A stretch of 64,000 bases of DNA, taken from an uncultured Anaerolineales bacterium (GTDB lineage Bacteria > Chloroflexota > Anaerolineae > B4-G1 > SLSP01). The stretch spans positions 5,502-69,501 of the forward strand of contig CAYTGR010000019.1 in NCBI GenBank assembly GCA_964437445.1. Reading direction: 5' to 3'. Position 1 is the stretch's first letter. The number at the start of each line of letters is the position of its first letter. Below, piece by piece: positions 1-64,000 of the stretch. A program made the translations under genes and the position numbers. A model generated the notes under the pieces. That model searched no databases. It was not told the DNA's origin and saw nothing but the letters and a program-made list of their open reading frames with translations.

Positions 1-1624
1 ATACCGTGCCCGGTAACGGCCCGTCAGTGTCGTGCAGGCCGGCGAACTCGTGCCCGGCGGCATCTTCGCGGTAGTGCGTCCCCCGTGACTGGCGATTGTG
101 CCAGGCCGCGCGGGTGACGATCCAGGCCGTCTGGGCCATGTTGCGCAGGCCGATCAGCGCGTCGTTGAGGCGGGTGGAGCGGTAGAACTCGTCAATGACC
201 GCCCACAGGTGGTCCAGGTCTTTGAGCGCGCGCGCCAGCCGGTGGGTATTGCGGGCCAGCCCGACGTAAAGCCACATGATGTCCTGGATCGCGCGGGTGT
301 CATTGTAGAGCAACACCGGGTCGGCTGCCGCTCCCTCACTCACATCCTGCCACGGTGGGATGGTCTCGGCGCTGATCTGCGCCAGCTCGTGGCGGGCGGC
401 GATGTCACGCGCGGCCCGGTCCCCCCAGACCAATCCTTCCAGGAGCGAAGTGCTCGCCAGGCGGTTAGCGCCGTGCAGGCCGGTACAGCTGACCTCACCC
501 ACGCTATACAGCCCTTGAATGGTCGAGCGGCCCCACCTGTCCACGTGGACGCCGCCGCAGAAGTAATGGGCCGCCGGCACCACCGGAATCGGCTCCGCCG
601 TGATGTCAATTCCTGCCTTCAGGCAGGTTTCGTAGATGGTGGGGAAACGCGCCGGGATGCGTGTGGCTTCCATGGCGCTGGCCAGGTCCAGCAGCACGTG
701 GGGATAGCCATGCGTTAGCATCTCCTGGTGGATGGCGCGCGAAACGACGTCACGGGGGGCCAGATCGCCCCACTTGGGGGCATAATCGTCCATGAAATGG
801 CGCCCATCGGGGGTGTAAAGCCGGGCTCCCTCGCCGCGCACGGCCTCCGAGATGAGGAAGTTGTCGGCCCCGGGGACGGCCAGGGTCGTGGGGTGAAACT
901 GGATGTATTCGGCGTTGATGACGCGCGCGCCGGCCCGGTAGGCCATCGCCAGCCCGTCGCCGCGTGCCCCTTCGGGGTTGGTGGTGTGGCGGTAGATGCG
1001 CCCCACGCCGCCGGTGGCCAGGATGGTGGCCGGCGCTAACACGCGGTGGATGGTGTTCTGAGCCCGATCCAGCACGTAAGCGCCGTGGCAGGTGATCGGA
1101 CGGTAGGTGGCTAAGGGGTCGTGGCTGTGATGCGACGAGGTGATGAGGTCCACGGCGGTGTGCCCTGGCAGCAGCGTGACGTTGGGCAGCTCCTTGAGCC
1201 GTCGGATCAGCGCGGTCTCAATCGCGCGCCCGGTGGCGTCGCCGACGTGGAGGACGCGCGAGACGGAATGGCCGCCCTCGCGCGTGTAGGAGAGCTCGCC
1301 GCCGTGGGTGTCAAAGGGGACGGCCAGGGCCTCCACCAGGAGGCGATAGACCAGGGTAGGACCTTCTTCTGCCAGCAGCTGCACGGCCTCCGGCAAACTC
1401 AGCCCGGCGCCGGCGCGGAGAATATCCTCCGCCAGCAACGCGGGTGAATCTTCGTGGCCCCGGGCGATGATGCCGCCCTGGGCATAGCGCGTGTTGGACT
1501 CTTCGGGGTCGTAGTTGCGAGTGACCAGCGTCACCTGGCGCTGGCTATCCTGGGCCAGCCGGAGGGCGGCTGTCGCTCCGGCGATGCCACAGCCAATGAT
1601 GAGGGCGTCGGTTTCAATGGGCAT
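1..1624 (-). CDS. nadB: L-aspartate oxidase NadB, C-terminus truncated by the window edge
   Basis: Minus-frame ORF is open from ATG at 1624 to position 2, so it is absent from the ORF track as an incomplete ORF. Manual translation of the N-terminus gives MPIETDALIIGCGIAGATAALRLAQ...YAQGGIIA (FAD dinucleotide-binding fold and NadB-like motif). It sits directly downstream of nadC-nadA. Confidence 0.8.
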   Translation of the reverse strand, partial: MPIETDALIIGCGIAGATAALRLAQDSQRQVTLVTRNYDPEESNTRYAQGGIIARGHEDSPALLAEDILRAGAGLSLPEAVQLLAEEGPTLVYRLLVEALAVPFDTHGGELSYTREGGHSVSRVLHVGDATGRAIETALIRRLKELPNVTLLPGHTAVDLITSSHHSHDPLATYRPITCHGAYVLDRAQNTIHRVLAPATILATGGVGRIYRHTTNPEGARGDGLAMAYRAGARVINAEYIQFHPTTLAVPGADNFLISEAVRGEGARLYTPDGRHFMDDYAPKWGDLAPRDVVSRAIHQEMLTHGYPHVLLDLASAMEATRIPARFPTIYETCLKAGIDITAEPIPVVPAAHYFCGGVHVDRWGRSTIQGLYSVGEVSCTGLHGANRLASTSLLEGLVWGDRAARDIAARHELAQISAETIPPWQDVSEGAAADPVLLYNDTRAIQDIMWLYVGLARNTHRLARALKDLDHLWAVIDEFYRSTRLNDALIGLRNMAQTAWIVTRAAWHNRQSRGTHYREDAAGHEFAGLHDTDGPLPGTV

Positions 1625-1666
1625 AGTTACCTCTTGGTGAAAAATTAAACGCCGGCCAGGGGCGTT

Positions 1667-3577
1667 TTACAGAGCCAACATGCGTTCCAGGGCGACCTTC
1701 GCCCAGCGCGCGATTTCCGGGTCCACGGTGACCTCATGGGCGAAATCACCCCGCAGCAGCTCTTCCAGCGTCGCGGCGAGCCGGGAGGGCGTGATCAGGC
1801 CCATTGTCGGGCAGTAGGGCGGGCGCTCCGAGAGCAGTACAATGGTTTGCTCGGGATGTTCCTGTTGCAGCCGCCGCACTAAGCGCGTTTCGGTGCCGAT
1901 GGCCCATACCGTTCCCGGCGGGGCGGCCTGCACTTGCTTGATGATGTAAGCGGTGGAACCGGCATCGTCGGACAGGGCGACCACGGATTGGTCGCACTCC
2001 GGGTGGACGATGACGCGGACGCCGGGATAGCGCGCCCGGACGGCCTGGATGTCGGCCGGGTGAAAGCGCTGGTGGACGTTGCACGCTCCCGGCCACAGCA
2101 CGACTTGCGCCGCGCGAAGTGCCGCGGCGTCCGGCGGATAGTGCGGGTCCCACAACAAAATCCGTTCCGCCGGTATACCCAGGCGGAGCGCGGTATTGCG
2201 CCCTAAGTGCTGGTCGGGGAAGAAGAAGACGCGGGACCGCTGCGCGAACGCCCACCGCAGCATCTTTTCGGCGTTGCCGGAGGTGCAGACTGTGCCACCA
2301 TGCTGTCCGCAGAAGGCTTTGAGCGCGGCATCGGAGTTGACATAGGTGATGGGGGTGATCTCCTTGTCTGCGGCGCCTGCCAGGGCCGCCTCTAACGCGG
2401 CCCACGCGGCCTCCACGTCACGGCGGGCGGCAGTCTCGGCCAGGTAGCAGCCGGCGTTGGGGTCGGGGATGAAGACGTGCTGGCCGGGTTGGGCCAGGAT
2501 CGCGGCGACCTCGGCCATGAAGTGGACGCCACAGAAGACAATGAACCGGGCCGGGGTGCGGGCGGCCTGGCGCGATAGTTCCAGCGAATCGCCACGGTAA
2601 TCGGCAAAGGCGATCACCTCATCGCGCTGGTAGTGGTGGCCCAGGATGACCAGCTGGTCGCCCAAGGCCGCTTTGGCCTGCCGGATCCGGTCGGCCGGGG
2701 TGGGAGACGTAATCTGGACCGGCGCGACGATTTTCAGGCTGAGATCCAGAGCCGGGGCGGAATGGGTAAGCGCACCGACCGAGATGAAGTCCACGCCGGT
2801 GGCGGCGATTTCGGCGATCGTGGCTAACGTCACGCCGCCGGAGGCCTCCAGCGGGACGCGCCCGGCGGTGAGCAGCACGGCCTGGCGCAGGGTCGCTACG
2901 TCCATGTTGTCCAGCAGGATCCGCTCCGGCGGCGGCTCCAGGGCCAGCGCTTGCCGGAGCTCATCCAGTGTGCGCACTTCCACTTCCAGCGGGAGGGTAG
3001 GGTGGGCGGCCCGCGCCCGCTGGACGGCCAGCGCAATACCGCCCGCGCCGTCCACATGGTTGTCTTTGACCATCAGCATGTCAAACAGGGAAAAGCGATG
3101 GTTGGTCCCGCCCCCCATCCGCACGGCGTATTTATCCAGCACGCGATAGCCGGGCAGTGTTTTGCGCGTATCTAAGATCTGGGCGCGGGTAGTGGCAACG
3201 GCGTCCACGTAGGAGCGCGTCAGCGTGGCGATGCCCGACAGTCGCTGGAGGAAATTGAGCACCGTCCGTTCGGCCGCCAGCAGGGAGGGCCCCGGCCCGC
3301 TGACCTCGGCGATGAGCTCGCCTGGCGTAACTTCCTGCCCGTCGCTCACGTGGGCGGTGAAGGTGATGGCCGGGTCCACCCGGCGGAAGACGGCCGCCGC
3401 CACCGGTAGCCCGGCGATGACGCCCGGCTCCTTGGCGATGATCCGTCCCTGTAGCCGGCGGGTGGGCTCCAGCGTGGCCTGGCTGGTGGCGTCGCCCGGC
3501 CCGATGTCTTCGGCCAGCGCCAGTTCAATCAGCGGCGCGGCCGCGGCCAGCAGTGCCTCAAGCGTATGTGGTTCCAT
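1667..3577 (-). CDS. nadC-nadA: Fusion protein: nicotinate-nucleotide (quinolinate) pyrophosphorylase NadC (N-terminal ~290 aa) fused to quinolinate synthase NadA (C-terminal ~340 aa)
   Basis: 636-aa ORF. N-terminal half carries NadC-type motifs (LDNMDVATLRQAV, GGVTLATIAEIAATGVDFISVGALTHSAPALDLSLKI). C-terminal half is NadA-like (LVILGHHYQRDEV, FCGVHFMAEVAAIL, ACNVHQRF). A GGAAGGAG motif lies upstream of the ATG. Confidence 0.85.
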   Translation of the reverse strand: MEPHTLEALLAAAAPLIELALAEDIGPGDATSQATLEPTRRLQGRIIAKEPGVIAGLPVAAAVFRRVDPAITFTAHVSDGQEVTPGELIAEVSGPGPSLLAAERTVLNFLQRLSGIATLTRSYVDAVATTRAQILDTRKTLPGYRVLDKYAVRMGGGTNHRFSLFDMLMVKDNHVDGAGGIALAVQRARAAHPTLPLEVEVRTLDELRQALALEPPPERILLDNMDVATLRQAVLLTAGRVPLEASGGVTLATIAEIAATGVDFISVGALTHSAPALDLSLKIVAPVQITSPTPADRIRQAKAALGDQLVILGHHYQRDEVIAFADYRGDSLELSRQAARTPARFIVFCGVHFMAEVAAILAQPGQHVFIPDPNAGCYLAETAARRDVEAAWAALEAALAGAADKEITPITYVNSDAALKAFCGQHGGTVCTSGNAEKMLRWAFAQRSRVFFFPDQHLGRNTALRLGIPAERILLWDPHYPPDAAALRAAQVVLWPGACNVHQRFHPADIQAVRARYPGVRVIVHPECDQSVVALSDDAGSTAYIIKQVQAAPPGTVWAIGTETRLVRRLQQEHPEQTIVLLSERPPYCPTMGLITPSRLAATLEELLRGDFAHEVTVDPEIARWAKVALERMLAL

Positions 3578-3954
3578 AAATCGTCGTGACTCCTTCCCAC
3601 TCGTCTATGGTGTCTTCTCAATCTTATTGGGGGGCAGGTTGTCATGAGGCGCTTTAGCGCCGTTTTCAGCGCGCTCAAGTGCGCTACGACAAACCCTTGC
3701 CCCGCTTTTTGAGCAGATGCTCTCTATGTGAGCTACGACTGGCCAGTGCCGGTCAAGTACTTCATGCGATTGGCCCTTCGTCGTTCGCCTCAATCTTACC
3801 ACAACTCTGCCGGTTCGTGGTAGTGACTTTGGTCGCCCTGGCTTATGGTTGCTCTTCTGTCAGAATGTGCTAATCTACGCCCAATGGCTGGCTACTGGCG
3901 CGCCCCCTCGGCGGGCGACAGGCATAAAATCCGGGGAGCACAGGTTGATGCTTT

Positions 3955-6900
3955 ATGGAAGATGCACGGCAGGTCAAACTCCAAGTCCTGGTTGTGGAAG
4001 ATTCTGAGGATGATGCCTGGTTGCTGATCCACGAGCTGCGGCGCGGCGGTTACCAGGTCACGTATGAGCGTGTGGAGACGGCCGCGGCGATGGTCGCCGC
4101 ACTGGACCGGCAACCGTGGGACCTCATCGTCTCGGATTATTACATGCCGCACTTCAGCGGGATGGCGGCGTTGCAGATCTATCAGGAACATGGTCTGGAT
4201 ATCCCATTTATTATCGTTTCGGGCGCGATTGGTGAGGATATTGCTGTAGCGATGATGAAGGCCGGCGCCAGCGACTATCTTCTGAAAGGCAACCTGGCGC
4301 GGTTGGTGCCGGCTGTGGAACGCGAGTTACGGGAGACCGAGGTGCGGCGCCAGCGCCAGCGGGTGCAGGCGGCTTTGCAGGAGAGTGAGGCCCGGTACCG
4401 GCGCACGATTGATTCCCTGGGCGATGCACTCCACGTGGTAGATCGGGATCTGCGCATTGTGCTGTGCAATGAGACCTTCCGCCGCCTGTTGGTGCAATCC
4501 GGCATTGCCACTGATCCGCTGGGGAAAAACTTGCTGGAGTTGCTTCCTTCCCTTCCGCCTCAAGCGCAGGAGGAATACCAGCAGGTGTTGGAGAGTGGGG
4601 ATGTATTGTTGACCGAGGAGGTCATAACCATTGATGGGCAGCCGCTTTGGGCCGAGACACGCAGAATCCCCATTTTGGATGAGCGGGGGCGAGTTTATCA
4701 AATTGTCACGGTGGTGCGCGATATCACCGAGCGCAAGCGGATTGAGGAATCGCTCCGGCGGCACACGGCGCAATTGGAGGCGTTGCGGCAGGTAAGCCTG
4801 GAACTCACCGCTCAGACCGAGCTGGAAACGCTGTTACGCTCTATTGTGACGCAGGCGGTAGGGTTGTTGGCCGGTACTTCGGGGGCGCTGTTTCTCCACC
4901 GCCCGCCGGAGAATTGCCTGGAGTGCGTGGTTGCCATTGGCCTGGGGGTGAATTTTGTCGGGCTATGCCTGGCCCGGGGGGAGGGCGCTTCGGGTCGGGT
5001 GCTGGAAAGTGGTCAACCCCTGGTGATCAGCGATTACCGTACCTGGACAGGGCGTTCTGCCCAGATCCGGGGTGAAGACATTGTTTCCCTTTTAAGTGTG
5101 CCGATTTGCTGGGGAACGGAATTCCTGGGGGTGCTGGATGTTTTCAGCACTGAGCCGGATGTTTTCACCACCGACGATGCTGAATTGTTGATGCTTTTCA
5201 CTGCCCAGGCCGCCATTGCTTTGCGCAACGCTCAGACCCTGGCGGCGGAGGAGCAACAGCGGCTCCGCGCCGAGGCGTTGGTGCAGGCGACGGCTGCGCT
5301 GACCACGACGCTGGAACTGGAAGCGCTGTTGGAAAATTTGCTGAAGGCTGCGATGCAGGTGATTCCGGCGGCCGAGAAAGGCAGTGTGCTCTTGCCAATC
5401 GAGACGACCGGCGAGCTCTGCGTCCACGCTGCGGTGGGCTACCACGATCCCCGGGTCCACGGCTTCTGCCTGCCGCCTGGGGTGGGTTATGCCGGCCTGG
5501 CGTTTAGGGAGCAGCGTCCCTTGTTGGTGCCGGACGCGAGCGTTTTCCTGGAGCGTTATGACCCCGGGGTGGACGAGGTGGAGGCCATCCAAGCGGCGAT
5601 TGCGACCCCGCTCTCTTACCACGACCGGGTGATTGGGGTGATCTCGCTGGATAATGCCAGCCGCCGGGCGGCGTTCACGGAGGAAGATCTGGCGTTGTTG
5701 ATGGCTTTTGCCGATCAGGCCGCCGTGGCGGTGGAAAATGCGCGCTTATTTGAACAGGCCCGCGCCGAGCGTGACCGCCTCGCCAGCCTCTATGAGGCCA
5801 GCCGTTGGTTGGCCGGCGCTTACACGCTGGAGGGGGTCACCCAACAGCTGCCAAAGATCATCCCGTTAGTGAGGGCTGAATATTGTGACCTGATCCTTTT
5901 CCGGACCCATGAGCCGCCTTTTCTCTACTCCAGTACGCCGGAGCGTTCGTGCCTGGACCCGGAGCAAGTCGTTGCTTATGTGCGGCAGGTGACCACCGAA
6001 GGGCTACAATCGTGGGTTCTGGCCCAGCGGCGCTCGGCGCTGGTAGTGGATACCCGGGGCGATCCGCGCTGGGTGACTTTGCCCGGCCATGAGCAAGAAG
6101 ACCCGGTGCGTTCGGTCGTCTGTATCCCCCTCTTTGACCGGCCGGGTAATATTATGGGGACCTTGAGCTATGAGCATTCGCGCCCTGACGTCTTTAGTCC
6201 GGCTGATCTGCGGTTGGCTGAAGAGATCGGGGTGCGGGTCGCTGTAGCGTTAGAGAACGCCCGGCTGTTTGATGAGACACGCCGCCGGCTGGCCCGCGAG
6301 CAGCAGCTGAACGAACTGGCTCACGCGGTGGGCGGGGAAATGGAGCTGGCGCCCCTGTTGCGCCGGTTCCTCCCGGCGGCGGCTCGGTTGGCCGGGGCAG
6401 ATGCGGCTGCCGTCAATATCTTGCAGCCGGATGGGGAAACGTTGGTGGGCTTGTATAACTACGGGTTACCGGAGCATCTGTTAGGAGAACGCATGTCTAT
6501 CCACGAAGGGATTGCCGGGCTGACCTGCCAACAGCGGGGGCCAGTCTTGGTGCCTGACTACCGGGAATATGCGGAGGCCATTGACGACTGGGTGCAAGCC
6601 GGGTTGCGCTCGGTGCTCTCGGTGCCCTTGCTGGCCGGCGATGAAGTGCTCGGTGCTTTGGGGCTGTTTAGTTTAGGCGTGGTCCGTTCCTTTAGTGCGG
6701 AGGCCGTGGTGGCGGCCCAGGCCGCCGCTCGCCTGGCGGCTGTGGCTCTGCAACGGGCCCGCCTGTTTGAAGAAGAACGCCAGGAGCGCCAGCTCTCTGA
6801 GGCGCTGGCTGAGGCGGCCGCCGTCATCAGCCGCTCGTTGGACCCGGATCAAATCCTGGATCATATTTTGGAACAAGTGGCGCGCGTGGTCCCTGGCGAT

Positions 6901-8433
6901 GCTTTTAACATCATGTTGATGACTTCCGATACGGTGGCCCAGGTGGTGCGCTGGCGCGGCTATGAGCAGCTGGGCGATGTTGAGCGGGTGTCCCAGCTGA
7001 AAATGTCGGTGAACCGCTACCCGAATTTCCAGAAGATGATCCAGACCGGTAAGCCGTTGCTGGTCCCCAACACTGAGACGGATTTGCTCTGGGTGCCTAC
7101 AGGGACCCGGCACTGGCAACGTTCTTACGTCGGGGCGCCGATTCAAGTCCGGGGCATCGTCGTCGGCTTTTTGAACGTGAGCGGTACCCGGCCAGGACAG
7201 TTCACGCCCTCTGATGCACAACGCCTGGAGGCCTTTGCCAGCCAGGTCTCCACGGCGCTGGCGAACGCCAATCTCTTTAGCCAGCTGGATCAGGCGCACC
7301 AGCGCTTGCAGCAGCTCTACCAGGAGCTCCAGGACCATGCCGGCCGGCTGGACGAAGAGGTGCGGGAACGGACCGCGCAGATCCGGGCCCAAATGGCGCA
7401 GCTGGAAGCGATTCTGAACAGTACCTCCGACGGCATTTTGGTGACCGATGCTGAGGGACAAATTGTTTTCCCGCCCAACCCGGTGGCGCAGCAGTGGTTG
7501 ACGCAGCTGCCCCCGGCCGACGGGGAGCAGCTGCGGGCCCTGGTGGGCGATCTGGCCCGCCGGGCGGCTGAACACCCCAAGGCGGTGTTGGAGCTCCAGG
7601 GATTGGACCTGCAGCTCAGTGCCGCGCCTATCGCGGTCTCCGGCGACGAACGGGCCACGGTGGTAGTGGTGGCCCACGACATCAGCCAGCTGAAGGCGTT
7701 AGACCGGATGAAGTCGCAGTTTGTCTCTAACGTCTCCCATGAATTGCGGACGCCCATCACCACGATCAAGCTCTACGCTTACATGATGCGCCGGGGGCGG
7801 CCCGAAAAGCGGGAGGAGTACATGGCGGCGCTGGAAAAGGAGGCCGACCGCCAGGCGCAGCTGGTAGGAGATGTTTTGCAGATTTCGCAGATAGACGCCG
7901 GCAAGCTGGTTATTACGCCGCGTCCAACGTCGATGGATGACCTGGGCCGGGCGCTGGTCGCCAGCCACGAAGCGCTGGCGCACTCCTCTGAATTAACCCT
8001 GGAATATCGCCCGGTTGTGCCTGGCCTCTGGGTTTTTGTGGACCCCGACAAAATCAGATTGGTCTTGAACAACCTGGTGGAAAACGCGCTCCGCTATACC
8101 GGGGCCGGCGGCCAGGTCGTGGTCCTGACCGAGATGCAAACGGCGCACGGGCGCTCCTGGGTGACGGTGACGGTCAGCGATACGGGGATGGGCATCCCTG
8201 AAGAGGAGCTGCCGATGATTTTTGAACGATTCTACCGGGGGGAGCAGCCCCGCCAGTTGCAACTGCCGGGGACCGGCCTGGGTCTGGCTATCGTCAAGGA
8301 GGTCACTGAGTTGCACGGTGGTTGGGTGACCGTGGAGAGCCAGGTCGGGGTGGGGAGCAAATTTACCGTCTGGTTGCCCTGGGTAGAAGCTCCCACCGAG
8401 AATGCTCAGACACAGGAGGCGGAATCAAAATGA
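3955..8433 (+). CDS. Hybrid sensor histidine kinase: N-terminal receiver domain, PAS domain, multiple GAF domains, HisKA and HATPase_c
   Basis: 1492 aa. REC motifs (LVVEDSEDD...DLIVSDYYMP...KAGASDYLLK), PAS (RDITERKRIE) and repeated GAF-like blocks are present. H-box SHELRTPIT; G-box GTGLGLAIVKEVTELHGGWV. Confidence 0.85.
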   Translation: MEDARQVKLQVLVVEDSEDDAWLLIHELRRGGYQVTYERVETAAAMVAALDRQPWDLIVSDYYMPHFSGMAALQIYQEHGLDIPFIIVSGAIGEDIAVAMMKAGASDYLLKGNLARLVPAVERELRETEVRRQRQRVQAALQESEARYRRTIDSLGDALHVVDRDLRIVLCNETFRRLLVQSGIATDPLGKNLLELLPSLPPQAQEEYQQVLESGDVLLTEEVITIDGQPLWAETRRIPILDERGRVYQIVTVVRDITERKRIEESLRRHTAQLEALRQVSLELTAQTELETLLRSIVTQAVGLLAGTSGALFLHRPPENCLECVVAIGLGVNFVGLCLARGEGASGRVLESGQPLVISDYRTWTGRSAQIRGEDIVSLLSVPICWGTEFLGVLDVFSTEPDVFTTDDAELLMLFTAQAAIALRNAQTLAAEEQQRLRAEALVQATAALTTTLELEALLENLLKAAMQVIPAAEKGSVLLPIETTGELCVHAAVGYHDPRVHGFCLPPGVGYAGLAFREQRPLLVPDASVFLERYDPGVDEVEAIQAAIATPLSYHDRVIGVISLDNASRRAAFTEEDLALLMAFADQAAVAVENARLFEQARAERDRLASLYEASRWLAGAYTLEGVTQQLPKIIPLVRAEYCDLILFRTHEPPFLYSSTPERSCLDPEQVVAYVRQVTTEGLQSWVLAQRRSALVVDTRGDPRWVTLPGHEQEDPVRSVVCIPLFDRPGNIMGTLSYEHSRPDVFSPADLRLAEEIGVRVAVALENARLFDETRRRLAREQQLNELAHAVGGEMELAPLLRRFLPAAARLAGADAAAVNILQPDGETLVGLYNYGLPEHLLGERMSIHEGIAGLTCQQRGPVLVPDYREYAEAIDDWVQAGLRSVLSVPLLAGDEVLGALGLFSLGVVRSFSAEAVVAAQAAARLAAVALQRARLFEEERQERQLSEALAEAAAVISRSLDPDQILDHILEQVARVVPGDAFNIMLMTSDTVAQVVRWRGYEQLGDVERVSQLKMSVNRYPNFQKMIQTGKPLLVPNTETDLLWVPTGTRHWQRSYVGAPIQVRGIVVGFLNVSGTRPGQFTPSDAQRLEAFASQVSTALANANLFSQLDQAHQRLQQLYQELQDHAGRLDEEVRERTAQIRAQMAQLEAILNSTSDGILVTDAEGQIVFPPNPVAQQWLTQLPPADGEQLRALVGDLARRAAEHPKAVLELQGLDLQLSAAPIAVSGDERATVVVVAHDISQLKALDRMKSQFVSNVSHELRTPITTIKLYAYMMRRGRPEKREEYMAALEKEADRQAQLVGDVLQISQIDAGKLVITPRPTSMDDLGRALVASHEALAHSSELTLEYRPVVPGLWVFVDPDKIRLVLNNLVENALRYTGAGGQVVVLTEMQTAHGRSWVTVTVSDTGMGIPEEELPMIFERFYRGEQPRQLQLPGTGLGLAIVKEVTELHGGWVTVESQVGVGSKFTVWLPWVEAPTENAQTQEAESK

Positions 8434-9344
8434 ACAAGCTCGAGCGCGTGCGCGCGGCCCTCCGTGGCGAGCCGGTGGACCGGGTACCGGCCAGCTTTTG
8501 GTTGCACTTCCCGCCAGCCCAGGCGCGTGGAGAGCCGATGGTGCAGGCCCACCTGGCTTATTACCGTGAAGCGGGGATTGATTTCCTCAAAGTAATGAAC
8601 GAGCACCCTTACGAGGCCAATGTCCCCCTCACTGCGCCGGCTGATTGGCGGCAAGTGCGACCGGCACCGCTCAGGGCCCCCTTCTACCAGGCCCAGCTGG
8701 AAGAGCTCCAGCGGATCGTGGAGGCTCTGCGGGGCGAATGCCTGGTCATCACCACTATTTTCAATCCGTATGCTTCAGGCAACCACGCCGGCAACCGGTG
8801 TGTGACCGAACATCTGAAGGCCGACCCGGTGGCCGTTGGGCAGGGGTTAGCGGCGATTGCCGAGAGCCTGGCCGAGTTTGCGGTGGCCTGTGTGCGGGCC
8901 GGCGCGGCCGGCATTTATTTTGCTGCTCAGGGCGGCGAGGCCCACCGCTTTACCGAGGAAGAATTTTTACGCTACATCAAGCCGGCTGACCTGACCGTTC
9001 TCAACGCAGTGCAGGGCTATGGTGAATTTCACCTGCTGCATATCTGCCGGGATCACGTCCGGTTGCCGCTCTACGTGGATTACCCTGGCCACGCGGTTAA
9101 CTGGGCGGTCACGAAACAGAACCTCAGCCTGAAGGCGGGAGCGGCGCTCTTCCAGCGCACTGTGGTCGGTGGCCTGGACGACCGCGGCGTGATCGTAGAC
9201 GGAGCGCCGGAGCAAATTCGCGCCGCGGTGCGGGCGGTGATTGACGATTTCGGCCCCCGGGGATTGATGGTGGGGGCCGATTGCACCTTGCCGACCGACA
9301 TTGACATCGCCCATATCCGCGCGGCCGTAGAGGCCACGGCTTGA
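8430..9344 (+). CDS. Uroporphyrinogen decarboxylase (URO-D) family protein, MtaA/CmuA-like methyltransferase fold
   Basis: Internal start MNKLERVRAALRGEPVDRVP has a GGAGG 10 nt upstream and overlaps the kinase stop in an ATGA arrangement. URO-D-family N-terminus and overall length (~305 aa). Confidence 0.7.
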   Translation: MNKLERVRAALRGEPVDRVPASFWLHFPPAQARGEPMVQAHLAYYREAGIDFLKVMNEHPYEANVPLTAPADWRQVRPAPLRAPFYQAQLEELQRIVEALRGECLVITTIFNPYASGNHAGNRCVTEHLKADPVAVGQGLAAIAESLAEFAVACVRAGAAGIYFAAQGGEAHRFTEEEFLRYIKPADLTVLNAVQGYGEFHLLHICRDHVRLPLYVDYPGHAVNWAVTKQNLSLKAGAALFQRTVVGGLDDRGVIVDGAPEQIRAAVRAVIDDFGPRGLMVGADCTLPTDIDIAHIRAAVEATA

Positions 9345-9423
9345 CTTTTGACCACAGACCGCGATTTTCCCTTGTTAACCGCCAGTGGTCTGTGGCTCCC
9401 GGCTGTGCCGGTGGCAACTTGAG

Positions 9424-9987
9424 TCAGGTAATGGCTCCGCGCTCGCCGGCCGCGCGCCAGACGCCTATGATGGCCGCTACGAGCAGGAACAGCACGGTCA
9501 ATGTCGGCGCGTTGAAGGTCAGATGGGAAATATCCACCGGGCCATAGGGCTGATACCGGCCACCTGTCGTGGCCCAGGCGATGGCCCACGTCGCGCCGGC
9601 GCTGAGCGCTGCCATCCCCAGACCGGCCCCCAGTCCGTAACCGCAGCTCACCAGCACGATCGGCACAAAGTAGGCCGCGGCCGCAGGGGAGCCCAGCCCG
9701 TAGGCGGCGACATCGGCCGTGATGATCAGGTATAGCAACCCGGTCAGCAGTCCCATGGCGATCCCCACCCGTCCCCGGTGCGCCAGCGCTATGAGTCCTG
9801 CCAGCAACAGGGCCAGCACGGTGCCGGCCACCACGGTTTCCCCCTGCAAGTCGCCGCTGATCAGCCAGGTCAGAATCAAGGCCAGCGCGGCACTCACCAG
9901 CCCCAAACAGGTGAAGATGACCAACCGGGCCCGCCCGCGCGTCAAGGGGTCGCCGGGTGGAAACCAGAGCCAGTGCCAGAATTTCAT
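9424..9987 (-). CDS. Hypothetical polytopic membrane protein (about 5 TM helices)
   Basis: 187-aa ORF with strongly hydrophobic Gly/Ala/Leu-rich segments. The overlapping 326-aa ORF 9080..10060 has a Pro/Arg/Gly bias typical of off-frame translation of high-GC DNA and is rejected. Confidence 0.4.
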   Translation of the reverse strand: MKFWHWLWFPPGDPLTRGRARLVIFTCLGLVSAALALILTWLISGDLQGETVVAGTVLALLLAGLIALAHRGRVGIAMGLLTGLLYLIITADVAAYGLGSPAAAAYFVPIVLVSCGYGLGAGLGMAALSAGATWAIAWATTGGRYQPYGPVDISHLTFNAPTLTVLFLLVAAIIGVWRAAGERGAIT

Positions 9988-10092
9988 GGGTCGCTTCCTC
10001 CTTGTGAAAATAACGCGCTGAGTTTTGAGTTTGTAGTAAGGCGCTTGAGCGCCGGCTCACGTGCTGAAGCGCGTCACTACGAGCCAGAAGAC

Positions 10093-11541
10093 TTAGCCTC
10101 CGTGGCGTTCTCGGCGGTGAAAAAGGCCCCAGCCCAGCAACAGCAATCCACCTATAACGAACAGTGCTATCCAGGGACGCCCGGTCGGGGCGGCGGCCGG
10201 GGCCGGCGTGCGGGAGGGGATCGGCGTCGTTGTGGGCGCCGGGGAGCCGCCGGGCAGCGCGGTGGGTGTGGCGGGGGGCAGCTCCGGCGTGGGGGTGGAA
10301 CGCAGTTGCGCTGGCGGGAGCTGCTCCAGCACCAGGCTCCCAGCCTCAAACGGCGGCTGCCAGAGTGGATAGACTTCGGCGCTGGGCTGGAATGTCAGCT
10401 GGGCGAAATCGGTCGGATTGTGCAGGGCGACCGAATAGAGGTCGGCCTCGCCGTCGCGGTTGGATTGGAAGAGCACCCGGCTGCCGTCACAGTTCCAGGT
10501 CGGCGCTTCGTCGGCGGCCGGATTGGTGGTCAGGCGCAGTAGCGTGTTGGAGATGACATCGTAGGCGTAGAGCTCCCAGTTTCCATCGCGGTTGGATTGA
10601 AAGGCCAGCCAGCGGCCGTCCGGCGACCAGGCGGGCAGCAGATCGTCACCGGTCCCGGTGGTCAACGGGCGCTCCCGGCCACTGTTCAGGTCCAGCAGAT
10701 AGAGGTCGTGGTCGCCGTTGCGGTTGGAGAGATAGGCGAGGGCGTTGCCGCGCGGGGACCAGGCAGGATCGGTCTCGTCGGCGGGGCTGTGGGTGCGCTG
10801 CTGCTCATCGCTCCCCTCTGGGCGGATGGTGAAAATGTCCCAATTGCCGGCCCGATCCGATTGGAAGGCCAGCAGCGATCCATCTGGGGCCCAGGCGGGG
10901 TCGGTATTGTTGCCGGCGGCGGTCGTGACCGGCCGCGGAGTGGCCGCCGGGTCCAGGGTGAGCAGAAAGAGGTCCGCCTTGCCGTGGCGGTCCGATTGGA
11001 AGACCAGGGTTCCGGTGAGTGGAACGGTGTCGGTCAGACAGGCCGGTTGCCAGAGGGGCTGGGTATCGCGGGCCGGATCGTTGGTCAGACGCCTCCGGGC
11101 GCGGCTGTCCAGGTCAAGGGTATAAAGCTCCCAATTGCCGTCCTCATTGGCCTGGAAGGCCAGCCAGCGGCCATTGGGAGCATAAGCCGGAGCTAAGGCG
11201 CGGCCAATCCCGGCTGTGAGGGAGAGGGGTTCCGTTCCCTCCTCCGGCTGGGGCAGGCGGGCCAGCGTCCACTCACCGGTCGCGTTGGTGTGGAAAACAG
11301 GGACGGGGGGACAGCGCAGGCAGGCGAGGGCCGGCTGCGGCACCCAGAGCGGCGTCGGCGTAGGCCACGGCGGGCGCGTGGGAGAAAGGGCCGGAGTCCC
11401 CGGCGTGCCGATCTGAGCATTGAACGCGGCCAGCGTCGGGGTGGGGGCCGGCGTCGCCGTCAGTCCTCTCGGCGCGCCAACCAAAGCCGCGCCGATCAAA
11501 AACAGGGTGCACAGTCCAATGAGCCATTTGGGGCTGGACAT
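10093..11541 (-). CDS. TolB-like WD40/PD40 beta-propeller repeat protein with N-terminal signal peptide, Pro-rich linker and C-terminal TM anchor
   Basis: Repeated PD40 motifs (PAWSPDGRWLAFQSNRDGNWELY, PAWAPDGSLLAFQSDRAGNWDIF, PTWNCDGSRVLFQSNRDGEADLY). Start taken at MSSPKWLIGLCTLFLIGAAL; a GTG at 11583 is an alternative. C-terminus is PWIALFVIGGLLLLGWGLFHRRERHGG. Confidence 0.7.
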   Translation of the reverse strand: MSSPKWLIGLCTLFLIGAALVGAPRGLTATPAPTPTLAAFNAQIGTPGTPALSPTRPPWPTPTPLWVPQPALACLRCPPVPVFHTNATGEWTLARLPQPEEGTEPLSLTAGIGRALAPAYAPNGRWLAFQANEDGNWELYTLDLDSRARRRLTNDPARDTQPLWQPACLTDTVPLTGTLVFQSDRHGKADLFLLTLDPAATPRPVTTAAGNNTDPAWAPDGSLLAFQSDRAGNWDIFTIRPEGSDEQQRTHSPADETDPAWSPRGNALAYLSNRNGDHDLYLLDLNSGRERPLTTGTGDDLLPAWSPDGRWLAFQSNRDGNWELYAYDVISNTLLRLTTNPAADEAPTWNCDGSRVLFQSNRDGEADLYSVALHNPTDFAQLTFQPSAEVYPLWQPPFEAGSLVLEQLPPAQLRSTPTPELPPATPTALPGGSPAPTTTPIPSRTPAPAAAPTGRPWIALFVIGGLLLLGWGLFHRRERHGG

Positions 11542-11808
11542 AGATCTCTCTGGGTATGTGTGTCTGCTGGGCCGGGTTGACACTACGTTCTGGTATCTGC
11601 TCCCAGATTATTGGGAAGATACACATTCTATGGAATATTGTAGCACGGTTCAGGGGCGCTTACAAGCGCGGTTGTGGGGGGAGGGTGGTACGGATAACAG
11701 TCTCCGGTAGCCATAAGCACTTTTTCCCTTTTTGCCCGATTGGTGTTAAACTCTCACTATATCGCAATCTTGGCTCTTGATTCTGGATTCTGGCGGCCGG
11801 AGGGACCG

Positions 11809-12888
11809 ATGAAGATTCTGGTTTATGGGGCAGGGGTGTTGGGAAGCCTGTACGCCGCCCGGCTACAGGATGCCGGCCACGAGGTCTCTATCCTGGCGCG
11901 GGGACAGCGGCTGGCCGACTTACGCGAGCACGGCATCGTCCTGGAGGATGCGCGCACGGGCGAGCGCACGACCACCTGGATCAACGTGGTGGAGGCGCTC
12001 ACGCCCGAGGAAGCCTATGATCTGGTGATCGTCCTGTTGCGTAAGAACCAGGTGAGCGCAATCCTGCCGGCGCTGGCAGCCAACCGGCGCACGCCAAACA
12101 TCCTGTTCATGGTCAATAACGCGGCCGGCCCGGAGGAGTATGTGCAAGTCCTGGACCGCGAGCGGGTTGTGCTCGGCTTCCCAGGCGCGGGCGGGGCGCG
12201 GGAGGGGCCCGTCGTCCGGTACGTGCTGGCCGGTGCCCGGGCCCAGCCGACCACGGTGGGTGAACTGAACGGCTGGGTCACGCCCCGGCTGCAGGTGATT
12301 GTGGATGTGCTGGAATCCGCCGGATTCCCGGTGGCGACCTGCGCTAACATGGATGCCTGGCTCAAAACGCACGTGGCGCTCGTCAGCCCGATGGCCAACG
12401 CGCTTTACCTGGCCGGCGGCGATAACTACCGGCTGGCGAAGACGCGCGATGGCGTGGTGTTGCTGGTGCGCGGCGTCCGTGAAGGATTGCGGGTGCTGCG
12501 CGCGCTGGAGATCCCCATCACGCCGCGCAAGTATCAGGTGTTGCAATGGTTGCCGGAGCCTCTGTTGGTCGCCTGGTTACAACGGGGCCTGGCGACCGAG
12601 CGGGCCGCATTGGGGCTGGCGCGCCATGCCAACGCGGCCCGCGACGAGATGCAAAAGTTGGCCGAAGAATTCAGGGAACTGGCGCGCCGCAGTGGTGTGC
12701 CGACGCCGGCGCTGGATCAGCTCTACACCTACTTGAATCCGGTGCAGGCCCCGCTGTCGGAGGGCAGCGCTCAGTTACGGCTGGACTGGCGGGCCATCTG
12801 GGCGGGAGTGGGGGCATTGACCGGGCTGTTGTTGCTCGGCGGGTGGCTGGTGGGGCGGCGTGGCGGCCGCTCCCGGCGCAGGAACTGA
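11809..12888 (+). CDS. panE: 2-dehydropantoate 2-reductase (ketopantoate reductase, ApbA/PanE family) with C-terminal hydrophobic tail
   Basis: MKILVYGAGVLGSLYAARLQDAGHEVSILARG is a Rossmann N-terminus typical of ApbA. GGAGGGA lies upstream of the ATG at 11809. The ORF track starts earlier, at 11740. Confidence 0.7.
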   Translation: MKILVYGAGVLGSLYAARLQDAGHEVSILARGQRLADLREHGIVLEDARTGERTTTWINVVEALTPEEAYDLVIVLLRKNQVSAILPALAANRRTPNILFMVNNAAGPEEYVQVLDRERVVLGFPGAGGAREGPVVRYVLAGARAQPTTVGELNGWVTPRLQVIVDVLESAGFPVATCANMDAWLKTHVALVSPMANALYLAGGDNYRLAKTRDGVVLLVRGVREGLRVLRALEIPITPRKYQVLQWLPEPLLVAWLQRGLATERAALGLARHANAARDEMQKLAEEFRELARRSGVPTPALDQLYTYLNPVQAPLSEGSAQLRLDWRAIWAGVGALTGLLLLGGWLVGRRGGRSRRRN

Positions 12889-13520
12889 TGATAACCAGCG
12901 TGTTGCTTATAACATTTTACTTCGCTGCCTGGGCGGCGGTGCACAGCTGGCTGGCGAGCCTGGCCGTCAAAGATAGGGCGCGGCGGGCGTTTGGCCCCGG
13001 CGTGGCGCGCTGGTATCGCCTGGCTTACGTCGGCCTGGCGGTGCTGACGCTCGCGCCGTTGCCGGTGCTGCTAATGCTCTTGCCCGATCGGACGCTTTAC
13101 GTTGTGCCGACGCCCTGGCGCTGGCTGCTGGTGGCCGGGCAGGTGGGCGGCGCCATCGGCGCCGCGGTAGCCATCTGGCAGACCGGCCTTTTTGAGTTTG
13201 TGGGACTGGCGCCGCTCTTTGGCGGTGCACGGACGGCGGGCGGTGCGCTGCAGGTGCGTGGCCTGTACTGTTATGTTCGCCATCCCAGTTATCTGTTCAG
13301 CATGATCCTGCTCTGGTTGACGCCGGTCATGACGGTAAATCTGCTTGTCACTTACTTGCTTTTCATGCTTTACTTTTATGTCGGTTCGCTGCACGAAGAG
13401 CAGCGGTTGGTGGCCGAGTTTGGCGAAGTCTACCGTCGCTATCAACGCCGCGTCCCGCGTTTCATTCCGCGCCGCGCGCGCTGCCGGCTGGTGGCCTCGG
13501 ATGACTCGCTGAGCCGCTGA
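12888..13520 (+). CDS. Isoprenylcysteine carboxyl methyltransferase / PEMT-family membrane methyltransferase
   Basis: Start ATG overlaps the panE stop (TGATG). Motifs VRHPSYLFSMILLW and EEQRLVAEFGEVYRRYQRRVPRFIP match the ICMT/PEMT C-terminal signature; several TM helices. Confidence 0.7.
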   Translation: MITSVLLITFYFAAWAAVHSWLASLAVKDRARRAFGPGVARWYRLAYVGLAVLTLAPLPVLLMLLPDRTLYVVPTPWRWLLVAGQVGGAIGAAVAIWQTGLFEFVGLAPLFGGARTAGGALQVRGLYCYVRHPSYLFSMILLWLTPVMTVNLLVTYLLFMLYFYVGSLHEEQRLVAEFGEVYRRYQRRVPRFIPRRARCRLVASDDSLSR

Positions 13521-13559
13521 ACCGCTGCTGCGTTGCTTTGCTGATTTGCTGAAGGAGTT

Positions 13560-15314
13560 GTGCCTGTGCCGGTTTTGAAACGTCTTGTCTCGTACCTGGG
13601 CCCTTACTGGAAATCGCTGATCGTGACCAGCGTGCTCATCTTGATTCACACCGGGTTGAGCCTGCTCCCCCCGCTTTTCCAGCGGCAGATCATTGACGGG
13701 GTGATCGGCAGCCGAGACCTGGCGCGACTGGGCTGGCTGGTGGCCGGCTTAGTGGGCGTCTATGCACTCTCCGAACTGACCGATTTCGGCGACCAATACA
13801 TCCGCCACACCCTGGGTGAGCGCTTTATCTTTGACCTGCGGGTGCGGCTCTATGACCACCTGCAGCGGCTCTCGCTGGCTTTCTTTGAGAAGACCTCCAC
13901 CGGCGAGCTGATGTCGCGCGTCAGCAATGACGTCAATGCAATGGAGCAATTTGTCACTCATGGTGTCATCCTTACCGCCGTAGACCTGTTGCGGTTGCTC
14001 GGCGCGACGATCGTCCTGCTGGTGCTGGATTGGCGGCTGGCGCTGGTCGTGTTGGTGACGGTGCCGATCATGGCCGTGGGGCTGCGGCGTTTCAACCGGA
14101 TTGCCCGGCCGATCTACCGCCGCACGCGCGACCGGTTGGGCGACATTAACGCGCGGCTCCAGGATAACCTGGCCGGCATTCGCGTCGTCCAGGCCTTCGG
14201 GCAGGAGGACGCCGAACTGGAGCGCTTTCGCAGCGTCAGCGAGGGCTACTACCTGGAGCGCGTCCGGGCAATTCGCAGCTGGTCTACCTTTTTCCCGGCG
14301 CTCTACTTTGTGACGGCGCTGGGCGGGGTGGGGGTGCTGGGCTATGGGGCCTGGCTGGTCGTCCGCGGGCAGATGACGTTAGGGACGCTCGTGGCCTTTC
14401 TCTCATACATTACGTCGTTCTATGATCCCATCCGGCGCTTGACGGAGGTGGATAATACCTTCCAGCAGGCCATCGCTGCCGGCGAGCGCATTTTTGAGCT
14501 GCTGGACGAGCGGTCGGACATTCAGAGCGCCCCGGAGGCTATGGCCCTGGCTGCCGTGCGCGGTGAGGTCGTGTTTGAGGATGTGCATTTCCGTTACGGG
14601 CCGGAAAACGACGAGGTGCTGCACGATATTGATTTCCACATGGCCCCCGGTGAGGTGGTCGCGCTGGTGGGACCCAGCGGGGCAGGCAAGACCAGTATTG
14701 CCAACCTCCTCTGTCGCTTCTACGACCCGATCCACGGGCGGGTTTTGTTGGACGGCCACGATTTGCGCCAGGTGGACCTCCGGACCTTACGGCGCAACGT
14801 GGCAGTGGTTCTGCAAGACACCTTCCTGTTCAACGCGACCGTGCGCGAGAACCTGCGCTACGCCCGGCCGGAGGCCACTGAGGATGATTTGATCGCGGCG
14901 GCGCGGGCAGCCTACGCCCACGATTTCATCCTGGAATTGCCACAGGGCTACGAGACTGAGCTCGGCGAGCGCGGCGTCAAGCTGAGCGGCGGTCAGCGGC
15001 AGCGGTTGGCCCTGGCGCGGGCGCTCCTGGCCGATCCGCGCATTCTGATCCTGGATGAAGCGACCTCGTCAGTGGATGCGGAGGCCGAGTACCTGATCCA
15101 GCAGGCGCTCCAGGCGGTGCTCAAGGGCCGCACGGCGCTGGTCATCGCCCACCGGCTGAGCACCATCCGCAACGCCGACAAAATCATCGCGCTGGAAGGG
15201 GGCCGCATCCGCGAGGTGGGCAATCACCAGGAATTGCTGGCGCGCGGCGGCCTCTATAGCCAGCTCTACCAGCGGCAACTGGAACTGGCGGTCTCCGGCG
15301 CGGACGTGGCTTGA
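13560..15314 (+). CDS. ABC transporter permease/ATP-binding protein (type I exporter, MsbA/MdlB-like)
   Basis: GTG start preceded by GAAGGAG. Six N-terminal TM helices. NBD carries Walker A GPSGAGKTS, signature LSGGQRQRLALARAL, Walker B ILILDEATS and an H-loop. Confidence 0.85.
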   Translation: MPVPVLKRLVSYLGPYWKSLIVTSVLILIHTGLSLLPPLFQRQIIDGVIGSRDLARLGWLVAGLVGVYALSELTDFGDQYIRHTLGERFIFDLRVRLYDHLQRLSLAFFEKTSTGELMSRVSNDVNAMEQFVTHGVILTAVDLLRLLGATIVLLVLDWRLALVVLVTVPIMAVGLRRFNRIARPIYRRTRDRLGDINARLQDNLAGIRVVQAFGQEDAELERFRSVSEGYYLERVRAIRSWSTFFPALYFVTALGGVGVLGYGAWLVVRGQMTLGTLVAFLSYITSFYDPIRRLTEVDNTFQQAIAAGERIFELLDERSDIQSAPEAMALAAVRGEVVFEDVHFRYGPENDEVLHDIDFHMAPGEVVALVGPSGAGKTSIANLLCRFYDPIHGRVLLDGHDLRQVDLRTLRRNVAVVLQDTFLFNATVRENLRYARPEATEDDLIAAARAAYAHDFILELPQGYETELGERGVKLSGGQRQRLALARALLADPRILILDEATSSVDAEAEYLIQQALQAVLKGRTALVIAHRLSTIRNADKIIALEGGRIREVGNHQELLARGGLYSQLYQRQLELAVSGADVA

Positions 15315-15396
15315 TCGGCTGGGGAGTAAGAAAAACGCTGCTATCTGATGGGATAAAATCTGGTTGTTCAGGCCAACATTGCGTTGAGGGGGCGGT

Positions 15397-18288
15397 GTGG
15401 CGACAAAACCTGAAAACAATCCGGCGTTAAAAATCCCGTTGCGCCTGATCCTCATCGTGCCGTTTGCCGTACAGATTGCGTTGGCGACGGCCCTGATAGG
15501 ATACCTTTCGTTTCTCAACGGCCGGCGGGCGGTGAACGATGTGGCGCACCAACTGCGCAACGAAATCACGGCCCGGATTGAGGAGCACCTGCTCAATTTT
15601 TTGGCCGTTCCGCATCGTATCAACCGGCTCAACGCCAATGCCCTGCGCCAGGGGGCGTTAGATGCCAACGATCCCGCCGCTTGGGAGCGCTATTTGTGGG
15701 AGCAAATTCAGGTTTTTGATTCGGTGACGAGCATCTATTTTGGGAACACGGCCGGCGGGTTGGTGGATGCCGGGCGGGAGGGTGCCGCTGGATCTTTGTA
15801 CGTCATCGTCACGGATGCGTTTACCCAGGGCACCTTTAGGAAATATGCGACGGATGCTCAGGGACAGCCCACCGAGCTCTTGGCCACCGTCCCCAATTTT
15901 GACGCTCGCACCCGGCCCTGGTATACAGGCGCAGTGGCCAAAGGGGACAGCACCTGGAACGATATTTACATCCTGTTCACAGGGCAGGATATGGCGATTG
16001 CAGCCAGCCGTCCCGTGTACGATGAGCAGCAGAATTTATTGGGCGTGGTTTCTACCGACATTTTCCTTTCACACCTGAGCAACTTTTTGCAGAGCCTCAA
16101 AATGGGTGAGACGGGCCAAAGCTTCATCATGGAACGGTCGGGGTTGCTGGTGGCAACTTCAACTGGGGAGCAGCCCTTCGTTATAGTTGAGGGGTCCGCT
16201 CCGCGGCGACTGAATGCCCGCGAAAGCGCCACGCCCCTGGTCCGCAGTGCGGCTGAGTTTTTGAGCGCGCACTTTGGCGATTATCACAACATCACTACCG
16301 TGCAGCAGTTAGAATTTGAAATGGCCGGGCAACGTCAATTTCTGCAAGTCGCGCCGGTACAAGACCCTTACGGGCTGGAGTGGCTGGTCGTGGTGGTGAT
16401 TCCCGAATCCGATTTTATGGCGCAAATCAACGCCAACAACCGCGTCACAGCGGGACTCATTTTGGCGATTATTTTGTTGGTGGTGGTCACAGCTGGCTTT
16501 GTGATCACCCGGTGGGTGCTCCGGCCCATTTTACGCCTCAAGACCGCGGCTCAAGCACTGGCGGCCGGAGAATGGCAGCCGGTGTCGGCGGGCGGTTGGG
16601 TGGATGAAGTGGATGCCTTGACGCACTCATTCAACGACATGGCCGCCCAGTTGAAGCAAACGTTAGGGAGCCTGACGGCTGAAATTGCTGAGCGCAAGCG
16701 GGTGGAGCTGATCTTGCAGGAAAGTGAAGAGCGCCAGCGCCGTGTGGTTCAAAGTATGCCTGTGCTGCTGGATGCTTTTGATGCCGCCGGCACGCTGATT
16801 GCCTGGAATCAGGAATGTGAGCGGGTGACCGGCTACCGGGCCGAGGAGGTTGTGGGAAATCCGCAAAGCATGAGTCGGTTGTATCCTGATGAAACTTATC
16901 TCCAGCAAGTGATGGCAACGTGGCGGGAGACCGGCAACAACTTCCGCAATTGGGAGCTCACTCTGACCTGTAAGAATGGTGAGACGCGCGTGGTTTCCTG
17001 GTCTAATATCTCGCAGCAGTTCCCGGTACCGGGGTGGGATTCGTGGGCCGTGGGGGTGGATGTGACCGAGCGGGTGCGGGCCGAGGCGGCCTTGCGCGAG
17101 AGCAACCGCCGCCTGGAAAGGGCGCTGGCAGAATTGCAAGCGATGCAGGAGCGGATGATGCAGCAGGAACGTCTGGCCGCCGTGGGCCAGCTGGCCGCCG
17201 GCATTGCGCACGATTTCAACAACATCCTGGCGACCATCACGTTGTATACCCAACTGGCGTTGCGGGTGAACGCGCTCACGCCGGAGCTCCGCAAGCGTCT
17301 GGAGACGGTTGCCCAACAGGCTCAACACGGCGCCGACCTGGTACAGCAGATCCTGGACTTTGGGCGGCAGGCTGTAATGAAGCGTCAGCCCCTTGCCATG
17401 GACTTGTTTTTGCAGGGCGTGGTTCAAATGTTGGAACGCACGTTACCGGAGAGCATCCAACTCAGGTTGGTTTTTGAGCCGAATGAGTATGGGGTCAATG
17501 CCGACCCGGCGCGCCTGCAACAGGCGATAGTGAACCTGGCGCTCAATGCACGGGATGCAATGCCGAAGGGCGGCACTCTCACCTTCACCCTGGCCAGAGT
17601 AGAGGGCCAGGAAATTGATTGTGTGGCCTGTGGGCGTGTGGCCGGCGGCGCTTGGGTTCAGGTGCGGATCACAGACAGCGGGATGGGGATTCCACCGGAA
17701 GTGTTGCCCCATATTTTTGAGCCGTTTTTTACTACCAGGGCGCCCCTGGGGCATGGGTTGGGGTTGGCGCAGGTATACGGCATCGTGAAGCAGCACGAGG
17801 GACATCTGGCGGTGGAAACCGGGGACGGGCGTGGCACCACTTTCGTGCTCTATTTACCGGCGCTGCCGGTCCGTGCGCCGGTAGCTGACACACCGGCACC
17901 CAGCGTTGCCGTGACTTCTGGTCAGGGGCAAACCATTTTGGTGGTGGAGGATGACGCGGCTGTTCGCACTGCATTGGTGGAAGTGCTGGAGCTCCTGGGG
18001 TATCAGACGTTGGCCGCGGCAGAGGGACAGGCCGCGCTGGAGCTCTGTGTGCGCCGACCGGAGATCGCTCTGGTGTTATGCGATTGGGTGATGCCCGCTA
18101 TGGGAGGGCTGGACTTTGTGCAGGCGTTACGAGAGCGCCAGCTGGCGGTCAAAGTTTTGGTGCTGACCGGGCATCCTTTAGAGGAAGCAGTAACTCAAAG
18201 TGCGACCTCCATGGGGATCGTGGGCTGGATCCTCAAGCCGGCGAGCCTGGAGCAGTTGGCCGAGACGATTGCGCAAGCCTTAGAATGA
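15397..18288 (+). CDS. Hybrid sensor histidine kinase with periplasmic dCache-type sensor, HAMP, PAS, HisKA, HATPase_c and C-terminal receiver domain
   Basis: 963 aa with a GTG start. Two TM helices flank a ~300-aa extracytoplasmic domain. H-box AHDFNNILATI; G-box GHGLGLAQVYGIVKQHEGHL. Receiver at the C-terminus (ILVVEDDAAV...LCDWVMP...KVLVLTGH). Confidence 0.8.
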   Translation: MATKPENNPALKIPLRLILIVPFAVQIALATALIGYLSFLNGRRAVNDVAHQLRNEITARIEEHLLNFLAVPHRINRLNANALRQGALDANDPAAWERYLWEQIQVFDSVTSIYFGNTAGGLVDAGREGAAGSLYVIVTDAFTQGTFRKYATDAQGQPTELLATVPNFDARTRPWYTGAVAKGDSTWNDIYILFTGQDMAIAASRPVYDEQQNLLGVVSTDIFLSHLSNFLQSLKMGETGQSFIMERSGLLVATSTGEQPFVIVEGSAPRRLNARESATPLVRSAAEFLSAHFGDYHNITTVQQLEFEMAGQRQFLQVAPVQDPYGLEWLVVVVIPESDFMAQINANNRVTAGLILAIILLVVVTAGFVITRWVLRPILRLKTAAQALAAGEWQPVSAGGWVDEVDALTHSFNDMAAQLKQTLGSLTAEIAERKRVELILQESEERQRRVVQSMPVLLDAFDAAGTLIAWNQECERVTGYRAEEVVGNPQSMSRLYPDETYLQQVMATWRETGNNFRNWELTLTCKNGETRVVSWSNISQQFPVPGWDSWAVGVDVTERVRAEAALRESNRRLERALAELQAMQERMMQQERLAAVGQLAAGIAHDFNNILATITLYTQLALRVNALTPELRKRLETVAQQAQHGADLVQQILDFGRQAVMKRQPLAMDLFLQGVVQMLERTLPESIQLRLVFEPNEYGVNADPARLQQAIVNLALNARDAMPKGGTLTFTLARVEGQEIDCVACGRVAGGAWVQVRITDSGMGIPPEVLPHIFEPFFTTRAPLGHGLGLAQVYGIVKQHEGHLAVETGDGRGTTFVLYLPALPVRAPVADTPAPSVAVTSGQGQTILVVEDDAAVRTALVEVLELLGYQTLAAAEGQAALELCVRRPEIALVLCDWVMPAMGGLDFVQALRERQLAVKVLVLTGHPLEEAVTQSATSMGIVGWILKPASLEQLAETIAQALE

Positions 18289-18456
18289 ATCAGGACCTGC
18301 ACAGAATAGGCTTTGTGATGGCGGTTTCAACTGTTTTTAGCGTGACAAGCGTGCCGGCAGGCGTCATTACAGTTCTAATTTAAGATTAGACAATGATTTT
18401 CCGGGTGTCCTGGTGTGCTGGCGTTAAGATTCTTGGGAGGTTTTCAGGGAGGGACA

Positions 18457-19497
18457 ATGAACAGACCCATCACTCGCCGTGAACTGTTGCGTTACCTGGC
18501 CGCCGGTTTGGGGGCGGGGGTCGGCGGCTGGTTTTTGAGCGCCTGTGGGCAGCGGACCACCCCGTTGCCGCCTTCACCGACGACCCCGGCGGCGCTGGCG
18601 ACCTCTGCACCACCGGCTAACACCACCGTCGCGCCGTCCGCCGTGGCTGCTACGGCTACTCCGGCCCCGACGACCACCTCGGCTGGCGGCAAGCCTGACC
18701 TGGTCGTCGCCCGTGGTGGTGACCCGGAGCAGCTGGTCATCCGGGCCCTGGCCGCTTGGGGCGGGATGGAGCGCTTCGTCCCCCCCGGTGCTAACGTGAT
18801 CATCAAGCCGAATATCTGCGTGGCCTATCATACCTACGAGTATGCCGCCACGACCAATCCGTGGGTGGTGGGGGCGCTCGTCAAGCTCTGCCTGGCGGCG
18901 GGGGCCCGGCGTGTCCGCGTCATGGATTTCCCCTTTGGCGGCGGGGCTGAAGAAGCTTACGTTCGCAGCGGCATCCAGGAACAGGTGGCGGCGGCCGGCG
19001 GCGAAATGGAGCTCATGTCCGATTTCAAATTCGTCAACACACAGATCCCCCAGGGACTGGCGTTGCACAAGACCGCCATCTACGACGAGATTCTCAACGC
19101 GGATGTGCTTATCAATGTGCCGATTGCCAAAGACCACGGTTCAACGCGGTTGACGCTGGGCATGAAGAACCTGATGGGGGTGGTGCGCGACCGCCAGGCG
19201 ATGCATCGCAGCTTGGGCCAGCAGATCGCCGATTTGAACACCCGGGTGCGCCCGACCCTCACCGTTGTGGATGCCATCCGCATCCTCATGGCCAACGGCC
19301 CGACCGGCGGCGATTTGAACGATGTGCGGCAGATGGATACCGTGATCGTCAGCCCCGACATCGTCGCGGCCGACAGCTATGCTGCGACGCTCTTTGATTT
19401 GCAGCCCAGGGAAGTTCCTTACATAGATGCCGCGGCGGAGATGGGATTGGGTATCTACGATCTAGAGCAATTGAAGATTGAAGAATTGTCCCTATGA
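18457..19497 (+). CDS. DUF362-domain protein with Tat signal peptide and lipobox (secreted lipoprotein)
   Basis: MNRPITRRELLRYLAAGLGAGVGGWFLSAC carries a twin-arginine motif and a Cys lipobox, then a Pro/Thr/Ala-rich linker, then a DUF362-like body (IKPNICVAYH...VPIAKDHGSTRLTLGMKNLMG). Confidence 0.6.
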   Translation: MNRPITRRELLRYLAAGLGAGVGGWFLSACGQRTTPLPPSPTTPAALATSAPPANTTVAPSAVAATATPAPTTTSAGGKPDLVVARGGDPEQLVIRALAAWGGMERFVPPGANVIIKPNICVAYHTYEYAATTNPWVVGALVKLCLAAGARRVRVMDFPFGGGAEEAYVRSGIQEQVAAAGGEMELMSDFKFVNTQIPQGLALHKTAIYDEILNADVLINVPIAKDHGSTRLTLGMKNLMGVVRDRQAMHRSLGQQIADLNTRVRPTLTVVDAIRILMANGPTGGDLNDVRQMDTVIVSPDIVAADSYAATLFDLQPREVPYIDAAAEMGLGIYDLEQLKIEELSL

Positions 19498-19895
19498 TAG
19501 CCGGGGAAGAGGCAACGCGCCTGTGGACTGATCCCAGCGCTTTTGAGCAGCTGGTCGCCGAGGCTCTGGATAGCCTGCCGGCAACATTCCTGGAGCGGCT
19601 GGAAAACGTGGAGGTGGTCGTGGAGGAGTGGCCCGATGCGGAGACGTTGGGTCTGGCCGCTGTCGCCCGGCGCACGGATCTGTTGGGCTTTTATCACGGC
19701 GTGCCGTTGACCAGCCGGACTCACTCTTACGGGCTGGTGCTCCCGGACAAGATCAGTCTTTACCGCCAGCCGATTTTGCTCCGCTGTCGCACGTGGGAGG
19801 AGGCGCGGGGGCTGGTGCGCCGGGTGGTGCGCCATGAAATTGCACACTATTTCGGCATTAGCGACGAGCGGCTGGAGGAATTGGGCGCCTATTGA
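19494..19895 (+). CDS. Putative zinc metallopeptidase (zincin-like, DUF1025-type, HExxH)
   Basis: 133 aa with HEIAHYFG near the C-terminus. Its ATG overlaps the preceding stop (ATGA). Confidence 0.55.
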   Translation: MIAGEEATRLWTDPSAFEQLVAEALDSLPATFLERLENVEVVVEEWPDAETLGLAAVARRTDLLGFYHGVPLTSRTHSYGLVLPDKISLYRQPILLRCRTWEEARGLVRRVVRHEIAHYFGISDERLEELGAY

Positions 19896-20482
19896 ATGAA
19901 AGTTTTCGTGTAGCCAAAATGGCAGCTCTCTTAGTCATCGTCACCGGCGCACCTGGGACAGGCAAGACTACGCTGGCCCGGCAAATTGCCGTTGATTTCC
20001 GGCTCCCGCTCATCACCAAGGACGGCATTAAGGAATGTTTGTTTGACCGGCTGGGTTGGAGCGACCGGGAATGGTCGCGGCGGTTAGGTTGGGCCACCCG
20101 GGACCTGATAGACTACTTTGTGGGCGTCCAGCTGGCGGCGGGACGTTCCCTGGTGGTAGAGAGCAACTTCCATTCTCAGAGTGATACCCCCAAGTTTCTG
20201 GCCCTGCGGCAACAATACGACTTTCGCATCTTTCAGATCTGGCTGACGGCCAATCCGATGGTGCTGTTGGAGCGTTTTATCCTGCGTTGGGCCACGGGAG
20301 ACCGCCATCCCGGGCATGTGGATCATCTCGGCCTGGAGGAACTGCAAGCCAGCATCGTCAGTGGTGATTACAGCGTGTTGGACATCGGCGGGGAAGTCTA
20401 TCCGCTGGATATGACCGATTTTACGAAAGTGGACCTGGCTCCCCTCTGGCAGGCTCTGCGCACAGCCCTGCAAGACGAGTAG
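19892..20482 (+). CDS. P-loop NTPase / predicted kinase (AAA_33-like)
   Basis: Walker A VTGAPGTGKTTLARQIA. TTG start overlaps the upstream stop; an alternative ATG at 19919 (MAALLVIV). Confidence 0.55.
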   Translation: MNESFRVAKMAALLVIVTGAPGTGKTTLARQIAVDFRLPLITKDGIKECLFDRLGWSDREWSRRLGWATRDLIDYFVGVQLAAGRSLVVESNFHSQSDTPKFLALRQQYDFRIFQIWLTANPMVLLERFILRWATGDRHPGHVDHLGLEELQASIVSGDYSVLDIGGEVYPLDMTDFTKVDLAPLWQALRTALQDE

Positions 20483-20506
20483 CGTCCGGCTGTCGTGACG
20501 TCTTAA

Positions 20507-20555
20507 GGGGGGATTTTTCGTGGGCGGGTTTGGTTCAGCCACGAAAAATCCCCCT
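20507..20555. terminator. Bidirectional hairpin between convergent genes (16-bp stem GGGGGATTTTTCGTGG / CCACGAAAAATCCCCC, 15-nt loop)
   Basis: Perfect inverted repeat read directly from the sequence. It lies between the end of the plus-strand kinase-like gene (20482) and the end of minus-strand glgP (20615). Confidence 0.6.
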
Positions 20556-20614
20556 CAACAATTTCCGAACGGCCTTCAGGCCGCCAAATGATTGTACCAG
20601 CTGCCGGGCTTACA

Positions 20615-22780
20615 TTACCGGCGTTTCTCCAGCGTGAGTGTGTCGCGCAGGGCCGGCAGATAATATTGCTCGGTGTATTCCTTGACCATGCGCCGTGTGG
20701 AGAACCGGGGGCCTACCGTGCGGATGGATTCTTTCATCATAGCCACCCAACTGCGCGGGATGTCGTCCCGGTCGCGCTGATAGTAGAGCGGCGCTACCTC
20801 TTCCTCCAGTACGCGATAGAGTGCGTTGGCGTCGGCGTTATCCTGCTGCTCCGGATCGTCATATTCCTGGCCGTTTTCTATGGCCCAACCGTTACGGCCA
20901 TTGTAGGCTTCCGCCCACCAACCATCCAGAATGCTCAAGTTGATGCCCCCGTTGATGGCGACTTTCATGCCGCTGGTGCCGCTGGCCTCTTGGGGGCGGC
21001 GGGGCGTGTTCATCCAGATGTCTACCCCCTGGACCAGATAGCGGGCCACGTGCATGTCGTAATCTTCCACAAAGGCGATGCGCCCGCCCATCTCCGGACT
21101 GCGCGCCCAGTTGTAGACTTCCTGGAGCAGCCGCTTGCCCGGTTCATCGGCCGGGTGGGCCTTGCCGGCAAAAATGAACTGCACCGGCCGGTAGCGGTTG
21201 TGGACGAGGGCCCGCAGCCGGTCAATGTCCCGGAAAAGCAAGTAGGCCCGTTTGTAAGTGGCGAAGCGGCGGGCAAAGCCGATCACCAGCGCGTCCGGAT
21301 CCAGGAAAATGCCGGAGGCCAGCAGCTGCTCCGGTGACACTGCCCCGCTGACGCGCGCCAGGCGGGCCCGTTCGCGGATCACTGAGAACATCTTGCGCTT
21401 GAGCGAAACGTGGGCGTCCCACAGCCGCTCGTCCGGCACATCGTCCATCCGCTCCCAGAGTGTCGGATCGTCTTGCCGTTCGATCCAATCGGGCCCCAAA
21501 TAGAGCCGGTAAATCCGGTGCATGGCCTCACCGACCCAGGAGGAAAGGTGAATGCCGTTGGTGACCTGGCCGATGGGAACTTGCGCGACGGGCCGGTCGG
21601 GCCAGATGCTCTGCCACATCCGGCGGGAGACCTCGCCGTGCAGCTGGCTGACGCCGTTGGCGCGACCGGAGAGCTGGAGTGCCAGCGCAGTCATGTTGAA
21701 AGCCGGCCCATAGCTGCCCTCGTGGTTGCCCAGGGCCATGAATTCATCCCGGCTGAGGTTCAGCTGGGGCCAGAAACGGTGGAAGTATTTCTCCATCAGG
21801 CCAAAGGAGAAAGCATCGTGGCCGGCCGGGACAGGCGTGTGGGTCGTGAAAATGGTGCCGGCCCGGACCCGTTCCATGGCTGCCGGGAACGAGAGCCCTT
21901 GGGCAACGTATTCCCGCAACCGTTCCAGCACCATGAACGCGGCGTGCCCTTCGTTGATATGCCAGACGCGGGGCTCCAGCTCCAGCGCGCGCAGCACGCG
22001 GACCCCCCCAATGCCCAGGATGATCTCCTGCTGGATGCGCATCTCCTGGTCGCCCCCGTAGAGCCGGGCGGTCAGTTCCCGGTCCCAGGGGGCGTTCTGC
22101 TCGGTGTCGGAGTCCATCAAGTAAAGCCGCACCCGGCCCACCTGCACCTGCCAGATTTGCAACTGGATGGTGCGATCACCAACTTCCACGGGAACCAGCC
22201 GGCAGCTGTTGTCTGCACACAAGCTGGGACGGAGCGCGACCTCACCCGGGTTCAAGGGATTGTAGATGGCCTCCTGCCAACCGCTATGATCCAGCCGTTG
22301 GTGGAAATATCCTTGCTCGTAGAGGAAGCCCACGGCCACAAACGGCAGTCCCAGATCGCTGGCTTCCTTAGCGTGATCGCCGGAAAGAATGCCCAGGCCG
22401 CCGGAATAAATGGGCAGCGAAATGTGCAGGCCGAATTCAGCCGAAAAATAGGCAATCGTGTAATCTAACAGATCATGGTGGGTGCGCGAAAACCAGAGGT
22501 GCCCATTTTTCAAGTCGCGGTCCATTTCCATCATCACTGCATCGTAAGCGCGCAGGAAGGCCGGGTCTTTGGCCAGTGCCTGCAGCTGCTCAGGCGCCAC
22601 TTCTAAGAGAATGCGAACCGGGTTGTGGCGGGTGGTGCTCCAGAGCGTGCGGTCCACCATCCTGAACAGATCGCGTGCGGAGCGGTGCCAGGACCAGCTC
22701 AGGTTATAAGCCAGTTCTTCCAGGCGGGCGATCCGGAGCGGGAGCTTGTCCCGGATGGTGTTTTGAAGTTCTACATGCAT
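20615..22780 (-). CDS. glgP: Alpha-glucan (glycogen/maltodextrin) phosphorylase, GT35 GlgP family
   Basis: MHVELQNTIRDKLP...LAYNLSWSWH... is the characteristic GlgP-family N-terminus; ~720 aa. GGGAGG lies 5 nt upstream of the ATG at 22780; the ORF track extends to 22819. Confidence 0.85.
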   Translation of the reverse strand: MHVELQNTIRDKLPLRIARLEELAYNLSWSWHRSARDLFRMVDRTLWSTTRHNPVRILLEVAPEQLQALAKDPAFLRAYDAVMMEMDRDLKNGHLWFSRTHHDLLDYTIAYFSAEFGLHISLPIYSGGLGILSGDHAKEASDLGLPFVAVGFLYEQGYFHQRLDHSGWQEAIYNPLNPGEVALRPSLCADNSCRLVPVEVGDRTIQLQIWQVQVGRVRLYLMDSDTEQNAPWDRELTARLYGGDQEMRIQQEIILGIGGVRVLRALELEPRVWHINEGHAAFMVLERLREYVAQGLSFPAAMERVRAGTIFTTHTPVPAGHDAFSFGLMEKYFHRFWPQLNLSRDEFMALGNHEGSYGPAFNMTALALQLSGRANGVSQLHGEVSRRMWQSIWPDRPVAQVPIGQVTNGIHLSSWVGEAMHRIYRLYLGPDWIERQDDPTLWERMDDVPDERLWDAHVSLKRKMFSVIRERARLARVSGAVSPEQLLASGIFLDPDALVIGFARRFATYKRAYLLFRDIDRLRALVHNRYRPVQFIFAGKAHPADEPGKRLLQEVYNWARSPEMGGRIAFVEDYDMHVARYLVQGVDIWMNTPRRPQEASGTSGMKVAINGGINLSILDGWWAEAYNGRNGWAIENGQEYDDPEQQDNADANALYRVLEEEVAPLYYQRDRDDIPRSWVAMMKESIRTVGPRFSTRRMVKEYTEQYYLPALRDTLTLEKRR

Positions 22781-22856
22781 GGTAACCTCCCGATCAATAA
22801 GGGCGGATAAAAAAGACAAATGACCAACTCCCTGGTCATTTGTCTTGCATAACGTT

Positions 22857-23693
22857 TTAGGGTCTGACCCACAGGATGAAAATGAAGATCAACAGGGCCA
22901 GGACGATAAATTCTAACAAAACTCTACGGTCCAGCTTGTTGAGGAGATATTGATAAATGAGGCCGACCTGTAGATATAATCCGATGGTGAGCAAGGTGGC
23001 GGTGGACCAGGCTGAGAGCGGCCAGTAGCTCAGCACCCAGGTAGCTTCCGCTTCCAGAATCCCAATCACGCCGCCAAAGAGCAGCACGGAGCTAGCGGTC
23101 GCACTGCTGGCGCTGAGCAGATCCATGGCCAGTAGCCCGCTCAGCACCAGGACGGCCGGCCCCATAATCAACGCCCGGCCGCCGCTGCCTAAGAGCAAGG
23201 TGAACAGGGCAAACCCCAGCAGATAATCGGTGATGTTGAGCAGGGTGCGGGCCTGGGCGTACCCCGGGTTCTTGGGGGAAAAAGCGCGGTAGGTGAAGTG
23301 GACCAGCCCGCCGATGATCAGCCCGCTCAGGATCAGGGCCCCCAACCAGAGCGGCCACGAGGTCGCCCGGATCAGCAAAAGCGAGGCTAAAAGCGCGCCC
23401 AGCGTGGGAGCGATGAGGGAAAAGCCTAACCGCCGTTCGCGCTGTCCCTGAACCGGCGAGGCCCGCAGCAGCGCAAAGGTGCCGGTGGCTACCAGGCCCA
23501 TCATCAGCGCGGCCAATAACCAGTCACCGCCGATAGAGAAGCCCAGCGCCGAGCCAAAAATCCGCCGGGCGCTCCAATTGACTGTGGGCAGTTCCACAAA
23601 GCGCAGCAGGGTGGCGCTGCTGAGGGTCACGGCCAGCAAGATGCTGAGCCGGTCCCGCTCCAGCGGTTGGGTCTCCTGGGGTTCGGTGATCAT
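22857..23693 (-). CDS. Hypothetical polytopic membrane protein
   Basis: Eight or more hydrophobic helices. Start chosen at MITEPQETQPLERDRLS (ATG at 23693); the track ORF begins at 23789. Confidence 0.4.
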   Translation of the reverse strand: MITEPQETQPLERDRLSILLAVTLSSATLLRFVELPTVNWSARRIFGSALGFSIGGDWLLAALMMGLVATGTFALLRASPVQGQRERRLGFSLIAPTLGALLASLLLIRATSWPLWLGALILSGLIIGGLVHFTYRAFSPKNPGYAQARTLLNITDYLLGFALFTLLLGSGGRALIMGPAVLVLSGLLAMDLLSASSATASSVLLFGGVIGILEAEATWVLSYWPLSAWSTATLLTIGLYLQVGLIYQYLLNKLDRRVLLEFIVLALLIFIFILWVRP

Positions 23694-23870
23694 CAATGGG
23701 CAAGCTCCAACACAAGGGGGTATTGTAACGCGGTGATGGGATTTGTCAATGCCGGTTTGACTGGGCGGCCCGCAGGCGGCTTGAGGCAAAACGAGAGGGG
23801 GCGCTGATGAGAAACCGGACGGTTTCTCCAGCGCCCCCTGAGCTGGTCAGTTAGAGCGGGTTGGGTAGAG

Positions 23871-24053
23871 CTACTTGTGCGGAATGACGAGCCACAAGAT
23901 GAAGTAGGGCAGCAGGCCGGGCAACCCGCCGGGGATCAGCAGAATCAAGAACAACAGCCGGAACCAGAAGACGTTGATCCCGAAAAATTCCGCTAACCCA
24001 CCACACACACCCGCCACCATGCCGTTTTGTCGCCTGAGTGGATGTCCTGCCAT
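23871..24053 (-). CDS. PspC-domain (phage shock protein C-like) small membrane protein
   Basis: MAGHPLRRQNGMVAGVCGGLAEFFGINVFWFRLLFLILLIPGGLPGLLPYFILWLVIP matches the PspC domain consensus (GVCGGLAEYFG...R..F). Confidence 0.6.
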   Translation of the reverse strand: MAGHPLRRQNGMVAGVCGGLAEFFGINVFWFRLLFLILLIPGGLPGLLPYFILWLVIPHK

Positions 24054-24149
24054 TTTATTCACCATCCTTTCTGAAAGCCTGTGTTGTGTGGCTTTCACCA
24101 TGATATTACGCAGGCTTAGAGTGGAAAGTTGCATGGCGGCGGCAGGCTT

Positions 24150-25145
24150 TTAGTAGCGTAACGGATTCCCTAACGTGCGGGCAGAACGGCCCCGTCCGGC
24201 CCAGGGATCTTCGGTGGTGGTGCTGCGCTTGATGGCGCGCACCCGCCCCCAACGGTCGGCATCCACCAGCCAGATGGTCTCTTCCGGTACCACTTCGCAG
24301 GGAGCCGTTTCTTCGGTCGGAGTGGGCTTACGCGGTTTGAGCCAGATCCGGATACCACCGTCGGCGGGGTTGCGGACGACCTGCAGCACGTCAAAGCGCT
24401 CCAGGCTGCCCGGCCGGGACGGCTCAATGGCCTGGCTCTCGCCATCTTTGATGCTTTTGCCGGCGGTGCGCAAAACTACCTCCAGCAGGCGGTCAGTGTG
24501 GACGAAGAGGGGTTGCGGCACCCGTTCATCCAGCGCGTCCAGGTAGTTTTGGATGGCAAACATGGTTAGACCGATGGTCAGACCGATGAACCCCAGGACA
24601 TAGGGCAGGGTCAGGGCTAGCTTTTCCAGCATGGTGTGCGGGTCTTTCAAGATCTCGGCGTAGAGGACGAGCCAAAGCACCAGCAGAATGATCCCTGCAA
24701 AGAGGGAAGCCAGGATGATCACTAACATGGGCGGGTTATTCTCGCGGTAGATCTGGGCGGCCCAGAAGCGCTCGCGCCAGAAGAGCCGCTTGATGTACAG
24801 GACGCGGAACAGGATGAGCGAGGCGGCGACCCCCATCCCTGTGCTGAGCAAGTTGAACAGGTGGTAACCCCGCCAGGCAATCACCCATAACCAGGTGCCG
24901 AGCATCAGCAGCGGGGGCAACAGGCCGAAAAATCCGCCCCGCAGGATGAATTGCAGCATCGTCAACTGCTCTTTTTCCCAGGCGCTCACATCGCTGTAAC
25001 AGCGGGGGCAGAGCCGCTGGCCGCTGGTTTCCGCGCCGCAATGGTGACAGAGGTTGAGGCTCCGCCCCCCCAGCGGGTTATGGCAGGCCGGGCACAACGT
25101 CTCCGACGGATTGTATTCTCCCCGACAGGTCCGGCAGATAGGCAT
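24150..25145 (-). CDS. Membrane protein with N-terminal double zinc ribbon, four TM helices and a C-terminal soluble domain
   Basis: CRTC...CPAC...CHHC...CPRC gives four CxxC pairs in the first 50 aa, followed by hydrophobic helices. Confidence 0.5.
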   Translation of the reverse strand: MPICRTCRGEYNPSETLCPACHNPLGGRSLNLCHHCGAETSGQRLCPRCYSDVSAWEKEQLTMLQFILRGGFFGLLPPLLMLGTWLWVIAWRGYHLFNLLSTGMGVAASLILFRVLYIKRLFWRERFWAAQIYRENNPPMLVIILASLFAGIILLVLWLVLYAEILKDPHTMLEKLALTLPYVLGFIGLTIGLTMFAIQNYLDALDERVPQPLFVHTDRLLEVVLRTAGKSIKDGESQAIEPSRPGSLERFDVLQVVRNPADGGIRIWLKPRKPTPTEETAPCEVVPEETIWLVDADRWGRVRAIKRSTTTEDPWAGRGRSARTLGNPLRY

Positions 25146-25163
25146 AGATCTCCTAACGGGTCA

Positions 25164-27080
25164 TTACAAGGCTTTGAGCCGGGTCTCCACCTCGCGCTGG
25201 AGCTGCTCGTTCTCGGCCTTGAGCGCGATTTCCCGGGCCGCCAACGCTTTGAGCTGCTCCTCGGTGGCCTCCAACTGCTCCACATAGCGCACCCGCATCG
25301 CGCCTTCCTTGCCGGTCTGGCCGAGCGCGCCCATGTTTCCCTGGATTTGCTGTTGGGCTTTGTAGATTTTTTCCCGTTCTTGATCCAGCCCGGCCAGCGT
25401 GCGCTCGTTCTCGGCGATTTTCTCCCAGAGCTTCAAAATGGCCGTCACCTGATCGTAGACGGTTTGATTCAGCAGCCCCTGGTTTAAGTACTGCATCAGG
25501 TTGGTATAAGATTGGCGCTGCAGCTGGTCTCGGCGGGTGACCAGCCGCCGTTCCTGGACCCGCAAAGTGGTCTCACCGCGTGCCGGCACCGCAACCTCAA
25601 AGCGCAGGTGTTCGTCGGTGCGCTCGGCCGGCGCTGGCGTCTCAAAGAGATCGTAGTTCGCCTGGCGTGGATGCTCAATCAGTACCTTGACCACTTCGCC
25701 GGTGCGGTTGGTCAGCCGGTACTCCCGCCAGCGCATGTCCCATTCCTCAAAGTGCAGGTAAGCGCCTTTGAACTGCAGCCGCCGGATCTCGCGGCTGCTG
25801 CCGCTTTCTTCGCTGACTTTCAGCCCCAATTCCACGGCATAGGGCACCACAATCTCGCCACCGATGACGGTGAAGGGCAGGATCGCCTCGCCCACGTACT
25901 CCCCGCCGTCCAGGACGGTGACGGGGCCTCGCTCTAAGGTCAGGCCCGTTTCGTTTTTCAGGCGCAGCGTCGCCACGGGGTGGGCAGCCAGCTTGCTGCC
26001 GTTGTAGAGCAGATCCTTGCGGTATTTCAGCCCGGCGGAGACGATGGGCACCATTGCCGACTGGCCGCGTCCTACCGTCACCGGTGTGCCGATGACATAC
26101 TGAAACAGTTCACCCAGCGCTTCCCCTTTGGCTGTGACTTGCGTGGCCTCGGCCATCTCTTCCAGGTAGAAGTCCGCCTCAGGGGGCGCTGCCATGCTGC
26201 GCATTGTATCCATCATGTCCATCGTCGGGGCCGACAGATACTGAGGCATAACTTCCGCAAATTCTACCGGGCCAGCGGCGACCCGCTGTTCCTCTTTCAC
26301 CTCGGGTCGCTTTGGCGTGAACGGTGTGTAGAGGTCGTAGATGAACGAGATCGGCATCCCGGCCACCAGGGAGAGCGCGATGCCCTGGAGGTCCTCCTCT
26401 AAGCGATTGTCAAAGATGCCCCAGCCCAGGAGCAGGGCGCGAGGCCCGCCTTGGGCCTGGGCGTCCAGGACCAGGCGATAGCTGACCCGCCAGGTTGGGG
26501 CGGGAGCGATGTAGCTCACCAGCAGGTCGTGCTCGCCGGGCGTCAGCCGGATCGTGACCTGGCGATAGGTCTCCTGGCCGAGCGCCGTCTCCAGGAAAAA
26601 GCGGAGGTCGGCAGCCCCTTGCTCATCCAGAATCTCCACGCCCAACACCCGGCCCAGCGGGACCGCCTGGACGTGGGCGGTTTTGTCCAACAGGAGCGAG
26701 ACCAGCGCGGTGGCGAGGGGTTGCCGGTCGGGCAATTCGTCCAGGCCCAACAGCTGCCCGGTGGCCTGCTCTTCCTGATCCAGGTGCAGCGTAACCCGCC
26801 GGCCGCGCAGGTTGGCCAGCAGATCGCGCCAGCTGCGGGTGTCGTCCAACCGGATGGTGCAGCCCGCCAGCCGTTCCTCCCGGCTTTGCGGCGTGGCGTA
26901 GTCAATGCCCAACACCTGCCCGCCGCCCAGATCCAGCGCGGTCAGGCTTTTAAGGATATCGTTCATTTCTTCCACCCGGAAGGCCAGCTGGACTTCTTCG
27001 CCACTCAACCGGGTCCGGCGCTCAAAAAAGCCGACGCCATGTTTGTACAACGTCATGTGAGTAATCGGTAGGATGGTCAC
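25164..27080 (-). CDS. DUF4139/DUF4140-like protein (mucoidy-inhibitor MuiA-like family) with C-terminal coiled coil
   Basis: GTG start at 27080 preceded by AAAGGAG at 6-nt spacing. An N-terminal beta-rich region is followed by a long coiled coil (EQLKALAAREIALKAENEQLQREVETRLKAL). Family call is from memory of DUF4139 architecture. Confidence 0.5.
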   Translation of the reverse strand: MTILPITHMTLYKHGVGFFERRTRLSGEEVQLAFRVEEMNDILKSLTALDLGGGQVLGIDYATPQSREERLAGCTIRLDDTRSWRDLLANLRGRRVTLHLDQEEQATGQLLGLDELPDRQPLATALVSLLLDKTAHVQAVPLGRVLGVEILDEQGAADLRFFLETALGQETYRQVTIRLTPGEHDLLVSYIAPAPTWRVSYRLVLDAQAQGGPRALLLGWGIFDNRLEEDLQGIALSLVAGMPISFIYDLYTPFTPKRPEVKEEQRVAAGPVEFAEVMPQYLSAPTMDMMDTMRSMAAPPEADFYLEEMAEATQVTAKGEALGELFQYVIGTPVTVGRGQSAMVPIVSAGLKYRKDLLYNGSKLAAHPVATLRLKNETGLTLERGPVTVLDGGEYVGEAILPFTVIGGEIVVPYAVELGLKVSEESGSSREIRRLQFKGAYLHFEEWDMRWREYRLTNRTGEVVKVLIEHPRQANYDLFETPAPAERTDEHLRFEVAVPARGETTLRVQERRLVTRRDQLQRQSYTNLMQYLNQGLLNQTVYDQVTAILKLWEKIAENERTLAGLDQEREKIYKAQQQIQGNMGALGQTGKEGAMRVRYVEQLEATEEQLKALAAREIALKAENEQLQREVETRLKAL

Positions 27081-27180
27081 TGGTGCTCCTTTCAAGTTAA
27101 AGTAGGGCGGTTTTTTCTGCCAGGTTCACTTTGTTCCGGTTCGGAGGTTACAATTTCAGTATAGGTAAATTGAGGGAGAA

Positions 27181-27194
27181 GTCAACCGGTTGAC
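27181..27194. promoter_or_regulatory. Perfect 14-bp palindrome GTCAACCGGTTGAC in the divergent intergenic region between the DUF4139 gene and fumC
   Basis: Read directly from the sequence. A related half-palindrome TTAACCGGTTGAA occurs at 29616..29628 upstream of the DUF427 gene. Confidence 0.35.
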
Positions 27195-27444
27195 AGCTTC
27201 CTTGACTGTGCCACAATGGGGCAAAGAGTTAGGAGTAAAGAGTAGGAATAATGAAGGGTGTGGCATGTCAAAATCTTGGCCGGTCGTTGATGCGTTGATT
27301 ATTGTTGGGGGAATCCAACATGAACCGGCATCCATCAGCGGTGGGATGAAAACAGGCTTGTAGTCAAGCGCTTCAGCGCGGCTCAGACGGCGCTAAAGCG
27401 CCTCACTACAAACTCAGCGCGTTATTTTCGGAGGAGGATCAGGT

Positions 27445-28845
27445 ATGCGGGTAGAGCGTGATTCCATGGGTGAGGTCAGCCTTCCCGACGAGGCGCTATG
27501 GGGGGCGCAGACCCAGCGGGCGCTGGAGAATTTCCAGCTTTCCGGCTGGCGGTTTGGGCGGCGGTTCATCGCCGCGTTGGGGCAGGTGAAGCGGGCCGCG
27601 GCGCTGGCCAACGGCGAATTGGGGTTGCTGGAGCCAGACGTGAGAGACGTGATCGTCGCCGCCTGTGATGAGGTGATCGCCGGCACGTGGGACGCGCAGT
27701 TCCCGTTAGATGTCTTTCAGACCGGTTCCGGCACCTCCACCAACATGAACGCCAACGAGGTCATTGCCAATCGTGCTATTCAACGGTTGGGCGGGACGGT
27801 CGGCAGCAAGCAGGTCCACCCCAACGACCATGTCAACCTCAGCCAGTCCAGCAACGACGTCATTCCTACCGCGATGCACATCGCGGTGACGCTGGCGTTG
27901 CGCGACGCGCTGATCCCGGCTCTGGTCGCGTTGCAGGCTGCGCTGTTGGAGAAGGCGCAGGCCTGGGACCGGATCATCAAGACCGGGCGGACGCATTTGC
28001 AGGACGCCACCCCGATCCGGCTGGGCCAGGAATTCGGCGGCTACGCCGCGCAAGTGCAGCACGCCATTGAACGGGCGCTGGTGGCGACCGGAGCACTTTG
28101 CGAGCTGCCGTTAGGTGGGACGGCCGTTGGTACCGGCCTCAACTGTCCGGTGGGGTTCCCGGCGCGGGCGCTGGCCCACCTGAACGCGGCCCTTGGCACC
28201 GAGTTTTTGGAGGCGACCGATCACATAGAGGCCAACGCTACCTGTGATGCCCTGGTAGAGGCTGCGGGCGAGCTCAAGACGATCGCCGTCAGCCTCACCA
28301 AGATCGCTAACGACATTCGCTGGCTCGGTTCCGGTCCACGCAACGGATTGGGGGAGCTGCGCCTGCCGGCCGTGCAACCGGGATCGTCCATCATGCCGGG
28401 CAAAGTCAACCCCGTGATGGCCGAGGCGTTGATCATGGCCGCTGCACAGGTGATTGCCAACGAGCTGGCGATCACGTTAGGCGGGCTGGGGAGCATTTTA
28501 GAGCTCAATGTGATGATGCCGCTTATCGCTCACAATCTGCTGACCGGCATTGAGCTGCTGGCAAATGCTGTGCGGGCTTTCACTGAACGGTGTGTGAGGG
28601 GGCTGGAGGCCGATGAGCGTCGCTGCCGGGAGACAGTGGAACGCAACCTGGCGCTGGCGACCGCGCTCGTGCCGGCCATTGGTTACGACCGGGCCGCCGC
28701 GCTCAGCCAGGAGGCCTATCGCAGCGGGCGCACCGTCCGCGAGGTGGCCTTAGCGTGGCAGGTGCTCCCGCCCGAGGAACTGGAGGCGCTGCTGGACCCC
28801 TGGCGGATGACGGAACCGGGGGGGAGTGGCGGTGCCGGCGGGTGA
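27445..28845 (+). CDS. fumC: Fumarate hydratase class II
   Basis: MRVERDSMGEV...LWGAQTQRALENF, QTGSGTSTNMNANEVIANRA, HPNDHVNLSQSSNDVIPTAMH and the GSSIMPGKVNP signature. GGAGGAGG RBS. Confidence 0.9.
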   Translation: MRVERDSMGEVSLPDEALWGAQTQRALENFQLSGWRFGRRFIAALGQVKRAAALANGELGLLEPDVRDVIVAACDEVIAGTWDAQFPLDVFQTGSGTSTNMNANEVIANRAIQRLGGTVGSKQVHPNDHVNLSQSSNDVIPTAMHIAVTLALRDALIPALVALQAALLEKAQAWDRIIKTGRTHLQDATPIRLGQEFGGYAAQVQHAIERALVATGALCELPLGGTAVGTGLNCPVGFPARALAHLNAALGTEFLEATDHIEANATCDALVEAAGELKTIAVSLTKIANDIRWLGSGPRNGLGELRLPAVQPGSSIMPGKVNPVMAEALIMAAAQVIANELAITLGGLGSILELNVMMPLIAHNLLTGIELLANAVRAFTERCVRGLEADERRCRETVERNLALATALVPAIGYDRAAALSQEAYRSGRTVREVALAWQVLPPEELEALLDPWRMTEPGGSGGAGG

Positions 28846-28903
28846 GACGGCGCAGGTGGTATGGTCCCATGATGCTAATGCATAGACACGAGCGGCAAAT
28901 AGC

Positions 28904-29569
28904 GTGAATCCCATGACCGACTTCAAAGGTAATCTGTTGGTAGTTGACGATAAACCGGCGAACCTGCGCTTGCTGAGCCGGATCCTGGCCGGGGAGGGGT
29001 ATAAGGTGCAGCCGGCGTTGAACGGTCAGCAGGCATTGAGTACAGCGTATACGGAGCCACCTGATCTGATTCTGTTGGACTTGATGATGCCTGAGATGGA
29101 TGGGTATACGGTGGCAGCGCAACTCAAGGCCGACCCCCGCACTCAAGAAATCCCCATCATTTTTATCAGTGCTTTAGATGCAGTAGATAGTATCGTCCAG
29201 GCTTTTGCGGCCGGCGGGGTAGATTATATCCTCAAGCCGTTTCGGCCGGCGGAAGTGCTGGCGCGGGTCCAAACACACCTGGCCTTGCGGGCGTTGCAGC
29301 GTGAATTACAGCAGATCAATCTGGAACTGGCACATCGTAACGCCGAACTGGAAATCCGCAACGCTGAGCTGCAAGAAGCCTTGACGGCCATCAAGACGTT
29401 GAGCGGCATCATCCCTATCTGTGCCTGGTGCGGCCGCAAAATCCAGAATGAACAGGGGCAATGGGTGCCGGTTGAAACCTACCTTGAAGGTCACACCCAG
29501 GTGGCTTTTACCCATGGCATTTGCCCGGAGTGCAGCCAGAGATTCCTTTTGGGCCGTACTCCCCGGTGA
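28904..29569 (+). CDS. Response regulator: receiver domain, coiled-coil linker, C-terminal Cys/His-rich putative zinc-binding domain
   Basis: LLVVDDKPANL...LILLDLMMPEMDG...KPF receiver. C-terminus is IPICAWCGRKIQNEQGQWVPVETYLEGHTQVAFTHGICPECSQRF. Confidence 0.7.
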   Translation: MNPMTDFKGNLLVVDDKPANLRLLSRILAGEGYKVQPALNGQQALSTAYTEPPDLILLDLMMPEMDGYTVAAQLKADPRTQEIPIIFISALDAVDSIVQAFAAGGVDYILKPFRPAEVLARVQTHLALRALQRELQQINLELAHRNAELEIRNAELQEALTAIKTLSGIIPICAWCGRKIQNEQGQWVPVETYLEGHTQVAFTHGICPECSQRFLLGRTPR

Positions 29570-29640
29570 TTGGGGGTTTACAAAACCATAATTATCATAT
29601 AAAATTATACTAAATTAACCGGTTGAAAGGAGTATGAGCC

Positions 29641-29922
29641 ATGAAAGCGATCTGGAACGGCGTGGTGATCGCCGAGAGTAACCAACCTATCATTGTGGAG
29701 GGAAATTACTATTTCCCGCCCGATTCCGTCCGGCGCGAATATCTGCGCGACAGCGCCACGCATACGACCTGCGTTTGGAAAGGGGTGGCCAGCTACTACG
29801 ACGTTGTCGTCGGAGACCAGGTCAACAAAGACGCGGCCTGGTATTACCCGGCCCCCAAAGAGGCCGCCAGGCATATCACCAACTACGTAGCCTTCTGGAA
29901 GGGGGTAAAGGTGGTAGAATAG
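29641..29922 (+). CDS. DUF427-domain protein
   Basis: 93 aa with the WKGVASYYDVVVGDQVNKDAAWYYPAPKEAARHI pattern typical of DUF427. AAAGGAG RBS. Confidence 0.55.
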   Translation: MKAIWNGVVIAESNQPIIVEGNYYFPPDSVRREYLRDSATHTTCVWKGVASYYDVVVGDQVNKDAAWYYPAPKEAARHITNYVAFWKGVKVVE

Positions 29923-30111
29923 AACGGCCTGCATCGGCGTTGGAGGCACGCGAACGACCTGAGCGGCGAATCTCAAGCGGGGCGGTGAGAATGATACCTT
30001 ACCGTCCCGCTCTATATGTGCAAAGGGCGGGGCTCTGCCGCAAGTCCTGGGTGAAATGGCGGTTCCCTGGTCCCCGCTTTCTAACCCCTATTTTCAAAGA
30101 GGAGGATTCAG

Positions 30112-31707
30112 ATGACACCTGAAGACAAGGTGCTGGTGCTGCGCCACGCCCGGATTTATACCGGTGTGGATGCGCAGCCCTGGACCACGGCGCTGGCCGT
30201 GGTCAACGGCCGGATTACGGCGACCGGCGAGGCGGCGCTGGCCTGGGCCGCTCTCCCAGGCGCAACCGTGGAGGAGCTGGCGGGCGCTTTGGTGGTGCCC
30301 GGTTTCACCGACGCACATATGCACTTTGCCTGGTATGCCCAGGCGCTGCAGGAACTGGACCTGCGGGACTTGAGCCGGGCCGACTTCTTGCGGTGCGTGG
30401 CGGAGCGCGCGGCAGTGACCCCGCCGGGCAAGTGGCTCCTCGGGCGCGGCTGGGATCAAAATCTGTGGGCCGATGATCGTTTCCCCACTGCCGCAGAACT
30501 GGATGCGGTCGCGCCCCTGCATCCGGTCGCGCTGGTCGCCAAGAGCGCGCACGCGCTGGTCGCCAACAGCGCCGCGCTCCGGGCAGCCGGTATCACCGCG
30601 GCGACCGCTGATCCGCCCCACGGCCGGCTGGGGCGGACGCCTGACGGTGCGCCCGACGGCATGGCCTTTGAGGCGGCCATGGAGCTGGTCCAGGCCGCGA
30701 TCCCTGCCCCGTCTCTCCCGCAGCTGGTGGCGGCCATGGAGTCCGCCCAACCACGTTTGCTGGCGGCGGGTATCACCGGCATCCACGACATGGATGCCGA
30801 ACCGGCCCTGGCAGCGTTCCAGACGTTACGGGCAGAGCAACGGTTGCAGGTGCGGGTGGTCAAGTACATCCCGGTGGCCCGGTTAGATGAGGCTTTAGCG
30901 CTGGGGCTGCGCTCCGGGTTAGGCGACGCCTGGCTCCGTTTGGGCGGGCTCAAATTGTTCACCGATGGCGGGCTGGGTACGCGCACCGGGGCCATGCTCG
31001 CGCCTTACGAGGAGGAGCTGGAGAATTACGGCCTCCTGGCTCTGGAGCCGGAGGCGTTGCAGGCCGTTGTGCGCCGGGCCACTGCCGGGGGACTGGCCCT
31101 GGCGATCCATGCCATCGGTGACCGGGCCAACCGGCTGGCGTTGGACGCTCTGGAGACTGCTCAGCGCGCCCTGGGCGGAATGCCGTTACGCCATCGGATT
31201 GAGCACGTGCAAACGCTCCACCCTGACGATTTCCCGCGCTTAGCCCAGTTGGGTGTCATCGCTTCCATGCAGCCGATTCACGCAACGCACGATTGGCGGA
31301 TGGCGGAGCGGTACCTGGGCCGGCGCACTGCTTATTCCTACGCCTGGCGCTCACTGCTGACCGCCGGCACGGTGCTGGCTTTCGGCTCCGATGCGCCGGT
31401 GGAACCCTTCAGCCCGTTGTTGGGGCTGTATGCTGCGGTGACCCGGCGCCACGAAGACGGCTCGCCGGGATCGGAGGGCTGGTATCCCGAACAGTGTTTG
31501 ACGCTGCCGGAGGCGCTGCGCGCTTACACCTGGGGACCGGCTTACGTCGCCGGGTTGGAGCAAGAGCTGGGACAGCTGGCGCCCGGCTACTGGGCCGACC
31601 TGGTAGTGCTGGATCGTGACCTTTTCGCTGTGTCGCCGGAGGCCTGGTTGGAAGGCCGTGTGTTGCGCACTATGGTCGGCGGGGTCTGGCGTTATCCAGA
31701 ACTGTAG
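30112..31707 (+). CDS. Amidohydrolase family (Amidohydro_3) metal-dependent hydrolase
   Basis: FTDAHMHF metal-binding HxH motif near the N-terminus; C-terminal FGSDAPVEP; 531 aa. GAGGAGGA RBS. Confidence 0.75.
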   Translation: MTPEDKVLVLRHARIYTGVDAQPWTTALAVVNGRITATGEAALAWAALPGATVEELAGALVVPGFTDAHMHFAWYAQALQELDLRDLSRADFLRCVAERAAVTPPGKWLLGRGWDQNLWADDRFPTAAELDAVAPLHPVALVAKSAHALVANSAALRAAGITAATADPPHGRLGRTPDGAPDGMAFEAAMELVQAAIPAPSLPQLVAAMESAQPRLLAAGITGIHDMDAEPALAAFQTLRAEQRLQVRVVKYIPVARLDEALALGLRSGLGDAWLRLGGLKLFTDGGLGTRTGAMLAPYEEELENYGLLALEPEALQAVVRRATAGGLALAIHAIGDRANRLALDALETAQRALGGMPLRHRIEHVQTLHPDDFPRLAQLGVIASMQPIHATHDWRMAERYLGRRTAYSYAWRSLLTAGTVLAFGSDAPVEPFSPLLGLYAAVTRRHEDGSPGSEGWYPEQCLTLPEALRAYTWGPAYVAGLEQELGQLAPGYWADLVVLDRDLFAVSPEAWLEGRVLRTMVGGVWRYPEL

Positions 31708-33728
31708 GCTTTTTTCAGTGCGGCCCGCAGCCAGAGGGCGCTGAGCAACAAACCGGTTACCAGCGTGCCGCCAAAAATGAGGATAAACCGCCGCGCCTGG
31801 GCAGGAGGCAAGCCCACCATCAGGACATAGCTAGGCCACCAATCGCCCAGGCGCGGTGTGGCGGCGTCCAGAAACCACATCAAGGCGGCCTGACTCCAGG
31901 GGTAACGCCAGGTCAGGGGCAAGGGACGAATCGTGCGCCGCGGCACCGGCACGCCGTCGCTCAAAATCTCCAGCCGGCTGATGAAAACGCTCAGCGCCCG
32001 TGGATCACCCTGTTCCAGCGGCTGCCAGGTTGGAGCTGACCATTGCAAGAAGCCAGGGAAAGAAAGCGCTGTGGCCGACAGGCTTACCGTTTCCACCCAT
32101 TGCGTCTCGCGGTCATCGGCTACCAGCAGGTGACGGTCGGCGGTCAGGGGCTGCCCATTATAGACCCAGGTCAGGCCCGTCCAGGGGGTGAGGGCATCGG
32201 CCGGTCGCGGCCGCGAATAGGTCAGGTGCACGGTGACCTCCTGCCGGGGCCTGGCGTAGAGCCACACCTGCCCCTCGGCGGACATCCAGCGGCCCCACGG
32301 CGCCAGGGCGGGCACTTCCGGTTCATAGAACCCCCCCTCCACCCAATAAAACGCTGGTGAGCGGTGCGCAGCATCCTGCCAATACGCTCGCCAGGTCTGA
32401 GTCGCAGCGGGCCAGAGTCGCCATTGTCCCAACAGCACCGAGTCATGAGGACGGTAGAGCTGGTTTTCCAACGGGGTTGGTCCCAGCACAAAGGTGTAAT
32501 AGTTAACCAGCAGCGAGGAAAGCTGAACCCAAAAGCCTATCACGAAGAGGCTGCCAACGACGAGCGATCGCCAGCGCCGGGGCAGGTCCTGTCGCTCCAG
32601 AAAAGCACCCACCGGCAGGAGCAAGAACGGCGTCACGCAGACCAGATAGCGCGGTCCCCAGGCGATCCCCCCCACCCAGACCGGCAAAGCTTCGTTGGGA
32701 TTGGTGATCACACCGTAAAAGAGCGGATAGAGGACCACCAGCGTTAGACTCAGCAACGTCGCCAGCCGTTGCCGCCGCCACCAGGCTCCCCATCCCCACC
32801 AGCTCAACCAGGTCAACGGGGAGAAGAAGAAGAAGCCCTTGCCAGAGCTAAGGAAGAAGCCATATAGACTTTCCACCAGACTGGGGGCGCCCCACCATTC
32901 GTTGACTGAGCCGCGCATCTCAGGCGCAGTATAGCCGGTCTCCAGCCAATCATGAAACCGGAAGTAGTTGAACCCGGCGAGCGCCAGGCCGATGAGCAGC
33001 AAAGGGAGTCCGCCGGCCCAGACGGTGCGCCCCAACCAGCGCCCCGGCGTCGGTTGCCGGCGCCAGAGCAGCAGCAAGTAGAGCGCGAGGGCCGGCGCTG
33101 CCATCACCATCACATACTTGGTCGCGATTCCCAGGCCCAAAGAGGCGGCGCTCACAGCCATCCAGCCGGGCCGGCCGGTTTGCCCATAGCGATAGGCACT
33201 CCAGGCCATCAGCACCAGCCAGAAAGTATGCGCCATTTCGGTGAAGAAAAAGCGGGCATAGGGCGAGATCAGCGTGGTGAGAGCCAGTGCCACCGTTAAA
33301 AAGAGCGCCGTGCGCCGCCGGTAACCCAAATCCAGACTGAAGAGGTAGAACAGGGCCACCGTGGCCGCCCCCAGCAAGCTATTGAGCAGCGTGACAAAAA
33401 AGCGGGTGAAATAAGGTTTAAAGAGAACGGGGAAACCGTGCGCTACCCATGTTCCCAGGGAGTACAGCGGCACGGCCAGCAGGGAATGGAGCGGCGCCGT
33501 AATCGCGTAGAGCCGACCATCATAACCGGAGGTTACCGAGCGGTGAATATCGCCGGCCAGTTCTGGCCCCAACTGGGCAAAGGTTCCCCGCTCCACCAGC
33601 GCTTCGGTGACATGATAGACCGTCTCCCCATCCAGGCTGTCAATGTAACCGTTGCCGGTGAAAGCGTACCAGCAAGCGAACAGGCAGAAAAGCGCTAAAG
33701 CGACTGGTAAATCCCTGCGTGATAACAT
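31692..33728 (-). CDS. GT-C glycosyltransferase, ArnT / PMT_2 (GT39/GT83-like) family
   Basis: Polytopic N-terminal region with DSLDGETVYHVTEALVERGTF (the DE..Y motif of PMT_2/ArnT), followed by a ~300-aa C-terminal extracytoplasmic domain. Confidence 0.65.
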   Translation of the reverse strand: MLSRRDLPVALALFCLFACWYAFTGNGYIDSLDGETVYHVTEALVERGTFAQLGPELAGDIHRSVTSGYDGRLYAITAPLHSLLAVPLYSLGTWVAHGFPVLFKPYFTRFFVTLLNSLLGAATVALFYLFSLDLGYRRRTALFLTVALALTTLISPYARFFFTEMAHTFWLVLMAWSAYRYGQTGRPGWMAVSAASLGLGIATKYVMVMAAPALALYLLLLWRRQPTPGRWLGRTVWAGGLPLLLIGLALAGFNYFRFHDWLETGYTAPEMRGSVNEWWGAPSLVESLYGFFLSSGKGFFFFSPLTWLSWWGWGAWWRRQRLATLLSLTLVVLYPLFYGVITNPNEALPVWVGGIAWGPRYLVCVTPFLLLPVGAFLERQDLPRRWRSLVVGSLFVIGFWVQLSSLLVNYYTFVLGPTPLENQLYRPHDSVLLGQWRLWPAATQTWRAYWQDAAHRSPAFYWVEGGFYEPEVPALAPWGRWMSAEGQVWLYARPRQEVTVHLTYSRPRPADALTPWTGLTWVYNGQPLTADRHLLVADDRETQWVETVSLSATALSFPGFLQWSAPTWQPLEQGDPRALSVFISRLEILSDGVPVPRRTIRPLPLTWRYPWSQAALMWFLDAATPRLGDWWPSYVLMVGLPPAQARRFILIFGGTLVTGLLLSALWLRAALKKAYSSG

Positions 33729-33747
33729 TGCCAGGTCAACGTTTCAT

Positions 33748-34794
33748 TCAACGTTTGGTGGAAGCCGTCATGGCGCGCATTCCATCACGGGTATATTCTG
33801 TGTCTAACCATAGTGCGAACAACAATAATTGCATACCTGACAGAAATAACAACGCAGCCAGCAAGGCACTGGTGGCGGAAGCCGTCCCCACCAGCAGCCG
33901 GTAGACCACCAGGTAGAGGCCCAATGGCAATCCTATGGCGCACAGACTCAAGCCGACCATGTAAAACAGGAGCAGGGGGTGGAAGTCGCGGATCATATAT
34001 TTTTCCCGCAGTCGCCATAAAAACCCCTTCAACAGATACCAGCTCATGGAGGGGATCACCTGCCAGAGCCGGATGCCGGATTTCTCGCCAATGCCATAAA
34101 CCGGGCTGACCGGCACATTGACGACGGGCAGGTTGAAGACATTAAGATGGATCAGCATGGAGTTTTCAAATTCGTAGCCCCGGCTGATCTTATCCAGCGG
34201 CAGCATTTTGAGTGCCCGCAGTGAAACGGCTGTATATCCACCCTGGGCGTCGGCGATATGCCAGTAGCCAGAAGCGATTTTGGTCCAAAGCGAAAGGATG
34301 TTGTTCCCAAAGTAGCGATAACGGGGCATTTTTTCCCAGGCTTCGCCGGTGAAGAGGCGATTGCCTTTAACGTAATCGGCTTCGCCTCTAATCACCGGCT
34401 CAATGACCGAAGCCAGTTCGGCCGGTGCCATTTGGGCATCGCCCGCCATGACCGCCATGACATCCAGCCCCAGGGCTATGGCGCGGCGATAGCCCGAAAT
34501 CACGGCCCCGCCGACTCCTTGATTGACCGGATGGCGGATGAGCTCCAGTTCGGCGTGTATCCGACCGCGATAGCTTTCCACTATTTCAGCGGTGTGATCT
34601 TGACTGGCATCATCTACGACCACAATGTAGTCCACAAAGGGAGGCATGGTTTCCAGGACCCGGCCGATCAATTTTTCTTCATTGTGGGCGGGTACCACCA
34701 CTCCTACATGGGCACCTTCATACATGTTAAATAACAGTTCCTTGTTTTTTTGATTTTGACGGCAATAACTTGCTCCCAGGGCACCGGAGCTCAT
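33748..34794 (-). CDS. GT2 polyprenyl-phosphate glycosyltransferase (GtrB/CsbB/DPM-like) with two C-terminal TM helices
   Basis: VGVVVPAHNEE...VVDDASQDHT...NQGVGGA...ADAQGGY are GT-A motifs, with a hydrophobic C-terminal tail. Start is uncertain: ATG at 34794, 34842 or 34725. Confidence 0.7.
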   Translation of the reverse strand: MSSGALGASYCRQNQKNKELLFNMYEGAHVGVVVPAHNEEKLIGRVLETMPPFVDYIVVVDDASQDHTAEIVESYRGRIHAELELIRHPVNQGVGGAVISGYRRAIALGLDVMAVMAGDAQMAPAELASVIEPVIRGEADYVKGNRLFTGEAWEKMPRYRYFGNNILSLWTKIASGYWHIADAQGGYTAVSLRALKMLPLDKISRGYEFENSMLIHLNVFNLPVVNVPVSPVYGIGEKSGIRLWQVIPSMSWYLLKGFLWRLREKYMIRDFHPLLLFYMVGLSLCAIGLPLGLYLVVYRLLVGTASATSALLAALLFLSGMQLLLFALWLDTEYTRDGMRAMTASTKR

Positions 34795-34810
34795 CTGTTT
34801 GGCGAATCCC

Positions 34811-36022
34811 TTACAGTAATTCCTTGTGCTTCTCTTCCGCAAACCGCCGTAGCCCCTTGATGTGCTGCTCCGGGGTTTCGGTGTTGGCCTGGAAGGCCTC
34901 TTGCACGGCTTTCTCCCACCGGGCTAAGGCATTGCGCAGCTCTTCCCAGAGGGCCGCCAGTTCGGAGTAGTAGAACGCCACCTGTTCATCCAGACTGGCC
35001 ATATGCTCGGCGACCTTTTGCCCGGTCAGGTCTTGGCGGCGCCAGCGATCTTCTTCGGTCACCAGCCGCTTCTGCCAGTCGCGTGCAAAGGCGGCCTGCC
35101 ATTCCTCCCATTGTCGTTTCAGCCGCTCTTCGGCCAGCCGCTGCATTTCGGTGCTCTCGCTTTGGCGCTTGTCTAACCGCGCCTGGAACGCTTCTAACGC
35201 CTCCAACGCCTGTTTGTTTTGATTGTAGAGCAGCGCGTATTTCTGAGTTTGTTCTACCAACCGGGCCAGCTCGGCGTTGACCCGCTCCGCCTGGTCAAAG
35301 TATTGTTTGATCCGTTGTTCACGCTGGAAATCGGAGACGCGCAGTTCTTCAATCTTGGGGTCGTAAGATTTGGCGATTTGGATGGCCTCTTCTACCCGGC
35401 CCGGCAACTTGCGGATGGCATCCTCCAGGCGCACCAGCTTGACGTTCAACTCGTCCACCGTCTTGCGCAGGGGCGGGAGTTCGCCCTCCAGGGCGGCAAG
35501 CCGGCGCGCATCGGCCCGGCGCTGTTCGTCCAGGTAGACAATCAGCTGCAGCCGGTCTTCGGTGCGTTTGGTGAGATCGGTCAACGCTCCTGAGAGCTGC
35601 TGAATCTGTGTCTGCAACCGCTGTTCACCGGCCTCGCGGGCTTTCAGCTGTTCCTCATACCGGAAGAAGGGGCGGATTTTCTTGTCCAGCTCCGCAACCT
35701 GGCTGCTTATGGCTTCCTGTTCCATACGCCGCAGCCGGTCGGATTCCGCTCGCTCGCGCCGGACCTGCTCGCGCAATTCTTCTACCATCCCGGTCAGGTC
35801 GCGGTGACTCTTTTCCACCATGCCCGGGTACTCATCGGTACGGCGGACGTCGGTCCGCAGCACGACGATCTCCTGGCGCAGCGTTTCCAGCTCCTTGGCC
35901 TGTGCCTCAATGACCAGATTTTGCTGCTCAAGGCGCTCCTGTAGCGCCAGAACGAGCGTTTTGTCTTTCTTGCGTTCTTCGTCTAACCAGCGGACTAATT
36001 GTTCCAGTTGCGTGATTTCCAT
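34811..36022 (-). CDS. Hypothetical long coiled-coil protein
   Basis: About 400 aa of heptad-rich Glu/Arg/Leu/Gln sequence. AAGGAG lies 7 nt upstream of the ATG at 36022. Confidence 0.5.
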   Translation of the reverse strand: MEITQLEQLVRWLDEERKKDKTLVLALQERLEQQNLVIEAQAKELETLRQEIVVLRTDVRRTDEYPGMVEKSHRDLTGMVEELREQVRRERAESDRLRRMEQEAISSQVAELDKKIRPFFRYEEQLKAREAGEQRLQTQIQQLSGALTDLTKRTEDRLQLIVYLDEQRRADARRLAALEGELPPLRKTVDELNVKLVRLEDAIRKLPGRVEEAIQIAKSYDPKIEELRVSDFQREQRIKQYFDQAERVNAELARLVEQTQKYALLYNQNKQALEALEAFQARLDKRQSESTEMQRLAEERLKRQWEEWQAAFARDWQKRLVTEEDRWRRQDLTGQKVAEHMASLDEQVAFYYSELAALWEELRNALARWEKAVQEAFQANTETPEQHIKGLRRFAEEKHKELL

Positions 36023-36135
36023 CGTTTCAACTCCTTCATCGTTACGGGTGAACAGTGGGTAGGGAATAGTCAACAGGTGCCGTCAGTCCACTGCCCTGTT
36101 CACTACTCACTGCTCACTGCCCACTGAAAACTAAA

Positions 36136-39100
36136 TCACCGTTTAAGCACCGGCCTGAGTTGAGCGTACTCCTCCGGCGTCAACAGCCGGATGCGCCAGG
36201 CGACCAATCCGTAGATTGCCAGCCCGCCCGCCAGGGCTACCAGGCGGCCCACCGGCAGTAAGGCGAGCGCCGCTGCCCCCATGGCCAGCCCCGCCAGGGC
36301 CGGTCGTGCCACGATGCGCTTCCAGCCGACCGCCCCGACCTGTCGCTGCAGGCCGATGGCGAAGGGTATCAGCAGCGCGAGCTCCGAGAGAATGGTGATC
36401 ACGGCCGAGGCCGGGTAGCCAAAGCGGGGGATGAACAGGAGGTTGGCGAGCACATTGAAGGCCAGGCCGATCACGAAGGCGCGCGTCAGGTAGCGCTGTT
36501 GGCCCAACGCGATGAGCACGTAGTTGGTCAGGCTGTTGATCCAGCCGATGGGAATGGACCAGATCATCAGTTGCAGCGCGATCATGGAGTGGGGGAGATA
36601 GGCCACGTCGCCTAAGATCAGGACCAGTTCTCGCGCCAGCAGCGTGCCGATGAGCGCGGCCGGCAGGGCCAGCGTCACCAGCAGCTTGACGCCGAGCCGG
36701 TAGGAGAAGAGCAGGGCGTTCTGATCCTCGCGGGCCTGCCGTGAGAGGACCGGAAAGACCGCCATCGTGAACATGGCCGGGATGATGTTGAGGGCGTCCA
36801 GAAATTTGTAGGCGGTGCTGTACCAGCCGACCACGGCGCTGCCCTGAATGGCTTCCAGGAGCACAACGTCCACTTTGAAGAAGAGCGTCGCCAGCAGATG
36901 GTTGAGCATCAGCGGCCAGGATTCGGCCATCATGGAACGGCGCAGTGCGCCGTCTGGCTCCCAGTGGGGCTTAAAGAAGAACTTCAGCGCGGCGCCGCCC
37001 AAAATGCCCATGGCCACCAGGTTGATGACGATGGAGGTGCCGGCCAGGCCGACCACTCCCCAGCCTAACAGGAGGACGGCGGCCCCCAACGCGGCCTTGA
37101 GCAGCGCGGAGACTGTGGAGATGGCGGCCGGGTATTCGGCCTTCTCGTAAGCGTAGAAGAGCGAGGTCAGCCCTTTGGCCAGCGAGCCCGGCACCAACCC
37201 GACGTAGAGCAGGGCGATGGCCGTGAGGGTCTGCGCGTTGAGCGCCGGCGCAATCAGCGTCTGGCGCAGCGCGAGGAGCCCCACCAGCAGCGGAATTCCC
37301 CCGATGCTGAGCGCCAACCGCACGGCCGTGGTGTTGAACAGGTAGCGGTTGCTCTGTTCCCGGTTGCAGGCCACCTCGCGGGTCAGATAGGCATCCAGCC
37401 CGAAGTTGGTGAGGATCTCAAACCAGCCGAAGATGACGATGGCGTAGTAGTAATCGCCGGCGTTGGCCGGACCCAGGATACGCAACATCAACGCGGCCAG
37501 GGCAAAGTCAAGCGCCCGGTTGAACAGGTTAAGGACAATCGGCGCGATGCTGTTTTTGGCGACCCGCTGAACGGTTTCGGTGCCGGCGGGTTCGCGGTAA
37601 CCGCGCCGCCAGCCCCACAGAAGTACCAGGAAGAGCCAGACCATCCCGGCCAGGAAGCTGGTGAAGGCACCAACTTTGACGCTGTCGGGGCTATAACGGA
37701 AGCGTACCGTCCAGGCTCCCGGCTCTAATGATACGCCGCGGAAGTTGCCGGCCACCCGTACGATCGGCACTTCCGTCTCCTGGGTCTCGTCGGTCCCGGC
37801 CGGCCGCACGAAGGCTTTCCAGCCGGGGGCGTAGGCGTCCAAGAGGACCAGCCAGGCGGGAAGGTCGGTCTGGGCCTCCACCACCACCTGGTTGATCTCG
37901 TAGGCCACGACGGACTGCGGCTGCGGCTCACCGCGCACCGGCGTGGCCGCCGACCCGCTGCCCGCGTTTCCCTCCACCATCACATAGAAACGCGGATCGT
38001 AGGTCTGGATAAGGGTTTGGATCGCCTCCACGTTGGGCACCACCAGCGTCGCCGATTGCGGCAGCGTGTAAGCGCGGGGCATCACTGCCAGGTTCTCGTA
38101 GACCCTTAGCTCGCCTTGCCGATAGACTTCTTTATACTTGGGCAGCGGGATTTCAATCTCACTGAGGATATACTTCACGTTAAGCAGGTCGGTCAGCGGG
38201 CTATCCAGGCTGTCAAAGCGGGTGAAGGGCGCGATGCGGTTGTATGGCAGCTCGCCCTGCGGCTCAATCCAGCCCATGTAGCGGGCATATTGCGCTGAGA
38301 AGAGGCTGTCATAGCCGCGCACGTCCTGAAAGCCAAAGAGCATCCCCGTGTTGGCGTTGAACGTCTTCGCGCCGAAGGGATCAAACGTGGAGAAGCGCCA
38401 GAGGCCCTGATCCTGCCGCAAAAATTCCACTACCGGTGGCGTCACGGTGAGCAGCGCGGGATCGGTAGCCGGATTGAAGCCGGCGCCGAAGGTCATTTTG
38501 TCCACTACCAGCACCACCACCGCCAGCAGTTCCCAGATCGGGCGGCCGCCCAAGCGCCGGGGCAGATAAATGGGACAGCGTGAGACGCGCAACACAATGC
38601 CGACGGTCAGCAGCATAAAGCCGGCCAACTGGATCCACGGGAAGAGGTACGAATAAAAGGCGCGGTGGTCGGGGAAAGCGTCGGATGCCAGCGCCAGCGC
38701 CCCAAAAGCACGTTCTATCCACGGTTCCACCTGCGCAAAGGCCCAGCGCGAGGCCCACAGCCCGGCCAGCAGCAAGATCCCGCTCCAGAAGGTCAGTGCG
38801 CCCAATGTGCTTACCCAGTTGGGAGTGGCATCTAACCATAAGATCCTTAATGCGGGCTGCGTAGTCCGTTGATTCGTTGGCTCGTTGGTTCGTTGGCTTG
38901 CTGATTCGCTGACCCGTTGCGCCCCGATCCCCGCGAGTGCCGCCATCGCCACCGTGAAGGGGAAGACCCAGCGGAAGGGCGAGTGGGACTGGTTCAGGAA
39001 GGGCAGGGCATAGACCAGCGCGTAAAGCGGCGTCCCAAACATACAGCCCAGCGAAAAAAGCGTCAACAACGTGAAAAACGGCACGTAGGGCTGTTTTAAC

Positions 39101-40305
39101 CAGTTGACCAGGCGGACCCTGATGCGTTGACTCGTTGATTCGCCGCTTTGCTGACTCGCCGGCTCGCCTTTGACCACGGCCAGCAGCGCCAGCAGGAGCG
39201 GCAGCACCCCCAGGTAGACGCCGCCCTCCACATAGTTCTTGATCCCCCAGAAGAATGAGTCAATCGGCTGGCCCTGGGCGTTGACCGTCGCCGGCACCAC
39301 AGCGCCGGTGAAGAGGTCCCGCAGGGTATGGTGGGCGGGGTTGCCGTAGAAGTTGGGGATCAGAAAGGTGATGAGGTGGCGCAGGGGGTAGGCCCAACTG
39401 CGCACCTGGCTCAACGTCACTGCGCCCTGGCGGAAACTGCCGCGTACCGTCTCGTAGAGCGGAATCAGCTGCACCGCGCCGAACCCCAGCCCTAACAATC
39501 CCAGCAGCGCCAGCATCATCAGGGGGGAACCGACCGCCGTCAGCCATTGGGTGCGCGGCGTCGTCGCGGCGGTGTAGACCAGCCGCCAGAGCGCAAACGC
39601 CCCCATCACCAACAGGACGAAATAGGTGATCTCGGCATGGCCGGCCAGTAATTGCAGCCCCAGGGCGGCTGCACCGAGCAACGCCCAGGGCAACGTTGCC
39701 GGTCCGCGGCCGCCGAAGGGAGCCCGCCGCACCGTCAGCTCTATCAGCGCCAGCAGCAGCGGCAGCCAGGAGGCGGCCGCCAGGATCATCGGATGGACGA
39801 CTGAGACGAGCAGGAAGCCGCTGAGCTCAAAGGTAATCCCGGCCAGCAGGGCCCCCAGCCGTCCCGTGCGCAACACCCGGACCAGCACGTACATCCAGAT
39901 GCCGGCCAGCCCTAATTGCACCACCGTAAAAATGCCGTAGGCGCGCGGTAAGGGGAAAAGATAATAGAGGATACTCAGCGGGTAAAGGCCCGAATGTTGC
40001 CCGTTGGCCAGAAACGGATGGCCGGTGAAAAGGTGGGGATCCCAGAGCGGCAGCTGGCCCTGCCGCAGCGCCTGGACGATAAATTGCTTCCAGAGATAAT
40101 TTTCCAGCACGAGATCGGCCAGCAGCCCATTTTGGGGGGCCGTGATTTCTGCCGCCGGGGTCGCCGAACGAAAGGGCTCAAAGCCGTAGTAAATATCACC
40201 GGGCAGGAGCGTTTTACTCCCCAGGGTGACCGGGGCAAACAACAGGAGGGGTAACAGCAGGAGCAGGACGAGACACGCCAGGTCAAGCCAGCGTTGTCGC
40301 GTCAT
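36136..40305 (-). CDS. Fusion membrane protein: YfhO-like GT-C glycosyltransferase (N-terminal ~890 aa) fused to a Wzx/PST-family (MOP superfamily) flippase domain (C-terminal ~480 aa)
   Basis: N-terminus has the YfhO-like pattern (GDIYYGFEPF...QLPLWDPHLFTGHPFLANGQHSGLYPLSILYYLFP). C-terminal 12-14 TM region resembles polysaccharide-biosynthesis flippases (ILGPANAGDYYYAIVIFGWFE...). ATG at 40305 overlaps the stop of the upstream GT2 gene (ATGA). Confidence 0.65.
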   Translation of the reverse strand: MTRQRWLDLACLVLLLLLPLLLFAPVTLGSKTLLPGDIYYGFEPFRSATPAAEITAPQNGLLADLVLENYLWKQFIVQALRQGQLPLWDPHLFTGHPFLANGQHSGLYPLSILYYLFPLPRAYGIFTVVQLGLAGIWMYVLVRVLRTGRLGALLAGITFELSGFLLVSVVHPMILAAASWLPLLLALIELTVRRAPFGGRGPATLPWALLGAAALGLQLLAGHAEITYFVLLVMGAFALWRLVYTAATTPRTQWLTAVGSPLMMLALLGLLGLGFGAVQLIPLYETVRGSFRQGAVTLSQVRSWAYPLRHLITFLIPNFYGNPAHHTLRDLFTGAVVPATVNAQGQPIDSFFWGIKNYVEGGVYLGVLPLLLALLAVVKGEPASQQSGESTSQRIRVRLVNWLKQPYVPFFTLLTLFSLGCMFGTPLYALVYALPFLNQSHSPFRWVFPFTVAMAALAGIGAQRVSESASQRTNEPTNQRTTQPALRILWLDATPNWVSTLGALTFWSGILLLAGLWASRWAFAQVEPWIERAFGALALASDAFPDHRAFYSYLFPWIQLAGFMLLTVGIVLRVSRCPIYLPRRLGGRPIWELLAVVVLVVDKMTFGAGFNPATDPALLTVTPPVVEFLRQDQGLWRFSTFDPFGAKTFNANTGMLFGFQDVRGYDSLFSAQYARYMGWIEPQGELPYNRIAPFTRFDSLDSPLTDLLNVKYILSEIEIPLPKYKEVYRQGELRVYENLAVMPRAYTLPQSATLVVPNVEAIQTLIQTYDPRFYVMVEGNAGSGSAATPVRGEPQPQSVVAYEINQVVVEAQTDLPAWLVLLDAYAPGWKAFVRPAGTDETQETEVPIVRVAGNFRGVSLEPGAWTVRFRYSPDSVKVGAFTSFLAGMVWLFLVLLWGWRRGYREPAGTETVQRVAKNSIAPIVLNLFNRALDFALAALMLRILGPANAGDYYYAIVIFGWFEILTNFGLDAYLTREVACNREQSNRYLFNTTAVRLALSIGGIPLLVGLLALRQTLIAPALNAQTLTAIALLYVGLVPGSLAKGLTSLFYAYEKAEYPAAISTVSALLKAALGAAVLLLGWGVVGLAGTSIVINLVAMGILGGAALKFFFKPHWEPDGALRRSMMAESWPLMLNHLLATLFFKVDVVLLEAIQGSAVVGWYSTAYKFLDALNIIPAMFTMAVFPVLSRQAREDQNALLFSYRLGVKLLVTLALPAALIGTLLARELVLILGDVAYLPHSMIALQLMIWSIPIGWINSLTNYVLIALGQQRYLTRAFVIGLAFNVLANLLFIPRFGYPASAVITILSELALLIPFAIGLQRQVGAVGWKRIVARPALAGLAMGAAALALLPVGRLVALAGGLAIYGLVAWRIRLLTPEEYAQLRPVLKR

Positions 40306-41045
40306 GCCGCCCACCGATCTGCGGGCGTTAGCTGGCGGTAGCGCCAACGCACCTGCCAGACTCGCAGCGCAGCTTCTAATTGCACCCGCAGACTCATCTT
40401 GGATTCCCCGCGCTGCCGGTCTGGAAAGAAGATGGGCACTTCTATGACGTGATACCCCAACCGCCAGGCGACGTAGAGCGTCTCCACTTGAAAGATATAA
40501 CCGTGGGAGACCACGCGCCCCACGCCGACGCCGCGCAAGGCTTCTGCCCGGTAGGCCCGGAAGCCACCGGTTGTGTCGTGCACCGGTACCCCCAAAAGCG
40601 TGCGGGTGTAAAAATTGGCCCAGGCCGAAAGCGCCTTACGCGCCCATCCCCAGCTGGCATCCGTGCCCCCGCCCTGAATATAGCGCGAGCCGATCACAAT
40701 ATCCGCCGCGGCCAACCCCGCCAGCAAGCGCGGCACATCCGTCGGCTGATGTGAGAAATCGCAATCCATCTGGACGATGGCGGTAGCGCCATGCTCCAAG
40801 GCATAGCGGAAACCGTCCACATAGGCCAGCCCCAGTCCGCGTGGCCCGGTGCGATGCAACACGTGAAGCTGGCCGATCCAGCGCTCCGCCAGCCGGTCGG
40901 CCACCTCACCGGTTCCATCCGGCGAAGCGTCGTCTACATAGAGCAGATGCAGGTTGGGTACCGGCAGCGCCAGCAACGCCTCGGCCATCGGTTCAACGTT
41001 GTCTGCTTCGTTATAGGTTGGGATGACCACCCACGGACCGTTCAA
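40302..41045 (-). CDS. Polyprenol-monophosphomannose / dolichol-phosphate mannose synthase-like GT2 (Ppm1/DPM1-like, soluble)
   Basis: VVIPTYNEADN...YVDDASPDGT...DCDFSHQP...TGGFRAYR are classic DPM1/Ppm1 GT-A motifs; 247 aa. Confidence 0.8.
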   Translation of the reverse strand: MNGPWVVIPTYNEADNVEPMAEALLALPVPNLHLLYVDDASPDGTGEVADRLAERWIGQLHVLHRTGPRGLGLAYVDGFRYALEHGATAIVQMDCDFSHQPTDVPRLLAGLAAADIVIGSRYIQGGGTDASWGWARKALSAWANFYTRTLLGVPVHDTTGGFRAYRAEALRGVGVGRVVSHGYIFQVETLYVAWRLGYHVIEVPIFFPDRQRGESKMSLRVQLEAALRVWQVRWRYRQLTPADRWAA

Positions 41046-41145
41046 ATTTCAGGCCTCCACTCTTGATAAACATGCCGACCCATACAAGCAAACAGGGCCT
41101 GGAAGGGGGTGTGACCTTCCCGGCCCTGTGAGCGATCATCCGGGG

Positions 41146-42039
41146 TCAGGCCTGGGGATGATTGCTGAACAGCACCTGTCGTAATTGCGTTAATCCTCCC
41201 TCGCGCGGGATCTGGACCGACGAAAGGAGCTGAATGTCAAAAGTGATGCGGGGTAGGGGCGTGCCGTCGCTTTGTTTGCCGCTTTCCCAATCCCGGTAAG
41301 GGTAGAAGAAAGAGATCGCTTCGTTGAGGCGTTGGTGGAGCCGCCCCATAACAATATAGCCTTGAGCAGCCGGGACGACGATTAAAAACTGGTAAATATC
41401 CAGCTGGCCTACAAAAGGATCCGTCGTGATCACTTCGGCCGCCGTATTTTGCAGAATCAATGCCACCGCCCGGAGGACATCGTCGTGAGTCACGAAGCCG
41501 TAGGCATCGCTGAAGGCCTCCATCCCCTGGAGCCGCAGTCCGATGAAGGATAAATGCGCGTCGGCGGCCACCCGTTCCATTTGCTCTTCCAGCAGCACCG
41601 AAATGGGCAATCCGGTCACAGGGTGGAGCAAGGTGTCCAGGTTACTGCGGCGCAGGATGTTGCGTACCCGATACCGCAGTTCCTGCACATCAAAGGGCTT
41701 AGTGATGTAATCTACCCCGCCCAGTTCCAGGCCCATCAGACGGTCAATCCGGTCGCGGCGTTCCGTCAGGAAAATGATGGGGATGTGCTCGGTGCGCCGC
41801 TGAGAGCGTAACCGCCGGCAGACCTCGTAGCCATCAATATCCGGCAGGTGGATGTCTAACACTACCAGGTCAGGCGGTCGCTCGGTGGCCATGGTCAGCG
41901 CATCCTGACCCCAGGCGACATGGGAGACTTTGTAGCCTAACGAGGCAAAGTAAGCCGACAGCATATCCGCTGTATTGGGATCGTCTTCCACGATGAGGAT
42001 ATGGCGGGGAACGTTTTCTTCACCCACTGTCGCGCCCAT
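41146..42039 (-). CDS. Response regulator: receiver domain plus degenerate GGDEF-like domain (GG(D/E)EF motif absent)
   Basis: ILIVEDDPNTADML...LVVLDIHLPDIDG...KPF receiver, then DTLLHPVTGLP and RLQGMEAFSDAYGFVTHDDVLRAV, which resemble a GGDEF N-terminal half without the catalytic motif. Confidence 0.6.
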   Translation of the reverse strand: MGATVGEENVPRHILIVEDDPNTADMLSAYFASLGYKVSHVAWGQDALTMATERPPDLVVLDIHLPDIDGYEVCRRLRSQRRTEHIPIIFLTERRDRIDRLMGLELGGVDYITKPFDVQELRYRVRNILRRSNLDTLLHPVTGLPISVLLEEQMERVAADAHLSFIGLRLQGMEAFSDAYGFVTHDDVLRAVALILQNTAAEVITTDPFVGQLDIYQFLIVVPAAQGYIVMGRLHQRLNEAISFFYPYRDWESGKQSDGTPLPRITFDIQLLSSVQIPREGGLTQLRQVLFSNHPQA

Positions 42040-42058
42040 AATTGTTTGCTGTGCCTTT

Positions 42059-42697
42059 TTAACCGATAGGTTCTTTGTAGACGTGGAACAGACAAACGTC
42101 GTGCTTCATGCCCATGCACTTGACCTGATCCACTCGGAAGGTGCGGCCGCCACTGACCCAACGCATGGCCTCTTCCAGGATGCCGACGGCGATATAACCA
42201 CCGGGACGGTCGACCTCGCGGCCCCAGCACATTGAACAGCGGTCAATGTAGTACTCAAAATACTCACCACCGGGGTCTTTCACGTAGGATTTTTGGTCGC
42301 TGAGTGAGTCAAAGACTTTGGCGACGGCCGGCAGCCCAAACTTGAGCTTGGCGGGCAGCGGCAGTACCCGGAAGGCCAGGTCGCTGGCGCCGACCAGGGC
42401 TCCAAAGTTGGATAGCCCTTGGGCGAAGAGCACGCGCCCGGAGCGCAGGGCCAACCCGCGGCCACCGCGTGGCCCATACATTTCCTCCAGCCCGCGGTTG
42501 AGGGCCGAAATGTAGGAAAAATCAAAACCCTTATCCATGTTGTCGGGCGGGGGGTTGTCAATGAACTGGGAGAGGCCGGAGATGTTAAGGACAGCGTTAA
42601 GCCCGTTGCGGCCCATGATTTCCTCCAGCGCATTGAGGAGAATCAGGGCGAAGCGGTTTGGGTAATAGAATCCACTGGGTTCAGGAGCATTTGTCAT
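42059..42697 (-). CDS. V4R-domain protein (4-vinyl reductase-like small-molecule-binding domain)
   Basis: 212 aa with the DRCSMCWG CxxC motif typical of V4R. Sits immediately downstream of a Roadblock/LC7 gene. Confidence 0.6.
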   Translation of the reverse strand: MTNAPEPSGFYYPNRFALILLNALEEIMGRNGLNAVLNISGLSQFIDNPPPDNMDKGFDFSYISALNRGLEEMYGPRGGRGLALRSGRVLFAQGLSNFGALVGASDLAFRVLPLPAKLKFGLPAVAKVFDSLSDQKSYVKDPGGEYFEYYIDRCSMCWGREVDRPGGYIAVGILEEAMRWVSGGRTFRVDQVKCMGMKHDVCLFHVYKEPIG

Positions 42698-42712
42698 GGC
42701 GGCCCTCCTTAT

Positions 42713-43090
42713 CTACCTGAGAATCGTGGCCAGCTCATCGGCAGCCCGGCGCATGTCAAGGAAGAGTAGGCCTAACTTGGCCTGTTGTCGCGCCAGCACG
42801 GTTAATACGGCCTCTTCCCCGACGGCCCGGAGAATCACGTAGCCCTTTTCCCCTTTGACATAAACCTCGTCCAACATGCCGCGTCCCAACTCACTGGCGA
42901 TGCGCTCGCCCAGCGAGAGCATAGCGGCGGACATGGCGGAAACCCGGTCTTCTTCTACTCCCTGGGGAAGAGATGAGGCTATGGTGAGACCATCTACACT
43001 GACAATCGCGGCGGCTTCAACATCGGGGCTGCTCACTTGCAAATCGCGCAACCGTTCCACCATTTGTTCGGTACGAGATCTATTCGCCAT
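42713..43090 (-). CDS. Roadblock/LC7 (MglB-like) domain protein
   Basis: 125 aa with AAIVSVDGLTIASS...GYVILRAVGEEAVLTVL, matching the Roadblock/LC7 fold signature. Confidence 0.7.
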   Translation of the reverse strand: MANRSRTEQMVERLRDLQVSSPDVEAAAIVSVDGLTIASSLPQGVEEDRVSAMSAAMLSLGERIASELGRGMLDEVYVKGEKGYVILRAVGEEAVLTVLARQQAKLGLLFLDMRRAADELATILR

Positions 43091-43417
43091 CCTTGTTTAC
43101 CTCCATGTGGAGATTGAGTTTCTCGGTCCGGGGGGCCCCGCAACCGGGAAGTTATAGGTTATGAAAAGGTTACCATAGAATGAGGTCATGTCAAGCTATA
43201 CTTGTCAAGATGTCCCAATTTTAGCATAAAATGACTACGTCTGCAACAGGGAACGGTTAAATCAAGTATACCACAAAAAATAGAAAGCGTGGCACAGGGG
43301 ACACAACCCGGTACTTTTCAAGGGGAAAATTTCGTGGGGGGGATTTCCTAACTTCCCCCGCTGGCGGTAAGGCAAGCTGGTAGACAAGTAACGAGAGGCT
43401 CAATATGGATAATGGGC
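43091..43417. promoter_or_regulatory. AT-rich intergenic promoter region upstream of the Roadblock-V4R-RR operon; contains a direct repeat TGTCAAG(N8)TGTCAAG
   Basis: GC content drops well below the window average. No ORFs. Repeated TGTCAAG half-sites read from the sequence. Confidence 0.35.
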
Positions 43418-44059
43418 CTATGGGCGAGGGGATTCTGGAGCCAGCAGCCCGTGAAAAATGATCTGCAACCCGGCGTCCAACCGGGCGTACCAGGAATGGG
43501 GTGACGGCGCTGCGGGCAGCAGACAGGTGTACACAACGAAGAGGCGAATAAAATAGGCGGCCAGCAGCTCGCCGGCGATGTCGGCATCCACGTCTGGGTT
43601 GAATTCGCCCTGCCGCTGTCCTTCACGGACCATCGCGGCCAGCACCTGTGCGGGAGTTGGCCCGGTGGGGAGCGGGTAGACCTGGGCGTGCATGAAGATC
43701 TGCTGCGCGACATCGCGGTAGGGGAAGAGCTCGTCGCCCATCGCCCGGAGCGTGCAGGTAATCCGCTCGGTAGCCGGTTGCCCTGGAGCCGGTGGCTCCG
43801 CCAAAAGTGATTGGACGCGGGCGAAAGTCAGCGTCACCAGCAACGTCTGTTTGCTCTCAAAATAGTTGAAGAAAGTGCCTTTGGCGATGTCGGCCGCCGC
43901 GGCAATTTCTTCCACAGTGGTGGCCTCAAACCCTTTGGCGTGAAACAATCGCTCCGCCGCCGTTAACAGGCGGCGGCGGGTTTCTTCTTTGCGGCGCTCC
44001 CGGCGGGAGCTGGCCTGGATGGGTGTCTCTGGTATCAATGCTATCATGACCCCGGTCAA
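43418..44059 (-). CDS. TetR/AcrR-family transcriptional regulator
   Basis: N-terminal HTH: RLLTAAERLFHAKGFEATTVEEIAAAADIAKGTFFNYFESKQTLL. Confidence 0.8.
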   Translation of the reverse strand: MTGVMIALIPETPIQASSRRERRKEETRRRLLTAAERLFHAKGFEATTVEEIAAAADIAKGTFFNYFESKQTLLVTLTFARVQSLLAEPPAPGQPATERITCTLRAMGDELFPYRDVAQQIFMHAQVYPLPTGPTPAQVLAAMVREGQRQGEFNPDVDADIAGELLAAYFIRLFVVYTCLLPAAPSPHSWYARLDAGLQIIFHGLLAPESPRP

Positions 44060-44182
44060 AATTGACTCTGGTCATTGTACCACAACGGGGTTAAAAATCA
44101 ACTTCCTCAGGCGAGGAACGGTGCTGACCAACGACTCGCGCTTCAGCCGCAGCACGGAGTCCTGTCGGCTGGAAACGCTGGC

Positions 44183-44292
44183 TGGACATTTTTCTGTACT
44201 CTTTTACCTTTCACGGCCTACTGCTCTCTGCTCACTCCCTTACTGGTTTCTGTTCAAGGTTGGACATTTTTCTATACTCTTTTACCTTTCAC
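44183..44292. repeat. Two 32-bp direct repeats (TGGACATTTTTCTGTACTCTTTTACCTTTCAC and TGGACATTTTTCTATACTCTTTTACCTTTCAC) separated by a 46-bp spacer
   Basis: Read directly: 44183..44214 and 44261..44292, one mismatch. AT-rich, non-palindromic, between the TetR start and the CPBP gene end. Confidence 0.6.
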
Positions 44293-45073
44293 AGGGCGCC
44301 CTGCGAGGTAACAGCCAGTACACCAAAACCAGAGTAACCAGCAAAACAACGCCATAAATTGGCTCTCCTCCACGATCCGGTACATTCAATAAACCTTTGT
44401 CTTGCAGGAGATTCCATGCATAATGAAAACCTATCACACAACCTAAATTGCCTCGTTTGATGACCATCCCGCCCAAAACTATGCTAATCAGAAACGCATA
44501 GACAAAAGCGAACCAATAGTAGTCGGGGTTAATCAGGTGTATGGCCGTAAAGAGACTTGCAGATATTATTAACCCTACCCCTATACTCACACGGTGTCTG
44601 AGCACAGAGAGTATGTAGCCGCGAAAGAGCCCCTCTTCCGCTATGGCGACTATCAACCAAAAGAACAACAGCGCCCCCACATCAACACTTGTAGTGGCGT
44701 GCCCTATTTGATCGAGACTCATTTCTTTTGTAATGAATACCATGCCCCCTGCTACCAAACCAATGGACAAACTCCCCCATACTATCCCCAGTAACAAATC
44801 CATCCAAAACCCTTTATCCGGCCAACAGACGCCGATAAAACTTAACGGTTTGCGTTCCAGCCATAACTCCAACAGAAGGCTGATTATTATCGCCAGATGA
44901 AAAGCGTATTCCCCTATTGCTTCAACCTTAAGCAATGAAGCGAGTAGAGCAAACACTATCATCAGAATTATCACAAACACAAATACCCGCAGGATTTTCC
45001 AACCGGGACGCAATTCTTTGTTGCTGGAATAGAACAAGCTCATGGGTCTTATTTCCTCCAATTTCATGTACAT
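44282..45073 (-). CDS. CPBP-family intramembrane metalloprotease (CAAX protease / Abi family)
   Basis: EEGLFRGYIL, FTAIHL and HYAWN motifs in a polytopic membrane protein. Gene is AT-rich relative to the rest of the window. Confidence 0.75.
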   Translation of the reverse strand: MYMKLEEIRPMSLFYSSNKELRPGWKILRVFVFVIILMIVFALLASLLKVEAIGEYAFHLAIIISLLLELWLERKPLSFIGVCWPDKGFWMDLLLGIVWGSLSIGLVAGGMVFITKEMSLDQIGHATTSVDVGALLFFWLIVAIAEEGLFRGYILSVLRHRVSIGVGLIISASLFTAIHLINPDYYWFAFVYAFLISIVLGGMVIKRGNLGCVIGFHYAWNLLQDKGLLNVPDRGGEPIYGVVLLVTLVLVYWLLPRRAPCER

Positions 45074-45081
45074 AGTATAGC

Positions 45082-45216
45082 GCCCAACTGCTGGCGCTTC
45101 AGCTGCACCGCGCAGCGCAGCGGAGCGGCGTCAGGTGGAACTCCCCCTGGCTGGCTGCACCAGCCTCCCCCGGATGAACGGGCCGTTGGCCCGTTCTTAG
45201 CAAATGCTTGTTAGCC
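45082..45216. repeat. Copy A of a ~135-bp repeated structured intergenic element (copy B at 49083..49219), immediately 5' of a minus-strand start codon
   Basis: The two copies align at roughly 80% identity with an identical 48-bp core (GCGCAGCGCAGCGGAGCGGCGTCAGGTGGAACTCCCCCTGGC). Hairpins are preserved by compensatory differences. Confidence 0.6.
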
Positions 45217-45945
45217 CGCCTTTTTCAGCCAAGGAACTTGAGTGTTTGCAGCAGTATTGAACCTTTCAATGCCCCGTCTGTGTTTAATCCGAGCATAAAT
45301 GCAGTGGACTTGAAAGGAAATAACAAACATAACTATACCACCGACGATAAGATTGCTGTGAGGAACAGTATCTTGGGACAAAAATTGTACCGTAATGATC
45401 ATAAGGCCAGTAAGAGCAAATCCGTTTACTATGCCGATAAATAGTTGGTGGGTTCCAAGGGGATATATCCACCATAACCTTTTGTTGATTTTTTCAACCA
45501 AGTTTATTTTTCGTGGTGAAATTGGACTGACTTCAGCAAAAGAGTTGTCAATATAAAAAATGTATGGTTTTTCGGTCTCTCTACCCTGAAACAGACGGTA
45601 TTTCAACAAATTTAATCCAAGGGCGAAGTTGGAGAGGTCAATGTTTCTGTTAACAATAGAATCTTGAATAACAATTCCAACTAATATGGCGAATACAAGC
45701 AAGCCCGCAACGCTTGGATACGATAGCAGCAAATTGCCACTGTTCACTTGGAAAAGCACGATGATGGCCCCTGTCACCGCAGACAGTAAAGTGAGATAGA
45801 AATTGAAAATCCCATTGATCGCGTTTTCCGTATGAATATATAAGTTTGATAGAGACGCATACTCTGCCTTTAAAATATCAATCGTTTCTTCCCTCTGTCC
45901 TGATTGACTAATTGGTGAGATATTGCTCTTGGGCTTCTTGTCCAT
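45211..45945 (-). CDS. Hypothetical membrane protein (AT-rich, likely horizontally acquired)
   Basis: 244-aa ORF with four or five hydrophobic helices. Asn/Ile/Lys-rich composition, unlike the surrounding high-GC genes. Confidence 0.4.
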   Translation of the reverse strand: MDKKPKSNISPISQSGQREETIDILKAEYASLSNLYIHTENAINGIFNFYLTLLSAVTGAIIVLFQVNSGNLLLSYPSVAGLLVFAILVGIVIQDSIVNRNIDLSNFALGLNLLKYRLFQGRETEKPYIFYIDNSFAEVSPISPRKINLVEKINKRLWWIYPLGTHQLFIGIVNGFALTGLMIITVQFLSQDTVPHSNLIVGGIVMFVISFQVHCIYARIKHRRGIERFNTAANTQVPWLKKAG

Positions 45946-46028
45946 AGGTTGAGATCCTCTAAGGCAATTTAGTAAGGTGGGCTAACGGCTGGCGTCGGCT
46001 CAAGCCGTAAGTTGGGCGGCTCTTTGAG

Positions 46029-49000
46029 CTACGGCTGCCAGTTCCTGAGCACGAGGGGTATGTAGACATACCAGCGTGGTTTTTCGGATACTTTGATCAC
46101 AAACTCCTGCTCAGCGAATGTCCCCGTCCTATCTGTAGCGCGCAGCGTAACCGTACAAGTACCCGTATTGGCCGGTGTGCCGGCCAGCGTCGCCGTGCCG
46201 TTGCCGTGATCGGTCAGCGTCAGCCAGGCTGGGAGCGTGGAGGCGGTGATGGTCAGCGCGTCGCCGTGGATGAGGTCGGGGTCACCGGCGACGACAGCAT
46301 AGGCGTAGGGCGTGCCTTGCGTGGCGGTGAGCACCGGCGTGCTGGCAAAGTACGGCGCGTCGTTGACGTTGGCGACGGTGATGGTGAACGCCTGCGTGTC
46401 GGTCAGCCCGCCGCTGTCGGCCACCCGTAGCACCACCGGATGCTGGCCCACGTTGGCGTTGGAGGGCGTGCCGGAGAGGGTTGCCGTTCCGCCGCCGTGA
46501 GCGGTGAACGTGAGCCAGGCGGGCAATGTCGGTGCTGTGATGGTCAGAATATCGCCATAGATCAAGTCGGAGTCGGTGATGATGGCGGTATAAGTGTAGA
46601 TCATACCCTGCGTCGCAGTTGTGACCGGTGGGCTGGTGAAGCCCGGCGCATGGTTGGGACCCTTCTCATACGCCCCCATATCCACTATGGCGCTCCCGTT
46701 GCCGTCGCCATCCACAATGCGGGGGTTGCCGTCCAGGTCCGTGGTGACAGATACCGGCACGGCGCTGTTGATTCCGGCGTCAATCGCCGGGGAGGTCAGT
46801 TGCAGGCGCAGGTTGCCGCCGGCCGGGTTCACAAAACGCGGGTCGGCGTCAATGTTGCCGCCGCCATTGGTGCCGCAGGCAGAGTTCCAACTGCCCGAGC
46901 CGCCGCAGCCCTGGATGTCGCTGTAGGAGATGACCGGGATCCAGGTGTCGTCGTCATTGTAGATTTCGGACCCGCTGGAGGCCGAGTTGCCCCACAGAAT
47001 AACGTTCCTCAACTGCGGGACGCTGTAAGTATAGTTGGCTATCCCCCCGCCATTGTAGGTGGCCGTGTTGTCATTGAAAGTGACGTTTGACAGCGTCGGT
47101 CTGCTATTCGCCGCATTGCACATCCCACCGGCGATCAGGCCGGCTGCATTGCCCCTGAATATGACGTTTGACAACGTTGGGTTGCTGTAGAAACGGGTGT
47201 ACATCCCGCCCCCGCTCTGATAGGCCGTGTTACTGTCAAAGATGACGTTCGTAAGCGTTGGGTTGCATTCAACATTGTTGTACATTCCCCCGCCGGATTC
47301 AGCCTCGTTGCCGCTAAAGATAACGTTCCTCAGCGTGGGGCTGCTGCCCGACTGACCGAACATCCCGCCGCCATCGTAGGTGGCCGTGTTGCCATTGAAG
47401 GTCACGTCCGTCAGCGTGGGGCTGCTCGACTCGTTTTCCATTCCGCCACCCTTTAAGCCCGCCGTGTTGCCATTGAACCTCACGTCTGATAGCGTCGGGC
47501 TACTCACGTTGTTGCACATTCCACCGCCATCATAGTCGGCTCTGTTTCCATCAAAGGTGACATCCGTCAGCGACGGGCTGCTGGAGTTGTTATTGTACAT
47601 CCCACCGCCAGAACCTGCGGAGTTCTCGTTGAAGGTGACGGCTGTCAGTGTCGGACTGCTGGCAGTGTTGTATATCCCACCGCCATAGCTGGAGGCTATG
47701 TTGCCCTCAAAGGTGACGTCCGTCAGCGTCGGATTACTGGAATCATTGCACACCCCGCCACCCCCCTTGTGAGAACCAGTCGCCGAGTTGCCAGAGAAGG
47801 TGACATGGATCAGCGTCGGGTTGCTCTCATAGTTGGACATTCCACCGCCGTTGCTGTAATTACCATCGCCGGTAGCCGAGTTGTCCGAGAAGGTGACGTT
47901 CGTTAGTGTCGGGTTGCTGGCATAGTTGAACATTCCGCCACCGTAGAATGCCGTGTTGTCACTGAAAGTGACCTCCGTCAGTGTTGAACTGCTGTCAAAC
48001 CCGTTGTACATCCCGCCGCCGGTGTTGCCTGCTGTATTGCCGCTGAAGGTGATATTCATCAGCGGTGAGGCACTATGGTAATTGTACAACCCCCCGCCAT
48101 CGTTGGCAACGATATTCCCGTCAAAAGTGATGTCCGTCAGCGAGGGGCTGCTCTCATAATTGTACATCCCGCCGCCATCGGCTGCCTGGTTATAGCTGAA
48201 GATGACACTCGTCAGTGTCGGGCCGCTGCTGTTGTTGAACGCCCCGCCGCCAGAATTGCTGGCAGAGTTCCCGCTAAAGGTGACGTTTGCCAGCATTGGG
48301 CTGCTCTCATAGTTGTATACCCCGCCGCCGCGGGTAAAGGCCACGTTGCCCTCGAAGGTGACATCCGTCAGCGTGGGGCTGCTCCACTGATTGAGCATCC
48401 CGCCGCCGTACGCAGCCGCGTTGCCACTGAAGATGAGCGCCGTCAGCGTCGGGCTGCTCTCGTCGTTGAACATCCCGCCGCCGAGGTAATGTGGCCAGTT
48501 CTCCTCGGCCTCGACAGCATCGGCCAGCCCGGCGGTGATGAAAAAGCCATCCAGCACGGCGGTCTCGGTTACACCGTTGCTCATGACAACATGGTAGGCG
48601 TTCGTGCCGGTGATGTTGGCTGTGGTGGTCACCACGCCATGGGGATCGGTAGAGTCATTGCCGTCAATGTCACCGCTGAGGACCGTGGGGTGGGCCCGCC
48701 AGTCCCGCTGGGTGCGCAATGTCTCGGTGGCGACAAAGCCGCCATAGATGGCGACGCCGTTCCTCAGCGTAAAGGTGGCCTCCCGGTCGTTCGGATCGGT
48801 GGTGGGTTTGTGTACTCCCGCCTGGACCCAAATCTCGTCGCCGCTTTGGGCATTGTGCAGCGCAGTTTGCAGCGTACATGCGGTAGACCAGGAATCCCCG
48901 CAGGGCCACGCTGTGCTGCCATTCGGCCTGGCGCGAATCACGCTGGAGGTGGCGCGAGCAATGTCAGGGCCTGTGAACGTTGTGACCAGTAATGATACCC

Positions 49001-49046
49001 CCAGCAGAAGGGCTACTACTGTAAAGAAATGCATTATCTTTGCCAT
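46029..49046 (-). CDS. Large secreted right-handed parallel beta-helix repeat protein with two C-terminal Ig/cadherin-like repeats
   Basis: Signal peptide MAKIMHFFTVVALLLGVSLLV with AAGGAGG 5 nt upstream of the ATG at 49046. More than 20 tandem ~23-aa repeats of the form SSPTLT(D/N)VTF.GN.A..GGGMYN. Two ~95-aa repeats follow (TITAPTLPAWLTFTAHGGGTATLSGTP / TITASTLPAWLTLTDHGNGTATLAGTP). Confidence 0.7.
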   Translation of the reverse strand: MAKIMHFFTVVALLLGVSLLVTTFTGPDIARATSSVIRARPNGSTAWPCGDSWSTACTLQTALHNAQSGDEIWVQAGVHKPTTDPNDREATFTLRNGVAIYGGFVATETLRTQRDWRAHPTVLSGDIDGNDSTDPHGVVTTTANITGTNAYHVVMSNGVTETAVLDGFFITAGLADAVEAEENWPHYLGGGMFNDESSPTLTALIFSGNAAAYGGGMLNQWSSPTLTDVTFEGNVAFTRGGGVYNYESSPMLANVTFSGNSASNSGGGAFNNSSGPTLTSVIFSYNQAADGGGMYNYESSPSLTDITFDGNIVANDGGGLYNYHSASPLMNITFSGNTAGNTGGGMYNGFDSSSTLTEVTFSDNTAFYGGGMFNYASNPTLTNVTFSDNSATGDGNYSNGGGMSNYESNPTLIHVTFSGNSATGSHKGGGGVCNDSSNPTLTDVTFEGNIASSYGGGIYNTASSPTLTAVTFNENSAGSGGGMYNNNSSSPSLTDVTFDGNRADYDGGGMCNNVSSPTLSDVRFNGNTAGLKGGGMENESSSPTLTDVTFNGNTATYDGGGMFGQSGSSPTLRNVIFSGNEAESGGGMYNNVECNPTLTNVIFDSNTAYQSGGGMYTRFYSNPTLSNVIFRGNAAGLIAGGMCNAANSRPTLSNVTFNDNTATYNGGGIANYTYSVPQLRNVILWGNSASSGSEIYNDDDTWIPVISYSDIQGCGGSGSWNSACGTNGGGNIDADPRFVNPAGGNLRLQLTSPAIDAGINSAVPVSVTTDLDGNPRIVDGDGNGSAIVDMGAYEKGPNHAPGFTSPPVTTATQGMIYTYTAIITDSDLIYGDILTITAPTLPAWLTFTAHGGGTATLSGTPSNANVGQHPVVLRVADSGGLTDTQAFTITVANVNDAPYFASTPVLTATQGTPYAYAVVAGDPDLIHGDALTITASTLPAWLTLTDHGNGTATLAGTPANTGTCTVTLRATDRTGTFAEQEFVIKVSEKPRWYVYIPLVLRNWQP

Positions 49047-49082
49047 TTTACCCTCCTTGTGGATAAGACGATAGAGCCAGCT

Positions 49083-49219
49083 GCCCAACGGCCTGTGCTT
49101 CACCTGCGCCGCGCAGCGCAGCGGAGCGGCGTCAGGTGGAACTCCCCCTGGCCGGCGAGGCCAGCCTTCCAACCGGAGGAACGTGCAGGGCTACGTTCTT
49201 AGCGAACGCTTGTTATCTG
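49083..49219. repeat. Copy B of the ~135-bp repeated structured element (see 45082..45216); overlaps the last 6 codons of the res-like gene and ends 33 bp upstream of the beta-helix gene start
   Basis: Direct alignment with copy A. Confidence 0.6.
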
Positions 49220-52200
49220 CCCGAACAGGATCCTCATGGAATCGTAATCCGCCCCACGTTCAAGGAAAAGAATGTGTTTTTCCGCAAACCTGACGCGATC
49301 CCACGTTCCATCATCATAGCGCTGATAGAGGTCATCATATGGTGTCGCGGAGATAATAAAGGCGTCCAGAAAAACATTGGTCCTTTCGCTTCGTTTTCCG
49401 ATTTCTCTTGCCAGTTCCGGTAGCCGCTCGTGCAGACGCGCTTTCTCATCATGGATGTAGGCTTTGGCGTGTATCATTCCATGGGGCTCAATGAACACAA
49501 TGCGCTGAGCGCCGCTATTCTGGTCAACGACCCATAGGATGAAGTCGGGATAGAAGCCGCGCTCCTCGAAGAAGCCTATTCCATAGCCGCGGCTTAAGTT
49601 ACGCAGCAGGAATACTTCCTTGCCCGCCAGCGACTTGTCTTTCTCGGCATTCCAATACTCGCGCAGGTCGCGCACGAAGCGCGCCTCGCTCTCCTTTAGC
49701 CCCGGCGGGACGATTTGCGCTTTTTCCGGCATGTCCACCAGGAGCGGCTGGTAGAGGTGGCGGTCGAAATGAATGCGCGGCAGACCGGCGTTCTCTTGTT
49801 CACAAAGGCGCTGTTGCTCCTTGAGCAAGGCTTGTACGGCCTCCACCAAATGCTCTTCTGAACGCGGGACTCGGACTACGTAGCCTGCTTTTTCTTCGCT
49901 CACCCCCTGCGGCCTGAAGTCCAGGTTGGGATCGCTGGCATCCAGCGGCCGATAGACCATGGTTTGCTCATCCCATTGTTCGCGGCGCGTCTGATAGAAG
50001 CGGTCCAGATACCGGCAAAGGAGTTGCGTCACCGCCTGCTGGAGCAGGACGCGGTCGGCAAAGGATTGCGGCGCGAACACACGCTCATCGGCGATCAGTG
50101 TGCAGAGGGGAATATCCCTGTCATTTTTCAGGCCGATGATCTGGCGCGGTGTTTCCGGTTGAATGACCAGGTTGGTCAGCCCTTTGTGCGTCTTATACGC
50201 CAGCAAGTCGAGATAGGCCTGCTGCCAATCCACCCAGGCCAGGCTTTCGGGGGGCAGAGGGCGCGCCCGGCCGCTGCGCACCTCGACGGCGTGCAGGCCC
50301 AGCCTGGTGCTTTCCATGGCCTGCACCCTGACCGAGAGATCCACCTGCACGGAGATGGAAGCGTCCGGTTCGAGGAGCAGGCTGGCCTCGCGGGCGAAAT
50401 CGCGGCCCTCCGGCGGGCGCGGCACGACCAGCCCGCGTTGGAGAAATTGCTCGTTGGCCCAGACGAACAGCGGCAGTTCGATGGCCGGTTCGACCTCCAC
50501 GCCTTCGCGTTCCAGGTAGTCGCGGAATTGCGCCATGTAGTTGGCGCGCACGGCGAAAATGTTGAGCGTCTCCAGCAGACGGATGTGTTTGGGATGCGTC
50601 CCATCCAGCGCCGCACTGCGTTTGAGGCTCATCCCCTTGCCCTTGAGGCGCACGCCGCGCCCGAGAAGTTGGATGATCTGCGAGCCTTCCTGCCGCCCGA
50701 TGTTCAAGAGGCCCATGCTGGCCACGCGCCAGGAGTTCCAGCCTTCCATGAATTTCTTGGCGCCGATGAGCACATGGATTCCGGAGTCGGGGCGGTTGAT
50801 GCGCTCGAAGAGCGAAGCGGCAATGGCGTCGTCCTCCAGGGTGATGCCGCCGGCATCCTCCTCCACCAGTTTCTTGAAGGCGGAGGTGTCGCCGATGAAA
50901 ATCAGGCCAAAATAGTCCTCGGCGCCCGCCGCCTTGAGGCCCAGTTCGCCGGGACTGCTCTTGATGTCGGCGAGATGCAGACCGCCGCCCGCCGGAGCGT
51001 GGAAGAGGCGCGCCAGGATGGCGGCATAGAGCTGCGCCGGAGTGAGATTCTCTTCTTTCAAGAAGGGGAAACGTCCGGCGAAAATATCCGCGCCGTCGGC
51101 GGAGACCAGCCCGGTTTTCCCGTCCAGGATGGCCTTGAGCGTTTTGACTGCCCAGGCGCGGTCGCTCAGCACGCGGTGCAGGAAGCGCGCCACGGTCAGC
51201 ACGTCGCTGCGCGGCTTTTTGTTCTCGGTGTAAACGGCATTGACCGTGCTGCCGACGAACACCCAGAGCGGCTTCTCCAGGTTGTAGGGACGCAGGGCGT
51301 CATCCTGTTCTTCATAGAGCCGGATTTGCTCGTAAAACGAAAGCAGGTTGCCCAGGAGCAGGGTCTCCCCCTCACCCCAGCCCTCTCCCCTCTGGGGAGA
51401 GGGGGGCGCGTCGCGCAGGTTCAGGATGCGGAAGTCCTTGCCGAAGCCGTCGCCGTAGAAGTAGCGGTAGGAATAGTCGAAGACGATGGCCTTGCCGTAT
51501 TCGGCTGTCAGCGGGTCGTTGCGCGCCGCCGAAAGCGCCTGCCCGAAGGTGGCGCTGTACTCGAAGGTGAAGCCGGTCGCGCCCAGGGCGTCGCGGTAGC
51601 CGCGCCAGGCCTCGCCGCCGGAGCCTTTGTGACCTTCGTCCACGAAGATGAGATTGCGCCCTTCGAAGGTATCCACCGGCACGCTCATGCCGCCGCCGCG
51701 CTTTTCTTCCACCAGTTTGGTGATTTCGATGACCTGCACGGCGTCCCGCCCGCCCGTCCACAGGCCGCTCGTGTTCAGGTCGAAGCGCCGCGCCGGAATG
51801 CCCGAGGCGGCGAGTTCCTCAAGGTGCTGCTCGCTCAGGCCCTCGTTGGGCGTGATGAGCAGGATGTTGTCCAGCGGGGGACGAGTCGCCGAATCGCCCG
51901 TACCGTAGTGCAGAAACTGGTAGTAGTTCAGGTGCAGGAGCAGGGTCTTGCCGCTGCCGGTGGCCATCCAGAAGGCCAGTTTGGTCAAATCGCCCTCGGT
52001 GAAGGGTTCGTCCTGCGGTTCGCCGGGCAGACGACGGGCGTTGCGCCCGGCGACAAAGGCATTCAGGTCGGCTAACAGTTGCGCTTTGGCGTTGAACAGG
52101 CAGTCGAGGACGATTTCGGTGTAGAGCGCCGCCAGGTACTGGAAGTAGCGCAGGGTGATTTTTTCCGTGCGCCCGCGGTTGATTTGCTCCAGGTGCCGGC

Positions 52201-52453
52201 GGATGTTCTGGTCGTAGCGTTCCAGGTCGGCGGCGGGAATCTTGACCTGACTGCCGCGGGCAATGAGATGGTGGTAGAGAAAACTATGCCCGTCCGCGCC
52301 AAAGCCTTCGGCCACGCTCTTGCAGTCTTCCAGGAGGGCGCGGTTGCTCGCATAGCCCAGGAGATGGTTGAGCCAGGCCAGCAGGACAAGGCGGTTTTCG
52401 AGTGTGACGTATTGCTGGAGGCCGTTCGGCATATCACGCCTCCACCCCGGCAA
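49199..52453 (-). CDS. Type III restriction enzyme Res-like subunit: SF2 helicase/ATPase plus C-terminal nuclease-like domain, with ~185-aa N-terminal extension
   Basis: Helicase motif I FWMATGSGKT, motif II FVDEGHKG, motif III SATFG, motif VI QLLGRGVRLKG. C-terminal region carries YPDFILWVVD...IVFIEPHGMIHAK (possible degenerate PD-(D/E)xK). Overlaps the mod stop by 20 bp. Confidence 0.7.
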   Translation of the reverse strand: MPGWRRDMPNGLQQYVTLENRLVLLAWLNHLLGYASNRALLEDCKSVAEGFGADGHSFLYHHLIARGSQVKIPAADLERYDQNIRRHLEQINRGRTEKITLRYFQYLAALYTEIVLDCLFNAKAQLLADLNAFVAGRNARRLPGEPQDEPFTEGDLTKLAFWMATGSGKTLLLHLNYYQFLHYGTGDSATRPPLDNILLITPNEGLSEQHLEELAASGIPARRFDLNTSGLWTGGRDAVQVIEITKLVEEKRGGGMSVPVDTFEGRNLIFVDEGHKGSGGEAWRGYRDALGATGFTFEYSATFGQALSAARNDPLTAEYGKAIVFDYSYRYFYGDGFGKDFRILNLRDAPPSPQRGEGWGEGETLLLGNLLSFYEQIRLYEEQDDALRPYNLEKPLWVFVGSTVNAVYTENKKPRSDVLTVARFLHRVLSDRAWAVKTLKAILDGKTGLVSADGADIFAGRFPFLKEENLTPAQLYAAILARLFHAPAGGGLHLADIKSSPGELGLKAAGAEDYFGLIFIGDTSAFKKLVEEDAGGITLEDDAIAASLFERINRPDSGIHVLIGAKKFMEGWNSWRVASMGLLNIGRQEGSQIIQLLGRGVRLKGKGMSLKRSAALDGTHPKHIRLLETLNIFAVRANYMAQFRDYLEREGVEVEPAIELPLFVWANEQFLQRGLVVPRPPEGRDFAREASLLLEPDASISVQVDLSVRVQAMESTRLGLHAVEVRSGRARPLPPESLAWVDWQQAYLDLLAYKTHKGLTNLVIQPETPRQIIGLKNDRDIPLCTLIADERVFAPQSFADRVLLQQAVTQLLCRYLDRFYQTRREQWDEQTMVYRPLDASDPNLDFRPQGVSEEKAGYVVRVPRSEEHLVEAVQALLKEQQRLCEQENAGLPRIHFDRHLYQPLLVDMPEKAQIVPPGLKESEARFVRDLREYWNAEKDKSLAGKEVFLLRNLSRGYGIGFFEERGFYPDFILWVVDQNSGAQRIVFIEPHGMIHAKAYIHDEKARLHERLPELAREIGKRSERTNVFLDAFIISATPYDDLYQRYDDGTWDRVRFAEKHILFLERGADYDSMRILFGQITSVR
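51366..51407. repeat. GC-rich palindromic ~39-bp element inserted in-frame within res (CCCTCTCCCC-TCT-GGGGAGAGGG core); encodes PSPQRGEGWGEGE
   Basis: Read directly. Related copies at 52669..52707 and 54707..54747 inside mod. Confidence 0.6.
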
Positions 52454-55400
52454 ACATGCGTTCCTTGAAAAGCGGATCCAGCGACTGCGCGCCGGGGATG
52501 AGCGAATCGCCGTTCACAAAGACCTCATCCGCGCCATCGGTCAGTTTCTGTTTGGCAACAAAGTCGCGGTCGCGCTCGTAGTCTTCTTTCGTCCAGCCCT
52601 GCGTCTCGCGCCAGATAACGGCCACGGCGCGCCCGTTTCGCAGAAGGCCGCGATAGACCAGGTAGCGGCCCTCACCCCCGGCCCCTCTCCCAGCGGGAGA
52701 GGGGAGGACGCGGCGCGTCTGCACGTCCAGCCCCAGCAGGTAGTTGAAGGTTTCGGGCAAATCCACCAGGCGCTCGCGGGTTTCGCCGTCGCGGTGGAAG
52801 CGCAGTTTGTAGGCGAAGGGCGTCTGGAGTTTCTCCACGTCCAGCAGGGTTGCGCTGTGGCGGGTCTCCCACTTGAGCATGTAGTGGAGCAGGTAGTCGT
52901 CTCGGAAGAGTTCCAGCACCTTCTGGCCGCCTGCGTCATCAAAGGTCAGGTTGTTGAGCGCGTCCTCGAAGGATTCCAGGCGGATGATTTTGACAATACG
53001 CGGGCTTCGTTCGGCTTCTTCGGCTGTCGCCATGCGCTTGGGCTTGCCGTCCTTCCACTCCGGCGTGAAGGTGACTTTTTTGATGCGCGGCAGGAGTACG
53101 GTGTCGAAGTAGTGCGCCATTTCAACAAGGATGAACTTGCGCCGCCCGCCATCTTCGCGGTTGAGGTTGATGACCGCGTGGCCGGTGGTGCCGGAGCCGG
53201 CGAAGAAGTCGAGAACTTGCTCTTCACTATTGAGATTGCACACCCGAAGACAGTCGTTGACTGTGTAAATTGATTTTGGAAAGGAGAACAAGGTTGTACT
53301 TCCTAAAATATGTCCAAGCAGGTTAGTACCATAATCGGTTGCTGAATACTTGCTGTCAAGCCAAAGTGTTGGCGGCAAGGTTCCATGTCGCATGCGAGAT
53401 TTCATGTAGACTCCCAGCCTGCCAGTTCTGTCTGGCTTTGCAACCAGCTCTGATAAATTTTTCATTGCTGTTTCATGTCCCCACTTCCATGTCTTCTCAT
53501 CTCCTTTTTCATCCACCGGCCAGACAACCGTTTCTTCTGCTGATGGCTCTTGAAGAATAGTCCAGCTACGTCTTGACTCATCCCATTCTATCTGTGGAAT
53601 ACGGAGGGAACCATCTGTGCGCGCATATATCGGATAGAAAAGCTTCGGTCGTGCGAATCTATTTGCGTTGAACCCCCCGTGTTTGCGAAAATTTACCCAT
53701 TCAAATCGTCCTTTTGCATCAGATTCGTTATATCTCGCGATTTGACGCTCGGTTTTCGCAAGTTCGCCAATTGTGACTTCCTTGGAATAACCGACAAAGA
53801 GTGCATAGTCGTGAGAGACTGAGAGCCCCGTTATGGCAGACCTGCCTGCAGGGTTACTGCGAACTACTACTGTACCCAGAATTGACTCGGTGCCAAAAAG
53901 TGTCTGTAGGGCCATGTGTAGCCGACTATACTCAGAATCGTCAATGGCAATGCACCATTGTCCGTAAGCTTCCAGAACAAATGTCGAGAGAAATATACGG
54001 TCTATAAGCAAGGTAAGCCAAGAAGAATGCTTGTAATCGTTTTTGTACAAGATTTCTGATGCAGCCGTGTTATACGGCGGGTCAATGTAAATGCACTTCA
54101 CCCGCTGGCGGTACTTTTCCTGCAACAGGTTGAGCGCCTGCCAGTTTTCGGAGTGCACCAAGAGACCGTCGGTGAGTTCGTCAAGATTGTCAAACGAAGC
54201 CAGCAGGCGGTCGGTGAAGTCTTGGGGGAAATGGCGCGTGTCGAGCGGCAGGGTGGGATGGGCCTGGAGAAAATCCACGCGCTGCTGCGCGCCTTTCGGC
54301 GACTCAACGGCCAGGAGCGCCCGCCACTCCTCCCACTGCGCCTCACAGGCGGCGATCTCCGGGTAGAACGCTTCGGGGATGTTGCCGACGGTGATGACGT
54401 AGAAGGTCTCGGTAACAAACTTCTTCTTCTCCCAGAGCATCTTCTGGAAGTCTTCGATTTGCGCCAGAAAGTCAATGATAACGCTGCCAATGCGCTTGAC
54501 CAGGCGCATGAGCTGGAACCAACCCTCGGCTAATTGCTCGCCGGCGGCTTCCATCTCTTCAAGGTTGAGCGCTTCGTTCTTCAGGTAAAAGTCGAGTTCG
54601 CGGGCAAGAAAGCCGCGCAGGTCCTTGTGGATGAAAAAGTCGCTGGTGTTGCGGCGGGTGTACTGGCGCAGGTGGTATTCCAGCAGGGAAACCGCCGCGC
54701 CATTTTCTTCCCCTCTCCCTTTGGGGGAGGGGGCAGGGGTGGGGGTGCGCCGTTCGGCGGTCAGCGCGGCTATGGCTTCGGGGGCTTTGATGCGCTTGGG
54801 AATGTCGGCGACAGCTTTGGCAAGGATGGCTTCCTGCTGGTTCTTTTGACCGTAGGCGATGGTCTCCTGCGCGGTCAGCGGGCGGAACTGGAAGGGGATG
54901 GTCAATGTGCGCGACGCTTCATCCCAGGCGAGGCCGTCCAGCACGGGCAGGAAGAAGCGCTTCTCGCCCTTGATATTGCCCTGCTCCACGTCGGCCTGCC
55001 GGAGTTCGAAGCGCACGGTCACGCCGTTGGGGGCTTTGTAGGTGTAGTCGGTGAAATACTCGCCGGTCTTGACGTAGTACTGGTCGTGGTTGGCCCAGTA
55101 GAGCGTCACCTCCTCGCCGTTGTAGGGGATGGCGTAGCGTTCCTTCTTCGAGTAGCGGCGCCTGGAGATAAAGTCGCCATCCTGCCAGTAGCGGGAGAAG
55201 AAGGCGTAGAGGTGGTTGTAGATGGCGGCTTCCAGGGTCTCAGTAGAACGAGCGCCCCGGGCTTTGGCCTGCGCTTCCAGGTATTCCTTTCCCGCTCTGG
55301 TAGCGCGGTAGGTTTCGGCCAGGTTGCCGTCGGCGTCTAAGGCGTCTTCGCCCAGCGCGTCCAACACCTTCTGGCGGGCGGCCTGCAGGGCTTCCTGCGC

Positions 55401-55595
55401 CTGTCCCTGCTCGGCCAGCGCGCCGCGCCGCAATTCCTCGGAGATGGCGCGGGGCAGGTCTTCGGTAATCCACTTCTCGATCGCCTGCCGCTTGTAATTC
55501 ATGATGCGGTAGATGCCGAAGTCCAGGTCGGCGCAATCAAATTGGAAAAGGTCGCGCAAGAGGGATTGGAATTGTTCAAGAGGTCTTGTCGTCAT
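52434..55595 (-). CDS. Type III-like DNA N6-adenine (or N4-cytosine) methyltransferase Mod, beta-class (motif IV before motif I), with ~500-aa N-terminal extension of unknown function
   Basis: Motif IV IYIDPPYNT at ~residue 520 and motif I DFFAGSGTTGHAV at ~residue 790, with an AT-rich TRD between them. N-terminal 1-500 has no recognised domain (starts MTTRPLEQFQSLLRDLFQFDCADLDFGIYRIMNYKRQ). 1053 aa. Confidence 0.8.
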   Translation of the reverse strand: MTTRPLEQFQSLLRDLFQFDCADLDFGIYRIMNYKRQAIEKWITEDLPRAISEELRRGALAEQGQAQEALQAARQKVLDALGEDALDADGNLAETYRATRAGKEYLEAQAKARGARSTETLEAAIYNHLYAFFSRYWQDGDFISRRRYSKKERYAIPYNGEEVTLYWANHDQYYVKTGEYFTDYTYKAPNGVTVRFELRQADVEQGNIKGEKRFFLPVLDGLAWDEASRTLTIPFQFRPLTAQETIAYGQKNQQEAILAKAVADIPKRIKAPEAIAALTAERRTPTPAPSPKGRGEENGAAVSLLEYHLRQYTRRNTSDFFIHKDLRGFLARELDFYLKNEALNLEEMEAAGEQLAEGWFQLMRLVKRIGSVIIDFLAQIEDFQKMLWEKKKFVTETFYVITVGNIPEAFYPEIAACEAQWEEWRALLAVESPKGAQQRVDFLQAHPTLPLDTRHFPQDFTDRLLASFDNLDELTDGLLVHSENWQALNLLQEKYRQRVKCIYIDPPYNTAASEILYKNDYKHSSWLTLLIDRIFLSTFVLEAYGQWCIAIDDSEYSRLHMALQTLFGTESILGTVVVRSNPAGRSAITGLSVSHDYALFVGYSKEVTIGELAKTERQIARYNESDAKGRFEWVNFRKHGGFNANRFARPKLFYPIYARTDGSLRIPQIEWDESRRSWTILQEPSAEETVVWPVDEKGDEKTWKWGHETAMKNLSELVAKPDRTGRLGVYMKSRMRHGTLPPTLWLDSKYSATDYGTNLLGHILGSTTLFSFPKSIYTVNDCLRVCNLNSEEQVLDFFAGSGTTGHAVINLNREDGGRRKFILVEMAHYFDTVLLPRIKKVTFTPEWKDGKPKRMATAEEAERSPRIVKIIRLESFEDALNNLTFDDAGGQKVLELFRDDYLLHYMLKWETRHSATLLDVEKLQTPFAYKLRFHRDGETRERLVDLPETFNYLLGLDVQTRRVLPSPAGRGAGGEGRYLVYRGLLRNGRAVAVIWRETQGWTKEDYERDRDFVAKQKLTDGADEVFVNGDSLIPGAQSLDPLFKERMFAGVEA
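52669..52707. repeat. GC-rich palindromic element copy 2 (CCCCTCTCCC-AGC-GGGAGAGGGG) in-frame within mod; encodes PSPAGRGAGGEGR
   Basis: Read directly; same orientation and flanks (CCCTCACCCC) as the copy in res. Confidence 0.6.
54707..54747. repeat. GC-rich palindromic element copy 3 (inverted orientation) in-frame within mod; encodes PSPKGRGEENG
   Basis: CCCCTCTCCC-TTTG-GGGGAGGGGGCAGGGGTGGGGG aligns with the reverse complement of copy 1. Confidence 0.55.
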
Positions 55596-55774
55596 CTATA
55601 TCCTCGTTGAAGAAGAACAAACGTCGGGTAATCATGCACCAGAATTCCCGGAATGGACAGACCTCCATCCCGGGTAAACACCAGTTCTTGCTGATAGGCA
55701 TAGAGCGGGTCAATCCCGATCACTTTTTCGGCCCTTCGGGGTAGAGCGTGTCCTGTGCCCGGTCCGTTCCACAT
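55592..55774 (-). CDS. Small hypothetical protein (~60 aa) translationally coupled to mod
   Basis: Its stop TGA overlaps the mod ATG (ATGA). Sequence MWNGPGTGHALPRRAEKVIGIDPLYAYQQELVFTRDGGLSIPGILVHDYPTFVLLQRGYR. No clear RBS, and the track ORF extends to 55909, overlapping the upstream gene. Confidence 0.3.
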   Translation of the reverse strand: MWNGPGTGHALPRRAEKVIGIDPLYAYQQELVFTRDGGLSIPGILVHDYPTFVLLQRGYR

Positions 55775-55799
55775 AGCATACTTGAAGAAACAACCGTTG

Positions 55800-56768
55800 T
55801 CAACCCAACGTCCTTCTGCGTGCCCCAGCCCTTCTGAACCATCCCCGTTTTTTCGATTTTGGCCCGCTCTGCAACAGTTCTGCCAGGGTGATTTCGCCCG
55901 TCCGGACACGGTGGATCTCCTGCAAGGTGTAGCCCTCCATCAGCAGCTCACGCACATCGTAACCGATCTCCGCGCTGACCGTACCGATGTTGCCGACCGC
56001 CTGGCCGCCCTGCGGCTCTGCGCGCCTGGATGGATCCTCCAGCACAGCCTCGGCGGGCGTCCCTGCAATGGCTTCGCGCAGAAGCGCCTGGAAGACCGGG
56101 AAATTGGCAATGCGGCTATGCATGACCAGTTTCCATGGCGTGCGCTGGCCTTTCTTGTGGATGAGCAGGTCGCCGGTCTGCGTGAAGCGCATCTTCTCCA
56201 CCTCCGCCCAGGTCAGCGTCTCGCCCGCAGAAACCAACCCGCTCCCGTTGACGCCAATCTGTTTTCCAAAGGGAACCGTCGCGCCCGACTTGAGCGCTGA
56301 TTGCGCCGCCGGGAGCAGTAAATTACCCGTTTCTTTCAGCACTACGTGTCCAAGGTTGAAAATCTTTTCATAAGCCATATTCAGTTTAATGCGCCGCCCA
56401 TCCCGGGTGTGGACGGTGTATACCCACTGGATGGGACGCCACCCCAGCCTGATCCGGCGCATATCGTAGCCAATAAACTCATACATTTCGGCCACTTCGT
56501 CCCAGCGGAAAGAGAACCGGCGTCCCAGCCAATCCATGCCGACCACTCCTTTATCGTAAACTTCCACCCTGGCGCGCATCTGGGCGCGGTAACCCCACAA
56601 CAATCCTGCGGCGATGAGCAGCATGGCGATGCCCCCGACCGGGATGGGGGCCATCAGAATCAGGCCAACAATGATGAAAACTGGCATTACATAGAGAATC
56701 ACCCGCGCGTTCGCCTTGTTTGGTCCGAAAGTGGCGCGTAAAGAACCTAACTCGATGTCTGGCAACAT
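55800..56768 (-). CDS. Membrane protein with two N-terminal TM helices and tandem bacterial PH (bPH_2/YdbT-like) domains
   Basis: VMPVFIIVGLILMAPIPVGGIAMLLIAAGLLWGY (2 TM), then two PH-like blocks (RFSFRWDEVAEMYEFIG... and GETLTWAEVEKMRFTQTGDLLIHKKG). Family assignment is from pattern memory. Confidence 0.45.
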   Translation of the reverse strand: MLPDIELGSLRATFGPNKANARVILYVMPVFIIVGLILMAPIPVGGIAMLLIAAGLLWGYRAQMRARVEVYDKGVVGMDWLGRRFSFRWDEVAEMYEFIGYDMRRIRLGWRPIQWVYTVHTRDGRRIKLNMAYEKIFNLGHVVLKETGNLLLPAAQSALKSGATVPFGKQIGVNGSGLVSAGETLTWAEVEKMRFTQTGDLLIHKKGQRTPWKLVMHSRIANFPVFQALLREAIAGTPAEAVLEDPSRRAEPQGGQAVGNIGTVSAEIGYDVRELLMEGYTLQEIHRVRTGEITLAELLQSGPKSKKRGWFRRAGARRRTLG

Positions 56769-56802
56769 AGGCCCTCCAATTTGCGAATTTTATGGCAGAT
56801 TA

Positions 56803-56832
56803 TCAGGCGTCCGCAGTCCCCTTGCAATGCAG
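56803..56832. other. Strong hairpin (GCAGTCCCCT / AGGGGACTGC 10-bp stem) between the zinc-ribbon gene and the bPH gene
   Basis: Perfect inverted repeat read directly; no clear U-tract on either strand. Confidence 0.4.
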
Positions 56833-56878
56833 GGGACTGCTTCACCAAAGGCTTCGCAGTGACAGATGAATATGTCGG

Positions 56879-57106
56879 TCAGGCTTTATCGTCGGGGAGA
56901 GTATCGTCTGAGTCTTGCGGGTGAGCGTCGGTAGCCTTATCCGGTGCGGAGCCTTGCTGGGCAGCCTGCTTTGCCGCTTCGACAAACGGATTGGGATGCT
57001 TGTTCTTATCTTCTACACGAAACCCACAAACGTTGCACCACATGGGGCCGAAAGGCATGCGGTATTGATTGATTTGCGTACTCCCACACTTGGGACACCT
57101 TAACAT
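56879..57106 (-). CDS. Small zinc-ribbon protein
   Basis: MLRCPKCGSTQINQYRMPFGPMWCNVCGFRVEDK has CxxC...CxxC. AAAGGAG lies 6 nt upstream of the ATG at 57106. Confidence 0.45.
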   Translation of the reverse strand: MLRCPKCGSTQINQYRMPFGPMWCNVCGFRVEDKNKHPNPFVEAAKQAAQQGSAPDKATDAHPQDSDDTLPDDKA

Positions 57107-57196
57107 GAGCACTCCTTTTGATAAGCGCCGCCCAACCATAACGCGGGCGGATTGTGAATGTACTTGAATTCATCAATTGCAATTCCAATCGTCATT

Positions 57197-59089
57197 TTAT
57201 TCTCCTTCGATGAAATTCCAAAGTGCCGGCTCTTCTTGACGAGAGTCTTGCGCGATGATCCAGATTTGTCCTGCGGAGTCCGCAGTTGCGGCCTCTATGT
57301 CCATATCCGTAACGGAAAGCAATTCGTTGCCTTCCAGACGGTAGACCGAACCGCTTTGGAAGAGCCACAGCCTGCCTGCGCCATCGAATACAAGGTTTGG
57401 AGAGGCGTCTGTAAACGCAAGCGTTTGTTCAGTGCCAAGAATTTCCTGCCAGGCGCCATCTTGCAAATGATAAAGGCCGCGCGCCGCGTCGCAACTGGCG
57501 CCGCCGCATAGGGCGGAAAGCGCCCACAGGTCTCCGTCAGGGCCGGGCAGCATAGCCAGCGGGTAACCCTGGCGATATTCTCCCGAATTGGGAATCACAA
57601 AATCGTTGAATTGCCGGGTTCCCTGGTCGAATTGCCGCACGAGGCCGTTCGCCATGCCGAGCCACACGTTCCCATTCTGGTCGGATGTAATTGCAGTGAC
57701 GCAGCCCGTGCTTGTCATCCCGCCGCGCCAGTGGCCCTGCCCGGCGGCAAAATCGGACGTATCCAGCCAACGCGCCCCGCCCCCGCCCATTGGCCCTTCC
57801 GCCCAGTCGCATTCGCCCACCCAGATTTGCTGGCGCTCTTCGACAAAATGAATGTGGAGTTCCATCAGCAAGTCGTTGGTCAAGGCAGGCGGCATGTCCA
57901 GGGTATCGCGCGTAAAAATCGTCCAGCGTCCATCGGCGTAGACGCGGATATCCTGCCCGGTAGCCAGCCACACCTGGCCGTGCGCCTCGCTGAGAACGCC
58001 GCGGCCTTCCAGCGAAGCCGGGTTGGAGGGCGGCAGCCAGCCTGCATCGGCATGAACAAAGGCAGAGCCGCCATAATCGGCCAGGGCGCTGTCCCAATAG
58101 AAAATTGTAGTGGGCACTTCTTCCGGGTAGAACCACGACCTGCCGGCATCGTCCACCCCGATGAAGCGTTGGGACGGCGCCAGAAAGTATGATTGCCAGG
58201 CGCCCTCCTGGAAGACGGCGTAGCCATTGGTGGTCATCAGGCGCAGGGCGCCATTCGGTAGCGCCTCCAGGTGGGTGATTTCACCGCTCAAATCTGCGGG
58301 CAATGCGGCAACTTTGTGAAAGGCAACCGCTGCTTCGCTGCCAGACGCCAGCGGATAGACCAGTGTCCATTTTTCATAGTCCAATGGATTGCCTGCTGTT
58401 TGCTCGCAATCCCGGTAACGCGCCTCATCCAGCACAAAGCGTTCGCCTGCGAGATGGTATTTGTAGAACACGCCGCAATCTTTGAGACCGCGATAGGCGT
58501 TCAGGTTGGTCAATGTTTGCGTCTCAGGATGGTAAACAGGGAAGGCGCCGGTGAGCGTATCCACTTCTTGCAGGCCACGCGCCGGGTCATCCTCCTGAAG
58601 CAGCACCGGCACGTAGATGGGACGTGCAGACGGCGGCGTAGCGCGATAGTCCAGCCAGTAGAGGCGCTCTTCCACCCAGTAGGGGCCGAGGTTGCAGGTC
58701 ACGAAGGCCAGGTACTGCCCGTCGGCGGCCGGATAAAGTTCAATGCCGCCCGCCTCCCCAGGGTCCCGCTTGAACCGCCCGAATCCTTCTTCGCAGTCCT
58801 CGGGCCAGCCCAAAAACGCTTGCCAGGCGGGGCGTTCATCGTAGCGGATGAATTGCGTTTGTGGGTCAAGGGTCGCTGTAGCCGTCGGCGCGGCAGGGCT
58901 ATGCCTTGCAATGGCCGGGGTGGCCGTCGGCGCGGCAGGGCTATGCTTTGCAATGGCCGGGGTAACCGTCGCAATCGCTGACGTCCCAGAGGGCAAAGGG
59001 GTCGCCTGCGAGTTTGTGCAGGCTGCCGTCAGCAAAATTGCCAACAGCAGAACAATCCCACCCACCCAATGATTATTCCACTTGCTCAT
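57197..59089 (-). CDS. Lipoprotein with two-component-regulator-propeller-like beta-propeller repeats; N-terminal 14-aa tandem duplication
   Basis: Signal peptide and lipobox (VLLLAILLTAAC) with AGGAGG 6 nt upstream of the ATG at 59089. Repeats such as NGNVWLGMANGLV and DGDLWALS. A 42-bp tandem repeat at 58882..58965 encodes PAIAKHSPAAPTAT twice. Confidence 0.55.
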   Translation of the reverse strand: MSKWNNHWVGGIVLLLAILLTAACTNSQATPLPSGTSAIATVTPAIAKHSPAAPTATPAIARHSPAAPTATATLDPQTQFIRYDERPAWQAFLGWPEDCEEGFGRFKRDPGEAGGIELYPAADGQYLAFVTCNLGPYWVEERLYWLDYRATPPSARPIYVPVLLQEDDPARGLQEVDTLTGAFPVYHPETQTLTNLNAYRGLKDCGVFYKYHLAGERFVLDEARYRDCEQTAGNPLDYEKWTLVYPLASGSEAAVAFHKVAALPADLSGEITHLEALPNGALRLMTTNGYAVFQEGAWQSYFLAPSQRFIGVDDAGRSWFYPEEVPTTIFYWDSALADYGGSAFVHADAGWLPPSNPASLEGRGVLSEAHGQVWLATGQDIRVYADGRWTIFTRDTLDMPPALTNDLLMELHIHFVEERQQIWVGECDWAEGPMGGGGARWLDTSDFAAGQGHWRGGMTSTGCVTAITSDQNGNVWLGMANGLVRQFDQGTRQFNDFVIPNSGEYRQGYPLAMLPGPDGDLWALSALCGGASCDAARGLYHLQDGAWQEILGTEQTLAFTDASPNLVFDGAGRLWLFQSGSVYRLEGNELLSVTDMDIEAATADSAGQIWIIAQDSRQEEPALWNFIEGE

Positions 59090-59122
59090 TGCGGCCTCCT
59101 GGTTGCGAACTGCCATTCCTGG

Positions 59123-59410
59123 CTATCCCAAGGAACGTTTTAGCCTGGTCATCAGAAACACGCTCGACACAATGCCCAGGACAATCAGCGTCAGGACGAC
59201 AACGCCCGTGTACCATTCCCAACGGTAGGAAACGCCCACCAGTCCCAGCCGCCAGGTCATTCCCACGAGCGATACGAACGTCAGTCTGTAGACTGGATGG
59301 GGAACGACAGGCGCTACGCGGATGGGGATGAGCGGCAAGCATCCAAGCCCAGCGCAGACAAAGAGCAGGGTCAGAAGATAGCGGAAAATAGTGCGCCAGT
59401 TGCTTTTCAT
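59123..59410 (-). CDS. Small hypothetical membrane protein (3 TM)
   Basis: 95-aa hydrophobic ORF. Its start overlaps the stop of the upstream small gene (ATGA). Confidence 0.3.
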   Translation of the reverse strand: MKSNWRTIFRYLLTLLFVCAGLGCLPLIPIRVAPVVPHPVYRLTFVSLVGMTWRLGLVGVSYRWEWYTGVVVLTLIVLGIVSSVFLMTRLKRSLG

Positions 59411-59721
59411 TCCTGGCGTTTCCTTTCCCCTGATAGTTTGGTCAGCGTATCCAGGCTTTGCTTTTGCTCTGCCATTCTGGAAATGGCCTCGAGGAGCCCG
59501 TTTTTGAATCCTTCATCCTGTATCCCTCTCTTTGTCAGTTGTTGCGACACATGTTCCTGGCGTGCCTCTTCGTTCAACTGCCAGAGTTCTTCCAGGCATT
59601 CGTCGCAGATTTGCTCCACGAAGAAAATGGCATCGGCCGTCAGGCGAGAGAAATGCCGTCCACAAAGGAGGCAGTCAAATTCCCTGTTTGCCATACAGAT
59701 GCCCAGGCTAAGACCGGTCAT
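59407..59721 (-). CDS. Small hypothetical protein with CxxC...CxxC zinc-ribbon-like motif
   Basis: FDCLLCGRHF...ICDECLEEL. Confidence 0.3.
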   Translation of the reverse strand: MTGLSLGICMANREFDCLLCGRHFSRLTADAIFFVEQICDECLEELWQLNEEARQEHVSQQLTKRGIQDEGFKNGLLEAISRMAEQKQSLDTLTKLSGERKRQE

Positions 59722-59863
59722 GACTCAACTCCTTTGAATGGAAATCCTGCAAGAAATCAAGGTTCGACATACTTTCCAACCAACTCGGTGAGATCGTGCA
59801 GCGTCAAAATGAACTTCTCGTAATCCGGGACGACTGTCACGCGCCGTCCTAACGATCTGCTGC

Positions 59864-60157
59864 TCAGCCGCAGCCGCGAAGCGGCTGTCGGCTGCAGCGG
59901 CGGGTTAGGCGCAGGTTTATCCCACCAGATACACCGCCTACCCTGGTCTGCACTGCGATGCGCTGGCCGTTCAAACTGTAGTACGTCCTGTTGACTTGCT
60001 GTGTGTCGGCGATGAAGGTATCCACCGCGCCGCCGTACACCGTCCTCCCGCCGCCGGGCAGGAGTTGCAGCACGCGGTCTCCGTCGCTGTCATACCAGAA
60101 CCGCGTTACTGCTCTGGTCACAGTATCCGTCACCACGGCTGGCGGTTTTTGGCGCAA
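59864..60157 (-). pseudogene. Rhs/YD-repeat fragment (orphan remnant)
   Basis: RFWYDSDGDRV and TYYSLNGQRIAV are YD-repeat-like motifs. No N-terminal region and no RHS core end. Confidence 0.45.
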
Positions 60158-60190
60158 TACACCCTTACGGAATGAACACGAAGGTCTATT

Positions 60191-60589
60191 TCAGTGCTTC
60201 AGTCTTGCCTCAAGGTCACGAATAACTCCGTACCATTCTGCCGCGTTTTCTGATTCATCCCAGAGTTCCTTGAGTTCTGAGGCGGTTTTGACTCGTTTGA
60301 CTGCTCTCGATGCCAGTCCAGACAGGCTCTGATCTCCAACCGGATGCCGGCTGATCCACTGCTTTACCTTGTCCGGCAAGTCGGGGCTACCAACACCGTT
60401 AAGCGCCGCAACGAGTTCCGCCGCTGCCAAAGCCCGACACGCCTCAGGGGCTTCCACATACTCATCCCTGCCCTCGGCAACAAACCTGAGTACCTCTTCA
60501 ATGACGGATGCATCTTCGGATTGCTCCAATTCCGCGACCCAATCCATAGCGTCATCATTTTCAAAGTTTCTTACACCCCATGTACCCAT
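60191..60589 (-). CDS. DUF4259-family protein, candidate immunity protein
   Basis: N-terminus MGTWGVRNFENDDAMDW matches the DUF4259 signature (MGTWG..FEND.A.D). Located inside the Rhs cassette array. Confidence 0.55.
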   Translation of the reverse strand: MGTWGVRNFENDDAMDWVAELEQSEDASVIEEVLRFVAEGRDEYVEAPEACRALAAAELVAALNGVGSPDLPDKVKQWISRHPVGDQSLSGLASRAVKRVKTASELKELWDESENAAEWYGVIRDLEARLKH

Positions 60590-60736
60590 TGTGTGTCTTC
60601 TCCTTCAACCTCGCCATACCCTGGCGGGTCGTGAATAGCACCTTCGTTCCGCAGAAACACCTGACCTATCTGGCACTTGGGCTAAGCCGGGCGAACGGCT
60701 ACATGTAGATGTAAGCGAGTGCTTGCTGCTAACAAG

Positions 60737-60937
60737 CTACCTCTCGCACAAGAGCTTGGTTAAGACAATTTCAACCGCTTCGTATCCATAGGTGCCATCA
60801 TCTGGAAGGTCCACAAGGTCCTCCGCGTTACAACGAGTCCGTTTAGGTAACTCCCATCCATTAGTATCTTGACGATACTCTACTAACCACCCCTTATTAG
60901 GGTTTAGTGGGTCTATATAAGTGTACTTCCATTTCAC
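60737..60937 (-). CDS. Small hypothetical protein in AT-rich segment
   Basis: 66-aa ORF only; no recognisable motif. Confidence 0.2.
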   Translation of the reverse strand: MKWKYTYIDPLNPNKGWLVEYRQDTNGWELPKRTRCNAEDLVDLPDDGTYGYEAVEIVLTKLLCER

Positions 60938-61000
60938 TCATAAATCAACTCTTTGCATTCACTTACTCTTTGGGAAATGCTACCCTGGTACCGGATAAGA

Positions 61001-61438
61001 TCATGGCTGCAGACAATCATAGTAATAAGGGGGAATGGAGTCGGTACATTGCCATTCTGTTGTGCTGCTGCTGTAACCGCACCACGTGTCATTGGATCCG
61101 GCTAGTCGAAAGTATAGAATATATCCTCCCCCCCCTGAACAAGCAGTATAGGTATATGGATACCTTCGCGCCGGCCGGGGTATCGCCTCCAAATACTCTG
61201 GCACAAGTTCCTCAACAGTGGATGGGAATCGATCGTTGTTGTGTTCGTAACGTTGTAAAGCCATCAGGAGTTCATAGGCACGCACTTGACCTTGTTCTAA
61301 CGAGGCTGCATCTACAGCGAAAATTGTAGCATACAAATAAATACTGCCTACACATCCTAGTAGGACAACTATCACCAACACCCCGAATACTGGTCGCCAG
61401 GTGAGGTTCAAAAACATATGGCTTTTCAAGTTACTCAT
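61001..61438 (-). CDS. Candidate immunity protein (N-terminal TM anchor) for the adjacent Rhs C-terminal toxin
   Basis: Immediately downstream of the Rhs-CT gene with a 3-bp gap. One TM helix, then a Cys/Tyr-rich soluble domain. AT-rich. Confidence 0.4.
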   Translation of the reverse strand: MSNLKSHMFLNLTWRPVFGVLVIVVLLGCVGSIYLYATIFAVDAASLEQGQVRAYELLMALQRYEHNNDRFPSTVEELVPEYLEAIPRPARRYPYTYTACSGGGGYILYFRLAGSNDTWCGYSSSTTEWQCTDSIPPYYYDCLQP

Positions 61439-61441
61439 AGG

Positions 61442-62698
61442 TCACCTCGCCCACGGTCTGGGATAATACCAGGGAACCCGCATCCCCGGCGTATCCAGCG
61501 CCCAGATTCCGGGCGTCGGATCAAGCGCGAAGCGCGCAACAGTTCCCACTTCGCTCATATTGACAATCGTGTCATGTAACATAGCGCCATGCTGAACCCC
61601 AATATAGCCTAGATTCAAATCAGGTACATTGCGATCACTCAAAGGGCCATCTCGCAGCCAATTGCCAGAACAACCCAGGTATGGGCCGTAAAAATACCCC
61701 AGGTAAAAAAGCCCAGCATAATGGTGGCTTGGGTTTTCATCGTCAACAAGAGCCGGATCCCAACCTGCCGTTCCCTCAAACAGAGGAGTATTTGCAGTCC
61801 ATGCGGTTCCAGGGTTGGTTGCCATCTGCCAAGTCGCCGGAATAGCATGACCTAATGGGACACCTCCCCAAATAAAGCCAATAGCTTGCGCGTAAAGATT
61901 CTCTTCCCCTGCTTGGTAATACGTGGCTAACCGTTCAAGGTGGGTGATAAAGCGATCTAGACCCGGTGCTGATGCATTGGGCCATTGGAAACCTGTACCA
62001 CTCCACAATTCTGCTCGATGTTGGTTGTAGAGAATCCAGTCACTATCTGTCCAGGCGCCATCTGGTCCACTGCCGGAATAAAGTATTGAGAAAAATCGAT
62101 CCCGTCGATCTTGATCTGTAGGCATACTCCCATGCGCCGCATAGAAAGCCTGCTCCCAGGCAGCATCAATGGGATCGTGTCCACTTGGATCCAGGTACTT
62201 GACAGGATTGTTATATCCGTATACGTATCCGTAGGCGTAGCGATTCAACGATTGGGGAGCAGCAGGATTGGGGACTAGGACATCCGCGCTGACAAACCGT
62301 CCTAACGACGGCGAATACATCCTCGCGCCATAGTCATACAGCCCCACGCCCTCCCACGGCTGGCCGGTGTAACGCCGATTGGTCGGCGTGCTGCCCCATT
62401 CGTAGCGCGTGACGCCATACGGGGTGTAGCGCAGTTCGCCCACCCGGTTACCGCTGGCGTCGGTCGCCACGGTCGCACTCCCCAGATGGTCGCCGTGCAG
62501 GAAGTACAGCGTGTTTCCTTGCCGCATTGCGATACGCTGCCCACCGGCGTAGTAGTATTTGGTCACCACCGCCCCTTGCTTCTCGTAGTAGTCGCCGATG
62601 TAAACCCGCACCCCGCTCCCATCCATCCGCAGGATACGGTTGCCGTCGCCGTCATACACGAAGCGCGTGACCTGCCCGGTGACCGTGTTCGTCACCAC
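61442..62698 (-). CDS. Orphan Rhs C-terminal module: a few YD repeats, RHS repeat-associated core end (DPxGL-type motif PVKYLDPSGHD), then ~240-aa variable C-terminal toxin domain
   Basis: YD repeats (RFVYDGDGNRIL, YYYAGGQRIAM), core terminus LYFLHGDHLGSATVATDASGNRVGELRYTPYGV...RYTGQPWEGVGLYDYGARMYSPSLGRFVSADVLVPNPAAPQSLNRYAYGYNNPVKYLDPSG. The C-terminal domain is unrelated to other proteins in the window. Confidence 0.8.
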   Translation of the reverse strand: MVTNTVTGQVTRFVYDGDGNRILRMDGSGVRVYIGDYYEKQGAVVTKYYYAGGQRIAMRQGNTLYFLHGDHLGSATVATDASGNRVGELRYTPYGVTRYEWGSTPTNRRYTGQPWEGVGLYDYGARMYSPSLGRFVSADVLVPNPAAPQSLNRYAYGYVYGYNNPVKYLDPSGHDPIDAAWEQAFYAAHGSMPTDQDRRDRFFSILYSGSGPDGAWTDSDWILYNQHRAELWSGTGFQWPNASAPGLDRFITHLERLATYYQAGEENLYAQAIGFIWGGVPLGHAIPATWQMATNPGTAWTANTPLFEGTAGWDPALVDDENPSHHYAGLFYLGYFYGPYLGCSGNWLRDGPLSDRNVPDLNLGYIGVQHGAMLHDTIVNMSEVGTVARFALDPTPGIWALDTPGMRVPWYYPRPWAR

Positions 62699-62910
62699 GC
62701 TAAGCCGATTTTCGGCGTTTTGTATTCTCGCGTGTAGGTGATGCGCTGCGTGCCCGAAATCTCCACCCGCAGGACCATATTCCCGTTGGCGTCATACGCC
62801 GCGCGGAAGCCCGCCGTGGTGCTCACGACGGCAAACGGCGACACGCACGCCGCCAGCGGCGGGCTCTCCGGCCCGTACCCCTTCATCACCAGCGGAAAGC
62901 CATAGCACAA
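62692..62910 (-). pseudogene. Rhs YD-repeat fragment in a different frame, contiguous with the downstream Rhs-CT module (frameshift or recombination scar)
   Basis: AAYDANGNMVLRVEISGTQRITYTREY is YD-repeat sequence. It ends 6 bp inside the next ORF in another frame. Confidence 0.45.
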
Positions 62911-62928
62911 GCGGAGTTAGTTCCCCAG

Positions 62929-63276
62929 TTACTTCAACCCCCGCCGCCGCTTCGCTTCCTCCAGCAACGCATTCGCATCCCGAACCCACTTCCTGGCATC
63001 CTCTGCCTGATCCGTCACTCCAAGACTCTCTGGCTCAGATTGAAAGGTTAGATCCAGCATTACCTCTTCCCGACTGGTCTCCTCATCGTGCACCAAACGG
63101 AATTGCAACATTTGCTCTGGCTCTATCCCAAAGTGAATCCCCGGAGGGACCATAAAAATCTTGGCACCTCCATCCTCGTGTGAGATCACAAAGGCGTATA
63201 ACGTTGTTTCCCTATCTATCCACATATAGCGCTTATGCCAGCCGAAACGGGTAATGCGCGGTTTTGTGCGTTTCAT
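62929..63276 (-). CDS. Candidate immunity protein for the upstream toxin domain
   Basis: 115-aa ORF (MKRTKPRITRFGWHKRYMWIDRETTLYAFVISHEDGGAKIF...) starting 5 bp after the stop of the toxin-CT ORF. The longer track ORF starts at 63420. Confidence 0.4.
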   Translation of the reverse strand: MKRTKPRITRFGWHKRYMWIDRETTLYAFVISHEDGGAKIFMVPPGIHFGIEPEQMLQFRLVHDEETSREEVMLDLTFQSEPESLGVTDQAEDARKWVRDANALLEEAKRRRGLK

Positions 63277-63281
63277 AGCCC

Positions 63282-63977
63282 TTACTCCGGTATTCTGCCT
63301 ACCACCCGCCAGGGCGGCGGTAACTGCAACAGCGCAGGTACGGCCAGTTTGATCCGTCCCTGCCGTACCACCGGCAACGGCGAAAACGGCACGACCTGAT
63401 TCACCATCGTGCAGGCCCACGTCACACAGTTGTACGCGTCTACAAAGTTATCTGGGTTAAACGAGTACCGGTATGGCCTCGGCCCCGGCTCACCCAACGT
63501 CGCCCGCAACCGCCGGGTCGTCTCCATCGGCACATCCCGCGAAACCTGCACCACTCCAGGCATCCCCACTTGGCCCAGCATTTCAAGATCGTCTCTCACC
63601 GTACCAGGAACCGCATTCTCAAATAAATTGACCGGGTAAAACTCTCTCTGCGGATAAAACCCTCTGACCTGGACATCATCGCCGATTCTGGTGTAGACCG
63701 CCATATGGCCGAAATCCTCAGTCCCCAGTGTTCCCCTCAAACGGGCAATGACGCCGATCTCCGCCACTTTCTCCACATCTACCACCGTATCCGCCACGTT
63801 GGCAACATCGTGGGCGGTATCTACCGCATTGATCGCCTTGCTCGCCCACTTGGCAGCTCGGATGGCATGGCTGGCCCCCGCCGGCACCACCGGCAATACT
63901 ATTGAAGCCACATCGGTTGCCAACGACACCGTGTTCCAGAAAGTGAACCCCTCGTTCCGAATGTCGTTGAGTGTCAT
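63282..63977 (-). CDS. C-terminal toxin-like domain of a larger (likely Rhs/polymorphic toxin) protein continuing beyond the window edge
   Basis: The ORF runs to the window edge. It is followed by a small immunity-like gene and then a further orphan Rhs-CT cassette. Domain identity is unknown. Confidence 0.4.
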   Translation of the reverse strand: MTLNDIRNEGFTFWNTVSLATDVASIVLPVVPAGASHAIRAAKWASKAINAVDTAHDVANVADTVVDVEKVAEIGVIARLRGTLGTEDFGHMAVYTRIGDDVQVRGFYPQREFYPVNLFENAVPGTVRDDLEMLGQVGMPGVVQVSRDVPMETTRRLRATLGEPGPRPYRYSFNPDNFVDAYNCVTWACTMVNQVVPFSPLPVVRQGRIKLAVPALLQLPPPWRVVGRIPE

Positions 63978-64000
63978 CCCCAGCGAAATGATGTCGAAGG

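Follow-up and report, generated by a model that had tools for sequence, protein, structure and literature searches.

Does a Roadblock/LC7 protein that is encoded together with a V4R protein and a response regulator, with no GTPase gene beside it, belong to a GTPase-independent signalling module, or does it serve a GTPase that is encoded elsewhere? The question is raised by a locus within the 64-kb stretch of DNA analysed here (the window), where all three genes lie on the minus strand. The first encodes a Roadblock/LC7 protein of the MglB type (125 aa, 42713..43090), the second a stand-alone V4R protein of the Bet3/H-NOX/PoxR fold (212 aa, 42059..42697) and the third an orphan response regulator (RR; 297 aa, 41146..42039). 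The RR consists of a receiver (REC) domain (41665..42000; Pfam residues 14–125) and a degenerate GGDEF-fold domain (41149..41625), the latter recognised by profile alignment to solved cyclases. The original prediction was correct with respect to these domains, including the receiver with a GGDEF-like partner, and to the positions of the genes.

The Roadblock, V4R and RR genes form a compact operon with its own conserved promoter. The Roadblock gene has a GGAGG ribosome-binding site 9 nt 5′ of its ATG and is separated from the V4R gene by 15 nt. At related loci, the median gap is 19 nt between the Roadblock and V4R genes and 25 nt between the V4R and RR genes, and such short gaps (15–25 nt) are kept throughout the class Anaerolineae. 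The RR stop codon is followed on the same strand by a hairpin (41085..41130; CAGGGCC..GGCCCTG and TTTGCTTG; predicted −35.1 kcal/mol, z −2.8), likely an intrinsic terminator or attenuator. In the window's clade, the CAGGGCC hairpin with its T-tract follows the RR gene, and hairpins 3′ of the RR gene have z < −2 at 38 of 70 loci.

The 327-bp region upstream of the Roadblock gene (43091–43417) had been described as strongly AT-rich; it is AT-richer than the window, but only moderately so (about 45–48% GC versus 60%). The TGTCAAG direct repeat reported there is real (43189–43195 and 43203–43209, corresponding to CTTGACA twice on the minus strand), although the bare 7-mer is no commoner than chance, with 5 copies in the window versus 5.75 expected. 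The repeat owes its significance to conservation: of 57 orthologous upstream regions, 51 contain CTTGACA, and 26 carry TGGTAACCT about 20 nt downstream of it, at a fixed distance. The gene-proximal copy supplies the −35 box of a sigma-70-type promoter that is conserved in relatives, TTGACA-N16-TGgTAACCT (43167..43194, minus strand; −35 TTGACA at 43194–43189, 16-nt spacer, extended −10 TGgTAACCT at 43175–43167). The promoter suspected in this region is thus borne out, and it was detected solely through comparison of the 57 orthologous upstream regions; a generic consensus promoter scan upstream of the Roadblock gene found nothing, since the −10 box TAACCT is atypical. From the position of this box, we predict a 5′ leader of about 70 nt for the operon, in which an Rfam scan of 40900–44200 matched no RNA family. 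Most relatives have a single CTTGACA at the promoter position, and the upstream copy in the window (43203..43209, minus strand), the other half of the repeat, is therefore probably lineage-specific. A gene for a TetR-family regulator does lie beyond the upstream region (43418..44059, minus strand; TetR_N 60 bits), but its linkage is loose, as it is adjacent in some relatives and 4–5 kb away or absent in others.

The neighbourhood is conserved well beyond the window. Gene order is kept in most of 85 related Anaerolineae loci, either as Roadblock–V4R–RR or as V4R–RR alone, and at least 554 species genomes encode the V4R protein. Loci of the Ardenticatenales and Promineifilaceae types keep V4R–RR and have no Roadblock gene at the locus, indicating that the Roadblock protein is dispensable there or encoded elsewhere; other lineages have no RR gene next to the V4R gene. 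The absence of a GTPase from the locus, as originally described, holds for a much larger region. No P-loop GTPase is encoded in the 64-kb window, where Walker A motifs occur only in the ORFs of an ABC transporter and of an AAA_33 kinase-like protein, and no small GTPase is encoded within 10 kb of the 85 related loci (1.3 Mb), 59 of which have a Roadblock gene. The tblastn matches to GTPases in L053 and L058 turned out to be translation factor IF-2, encoded downstream of NusA.

The Roadblock protein matches Robl_LC7 (PF03259) over the entire profile (positions 1–91 of 91) with 70.5 bits, against a cut-off of 23, and solved Roadblock structures with E-values of 3.5e-33 to 1e-4. The closest of these is 7f8m_A (3.5e-33), which is assigned to Thorarchaeota via sequence relatives only, the text of the Asgard paper not naming the entry. 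The protein shares 53% identity with a Thorarchaeota protein (P0414) and 45% with a cyanobacterial one (P0469), and these closest relatives outside the Anaerolineae are encoded beside Ras-like GTPases, in the gene orders GTPase–TPR–1287 aa–Roadblock (Thorarchaeota) and Roadblock–GTPase–REC (cyanobacteria). A 287-aa neighbour in Thorarchaeota was considered as a V4R relative; profile comparison shows no relation, and the protein is a TPR protein. MglB contributes no catalytic residue, and hence there is no sequence motif by which GAP or GEF activity could be checked. In the definition of PMC4316618, an MglB is coupled if it is encoded no more than four genes from an MglA-family GTPase; as a small GTPase is encoded neither in the window nor in the 10-kb surroundings of the 85 loci, the Roadblock protein of the window is an orphan. 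At the time of that census (2014), no orphan MglB/Roadblock protein had been characterised. Our literature searches found no paper on a Roadblock–V4R–RR operon and no matches for the Anaerolinea thermophila locus tags or for 7F8M.

A second connection to GTPases is found in another Chloroflexota lineage, where a single operon encodes proteins homologous to V4R (31% identity) and to the RR (43% identity), together with a PATAN protein, a small GTPase of 177 aa and a sugar nucleotidyltransferase. The original prediction held that a GTPase gene adjacent in relatives would mark the locus as an ordinary conservon fragment. Distant relatives do have such a gene, but the system is of the MglA/PATAN type and not a conservon. 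According to the supplement of PMC4316618, A. thermophila has one orphan MglB, the putative counterpart of our Roadblock protein, and one orphan MglA–PATAN pair, and Chloroflexi commonly split MglA–PATAN from MglB.

We therefore favour, tentatively and with slightly less than even confidence, the reading that the three proteins are the GTPase-less regulator half of a split MglA-type small-GTPase network, with the GTPase presumably provided in trans. This reading is based on the likeness of the Roadblock protein to GTPase-linked proteins of Thorarchaeota and cyanobacteria, on the co-occurrence of V4R and RR homologues with PATAN and a small GTPase in the other Chloroflexota lineage, on the A. 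thermophila listing, and on the operon anatomy, its class-wide conservation and the recurrent V4R–REC coupling described below. The GTPase, probably with a PATAN partner, would lie at another locus of Anaerolineae genomes, and the Roadblock dimer would act as its binding platform, with a GAP or scaffold role like that of MglB. The V4R protein would provide a small-molecule input (the ligand possibly being hydrophobic or a lipid phosphate), and the REC domain would receive a further input through phosphorylation by an unlinked kinase. Neither making nor binding c-di-GMP, the pseudo-cyclase domain would signal through protein contacts. The process under control would likely be the place or timing of envelope glycosylation and filament wall growth.

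Alternatively, the module may be truly GTPase-independent, as originally proposed: the V4R protein, a ligand-binding switch, would have taken the GTPase slot of an ancestral Roadblock–GTPase–REC operon, and the three proteins would signal among themselves, with output to the glycosylation machinery. The gene order is in keeping with this, since V4R stands where the GTPase stands in the cyanobacterial operon, and so are the lack of a GTPase within 10 kb at 59 of 59 Roadblock-bearing loci and the existence, in a distant lineage, of a Roadblock–V4R–GT2 arrangement with neither a GTPase nor an RR. Orphans are also common, representing 328 of 749 MglB-family proteins (PMC4316618). However, the V4R homologue that shares an operon with a GTPase in the other Chloroflexota lineage appears as a co-component rather than a substitute, A. 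thermophila does have an orphan MglA (PMC4316618), and the Roadblock sequence is strongly conserved with its GTPase-linked relatives. We consider GTPase independence possible but unlikely. The apparent split of an MglA/PATAN network into separately encoded halves warns that the immediate gene neighbourhood by itself is no basis for inferring such independence.

The V4R protein has the two-layer α/β fold common to MJ1460, PoxR, DmpR, Bet3 and H-NOX. With the Pfam V4R profile, it scores 23.2 bits, under the cut-off of 31; most of its relatives are annotated with PF02830, and more distant members score 35–44 bits. In an alignment of 52 sequences, Cys154, Cys157 and Cys194 are invariant and Cys202 is at least 90% conserved. 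This Cys154-x-x-Cys157...Cys194...Cys202 cluster corresponds to the zinc-binding cluster of PoxR, MopR and Thor-TRAPPC3, and zinc binding is predicted here as well. The family alignment shows neither an invariant histidine nor a YxSxR motif; missing both the proximal His and the heme-propionate motif, the protein is ruled out as a heme H-NOX and is thus not a heme sensor. The locus differs in this from H-NOX proteins with their partner kinases or GGDEF/EAL enzymes, and its partner cyclase is predicted to be dead (see below). The V4R protein also has an invariant Arg/Gly-rich motif (residues 74–88), for which no counterpart was identified in H-NOX or in PoxR, MopR and DmpR, whose V4R domains serve as sensors.

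For the earlier statement that small GTPases are the usual companions of V4R proteins, we found no support. What does recur is V4R–REC coupling, in an HK–REC–hydrolase–V4R operon and in a V4R–lipoprotein–REC–large-protein arrangement. Archaeal fusions of REC with a V4R-like (REC-MetOD1) and a Roadblock-like domain (REC-NitrOD3) have been described (PMC5847659). Among the best 150 V4R cluster representatives, no Roadblock–V4R gene fusion was found; the long V4R proteins in this set are TIR–V4R, kinase–TIR–V4R and DUF433–V4R fusions.

The receiver domain of the RR (Response_reg, PF00072; 98.3 bits) has an intact phospho-acceptor pocket composed of E18/D19, D62, T92 and K114, all of which are invariant in 40 homologues. 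On the basis of these residues, the RR should be phosphorylatable. The RR is an orphan in that no conserved kinase is encoded nearby. Together with the full conservation of the pocket, this would suit an ordinary two-component output, in which the RR is the sole real signalling protein, its kinase is unlinked and the small Roadblock and V4R proteins share its promoter but are otherwise accessory or unrelated; the lineages in which the Roadblock gene is missing, or the RR is missing next to V4R, would fit equally. Nevertheless, conservation of the V4R protein, which has 58–83% identity across orders and a constant length of 210–213 aa, exceeds that of the RR, the short intergenic gaps are kept class-wide, and the Roadblock–V4R pair recurs in an independent context. 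We therefore regard this explanation as quite unlikely.

The C-terminal domain of the RR is a GGDEF domain by Pfam (PF00990; 24.6 bits for this domain alone, and 22.9 bits with the full protein against a cut-off of 23.8), and 18 of 18 RR family members tested match the profile. An AlphaFold2 model of the RR (pLDDT 86) has WspR, DgcR and PleD as its top Foldseek matches over the full length. In a profile alignment with two cyclases of solved structure, 8c05 and 3ign, the active-site GG[DE]EF is replaced by D214-I-Y-Q-F218, the metal-binding Asp-x-Asp by R169-L-Q171 and the I-site RxxD by T205-T-D-P208; the guanine-binding Asn is likewise replaced. Within the RR family, the cyclase-motif columns hold no conserved acidic residues and conservation falls on other residues, and there is a family-specific invariant block, S243-FFYP..DWE. 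A more distant homologue in L095 retains GGDNF, which points to progressive motif loss. The catalytic motif is therefore missing, as originally noted, and the residue-level alignment adds the metal site and the I-site to the losses; the domain is predicted to be catalytically dead.

A c-di-GMP module, with the RR as a working cyclase or I-site receptor that controls polysaccharide synthesis like WspR, PleD, PopA or PelD, would be in line with the fold and architecture that the RR shares with WspR, DgcR and PleD and with the adjoining polysaccharide and glycosylation genes, but the replacement of GG[DE]EF, both metal aspartates, the guanine-binding Asn and the I-site, and the progressive motif loss, make it very improbable, and we reject both roles on the residue-level alignment. 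Like PopA (REC-REC-GGDEF) and PelD, the RR retains the GGDEF fold as a putative non-catalytic signalling domain. PopA and PelD retain the RxxD I-site and bind c-di-GMP, whereas the RR of the window has lost this site as well. A fragment of an actinobacterial-type conservon (cvnA–D) is effectively refuted: although the Roadblock protein matches CvnB5 (3leq, E 8e-10), this CvnB-like gene stands alone, with the CvnA-type kinase, CvnC (DUF742) and the CvnD GTPase absent from the window and all relatives, and the Roadblock protein is closest to proteins of Thorarchaeota and cyanobacteria, not to CvnB.

The regulator half of a split network, which we prefer, has its nearest parallel in MglA/MglB/PATAN modules (Group 5 MglA, Wuichet and Sogaard-Andersen 2014; RomR/MglC-type receiver links). 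These likewise combine an MglB-family Roadblock with a receiver protein, and the three proteins of the window locus have relatives that adjoin PATAN and small GTPases in cyanobacteria and the other Chloroflexota lineage. In contrast to such modules, the window locus has neither a GTPase nor a PATAN gene, couples V4R tightly as a neighbour, fuses its receiver to a pseudo-GGDEF domain and is found in a context of glycosylation, not motility. To our knowledge, a V4R protein has never been reported as a component of an Mgl module.

The closest known systems further include, from Thorarchaeota, the Roadblock family of PDB 7f8m and Thor-TRAPPC3 (7yh2) and, from eukaryotes, the TRAPP and Ragulator platforms. 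Given this fold-level resemblance and the tight adjacency of the Roadblock–V4R pair, conserved across a bacterial class, the two proteins might form a heteromeric TRAPP-/Ragulator-like platform that regulates an MglA-type GTPase in trans, gated by ligand and receiver phosphorylation. We consider such a complex rather improbable. If it exists, it would be relevant to how GTPase regulators of the TRAPP and Ragulator types arose and would be a bacterial case of a partnership, "Bet3-fold plus roadblock/longin-fold", that has until now been deemed an Asgard/eukaryote feature, with a Roadblock subunit 53% identical to a Thorarchaeota protein crystallised as a eukaryote-like component (as assigned via sequence relatives).

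The operon precedes, in conserved order, genes for polyprenyl-phosphate-dependent extracytoplasmic glycosylation, all on the minus strand. The first encodes a GT2 enzyme of the type that synthesises polyprenyl-phosphate sugars (40302..41045; Glycos_transf_2 95 bits; dolichyl-P hexose transferase and PpgS as weak NCBIfam matches), and the second a fusion of a YfhO-type GT-C glycosyltransferase with a Wzx/MOP flippase (36136..40347; 1403 aa; YfhO 49.5 and Polysacc_synt 107 bits), which is syntenic in nearly all related loci. The assignment of these context genes as GT2 lipid-sugar synthase, flippase and GT-C transferase is based on domain-level matches only. In the window's clade, the likely terminator separates the Roadblock–V4R–RR unit from the glycosylation unit, and in 10 relatives the RR and GT2 genes are 2–8 nt apart or overlap. 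This closeness, the Roadblock–V4R–GT2 arrangement and the sugar nucleotidyltransferase in the GTPase operon argue for a link to glycosylation; the synteny could also reflect vertical inheritance within one class. Orphan MglB/Roadblock genes constitute nearly half of their family (PMC4316618), and the present case adds defined, class-wide partners in the form of a V4R sensor and a putatively phosphorylatable pseudo-cyclase. With envelope glycosylation in filamentous Anaerolineae as a plausible target, the function of an orphan Roadblock protein becomes directly testable.

The downstream genes resemble the three-component glycosylation systems GtrA/GtrB/GtrX and CsbB/GtcA/YfhO in comprising a GT2 polyprenyl-phosphate sugar synthase-like protein, a Wzx-type flippase and YfhO and PMT-type GT-C transferases. 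They differ in that flippase and YfhO are fused in one 1403-aa protein, and that a conserved coiled-coil protein and the signalling proteins are encoded alongside. We know of no regulator of this kind in three-component systems. The coiled-coil protein (34811..36073, minus strand; 420 aa) has no Pfam match and yields only SMC-like coiled-coil noise with NCBIfam, and its gene comes after the YfhO–Wzx fusion gene in most loci. A second GT2 (33748–34842) and a PMT_2 GT-C glycosyltransferase (31692–33728; PMT_2 39 bits) are encoded further downstream on the minus strand, and in a distant relative (L003), the giant fusion gene is likewise followed by a PMT_2 gene.

We found the predicted gene set on the minus strand (41146–43090): three tightly spaced genes encoding a Roadblock/LC7 protein (125 aa, 42713–43090; Pfam 70.5 bits), a V4R protein (212 aa, 42059–42697) and a response regulator (RR; 297 aa, 41146–42039; Response_reg 98.3 bits), with gaps of 15 nt (Roadblock–V4R) and 19 nt (V4R–RR). 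The V4R match of 23.2 bits lies below the Pfam cut-off of 31, and most relatives of the protein carry the PF02830 annotation. [quoted passage not shown] Upstream, a TetR gene (43418–44059) is present as predicted, beyond a 327-bp spacer; this was described as strongly AT-rich, but with 45–48% GC versus 60% for the window, it is only moderately so.

The AlphaFold2 model of the RR (pLDDT 86) gives full-length matches to WspR, DgcR and PleD. Across 40 homologues, the receiver residues E18/D19 (the acidic pair), D62, T92 and K114 do not vary. When aligned by profile with cyclases of solved structure, the GGDEF-like domain is confirmed to lack the catalytic motif: GG[DE]EF is replaced by D214-I-Y-Q-F218, the metal-binding Asp-x-Asp by R169-L-Q171, the guanine-binding Asn by S177 and the RxxD I-site by T205-T-D-P208. 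Family conservation instead sits on YGFVTHDDVLRA, FVGQ and SFFYP..DWE. The intact receiver, the replaced cyclase motifs and this shifted conservation identify the protein, at the level of sequence, as a regulator that would accept phosphorylation and whose output domain is a pseudo-enzyme. Given these replacements, we rejected roles as a cyclase or as an I-site receptor for c-di-GMP, for which the sequence offers no basis. Within the window, candidate kinases for this orphan regulator are limited to two large hybrid histidine kinases, REC-PAS-5xGAF-HisKA-HATPase (3955–8433) and dCache-HAMP-PAS-HisKA-HATPase-REC (15397–18288), neither of which is kept near the trio in relatives.

The fold relatives of the V4R protein, listed with a figure that carries no label, are Thor-TRAPPC3 (14.2), H-NOX (13.9), DmpR (13.1), TRAPPC5 (12.7), MJ1460 (12.2), PoxR (12.2), Bet3 (12.1) and BcsD (11.1). 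Within the family, C154, C157 and C194 never vary and C202 hardly does; this cluster corresponds to the site that holds zinc in PoxR and Thor-TRAPPC3 (PMC10933270). Residues 74–88 form an invariant Arg/Gly-rich motif. Since the family alignment contains no invariant histidine, we rejected a heme-binding H-NOX. Neither the V4R protein nor the RR subfamily is covered by an NCBIfam model. The same V4R subfamily occurs in TIR-V4R, Ser/Thr kinase-TIR-V4R and DUF433 fusions (proteins P0254 at locus L091, P0264, P0278, P0266 and P0383), which suggests a general sensor module, possibly also serving in defence-like proteins. One further locus (L094, positions 1–5639; CAYWFK010000006.1) has at least seven V4R paralogues from this subfamily (~212 aa each) arranged in tandem, adjoining cytochrome b/Rieske and succinate dehydrogenase genes.

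The closest solved structure to the Roadblock protein is 7f8m (E = 3.5e-33), whose sequence relatives are Thorarchaeota proteins. The Thorarchaeota family (L086) is much closer than any bacterial MglB, and similarity to MglB is weak (E about 1e-4): identity is 53%, over the full length, to one of the Thorarchaeota proteins and 45% to a cyanobacterial homologue. The former value suggests transfer of the gene between Asgard archaea and Anaerolineae, or an unusual sequence constraint.

The original prediction proposed a GTPase-independent module. Locally this holds: the only two Walker-A ORFs in the 64 kb encode an ABC transporter and an AAA_33 protein, so the window lacks a small GTPase, as claimed. 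Motif search and tblastn likewise detected none within 10 kb across 1.3 Mb of related loci, where the only tblastn matches were to IF-2 and were rejected. In other lineages, however, the components are GTPase-linked. The Roadblock homologue in a 3.2-Mb Thorarchaeota genome ends a cluster of a Ras-like GTPase, a TPR protein and a 1287-aa protein, and the cyanobacterial gene order is Roadblock-GTPase (224 aa)-REC (126 aa). Another Chloroflexota lineage has, on eight contigs, a whole or partial operon in which PATAN and a small GTPase of 177 aa are encoded together with an alpha/beta hydrolase, V4R, sugar nucleotidyltransferase-like and Shikimate_DH-like proteins, REC-GGDEF and a giant GAF kinase. 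Its V4R protein belongs to the subfamily found here (31% identity), and its REC-GGDEF protein, with the motif GGDNF, is 43% identical to our RR. Because V4R and GTPase share this operon, V4R looks like a co-component of a GTPase system rather than a GTPase substitute. We therefore favour, tentatively and at somewhat less than even odds, a split network in which the GTPase would be encoded in trans, over a truly GTPase-free module, which we consider unlikely. In the census by Wuichet and Sogaard-Andersen (PMC4316618), MglA-PATAN and MglB are commonly encoded apart in Chloroflexi; for Anaerolinea thermophila it lists a single orphan MglB (ANT_03760) and a single MglA-PATAN pair that lacks MglB (ANT_06780). 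That Roadblock and the Bet3-fold V4R protein form a TRAPP/Ragulator-like platform in bacteria is more doubtful still, and we rejected identity as a conservon.

Both copies of the predicted TGTCAAG repeat are present (CTTGACA on the coding strand, 43195–43189 and 43209–43203), but the bare 7-mer is not enriched in the window (5 copies versus 5.75 expected). Among 57 orthologous upstream regions, CTTGACA occurs in 51 and TGGTAACCT, beginning ~20 nt downstream of it, in 26; the second copy is mostly confined to the window's lineage. The predicted minus-strand promoter comprises a −35 element TTGACA (43194–43189), a 16-nt spacer and an extended −10 element TGgTAACCT (43175–43167), ~80–100 nt ahead of the Roadblock ATG, which is preceded by GGAGG. 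A generic promoter scan did not detect it, and an Rfam scan of the leader gave no family match. Past the RR stop codon, a hairpin CAGGGCC...GGCCCTG (predicted −35.1 kcal/mol, z −2.8) is followed by TTTGCTTG; the window's clade shares this hairpin, with a clear T-tract, and z falls below −2 at the RR 3′ end in 38 of 70 loci. With a conserved promoter ahead and a conserved terminator behind, the trio in this clade is probably its own transcription unit. Anaerolineales-type loci place a GT2 glycosyltransferase gene 2–8 nt past the RR gene or overlapping it, and Ardenticatenales-type loci have a promoter-like element, TTGATACAAT, at the position after the RR gene.

The V4R protein has 4141 matches in 90% clusters, the best 120 of which show 59–96% identity and a near-constant length of 211–213 aa. 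At least 554 species-level genomes encode it, nearly all with an Anaerolineae or Chloroflexota label and one labelled Oceanobacillus. Neighbourhood conservation, suggested as a check in the original prediction, bears out the trio: over the 85 loci compared, the recurring order is [TetR]-Roadblock-V4R-RR-[GT2]-giant-coiled coil. The giant, kept across Anaerolineae, is a 1403-aa YfhO-type GT-C glycosyltransferase fused to a Wzx/MOP flippase (36136–40347), an unusual architecture for a single polypeptide. The GT2 gene (40302–41045) shows weak likeness to polyprenyl-phosphate sugar synthases, and a second GT2 gene and a PMT-type GT-C gene lie downstream of the giant region. These genes cover the components that extracytoplasmic glycosylation dependent on polyprenyl phosphate requires. 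A 420-aa coiled-coil protein without Pfam family (34811–36073), encoded behind the YfhO::Wzx gene here and in most related loci reaching far enough, may be a scaffold of this machinery. Variants include a V4R locus without Roadblock in Ardenticatenales- and Promineifilaceae-type loci, and PrsW-Roadblock-V4R-GT2, with the RR missing, in a distant lineage. One Anaerolineae lineage (L050, L054, L057, L065, L077, L080, L082) encodes V4R between MiaB and a lipoprotein (Big_7/SH3/CARDB domains), with a large protein (813–1148 aa) next in order, whose N-terminus resembles a receiver and whose C-terminus resembles an IS200-type Y1 transposase.

The trio, made up of Roadblock, V4R-superfold, REC and GGDEF-fold families, would in its working most resemble an MglB-type regulator module joined to an accessory sensor in the style of H-NOX/PoxR, unlike a conservon, cyclase, I-site receptor or H-NOX; our literature search found no description of it. 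The Roadblock dimer would be a platform for GTPase binding, and V4R would supply a small-molecule input. V4R superfold relatives bind phenols, palmitate or heme; with glycosylation genes adjoining, a lipid-phosphate carrier may be proposed, speculatively, as the ligand. Through the receiver, an unlinked kinase would add phosphorylation as an input, and the pseudo-GGDEF domain may signal by protein contacts. At least three gene contexts, independent of one another, couple V4R with receiver proteins, and archaea have REC-V4R-like and REC-Roadblock-like fusions (PMC5847659); both observations support direct cross-talk. The synteny, the tight RR–GT2 coupling in one clade and the Roadblock-V4R-GT2 variant point to glycosylation of the envelope or growth of the filament wall as the probable process under control.

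Elsewhere in the window, a low-GC island (44200–46000; 35–49% versus 60% GC), probably acquired horizontally, encodes a CAAX/Rce1-like protease (44282–45073) and a 244-aa membrane protein of no family (45211–45945). A 1047-aa secreted protein (46029–49172), probably an adhesin of the cell surface, combines Chlamydia-PMP-type repeats with He_PIG, Big_9 and cadherin-like Ig domains. At 49199–55595, a ResIII helicase/nuclease subunit (49199–52453) and an overlapping N6_N4 methylase (52434–55595) make up a type III restriction-modification pair.

Follow-up and report, generated by a model that had tools for sequence, protein, structure and literature searches.

Probable integron attC sites, apparently split by remnants of an IS110-family element, in a putative cassette region of uncultured Chloroflexota-like DNA

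Integron attC sites, and the insertion sequence (IS) elements that target them, are already well described. Known attC sites range in length from about 57 to 141 nt, and the Vibrio cholerae repeats (VCRs) and other long attC sites measure about 120-140 nt and have branched terminal structures. Degenerate IS1111-attC "footprints" in Pseudomonas cassette arrays were reportedly described by Tetu and Holmes in 2008. On its bottom strand an attC site carries an R' box of the form 5'-RYYYAAC and an R'' box of the form GTTRRRY, together with extrahelical bases near L'' (usually G16 and a T at ~23), an unpaired central spacer and a terminal structure that varies (Nivina et al. 2016, PMC5027507). A CALIN is defined as two or more attC sites that share a strand, are spaced by less than 4 kb and have no intI in the vicinity (Cury et al. 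2016, PMC4889954). Elements of the IS1111 family target one end of attC, and elements of IS110 type have a non-coding region upstream of the transposase gene (tnp) (PMC11187229).

The DNA that we analysed (the window) is a 64,000-nt stretch from an uncultured Anaerolineales bacterium, in which an initial annotation had reported a structured element of ~135 bp repeated just 5' of two minus-strand genes. The repeat is borne out: copy A (45082-45216, 135 nt) and copy B (49083-49218, 136 nt) have a mean column identity of 82% (MAFFT, 200-nt windows), in line with the ~80% first given, and share an ungapped 88-nt block of 86% identity found by repeat search, against a chance expectation of 0. Their core, initially put at 48 identical bp, proved to be shorter: the identical run, CCGCGCAGCGCAGCGGAGCGGCGTCAGGTGGAACTCCCCCTGGC, at 45108-45151 and 49109-49152, is 44 nt long and has 2 matches in the window compared with 0.00 expected from 100 shuffles. 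Searched with a profile of the two copies (nhmmer), the window yielded no other complete copy; a single weak match, covering part of the profile, lies at 44123-44184. The genes lie where they had been placed for both copies. Copy A encloses the TAA stop (45211-45213) of a 244-aa ORF, which its R'' box carries when read on the minus strand, and the CPBP/Rce1-like ORF starts 8 nt (ATG 45073) or 38 nt (ATG 45043) past it; copy B encloses the last 6 codons of a type III res gene, and the beta-helix (PMP-repeat) gene starts at 49046, 36 nt past it.

We consider it probable that each copy is an integron attC site, the L'' arm of which has been split by a 63-64-nt remnant, or miniature derivative, of an IS110-family element. 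The arms of the attC site would be the first 59 nt and the last 13 nt of each repeat. The plus strand of the window corresponds to the attC bottom strand, running 5'-R', spacer, L', stem 1, L'', spacer, R'', with the cassette ORFs on the minus (top) strand. Read in this way, the array comprises the following features.

44126..44187, plus strand: terminal short attC site (GACCAAC...GCTGGAC), R'' GTT mutated to GCT; covariance model R1 56.9 bits, E = 3e-14; nhmmer E = 1e-14.
44282..45073, minus strand: CPBP/Rce1-like membrane protease, cassette ORF (Pfam PF02517; GC 44-47% versus ~62% for the genome).
45082..45140, plus strand: probable 5' arm and apex of copy A (attC bottom strand), with R' GCCCAAC (45082-45088), spacer, L' GCGCTTC, stem 1, bulged T, bulged G and the GAA of L''; from matches to an attC profile and a covariance model that both derive from other genomes.
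45141..45203, plus strand: 63-nt insert of copy A, probable IS110-family remnant, missing in short attC sites and homologous to the ends of the 1688-nt IS of locus L003; left end CTCCCCC..., hairpin 2 at 45149-45165, hairpin 3 at 45176-45196, right end TTCTTAGCAA.
45204..45216, plus strand: probable remainder of the copy A 3' arm, with eroded L'' (ATGC), spacer TT and R'' GTTAGCC; from the splice test.
45211..45945, minus strand: 244-aa membrane protein, cassette ORF of low GC, without a family match.
45980..46017, plus strand: attC remnant with an internal deletion (GGCTAAC...GTTGGGC), between the beta-helix gene and the 244-aa gene; R1 17 bits, E = 0.019; 11 nt replace 37 model positions.
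46029..49046, minus strand: secreted beta-helix (PMP-repeat / He_PIG) protein, cassette ORF (Pfam).
49083..49141, plus strand: probable 5' arm and apex of copy B, with R' GCCCAAC (49083-49089), L' GTGCTTC, stem 1, bulged T and G, and GAA; R1 35.2 bits, E = 8e-8.
49142..49205, plus strand: 64-nt insert of copy B, probable IS110-family remnant, with hairpin 2 at 49148-49164 and hairpin 3 at 49179-49198; from homology to the IS ends.
49206..49218, plus strand: probable remainder of the copy B 3' arm, with eroded L'' (ACGC), spacer TT and R'' GTTATCT, overlapping the last res codons; from the splice test.
49199..55595, minus strand: type III R-M pair, mod 52434-55595 and res 49199-52453 (Pfam PF01555, PF04851), directly upstream of copy B on the gene strand.
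59847..59910, plus strand: intact short attC site (TCCTAAC...GTTAGGC) between two small minus-strand ORFs, with a DNA fold that has two 3'-arm bulges; R1 72.3 bits, E = 9e-19; opposite strand 26 bits.

The family to which these sites belong was delineated in other genomes. A motif scan of GTDB genomes returned 105 loci, mostly from Chloroflexota and Desulfobacterota MAGs, which yielded 48 distinct sites of a single architecture (loci are denoted by L numbers). Across 34 family sites, 93.4% of cells pair, compared with 82% in shuffles and 29-45% in slid controls, and 15 of 25 pairs show changes on both sides; 0 of 500 shuffles reached the observed values. Real covariation is seen only across these ~34 members from other genomes, not between the two window copies. 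RNA co-folding (RNAalifold) of the four long copies, which represent just two to three independent sequences and are too few for the purpose, proposed different local hairpins with almost no covariation; the argument is accordingly based on the 34-member alignment. The home-made covariance model R1, built from the 34 sites of other genomes and from no sequence of the window lineage, finds five co-oriented plus-strand sites between 44.1 and 59.9 kb, namely 59843-59913 (72 bits), 44122-44190 (57), 49079-49156 (35), 45976-46020 (17) and 45078-45159 (17), each of which follows a minus-strand ORF. Scores on the reverse strand are much lower at the three sites of at least 35 bits (72 versus 26 and 57 versus 17, for example); unspliced, copy A scores 16.6 bits equally on both strands. 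The core-gene part of the window, 0-44 kb, has no R1 match at E < 0.01 and two marginal ones with E ~0.02-0.09. Dense cassette arrays in metagenomes carry the same attC family. In L001, 8 co-oriented sites occupy 8.2 kb, one per small ORF, and one of them is of the long type (4170-4309).

Both core triplets, AAC and GTT, survive in copies A and B, as do the arrangement of R'/R'' and L'/L'' and the extrahelical T and G (GGCG-T-CAGGTG-G-AA). Across the 34 family members AAC and GTT are invariant or nearly so, and two single-nt bulges in the 3' arm are present in nearly all of the short sites that have a closing hairpin fold. The 5' arm of copy A can be aligned, base by base, to two short attC sites, L057:1040-1112 and L113:5863-5934. 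At 135-136 nt, both copies lie within the known length range of attC, and their short relatives are 62-76 nt long. Each element sets in at the stop codon of one ORF, or overlaps it, and finishes shortly before the following ORF, as follows from the cassette order ORF, attC, ORF. The distal R'' bases of copy A (GTTAGCC) and copy B (GTTATCT) deviate from RRRY. Of the closing pairs, 5 of 7 are formed in the R box of copy A and 3 of 7 in that of copy B, and in the L box there are 4 Watson-Crick pairs and 1 G-T pair in copy A and 3 and 2, respectively, in copy B. The minimum-energy folds of the two copies leave the hairpin unclosed, and their fold z-scores are weak. For the long-type site L001:4172-4308, the minimum-energy fold of the bottom strand closes the R and L boxes, which enclose stem 1, hairpin 2 and hairpin 3. 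The relevant structure would be a single-stranded DNA hairpin of the plus strand. We also considered the long element as two tandem short attC sites, with the GTTGGAA in the middle of copy B serving as R', and rejected this arrangement since that GTT is not conserved in copy A, L002 or L003.

The insert interrupts the L'' arm behind GGAA, at a distance of 3 nt from the bulged G. Here the uninterrupted short relatives L057:1040-1112, L113:5863-5934 and L001:907-985 read ...CAGGTGGAA/GCGCGTGTTAGG (the slash marks the insertion point). When the insert is spliced out computationally, the attC-profile score climbs from 24.0 to 38.7 bits for copy A, from 23.2 to 35.4 bits for copy B and from 27.5 to 43.2 bits for L001, and the spliced sites match the profile end to end. 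At the counterpart of the copy B 3' arm, the orthologous site of the sister strain L006 still reads AAGCGCGTGTTAGCT. In L006 most of the beta-helix gene is deleted; we rejected cassette excision as the origin of this difference because the end-points of the deletion lie inside the gene and inside the insert, not at the AAC/GTT crossover.

Stem-loops 2 and 3 of the initial annotation are supplied by the insert. The three stem-loops had been held to be preserved by compensatory changes, which in the comparison of the two copies holds for 1 pair alone, a true G-C to U-A compensation in stem-loop 3; stem-loop 2 is retained through a register shift with no column-wise covariation, and stem 1 of copy A has 2 uncompensated mismatches. 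In stem-loop 3 the two subterminal inverted repeats of the IS, left and right, pair with each other. The module as a whole runs CTCCCCCTGGCYGGC...TTCTTAGCAA, with hairpin 3 read as GATGAAACAG/CTGTTTC, and combines ~47 nt from the left end of the IS with ~17-22 nt from its right end. Since it contains neither a transposase gene nor a guide (bridge/seek) RNA gene, we regard it as a remnant or non-autonomous derivative and not as an IS. The suggestion of a MITE-like repeat was therefore half right, in that the middle 63-64 nt are of apparent insertion-sequence origin.

The putative parent element is found at the same attC position in L003 and L004, where it is 1688 nt long (L003 coordinates 1553-3240) and encodes an IS110 RNA-guided transposase (NF033542, 228.6 bits versus a cutoff of 140; PF01548, PF02371). 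It starts with the first ~48 nt of the insert, ends in ...CTGTTTCTTAGCAA and has AA at both junctions; ~265 nt of non-coding sequence precede tnp, and this gene stops 3 nt short of the right end. L031, from an Anaerolineae MAG, has a homologous left end of the IS, with a segment like hairpin 2 and GAAACAG, that abuts another attC subtype at this very position (...CGGCTG-C-AA up to the junction). The IS boundary is drawn from only two independent IS contexts, L003/L005 and L031. A k-mer search for guide-RNA segments complementary to the attC target gave a 7-nt match, CGGCTGC, to the L031 target, with no equivalent in L003, and a search of the IS non-coding region against Rfam at E up to 1 returned chance matches only and no family.

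It may be, although we think this somewhat unlikely, that the module is itself a mobile, MITE-like miniature IS110-family element that moved in trans into attC L'' arms, a full-length IS110 transposase and guide RNA perhaps acting upon it in trans. One hint of mobility is a discordance between insert and host attC: copy B and L001:4170-4309 are identical at 61 of 64 insert positions and at only 48 of 58 positions of the 5' arm, whereas copies A and B agree at 48 of 65 insert positions and 52 of 58 positions of the 5' arm. Another pointer in this direction is that the three module copies (A, B and L001:4170) have almost the same length (63-64 nt) and layout. Module copies were found only in L001-L007 among the 114 fetched loci; a 22-mer of the long-type junction had 0 matches in GTDB genomes, that is, in no species representative, and the module had 0 matches in viral contigs.

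The same uniformity would also suit an explanation that we judge unlikely, in which the attC sites are real and the 64-nt module is either a small element in its own right or a branch that belongs to this attC subtype, its hairpin-3 loop being targeted secondarily by the IS110 element. One stable element accounts for copies of a single length and layout more easily than do repeated deletions; the interior of the L003 IS lies exactly between the halves of a perfect stem (GAAACAG and CTGTTTC); and attC sites with a branched terminus are present in the same arrays (L001:1416-1546 and L004:5340-5500). This explanation nevertheless requires four events as opposed to two, namely insertion at the same position in two attC subtypes and then entry of the IS into hairpin 3 of both, and under it the transposase ORF would read ~10 nt beyond the IS to a stop codon in TTCTTAG. 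It is the larger unit that AA flanks on both sides, as expected for a core of IS110 type, and the module has diverged between L003 and L031 by about as much as the adjacent non-coding region. We prefer to read the module as derived from the ends of the IS.

That the element is structured, is not due to chance and is tied to gene boundaries, as initially proposed, is supported by the foregoing analyses; what it is not, in all likelihood, is either an RNA element or a repeat without ties to integrons. A structured RNA, be it a cis-regulatory leader or a terminator-promoter cassette, would be in keeping with hairpins located between genes and just 5' of start codons, and we nonetheless find it highly improbable. 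The window has no Rfam match at gathering score, the RNA of the gene strand folds like shuffled sequence (z = -0.82 and -0.58), the minus strand of either copy has no sigma-70-like promoter and no terminator made of a hairpin plus T-run, and the genes downstream of the two copies are unrelated to one another. The strand asymmetry of the family is, moreover, that of attC DNA hairpins, and integron integrases are adjacent elsewhere. A generic palindromic repeat (REP/BIME-like or MITE) unconnected with integrons is also very unlikely, even though the element is GC-rich, palindromic and intergenic and although two full copies in 64 kb would, from the window alone, allow a genome-wide spread. All of the related sites that we found stand in co-oriented arrays, one per ORF; they have AAC and GTT core triplets, with bulges confined to the 3' arm; intI is adjacent in three genomes; and the 0-44 kb of core genes are free of sites at E < 0.01, the two marginal matches aside.

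The three loci at which the same attC family adjoins an integron-integrase gene, identified with TIGR02249, are L026 (305 bits versus a cutoff of 265), L114, from a Chloroflexota MAG (170 bits, truncated), and L076 (124 bits, a fragment at the end of the locus). In all three the integrase gene shares its strand with the attC bottom strand and diverges from the cassette ORFs. Neither an intI gene nor a fragment of one was found in the window or in L001-L009 by Pfam searches of 20 ORFs, a six-frame motif regex and tblastn with IntI. Locus L008, which extends about 2 kb past the window end, has Rhs-type genes only and no integrase there. Exact look-ups of three window proteins gave no record for two, and for one led to L008/L009, which extend only into Rhs genes; a cassette protein of L001 (41.7-kb contig) had no exact match, and the closest long contig, L115, has no integrase and no attC site of the family. 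The sites that start at 44126, 45082, 45980 and 49083 succeed one another at distances below 4 kb, with no intI in the window, as in a CALIN. Two of the intervals between sites, 3.9 kb and 10.6 kb, are wide for cassettes. Of the 5 window sites, 4 bear damage: the IS remnant interrupts two, a third has an internal deletion, and in a fourth GTT has become GCT. The most probable reading is a fossil array of CALIN type, the cassettes of which are now fixed. Where the host encodes an integron integrase, the bottom strand of such a site, once folded, would presumably be bound and cut between the A and C of the R' 5'-AAC-3', and cleavage of the bottom strand would lead to the excision or insertion of cassettes; at copies A and B, recombination was probably reduced or lost when the IS inserted.

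A cassette array or genomic island at 44-60 kb of the window would account for the low-GC genes, the tight gene boundaries and the repeat. What the locus would add to the systems described is an element of IS110 type, not IS1111 type, that uses the L'' arm of attC as its target in uncultured Chloroflexota-like lineages and leaves a compact remnant with two hairpins. Were the remnant mobile, a lineage of RNA-guided recombinases would parasitise integron sites in genomes of Chloroflexota type and could switch off or freeze cassettes; the remnant would then be a miniature element guided by a bridge/seek RNA and a route to the fixing of integron cassettes. If it is not mobile, it is an ordinary fossil.

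Among known systems, the sites resemble the attC sites (59-base elements) of sedentary chromosomal integrons and CALINs in their RYYYAAC and GTTRRRY boxes, in the R/L pairing seen across the family and in the unpaired spacer (PMC4889954, PMC5027507), and resemble integron attC also in having two extrahelical bases on the L'' side, in lying at the 3' end of co-oriented and mostly promoterless ORFs, and in their similarity to one another within the array. They differ in that copies A and B have a 63-64-nt insertion in L'' and eroded closing pairs, in the large size of several "cassettes" (one spans 3.9 kb, and the type III R-M pair lies in an interval of 10.6 kb), and in the host, which, from the taxa that carry the family, is probably Chloroflexota-like and GC-rich and not a proteobacterium. 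With the IS1111-attC group (ISPa21, ISKpn4, ISPst6) the parent element shares a DEDD RNA-guided transposase and a site-specific insertion in one orientation into one attC arm, as well as the leaving of non-autonomous remnants in arrays that are losing function. Unlike elements of IS1111 type, which have their non-coding region downstream of tnp, it is of IS110 type with that region upstream, and, in contrast to IS1111-attC footprints, the remnant compactly joins left and right ends in 63-64 nt and folds into two hairpins, in hosts other than Pseudomonas. The copies are like VCRs in their length of ~135 nt, their high similarity within a lineage and their extra hairpins besides the R/L stem; in VCRs, however, the extra structure is at the apex, whereas here a side branch breaks L'' on one arm and short uninterrupted homologues exist.

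The two copies of the repeat, copy A (45082–45216) and copy B (49083–49218), have the coordinates given in the initial annotation, and each lies, as described there, at a gene boundary between minus-strand ORFs. Specifically, copy A spans the TAA stop codon of an ORF for a 244-aa membrane protein, its far end lying 8–38 nt before a CPBP/Rce1-like ORF, and copy B spans the final six codons of the type III res gene and stops 36 nt short of a beta-helix (PMP-repeat) gene. Genes at 44–46 kb have a GC content of 44–47%, compared to ~62% elsewhere. Pairwise alignment of the copies gave 82% mean column identity (~80% had been claimed), and the identical core exists as a perfect run (45108–45151 = 49109–49152), although of 44 nt rather than 48 nt, with 2 matches within the window and 0.00 expected in shuffles. 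Searching the 64 kb with a profile of copies A and B gave no third complete copy and just one weak, partial match, at 44123–44184. On the plus strand both copies start with GCCCAAC and end with GTTAGCC (A) or GTTATCT (B), ends that fit the two boxes of an integron attC site, RYYYAAC and GTTRRRY. Copies A and B are predicted from sequence to be single-stranded DNA recombination sites, probably attC sites of a decaying cassette array without an integrase, each with a remnant of an IS110-family element.

A 22-mer from the repeat core had 0 matches in GTDB species genomes and matched seven metagenome loci, L001 and the sister strain L006 among them. At L001 a dense array packs eight sites of the same orientation into 8.2 kb, and every site directly follows a small minus-strand ORF; one of the eight (4170–4309) is of the long type seen in the window and the remaining sites are 62–130 nt. 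A short site in this array (907–985) has the window element's first 59 nt and then closes at once (...CAGGTAGAAGCGCCGGTTGGGC). Scanning GTDB genomes with a short-site motif (TCAGCCGCAGC, a gap of 4–12 nt, CTGTCGGCTG) gave 105 loci, mostly in Anaerolineae/Chloroflexota and Desulfobacterota MAGs, and from these 48 distinct full-length sites of one architecture: 5' to 3', YYYAAC then G, a short spacer that stays unpaired, a stem of 18 bp whose 3' arm always carries the two single-nucleotide bulges, a second spacer of 2–3 nt, and GTTRRRY. Across the R box and stem in a 34-sequence alignment, standard pairs made up 93.4% of cells compared to 82.0% in shuffles, and both-side changes occurred in 15 of 25 pairs compared to a shuffle mean of 9.3, values that 0 of 500 shuffles attained; sliding the 3' partners by 1–3 columns as a further control left 29–45% of cells paired.

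A covariance model (R1), built from 34 sites of other genomes with sequences of the window, its 98.5% identical sister strain (L006) and L008 left out, and run with filters off, identified the following sites in the window.

59843–59913, plus strand: attC site, intact (72.3 bits, E = 9e-19)
44122–44190, plus strand: attC site, R'' GTT changed to GCT (56.9 bits, E = 3e-14)
49079–49156, plus strand: copy B (35.2 bits, E = 8e-8)
45976–46020, plus strand: attC remnant, internally deleted (17.0 bits, E = 0.019)
45078–45159, plus strand: copy A (16.6 bits, E = 0.026)

On the opposite strand the two best sites scored 26 and 17 bits, and copy A scored 16.6 bits on either strand. The four sites at 44.1–49.2 kb form a CALIN, an attC cluster without an integrase gene (intI), by the IntegronFinder rule of sites on one strand, <4 kb apart, with no nearby intI (PMC4889954). 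The remnant is a short palindrome, GGCTAAC...GTTGGGC (45980–46017), between the beta-helix and 244-aa genes, which suggests that these were once separate cassettes. A 35-nt direct repeat (44180–44214 and 44258–44292, 94% identical, 78 nt apart), also duplicated in the sister strain, is a tandem duplication of the CPBP 3' end and the terminal attC's top-strand R'' box, which reads GTCCAAC in one copy and GTCCAGC in the other.

Sites of this family adjoin integron-integrase genes in three genome loci.

L026, Desulfobacteraceae MAG: TIGR02249, 305 bits (cutoff 265), with the N-terminal part in an adjacent frame
L114, Chloroflexota MAG: TIGR02249, 170 bits, truncated
L076, MAG labelled Heimdallarchaeota: TIGR02249, 124 bits, a fragment where the locus ends

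The genes at L026 (1610–2764) and L114 (1984–2936) are split across reading frames, being either pseudogenes or assembly errors. In all three loci the integrase is on the bottom strand and the cassette ORFs are transcribed in the direction leading away from it, which is the canonical divergent intI-attI-cassette layout. By this orientation the window's plus strand is the bottom strand, its minus-strand cassette genes are oriented normally, and the place to expect an integrase is the plus strand past 59.9 kb. Searches of the window and of L001–L009 turned up neither an integrase gene nor a fragment of one; L008, which shares a window protein, reaches ~2 kb past the window end, where Rhs-type genes lie. 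The upstream end of the island (window 60–64 kb, L008:1–4483) has an Rhs/YD-repeat toxin gene (TEN_YD-shell) and then small ORFs, including one for a DUF4259 protein, and resembles a toxin-immunity region more than a set of cassettes.

The initial annotation had read the repeat as a structured element tied to gene boundaries and possibly mobile in origin. Structure, position and a partial IS derivation stand; the RNA or regulatory mechanism does not, because the element is predicted to be a single-stranded DNA recombination site. For an RNA leader or terminator-promoter cassette, the suggested Rfam scan gave no match, gene-strand RNA folds were indistinguishable from shuffles, and neither copy contains a promoter-like or terminator-like site on the gene strand. 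The co-oriented arrays with one site per ORF contradict a generic REP-like repeat, as do the strand asymmetry and the linkage to integrase genes.

Of the three stem-loops originally noted, the first is the normal attC stem, and stem-loops 2 and 3 lie within an insert. Short sites at L057 (1040–1112) and L113 (5863–5934) align colinearly with copies A and B as far as ...GCGGCGTCAGGTGGAA and then read GCGCGTGTTAGG; at exactly this junction copies A and B and L001:4170–4309 have 63–64 extra nt. With the insert excised in silico, each long copy aligns end to end with an independent attC profile at a higher score (24.0 to 38.7 bits for copy A, 23.2 to 35.4 for copy B and 27.5 to 43.2 for L001:4170–4309). 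The bottom-strand minimum-energy fold of L001:4172–4308 closes the R and L boxes round a junction of stem 1 and hairpins 2 and 3. In the window the L''/R'' remainders are eroded (ATGC-TT-GTTAGCC in A, ACGC-TT-GTTATCT in B), and the minimum-energy folds of both copies leave the hairpin open.

At the insert's position in the L'' arm of the same long-type attC, L003 (1553–3240) and L004 (1927–3612) are interrupted by a full-length 1688-nt element encoding a 471-aa IS110-family RNA-guided transposase (NF033542, 228.6 bits; PF01548 and PF02371). Its start, CTCCCCCTGGCTGGCGGGGCCGGCCTTCCTACCGGATGAAACAG, is homologous to the insert's first ~47 nt, hairpin 2 included, and its end, ...CTGTTTCTTAGCAA, to the last ~19 nt; both junctions have AA, and 3 nt separate the tnp stop codon from the right end. 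In L005/L002 a copy of the element breaks off after 135 nt. The Anaerolineae MAG locus L031 has a homologous left end, diverged ~30% and with a hairpin-2-like segment and GAAACAG, that is joined at the corresponding position to an attC of another subtype (...CGGCTG-C-AA|), which indicates that the segment travels with the IS rather than the attC. The simplest reading, with an IS boundary defined by only two independent IS contexts, is that the insert consists of fused IS110-type ends: the element would target the L'' arm of attC sites, 3 nt past the G bulge, the insert would join the left end of the element directly to the right one, and hairpin 3 would be its two subterminal inverted repeats paired together. 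Such pairing would explain why the hairpin-3 stems differ yet stay complementary (GAACGGGCC/GGCCCGTTC in copy A, GAACGT/ACGTTC in copy B, GAAACAG/CTGTTTC in L003). It seems unlikely that the module is instead a separate small element, the loop of hairpin 3 being the IS target. A k-mer search for guide-RNA complementarity gave a 7-nt match (CGGCTGC) to the target in L031 and none equivalent in L003. No further copies of the module were found in the sequence material searched, and the site would gain greater significance only if the module proved to be a trans-mobilised miniature element.

Copy B and L001 share 61/64 positions of the insert and 48/58 of the attC arm, copies A and B 48/65 and 52/58, a discordance that, on small counts, is a hint of separate insertion events or of gene conversion. 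The attC/insert junction falls inside the 44-nt core, of which 33 nt are attC and 11 nt insert; the flanks of the core differ by 10–26% between copies, and gene conversion or selection acting on the segment may be the cause. In the sister strain (L006:5093–5129 compared to window 46137–49184) the greater part of the beta-helix gene is gone, together with two thirds of copy B; the end-points lie away from the attC crossover and the junction holds 36 unrelated nt, and the loss is an ordinary deletion.

Other repeats occur in the window. A GC-rich palindromic element of ~35–40 nt (CCCTCACCCC..CCCTCTCCC....GGGAGAGGGG) is inserted in frame once in res (51380–51404) and twice in mod (52682–52705, 54709–54732); each insertion encodes 'SPxGRG/GEG' peptides on both strands, and the element looks like a small palindromic repeat tolerating coding sequence. 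The ~19 tandem units of 75–93 nt inside the beta-helix gene (46980–48490) encode Chlamydia-PMP-type repeats and are thus ordinary repeat-protein coding sequence. A 42-nt tandem duplication (58867–58950, 86% identical) in the N-terminal region of a DUF1176 protein encodes a repeated ATPAIA(K/R)HSPAAPT peptide.

Degenerate IS1111-attC footprints in Pseudomonas arrays were reportedly described by Tetu and Holmes in 2008. IS1111-family elements targeting one end of attC sites are documented, and the ~265 nt of non-coding sequence upstream of tnp in the 1688-nt element matches the IS110-type arrangement, in which a non-coding region lies upstream of tnp (PMC11187229). The published attC bottom strand has R' 5'-RYYYAAC, R'' GTTRRRY, an unpaired central spacer, a variable terminal structure and extrahelical bases near L'', typically G16 and a T around 23, and the layout of the 48-site family, like that of its 34-sequence alignment, agrees with it (PMC5027507).

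Follow-up and report, generated by a model that had tools for sequence, protein, structure and literature searches.

Examination of the window, that is, the whole stretch of 64,000 nucleotides analysed here, revealed two adjoining open reading frames on the minus strand, mod and res, which are listed in Table 1 together with the features recognised in and around them. Both frames lie where the initial annotation had placed them (Mod 52434-55595, Res 49199-52453), the latter span being the longest res ORF, which opens with a TTG at 52453 and codes for 1084 aa. The mod/res junction reads GGAGGCG TGA T ATG, with a Res ATG at 52432 that stands 1 nt past the Mod stop and has GGAGG ahead of it. Since this GGAGG, the public gene call (also 1077 aa) and the starts of the aligned homologues all agree, the ATG at 52432 is most likely the start of Res, giving 1077 aa instead of the 1084 aa read from the TTG; P0269 is 100% identical to the 1077-aa protein. 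The 20-bp overlap of the two genes reported initially is thus an artefact of taking the longest ORF for res, and the likely ATG start leaves a gap of 1 nt.

The order mod then res, described from the outset, recurs with both genes on one strand at about 60 loci whose sequence is long enough, and these come from a set of at least 562 genomes. Both proteins are intact beside 43-55 full-length homologues, with no frameshifts, and mod and res are translationally coupled and always occur as a pair. The promoter-like site upstream of Mod has 10 of 12 consensus matches in a consensus scan, which is a pattern match only and no sign of function. Simple-sequence tracts of the phase-variation type were sought in mod and res and none is present, so phase variation by simple repeats was rejected. 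No tRNA gene that might serve as an integration landmark lies within the window.

Table 1. Features of the mod-res locus (positions counted from the first nucleotide of the window).
Feature	Position	Strand	Remarks
mod	52434..55595	-	1053 aa; Type III-like beta-class N6-adenine DNA methyltransferase, long form
Mod N-terminal module	54186..55595	-	aa 1-470; family-specific
Mod target-recognition region	53226..54008	-	aa ~530-790, between motif IV (DPPY) and motif I (FAGSGTT)
Mod C-terminal conserved region	52437..53111	-	aa 829-1053
res	49199..52432	-	1077 aa; SF2 helicase-like ATPase with C-terminal nuclease-like domain
Res N-terminal helical region	51983..52432	-	aa 1-150; ~70 aa longer than EcoP1I Res
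Res C-terminal PD-(D/E)xK-like nuclease core	49343..49720	-	putative, from motif and predicted topology
GC-rich hairpin element in Mod	54710..54732	.	in frame, aa 286-297, TPAPSPKGRGEE
GC-rich hairpin element, Mod C-terminal region	52682..52704	.	in frame, aa 965-976, PSPAGRGAGGEG
GC-rich hairpin element in Res	51382..51404	.	in frame, aa 344-356, PSPQRGEGWGEGE
Promoter-like site TTGACA-17-TATGCT	55775..55803	-	~180 nt upstream of Mod ATG

In Mod, the DPPY motif (aa 505-508; 54072-54083) precedes FAGSGTT (aa 798-804; 53184-53204), which bears out the beta-class order (DPPY before FxGxG) proposed in the initial annotation. The Pfam family N6_N4_Mtase (PF01555) spans only aa 499-828. A search against PDB sequences matched aa 467-828 to Type III Mod structures (7dsu, 1.6e-34; 6k0w; 4zcf), the matches being Mbo45V, an H. 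pylori-type Mod and EcoP15I Mod. Among PADLOC models, 13 MTase_III models were matched altogether, and PDLC03646 was matched over about the full length of the protein (E 2e-173). These alignments make Mod a beta-class N6-adenine methylase with homology to the Type III Mods of solved structure. Across the target-recognition region (aa ~550-800) it shares only 0.22-0.37 identity with its homologues, against 0.5-0.9 elsewhere (56 sequences), and specificity would differ between relatives in this hypervariable central region. The C-terminal region is kept at 0.56-0.71 identity and has no Pfam match at E up to 10. In all, about 690 of the 1053 residues of Mod and about 930 of the 1077 residues of Res fall outside any Pfam family, and NCBIfam and PHROGs matched nothing apart from the methyltransferase motifs of Mod and the helicase core of Res.

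Few parts of Mod are as well conserved as the N-terminal module, which carries the conserved motifs LDFGIYRIMN (aa 24-33), SRRRYSKKERYAIPYNGEE (aa 144-162) and TSDFFIHKDL (aa 317-326). A domain of about 500 aa had been claimed at this end. The large extension exists, but in the alignment with 7dsu Mod aa 467 falls opposite aa 89, so that the excess over the solved Type III Mods is about 380 residues, and the extra N-terminal part may be put at about 380-470 residues. The initial remark that this half of the protein matches nothing recognised was confirmed by Pfam, PDB sequence and structure comparisons: no Pfam family was found, relaxed thresholds on 20 members gave noise only, and neither the single sequence nor a profile built from the alignment matched a PDB sequence, nor was there a structural match.

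Res carries all of the SF2 helicase motifs attributed to it initially (I, II, III and VI), namely TGSGKT at aa 158 (51944-51961), DEGH at aa 265 (51629-51640), SATF at aa 293 (51545-51556) and QLLGRGVR at aa 588 (50648-50671). Pfam ResIII covers aa 157-302 (E 7.7e-8), the protein matches PADLOC REase_III model PDLC03654 (E 2e-160), and its helicase and nuclease residues are invariant among the homologues examined. The region ahead of motif I is conserved in homologues and predicted to be helical (pLDDT ~80), with no Pfam match at relaxed thresholds. In EcoP1I Res, a protein of 970 aa, motif I stands at aa 87, and the N-terminal extension previously put at 185 aa is therefore one of about 70 aa. 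An AF2 model of full-length Res was poor (pLDDT 64, pTM 0.37, helicase core unresolved), likely because the alignment was shallow (64 sequences, all at least 70% identical), and a Foldseek search against the PDB, of little weight with such a model, returned nothing at E 0.001 or better.

The C-terminal region of Res has no Pfam match at relaxed thresholds, and because of this the nuclease assignment was made from motif and topology only. The residues of the putative core are E916 in a helix, D963 (YPDF, 49541-49552) and E982-P-H984 (EPHG, 49478-49489); E916, D963, E982 and H984 do not vary among 28-64 homologues. For the topology, the prediction gives alpha-beta-beta-beta-alpha-beta (pLDDT ~80), and YPDF...IEPHG parallels YSPDF...IIETK of EcoP1I. 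The nuclease-like character claimed for this end thus finds support in the PDF...EPH motif and the predicted topology, but the canonical Lys is replaced by an invariant His (H984), and the enzyme would use Glu-x-His in place of Glu-x-Lys.

The size of the two subunits had been regarded as unusual, but it is normal for a large family that PADLOC already models as Type III MTase and REase. In this family, with full-length Mod homologues in 55 loci, Mod measures 1014-1128 aa and Res 1017-1134 aa, and the PADLOC Type III models that the two proteins fit at full length have 1057 and 1154 positions. The pair occurs in at least 562 species-level genomes of many phyla, and plasmids carry the family too, both in archaea and in clinical Klebsiella and E. 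coli. For a deep alignment there are 2957 clusters at 50% identity to draw on. From the full-length model fits and this recurrence, the oversized form is a known, catalogued subfamily of Type III systems. The PADLOC/REBASE-derived long-form family (PDLC03646, PDLC03654; for example E. coli pEC316_2, Klebsiella IncF plasmids) shares this two-protein architecture along its whole length, and the window proteins are 34-36% identical over their full length to those of pEC316_2 and the Klebsiella plasmids. Homologues are publicly named 'type III restriction endonuclease subunit R' and 'site-specific DNA-methyltransferase'; a full-text search of the literature returned no paper on the long-form family and no experimentally characterised member. 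Many relatives are broken by repeats, RAYT or IS elements.

Compared with EcoP1I/EcoP15I (4zcf), the locus shares the gene order mod then res, and its Mod is homologous to theirs, being likewise an N6A methylase of the beta class whose TRD lies centrally. Res has the SF2 motifs I, II (DExH), III and VI in common with EcoP1I Res, and towards its C-terminus a nuclease-like motif, PDF...E-x-(K/H), at much the same spacing. The differences lie in about 380 extra N-terminal residues in Mod, in about 70 extra N-terminal and 40 extra C-terminal residues in Res, and in the invariant His that stands for the nuclease Lys; the initial view that both subunits are longer than canonical ones is thus correct when they are set against EcoP1I/EcoP15I. 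Motif spacing in the window Res and EcoP1I Res is 107 vs 139 aa (I-II), 295 vs 277 aa (III-VI) and 373 vs 367 aa (VI-PDF). At the profile level the two proteins stand apart. Neither the sequence of the window Res nor a profile from its alignment matched the PDB, and hhalign, run with the Res family against EcoP1I Res, gave an alignment that was confined to motifs II-III and not significant (probability 3%, E 0.014). Among the PADLOC REase_III models, the window Res matches its own model only, and EcoP1I Res matches five others and not that one. Homology of Res to the canonical Type III Res of EcoP1I/EcoP15I is thus not detectable by these comparisons, the likeness being limited to motif order and spacing.

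The locus is an ordinary member of a Type III-like clade without characterised members, and it is probably a self-contained two-gene Type III-like restriction-modification system belonging to a widespread long-form clade. The reading as a Type III-like mod-res pair, already advanced in the initial annotation, agrees with the motif order and with the PADLOC Type III models matched. By analogy with EcoP1I/EcoP15I, a Mod2Res1-2 complex would methylate one strand of a short asymmetric host site; where foreign DNA is unmethylated, the complex would slide as Res binds or hydrolyses ATP, and the DNA would then be cut by the C-terminal Res nuclease. In Type III enzymes such cleavage depends on ATP and needs two sites in inverse orientation. 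Most likely, the N-terminal parts of both subunits (the Mod module and the Res helices) would be structural or regulatory additions to such a Type III-like machine, and probably not a separate pathway; as candidate roles, these family-specific parts may offer Res a docking platform, add a further DNA clamp or control the licensing of the nuclease.

A rather improbable alternative is that the pair looks like Type III only on the surface and is a defence system of another mechanism, built from a methylase and a helicase-nuclease, as a reduced form of the HTH-SNF2-Mod-Res cassettes of plasmids with a DISARM-like flavour, in which the Mod N-terminal module acts as sensor, regulator or second enzyme. 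The high conservation of this module, which has no known relatives, and the separation of Res from canonical Res at the profile level would both fit such a system. So would the plasmid long-form versions (enterobacterial, Aeromonas, Athalassotoga), in which HTH and SNF2 (DrmD-like) genes lie immediately upstream of a Mod whose N-terminus shows 33-41% identity (E. coli/Klebsiella, Aeromonas, Athalassotoga); the SNF2 of the E. coli plasmid relative scores best as PADLOC DrmD (E 2.5e-196). Because SNF2 is present in these plasmid relatives, the ancestral or complete machine may exceed Mod and Res. The SNF2 gene is, however, absent from the window and from its 80 closest relatives, which are otherwise intact, so the two-gene form is stable alone. 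The lack of matches to DISARM core genes also speaks against this alternative, as do a Mod core with plain homology to Type III Mods and a Res whose motif spacing mirrors that of EcoP1I Res.

The core of class 1 DISARM comprises drmA (helicase), drmB (DUF1998) and drmC (PLD), with drmD (SNF2) and drmMI. The locus resembles it in having a methylase and a helicase-type protein, and through the DrmD-like SNF2 of the distant plasmid branch. It differs in that DrmA, DrmB, DrmC and SNF2 are all missing from the window and in that Mod is a Type III Mod homologue matched by no Drm model. The PADLOC run proposed in the initial annotation scored the pair as MTase_III plus REase_III, and no Drm model, including those of the core genes DrmA, DrmB and DrmC, matched any of six window proteins. 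[quoted passage not shown]

At the level of the clade, a bolder proposal, unlikely though not far-fetched, is that the long form is a distinct class of methylase/helicase-nuclease immunity and not a decorated classical Type III enzyme. The Mod module of about 400 aa would then be a new sensor, regulatory or catalytic domain controlling the Glu-x-His Res, and the two-gene form would be the minimal core of the plasmid HTH-SNF2-Mod-Res cassettes. The family merits some attention for its wide spread, for the large part of it assigned to no domain (some two thirds of Mod and, apart from the ResIII segment, almost the whole of Res), and because Res has no statistical link to the studied Type III Res proteins. 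The biochemistry or structure of one member would define the role of the conserved Mod N-terminal module, and would show whether the Glu-x-His nuclease and the optional SNF2 partner alter the Type III mechanism.

Decay was also considered. Three foreign GC-rich hairpin elements, of the form CCYCTCYCC-loop-GGRGAGRGG, lie within mod and res. The insert at aa 286-297 of Mod is absent from all 34 of the 34 aligned homologues; the Res element is missing from P0270, the closest homologue (90% identity), and similar inserts occur at this site in P0274, P0286 and P0302. These insertions, together with the missing canonical nuclease Lys and the breakage seen in many relatives, would suit a decaying or restriction-dead locus in which Mod acts as an epigenetic, orphan-like methylase and Res is inactive through the Lys-to-His change and the in-frame hairpins. 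We consider this very unlikely, since both ORFs are full length without frameshifts, every catalytic motif is intact, the insertions sit in variable, low-confidence loops where the frame is kept, and the His is invariant family-wide and hence no local lesion.

The initial annotation had finally placed the pair in a longer operon with extra genes such as one at 55592..57106, and had suggested that it may be a variant defence system. No single ORF occupies that stretch, which contains a non-conserved ORF of 60-105 aa and, in a different reading frame, a membrane protein with DUF6585. The 60-aa ORF shares 4 bp with the start of Mod; a role for it as a C-protein (an upstream controller) was rejected because it is not conserved. 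When the neighbours in the window (the 60-aa ORF, DUF6585 and the 639-aa and 1047-aa proteins) were compared by tblastn with 80 related loci, no matches were obtained, and clustering of flanking ORFs showed nothing common beyond closely related genomes. A longer operon running from the pair through 55592-57106 and beyond is hardly credible: although the upstream genes share its strand and the 60-aa ORF overlaps the Mod start, nothing like the 60-aa ORF, DUF6585 or the 639-aa protein stands beside Mod-Res in the 80 loci, the upstream proteins resemble membrane or secreted proteins with no PADLOC matches, and the promoter-like site falls between DUF6585 and Mod. Of the outcome that the initial annotation had set against its own reading, one part holds, the neighbours being unrelated genes, but the other does not, as the extensions map to no characterised Type III accessory region. 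The locus is to be regarded as an intact stand-alone restriction-modification system and not as a new multi-gene defence island. In many relatives, cargo lies between mod and res, including MNT-HEPN, Fic, DUF262, OLD-like and RhuM genes; such insertion of genes within R-M operons is a known habit (PMC3710099).

Within Mod, Pfam matched aa 499-828 alone (N6_N4_Mtase, E 7e-18), and the DPPY motif (aa 505-508) lies ahead of FAGSGTT (aa 798-804), which is the beta-class order. A phmmer search of PDB sequences retrieved the Type III Mods Mbo45V (7dsu, 1.6e-34), 6k0w and EcoP15I Mod (4zcf), which match over aa 467-828, and thirteen PADLOC MTase_III models match the protein, the best being PDLC03646 (1057 positions, E 2e-173). 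When 56 full-length family members were aligned, identity to the window protein was 0.57-0.83 at aa 1-500, fell to 0.22-0.37 at aa ~550-800 and rose again to 0.56-0.89 between motif I and the C-terminus; such a dip is what one expects when the target-recognition domain of a restriction-modification methylase varies among relatives.

For Res, Pfam recovered only ResIII (aa 157-302, E 7.7e-8); its N-terminal and C-terminal parts, searched separately with E values up to 10 allowed, gave nothing. A single PADLOC model matches Res, REase_III PDLC03654 (1154 positions, E 2e-160). Its six motifs are invariant among 28-64 homologues and are almost equal in order and spacing to those of EcoP1I Res (see table), YSPDFAYVV...NFIIETK of the latter aligning with FYPDFILWV...IVFIEPH. 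The nuclease lysine of EcoP1I is replaced by a histidine that is invariant family-wide. The AF2 model of Res is poor overall (pLDDT 64) and better in the C-terminal region (~80), where an alpha-beta-beta-beta-alpha-beta unit is predicted with E916, D963, E982 and H984 placed as expected for a PD-(D/E)xK core. Compared with EcoP1I, the N-terminal extension of 185 aa proposed in the initial annotation shrinks to ~70 aa. Statistical tests did not recover homology to canonical Type III Res: Res matched no PDB entry by sequence or profile, hhalign against EcoP1I Res paired motifs II-III alone (3% probability), and PDLC03654 is not among the five PADLOC REase_III models that EcoP1I Res matches. We therefore call the system Type III-like: its architecture, Mod homology and gene order are those of Type III systems, whereas homology of Res, a defining feature, was looked for and not found.

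Features of the Mod-Res locus, its surroundings and its relatives
Feature	Position	Strand	Remarks
Mod ORF	52434-55595	minus	1053 aa
Res longest ORF	49199-52453	minus	up to 1084 aa
Hairpin elements, Mod	54710-54732; 52682-52704		in-frame inserts
Hairpin element, Res	51382-51404		in-frame insert
Res motifs	TGSGKT 158, DEGH 265, SATF 293, QLLGRGVR 588, YPDF 961, EPHG 982		1077-aa numbering
EcoP1I Res motifs	GTGKT 87, DEPH 226, GATF 253, QEVGRGLR 530, SPDF 896, ETK 916		phage P1 record
YD/Rhs-type region and the small ORFs that follow	61442-63977; 59000-61400		upstream of the R-M pair
GC dip	44001-46000		GC 0.46 vs ~0.6 elsewhere
Genes in the GC dip	44282-45073; 45211-45945		translations look hydrophobic
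Linker inserts in related loci	L001:11338-11819; L033:7420-8390; L050:1560-2344		Mod still a single ORF, 1207-1342 aa
IS transposase in linker	L076:11248-13243		splits the Mod gene

The 20-bp overlap first described between mod and res most likely arose because the longest ORF was taken for Res. At the junction (...GGGGTGGAGGCG TGA T ATG CCG...), an in-frame ATG at 52432, 1 nt past the Mod stop and preceded by GGAGG, yields a Res of 1077 aa; this is the public gene call of the identical protein P0269, and homologue alignments begin there. We therefore regard this ATG as the most likely start, and the tight coupling of the two genes stands. Scanning one genome per species gave at least 562 loci encoding the Mod N-terminal module, of which 80 were fetched. 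In every locus with enough sequence (~60), tblastn found a full-length Mod (1014-1128 aa across the family) followed on the same strand by a full-length Res (1017-1134 aa). The window neighbours (a 60-aa ORF overlapping the Mod start, a DUF6585 membrane protein, a 639-aa DUF1176-like protein and a 1047-aa PMP-repeat protein) have no counterparts beside Mod-Res in the related loci, and clustering of all flanking ORFs revealed nothing common beyond one group of related Latescibacterota genomes. Because of this, and of a promoter-like sequence pattern between DUF6585 and Mod, Mod and Res are the whole unit, and the suggested longer operon or variant multi-gene defence system finds no support.

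As to the Mod N-terminal module, residue 467 of Mod pairs with residue 89 of 7dsu, so that the extra part amounts to ~380 residues relative to solved Type III Mods, less than the ~500-aa domain of no known function first put forward; the module has no match in Pfam or NCBIfam nor, by profile search, among PDB sequences. With aa 1-473 as query, 1902 proteins (60-80% identity) were retrieved from Chloroflexota, Thermus, Nitrospira, Bacteroidota, Deltaproteobacteria, Spirochaetes and others, and 1.84 billion cluster representatives, searched with a profile, yielded 2957 clusters, 1097 of them at E of 1e-30 or better. Among the 150 clusters listed, the module is always N-terminal and complete proteins measure ~1000-1060 aa. 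PADLOC PDLC03638 (816 positions) aligned to Mod from aa 305 on, so a mid-length Type III Mod family shares the module's second half, and the extension seems to be modular. The AF2 model of the module (pLDDT 74) contains a long hairpin of helices, a small region of beta-sheet and a helix bundle, with low confidence for the most conserved motifs (aa 21-31, 144-179). Because the module contains basic conserved stretches (SRRRYSKKERY, RQYTRRNTSD) and strictly co-occurs with the long-form Res family, our preferred candidate functions for it are docking of Res, clamping of DNA or licensing of the nuclease.

The linker between module and core (aa ~433) is a hot spot for inserts (see table; proteins P0017, P0054, P0070, P0044, P0093). 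In some gene calls, RAYT (PF01797) or DUF559-type domains are joined to the module. The 503-aa homologue P0118, apparently a deletion variant, joins the module directly to the final ~35 Mod residues, the entire methylase core being absent.

In about half of the related loci, cargo sits between mod and res (L013, L019, L028, L036, L047 and others; L003, L007, L010, L012, L048, L051, L055, L056, L071, L080), whereas the window has none. The commonest is a nucleotidyltransferase (MNT) and HEPN/DUF86 toxin-antitoxin pair of ~650 bp; Fic/DOC, DUF262-type, OLD-like ATPase and RhuM genes also occur, as do a DndB-like protein and another methylase in L080. Such genes embedded in R-M operons are an established pattern (PMC3710099).

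Three GC-rich perfect hairpins (CCCCTCTCCC-N3-GGGAGAGGGG, often followed by CYGGGGTGAGGG) add peptides such as PSPxGRGxG to Mod and Res; the 64-kb window holds no further copies, and 200 shuffles gave 0. Across the 80 related loci, 12/12 further copies fell inside Mod-Res (437 kb of sequence), the 647 kb of flanking sequence containing none; they recur at the same few sites (listed for L001, L013, L019, L021, L025); the closest Res homologue lacks the insert. This distribution may reflect inheritance with the mobile operon or insertion hot spots. In-frame palindromic elements, such as those in Rickettsia, resemble this pattern.

The absence of DrmA, DrmB and DrmC sets the window locus apart from DISARM, and that of a DUF499/BrxC-like ATPase from BREX-related systems; in predicted working it is most like EcoP1I/EcoP15I. 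Judged by profile matches, its subfamily is one that the PADLOC Type III models already represent, and homologues bear the public names 'site-specific DNA-methyltransferase' and 'type III restriction endonuclease subunit R'. A literature search found no experimental work on any long-form family member. The clade combines a conserved extra Mod module with an altered nuclease motif. We think it unlikely that its mechanism differs so far from the known one as to give it greater importance.

Plasmids from haloarchaea, Thermotogota, Aeromonas, Klebsiella and E. coli carry farther relatives (module identity 33-44%). Directly upstream of Mod-Res, E. coli pEC316_2 (L083), Aeromonas pE31A (L084) and Athalassotoga pATS1 (L085) have a small HTH gene and a SNF2 gene. 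The E. coli SNF2 protein is a PADLOC DrmD match (E 2.5e-196), and the PADLOC Type III models cover the enterobacterial Mod and Res over their full length. No SNF2 gene occurs in the window or the 80 close loci; it would be either an accessory of one branch or a gene lost in the window's branch. The pEC316_2 cassette lies near psiA, 11 Klebsiella plasmid records also carry the long-form family, and in pE31A an AAA ATPase and DUF4276 separate Mod from Res.

Elsewhere in the window, the sharp drop in GC over two genes suggests a separate horizontal acquisition. The C-terminal region of a YD/Rhs-type polymorphic toxin (publicly called as PF25023 TEN_YD-shell) and the small ORFs that follow it, one a DUF4259 protein, are probably toxin and immunity genes.
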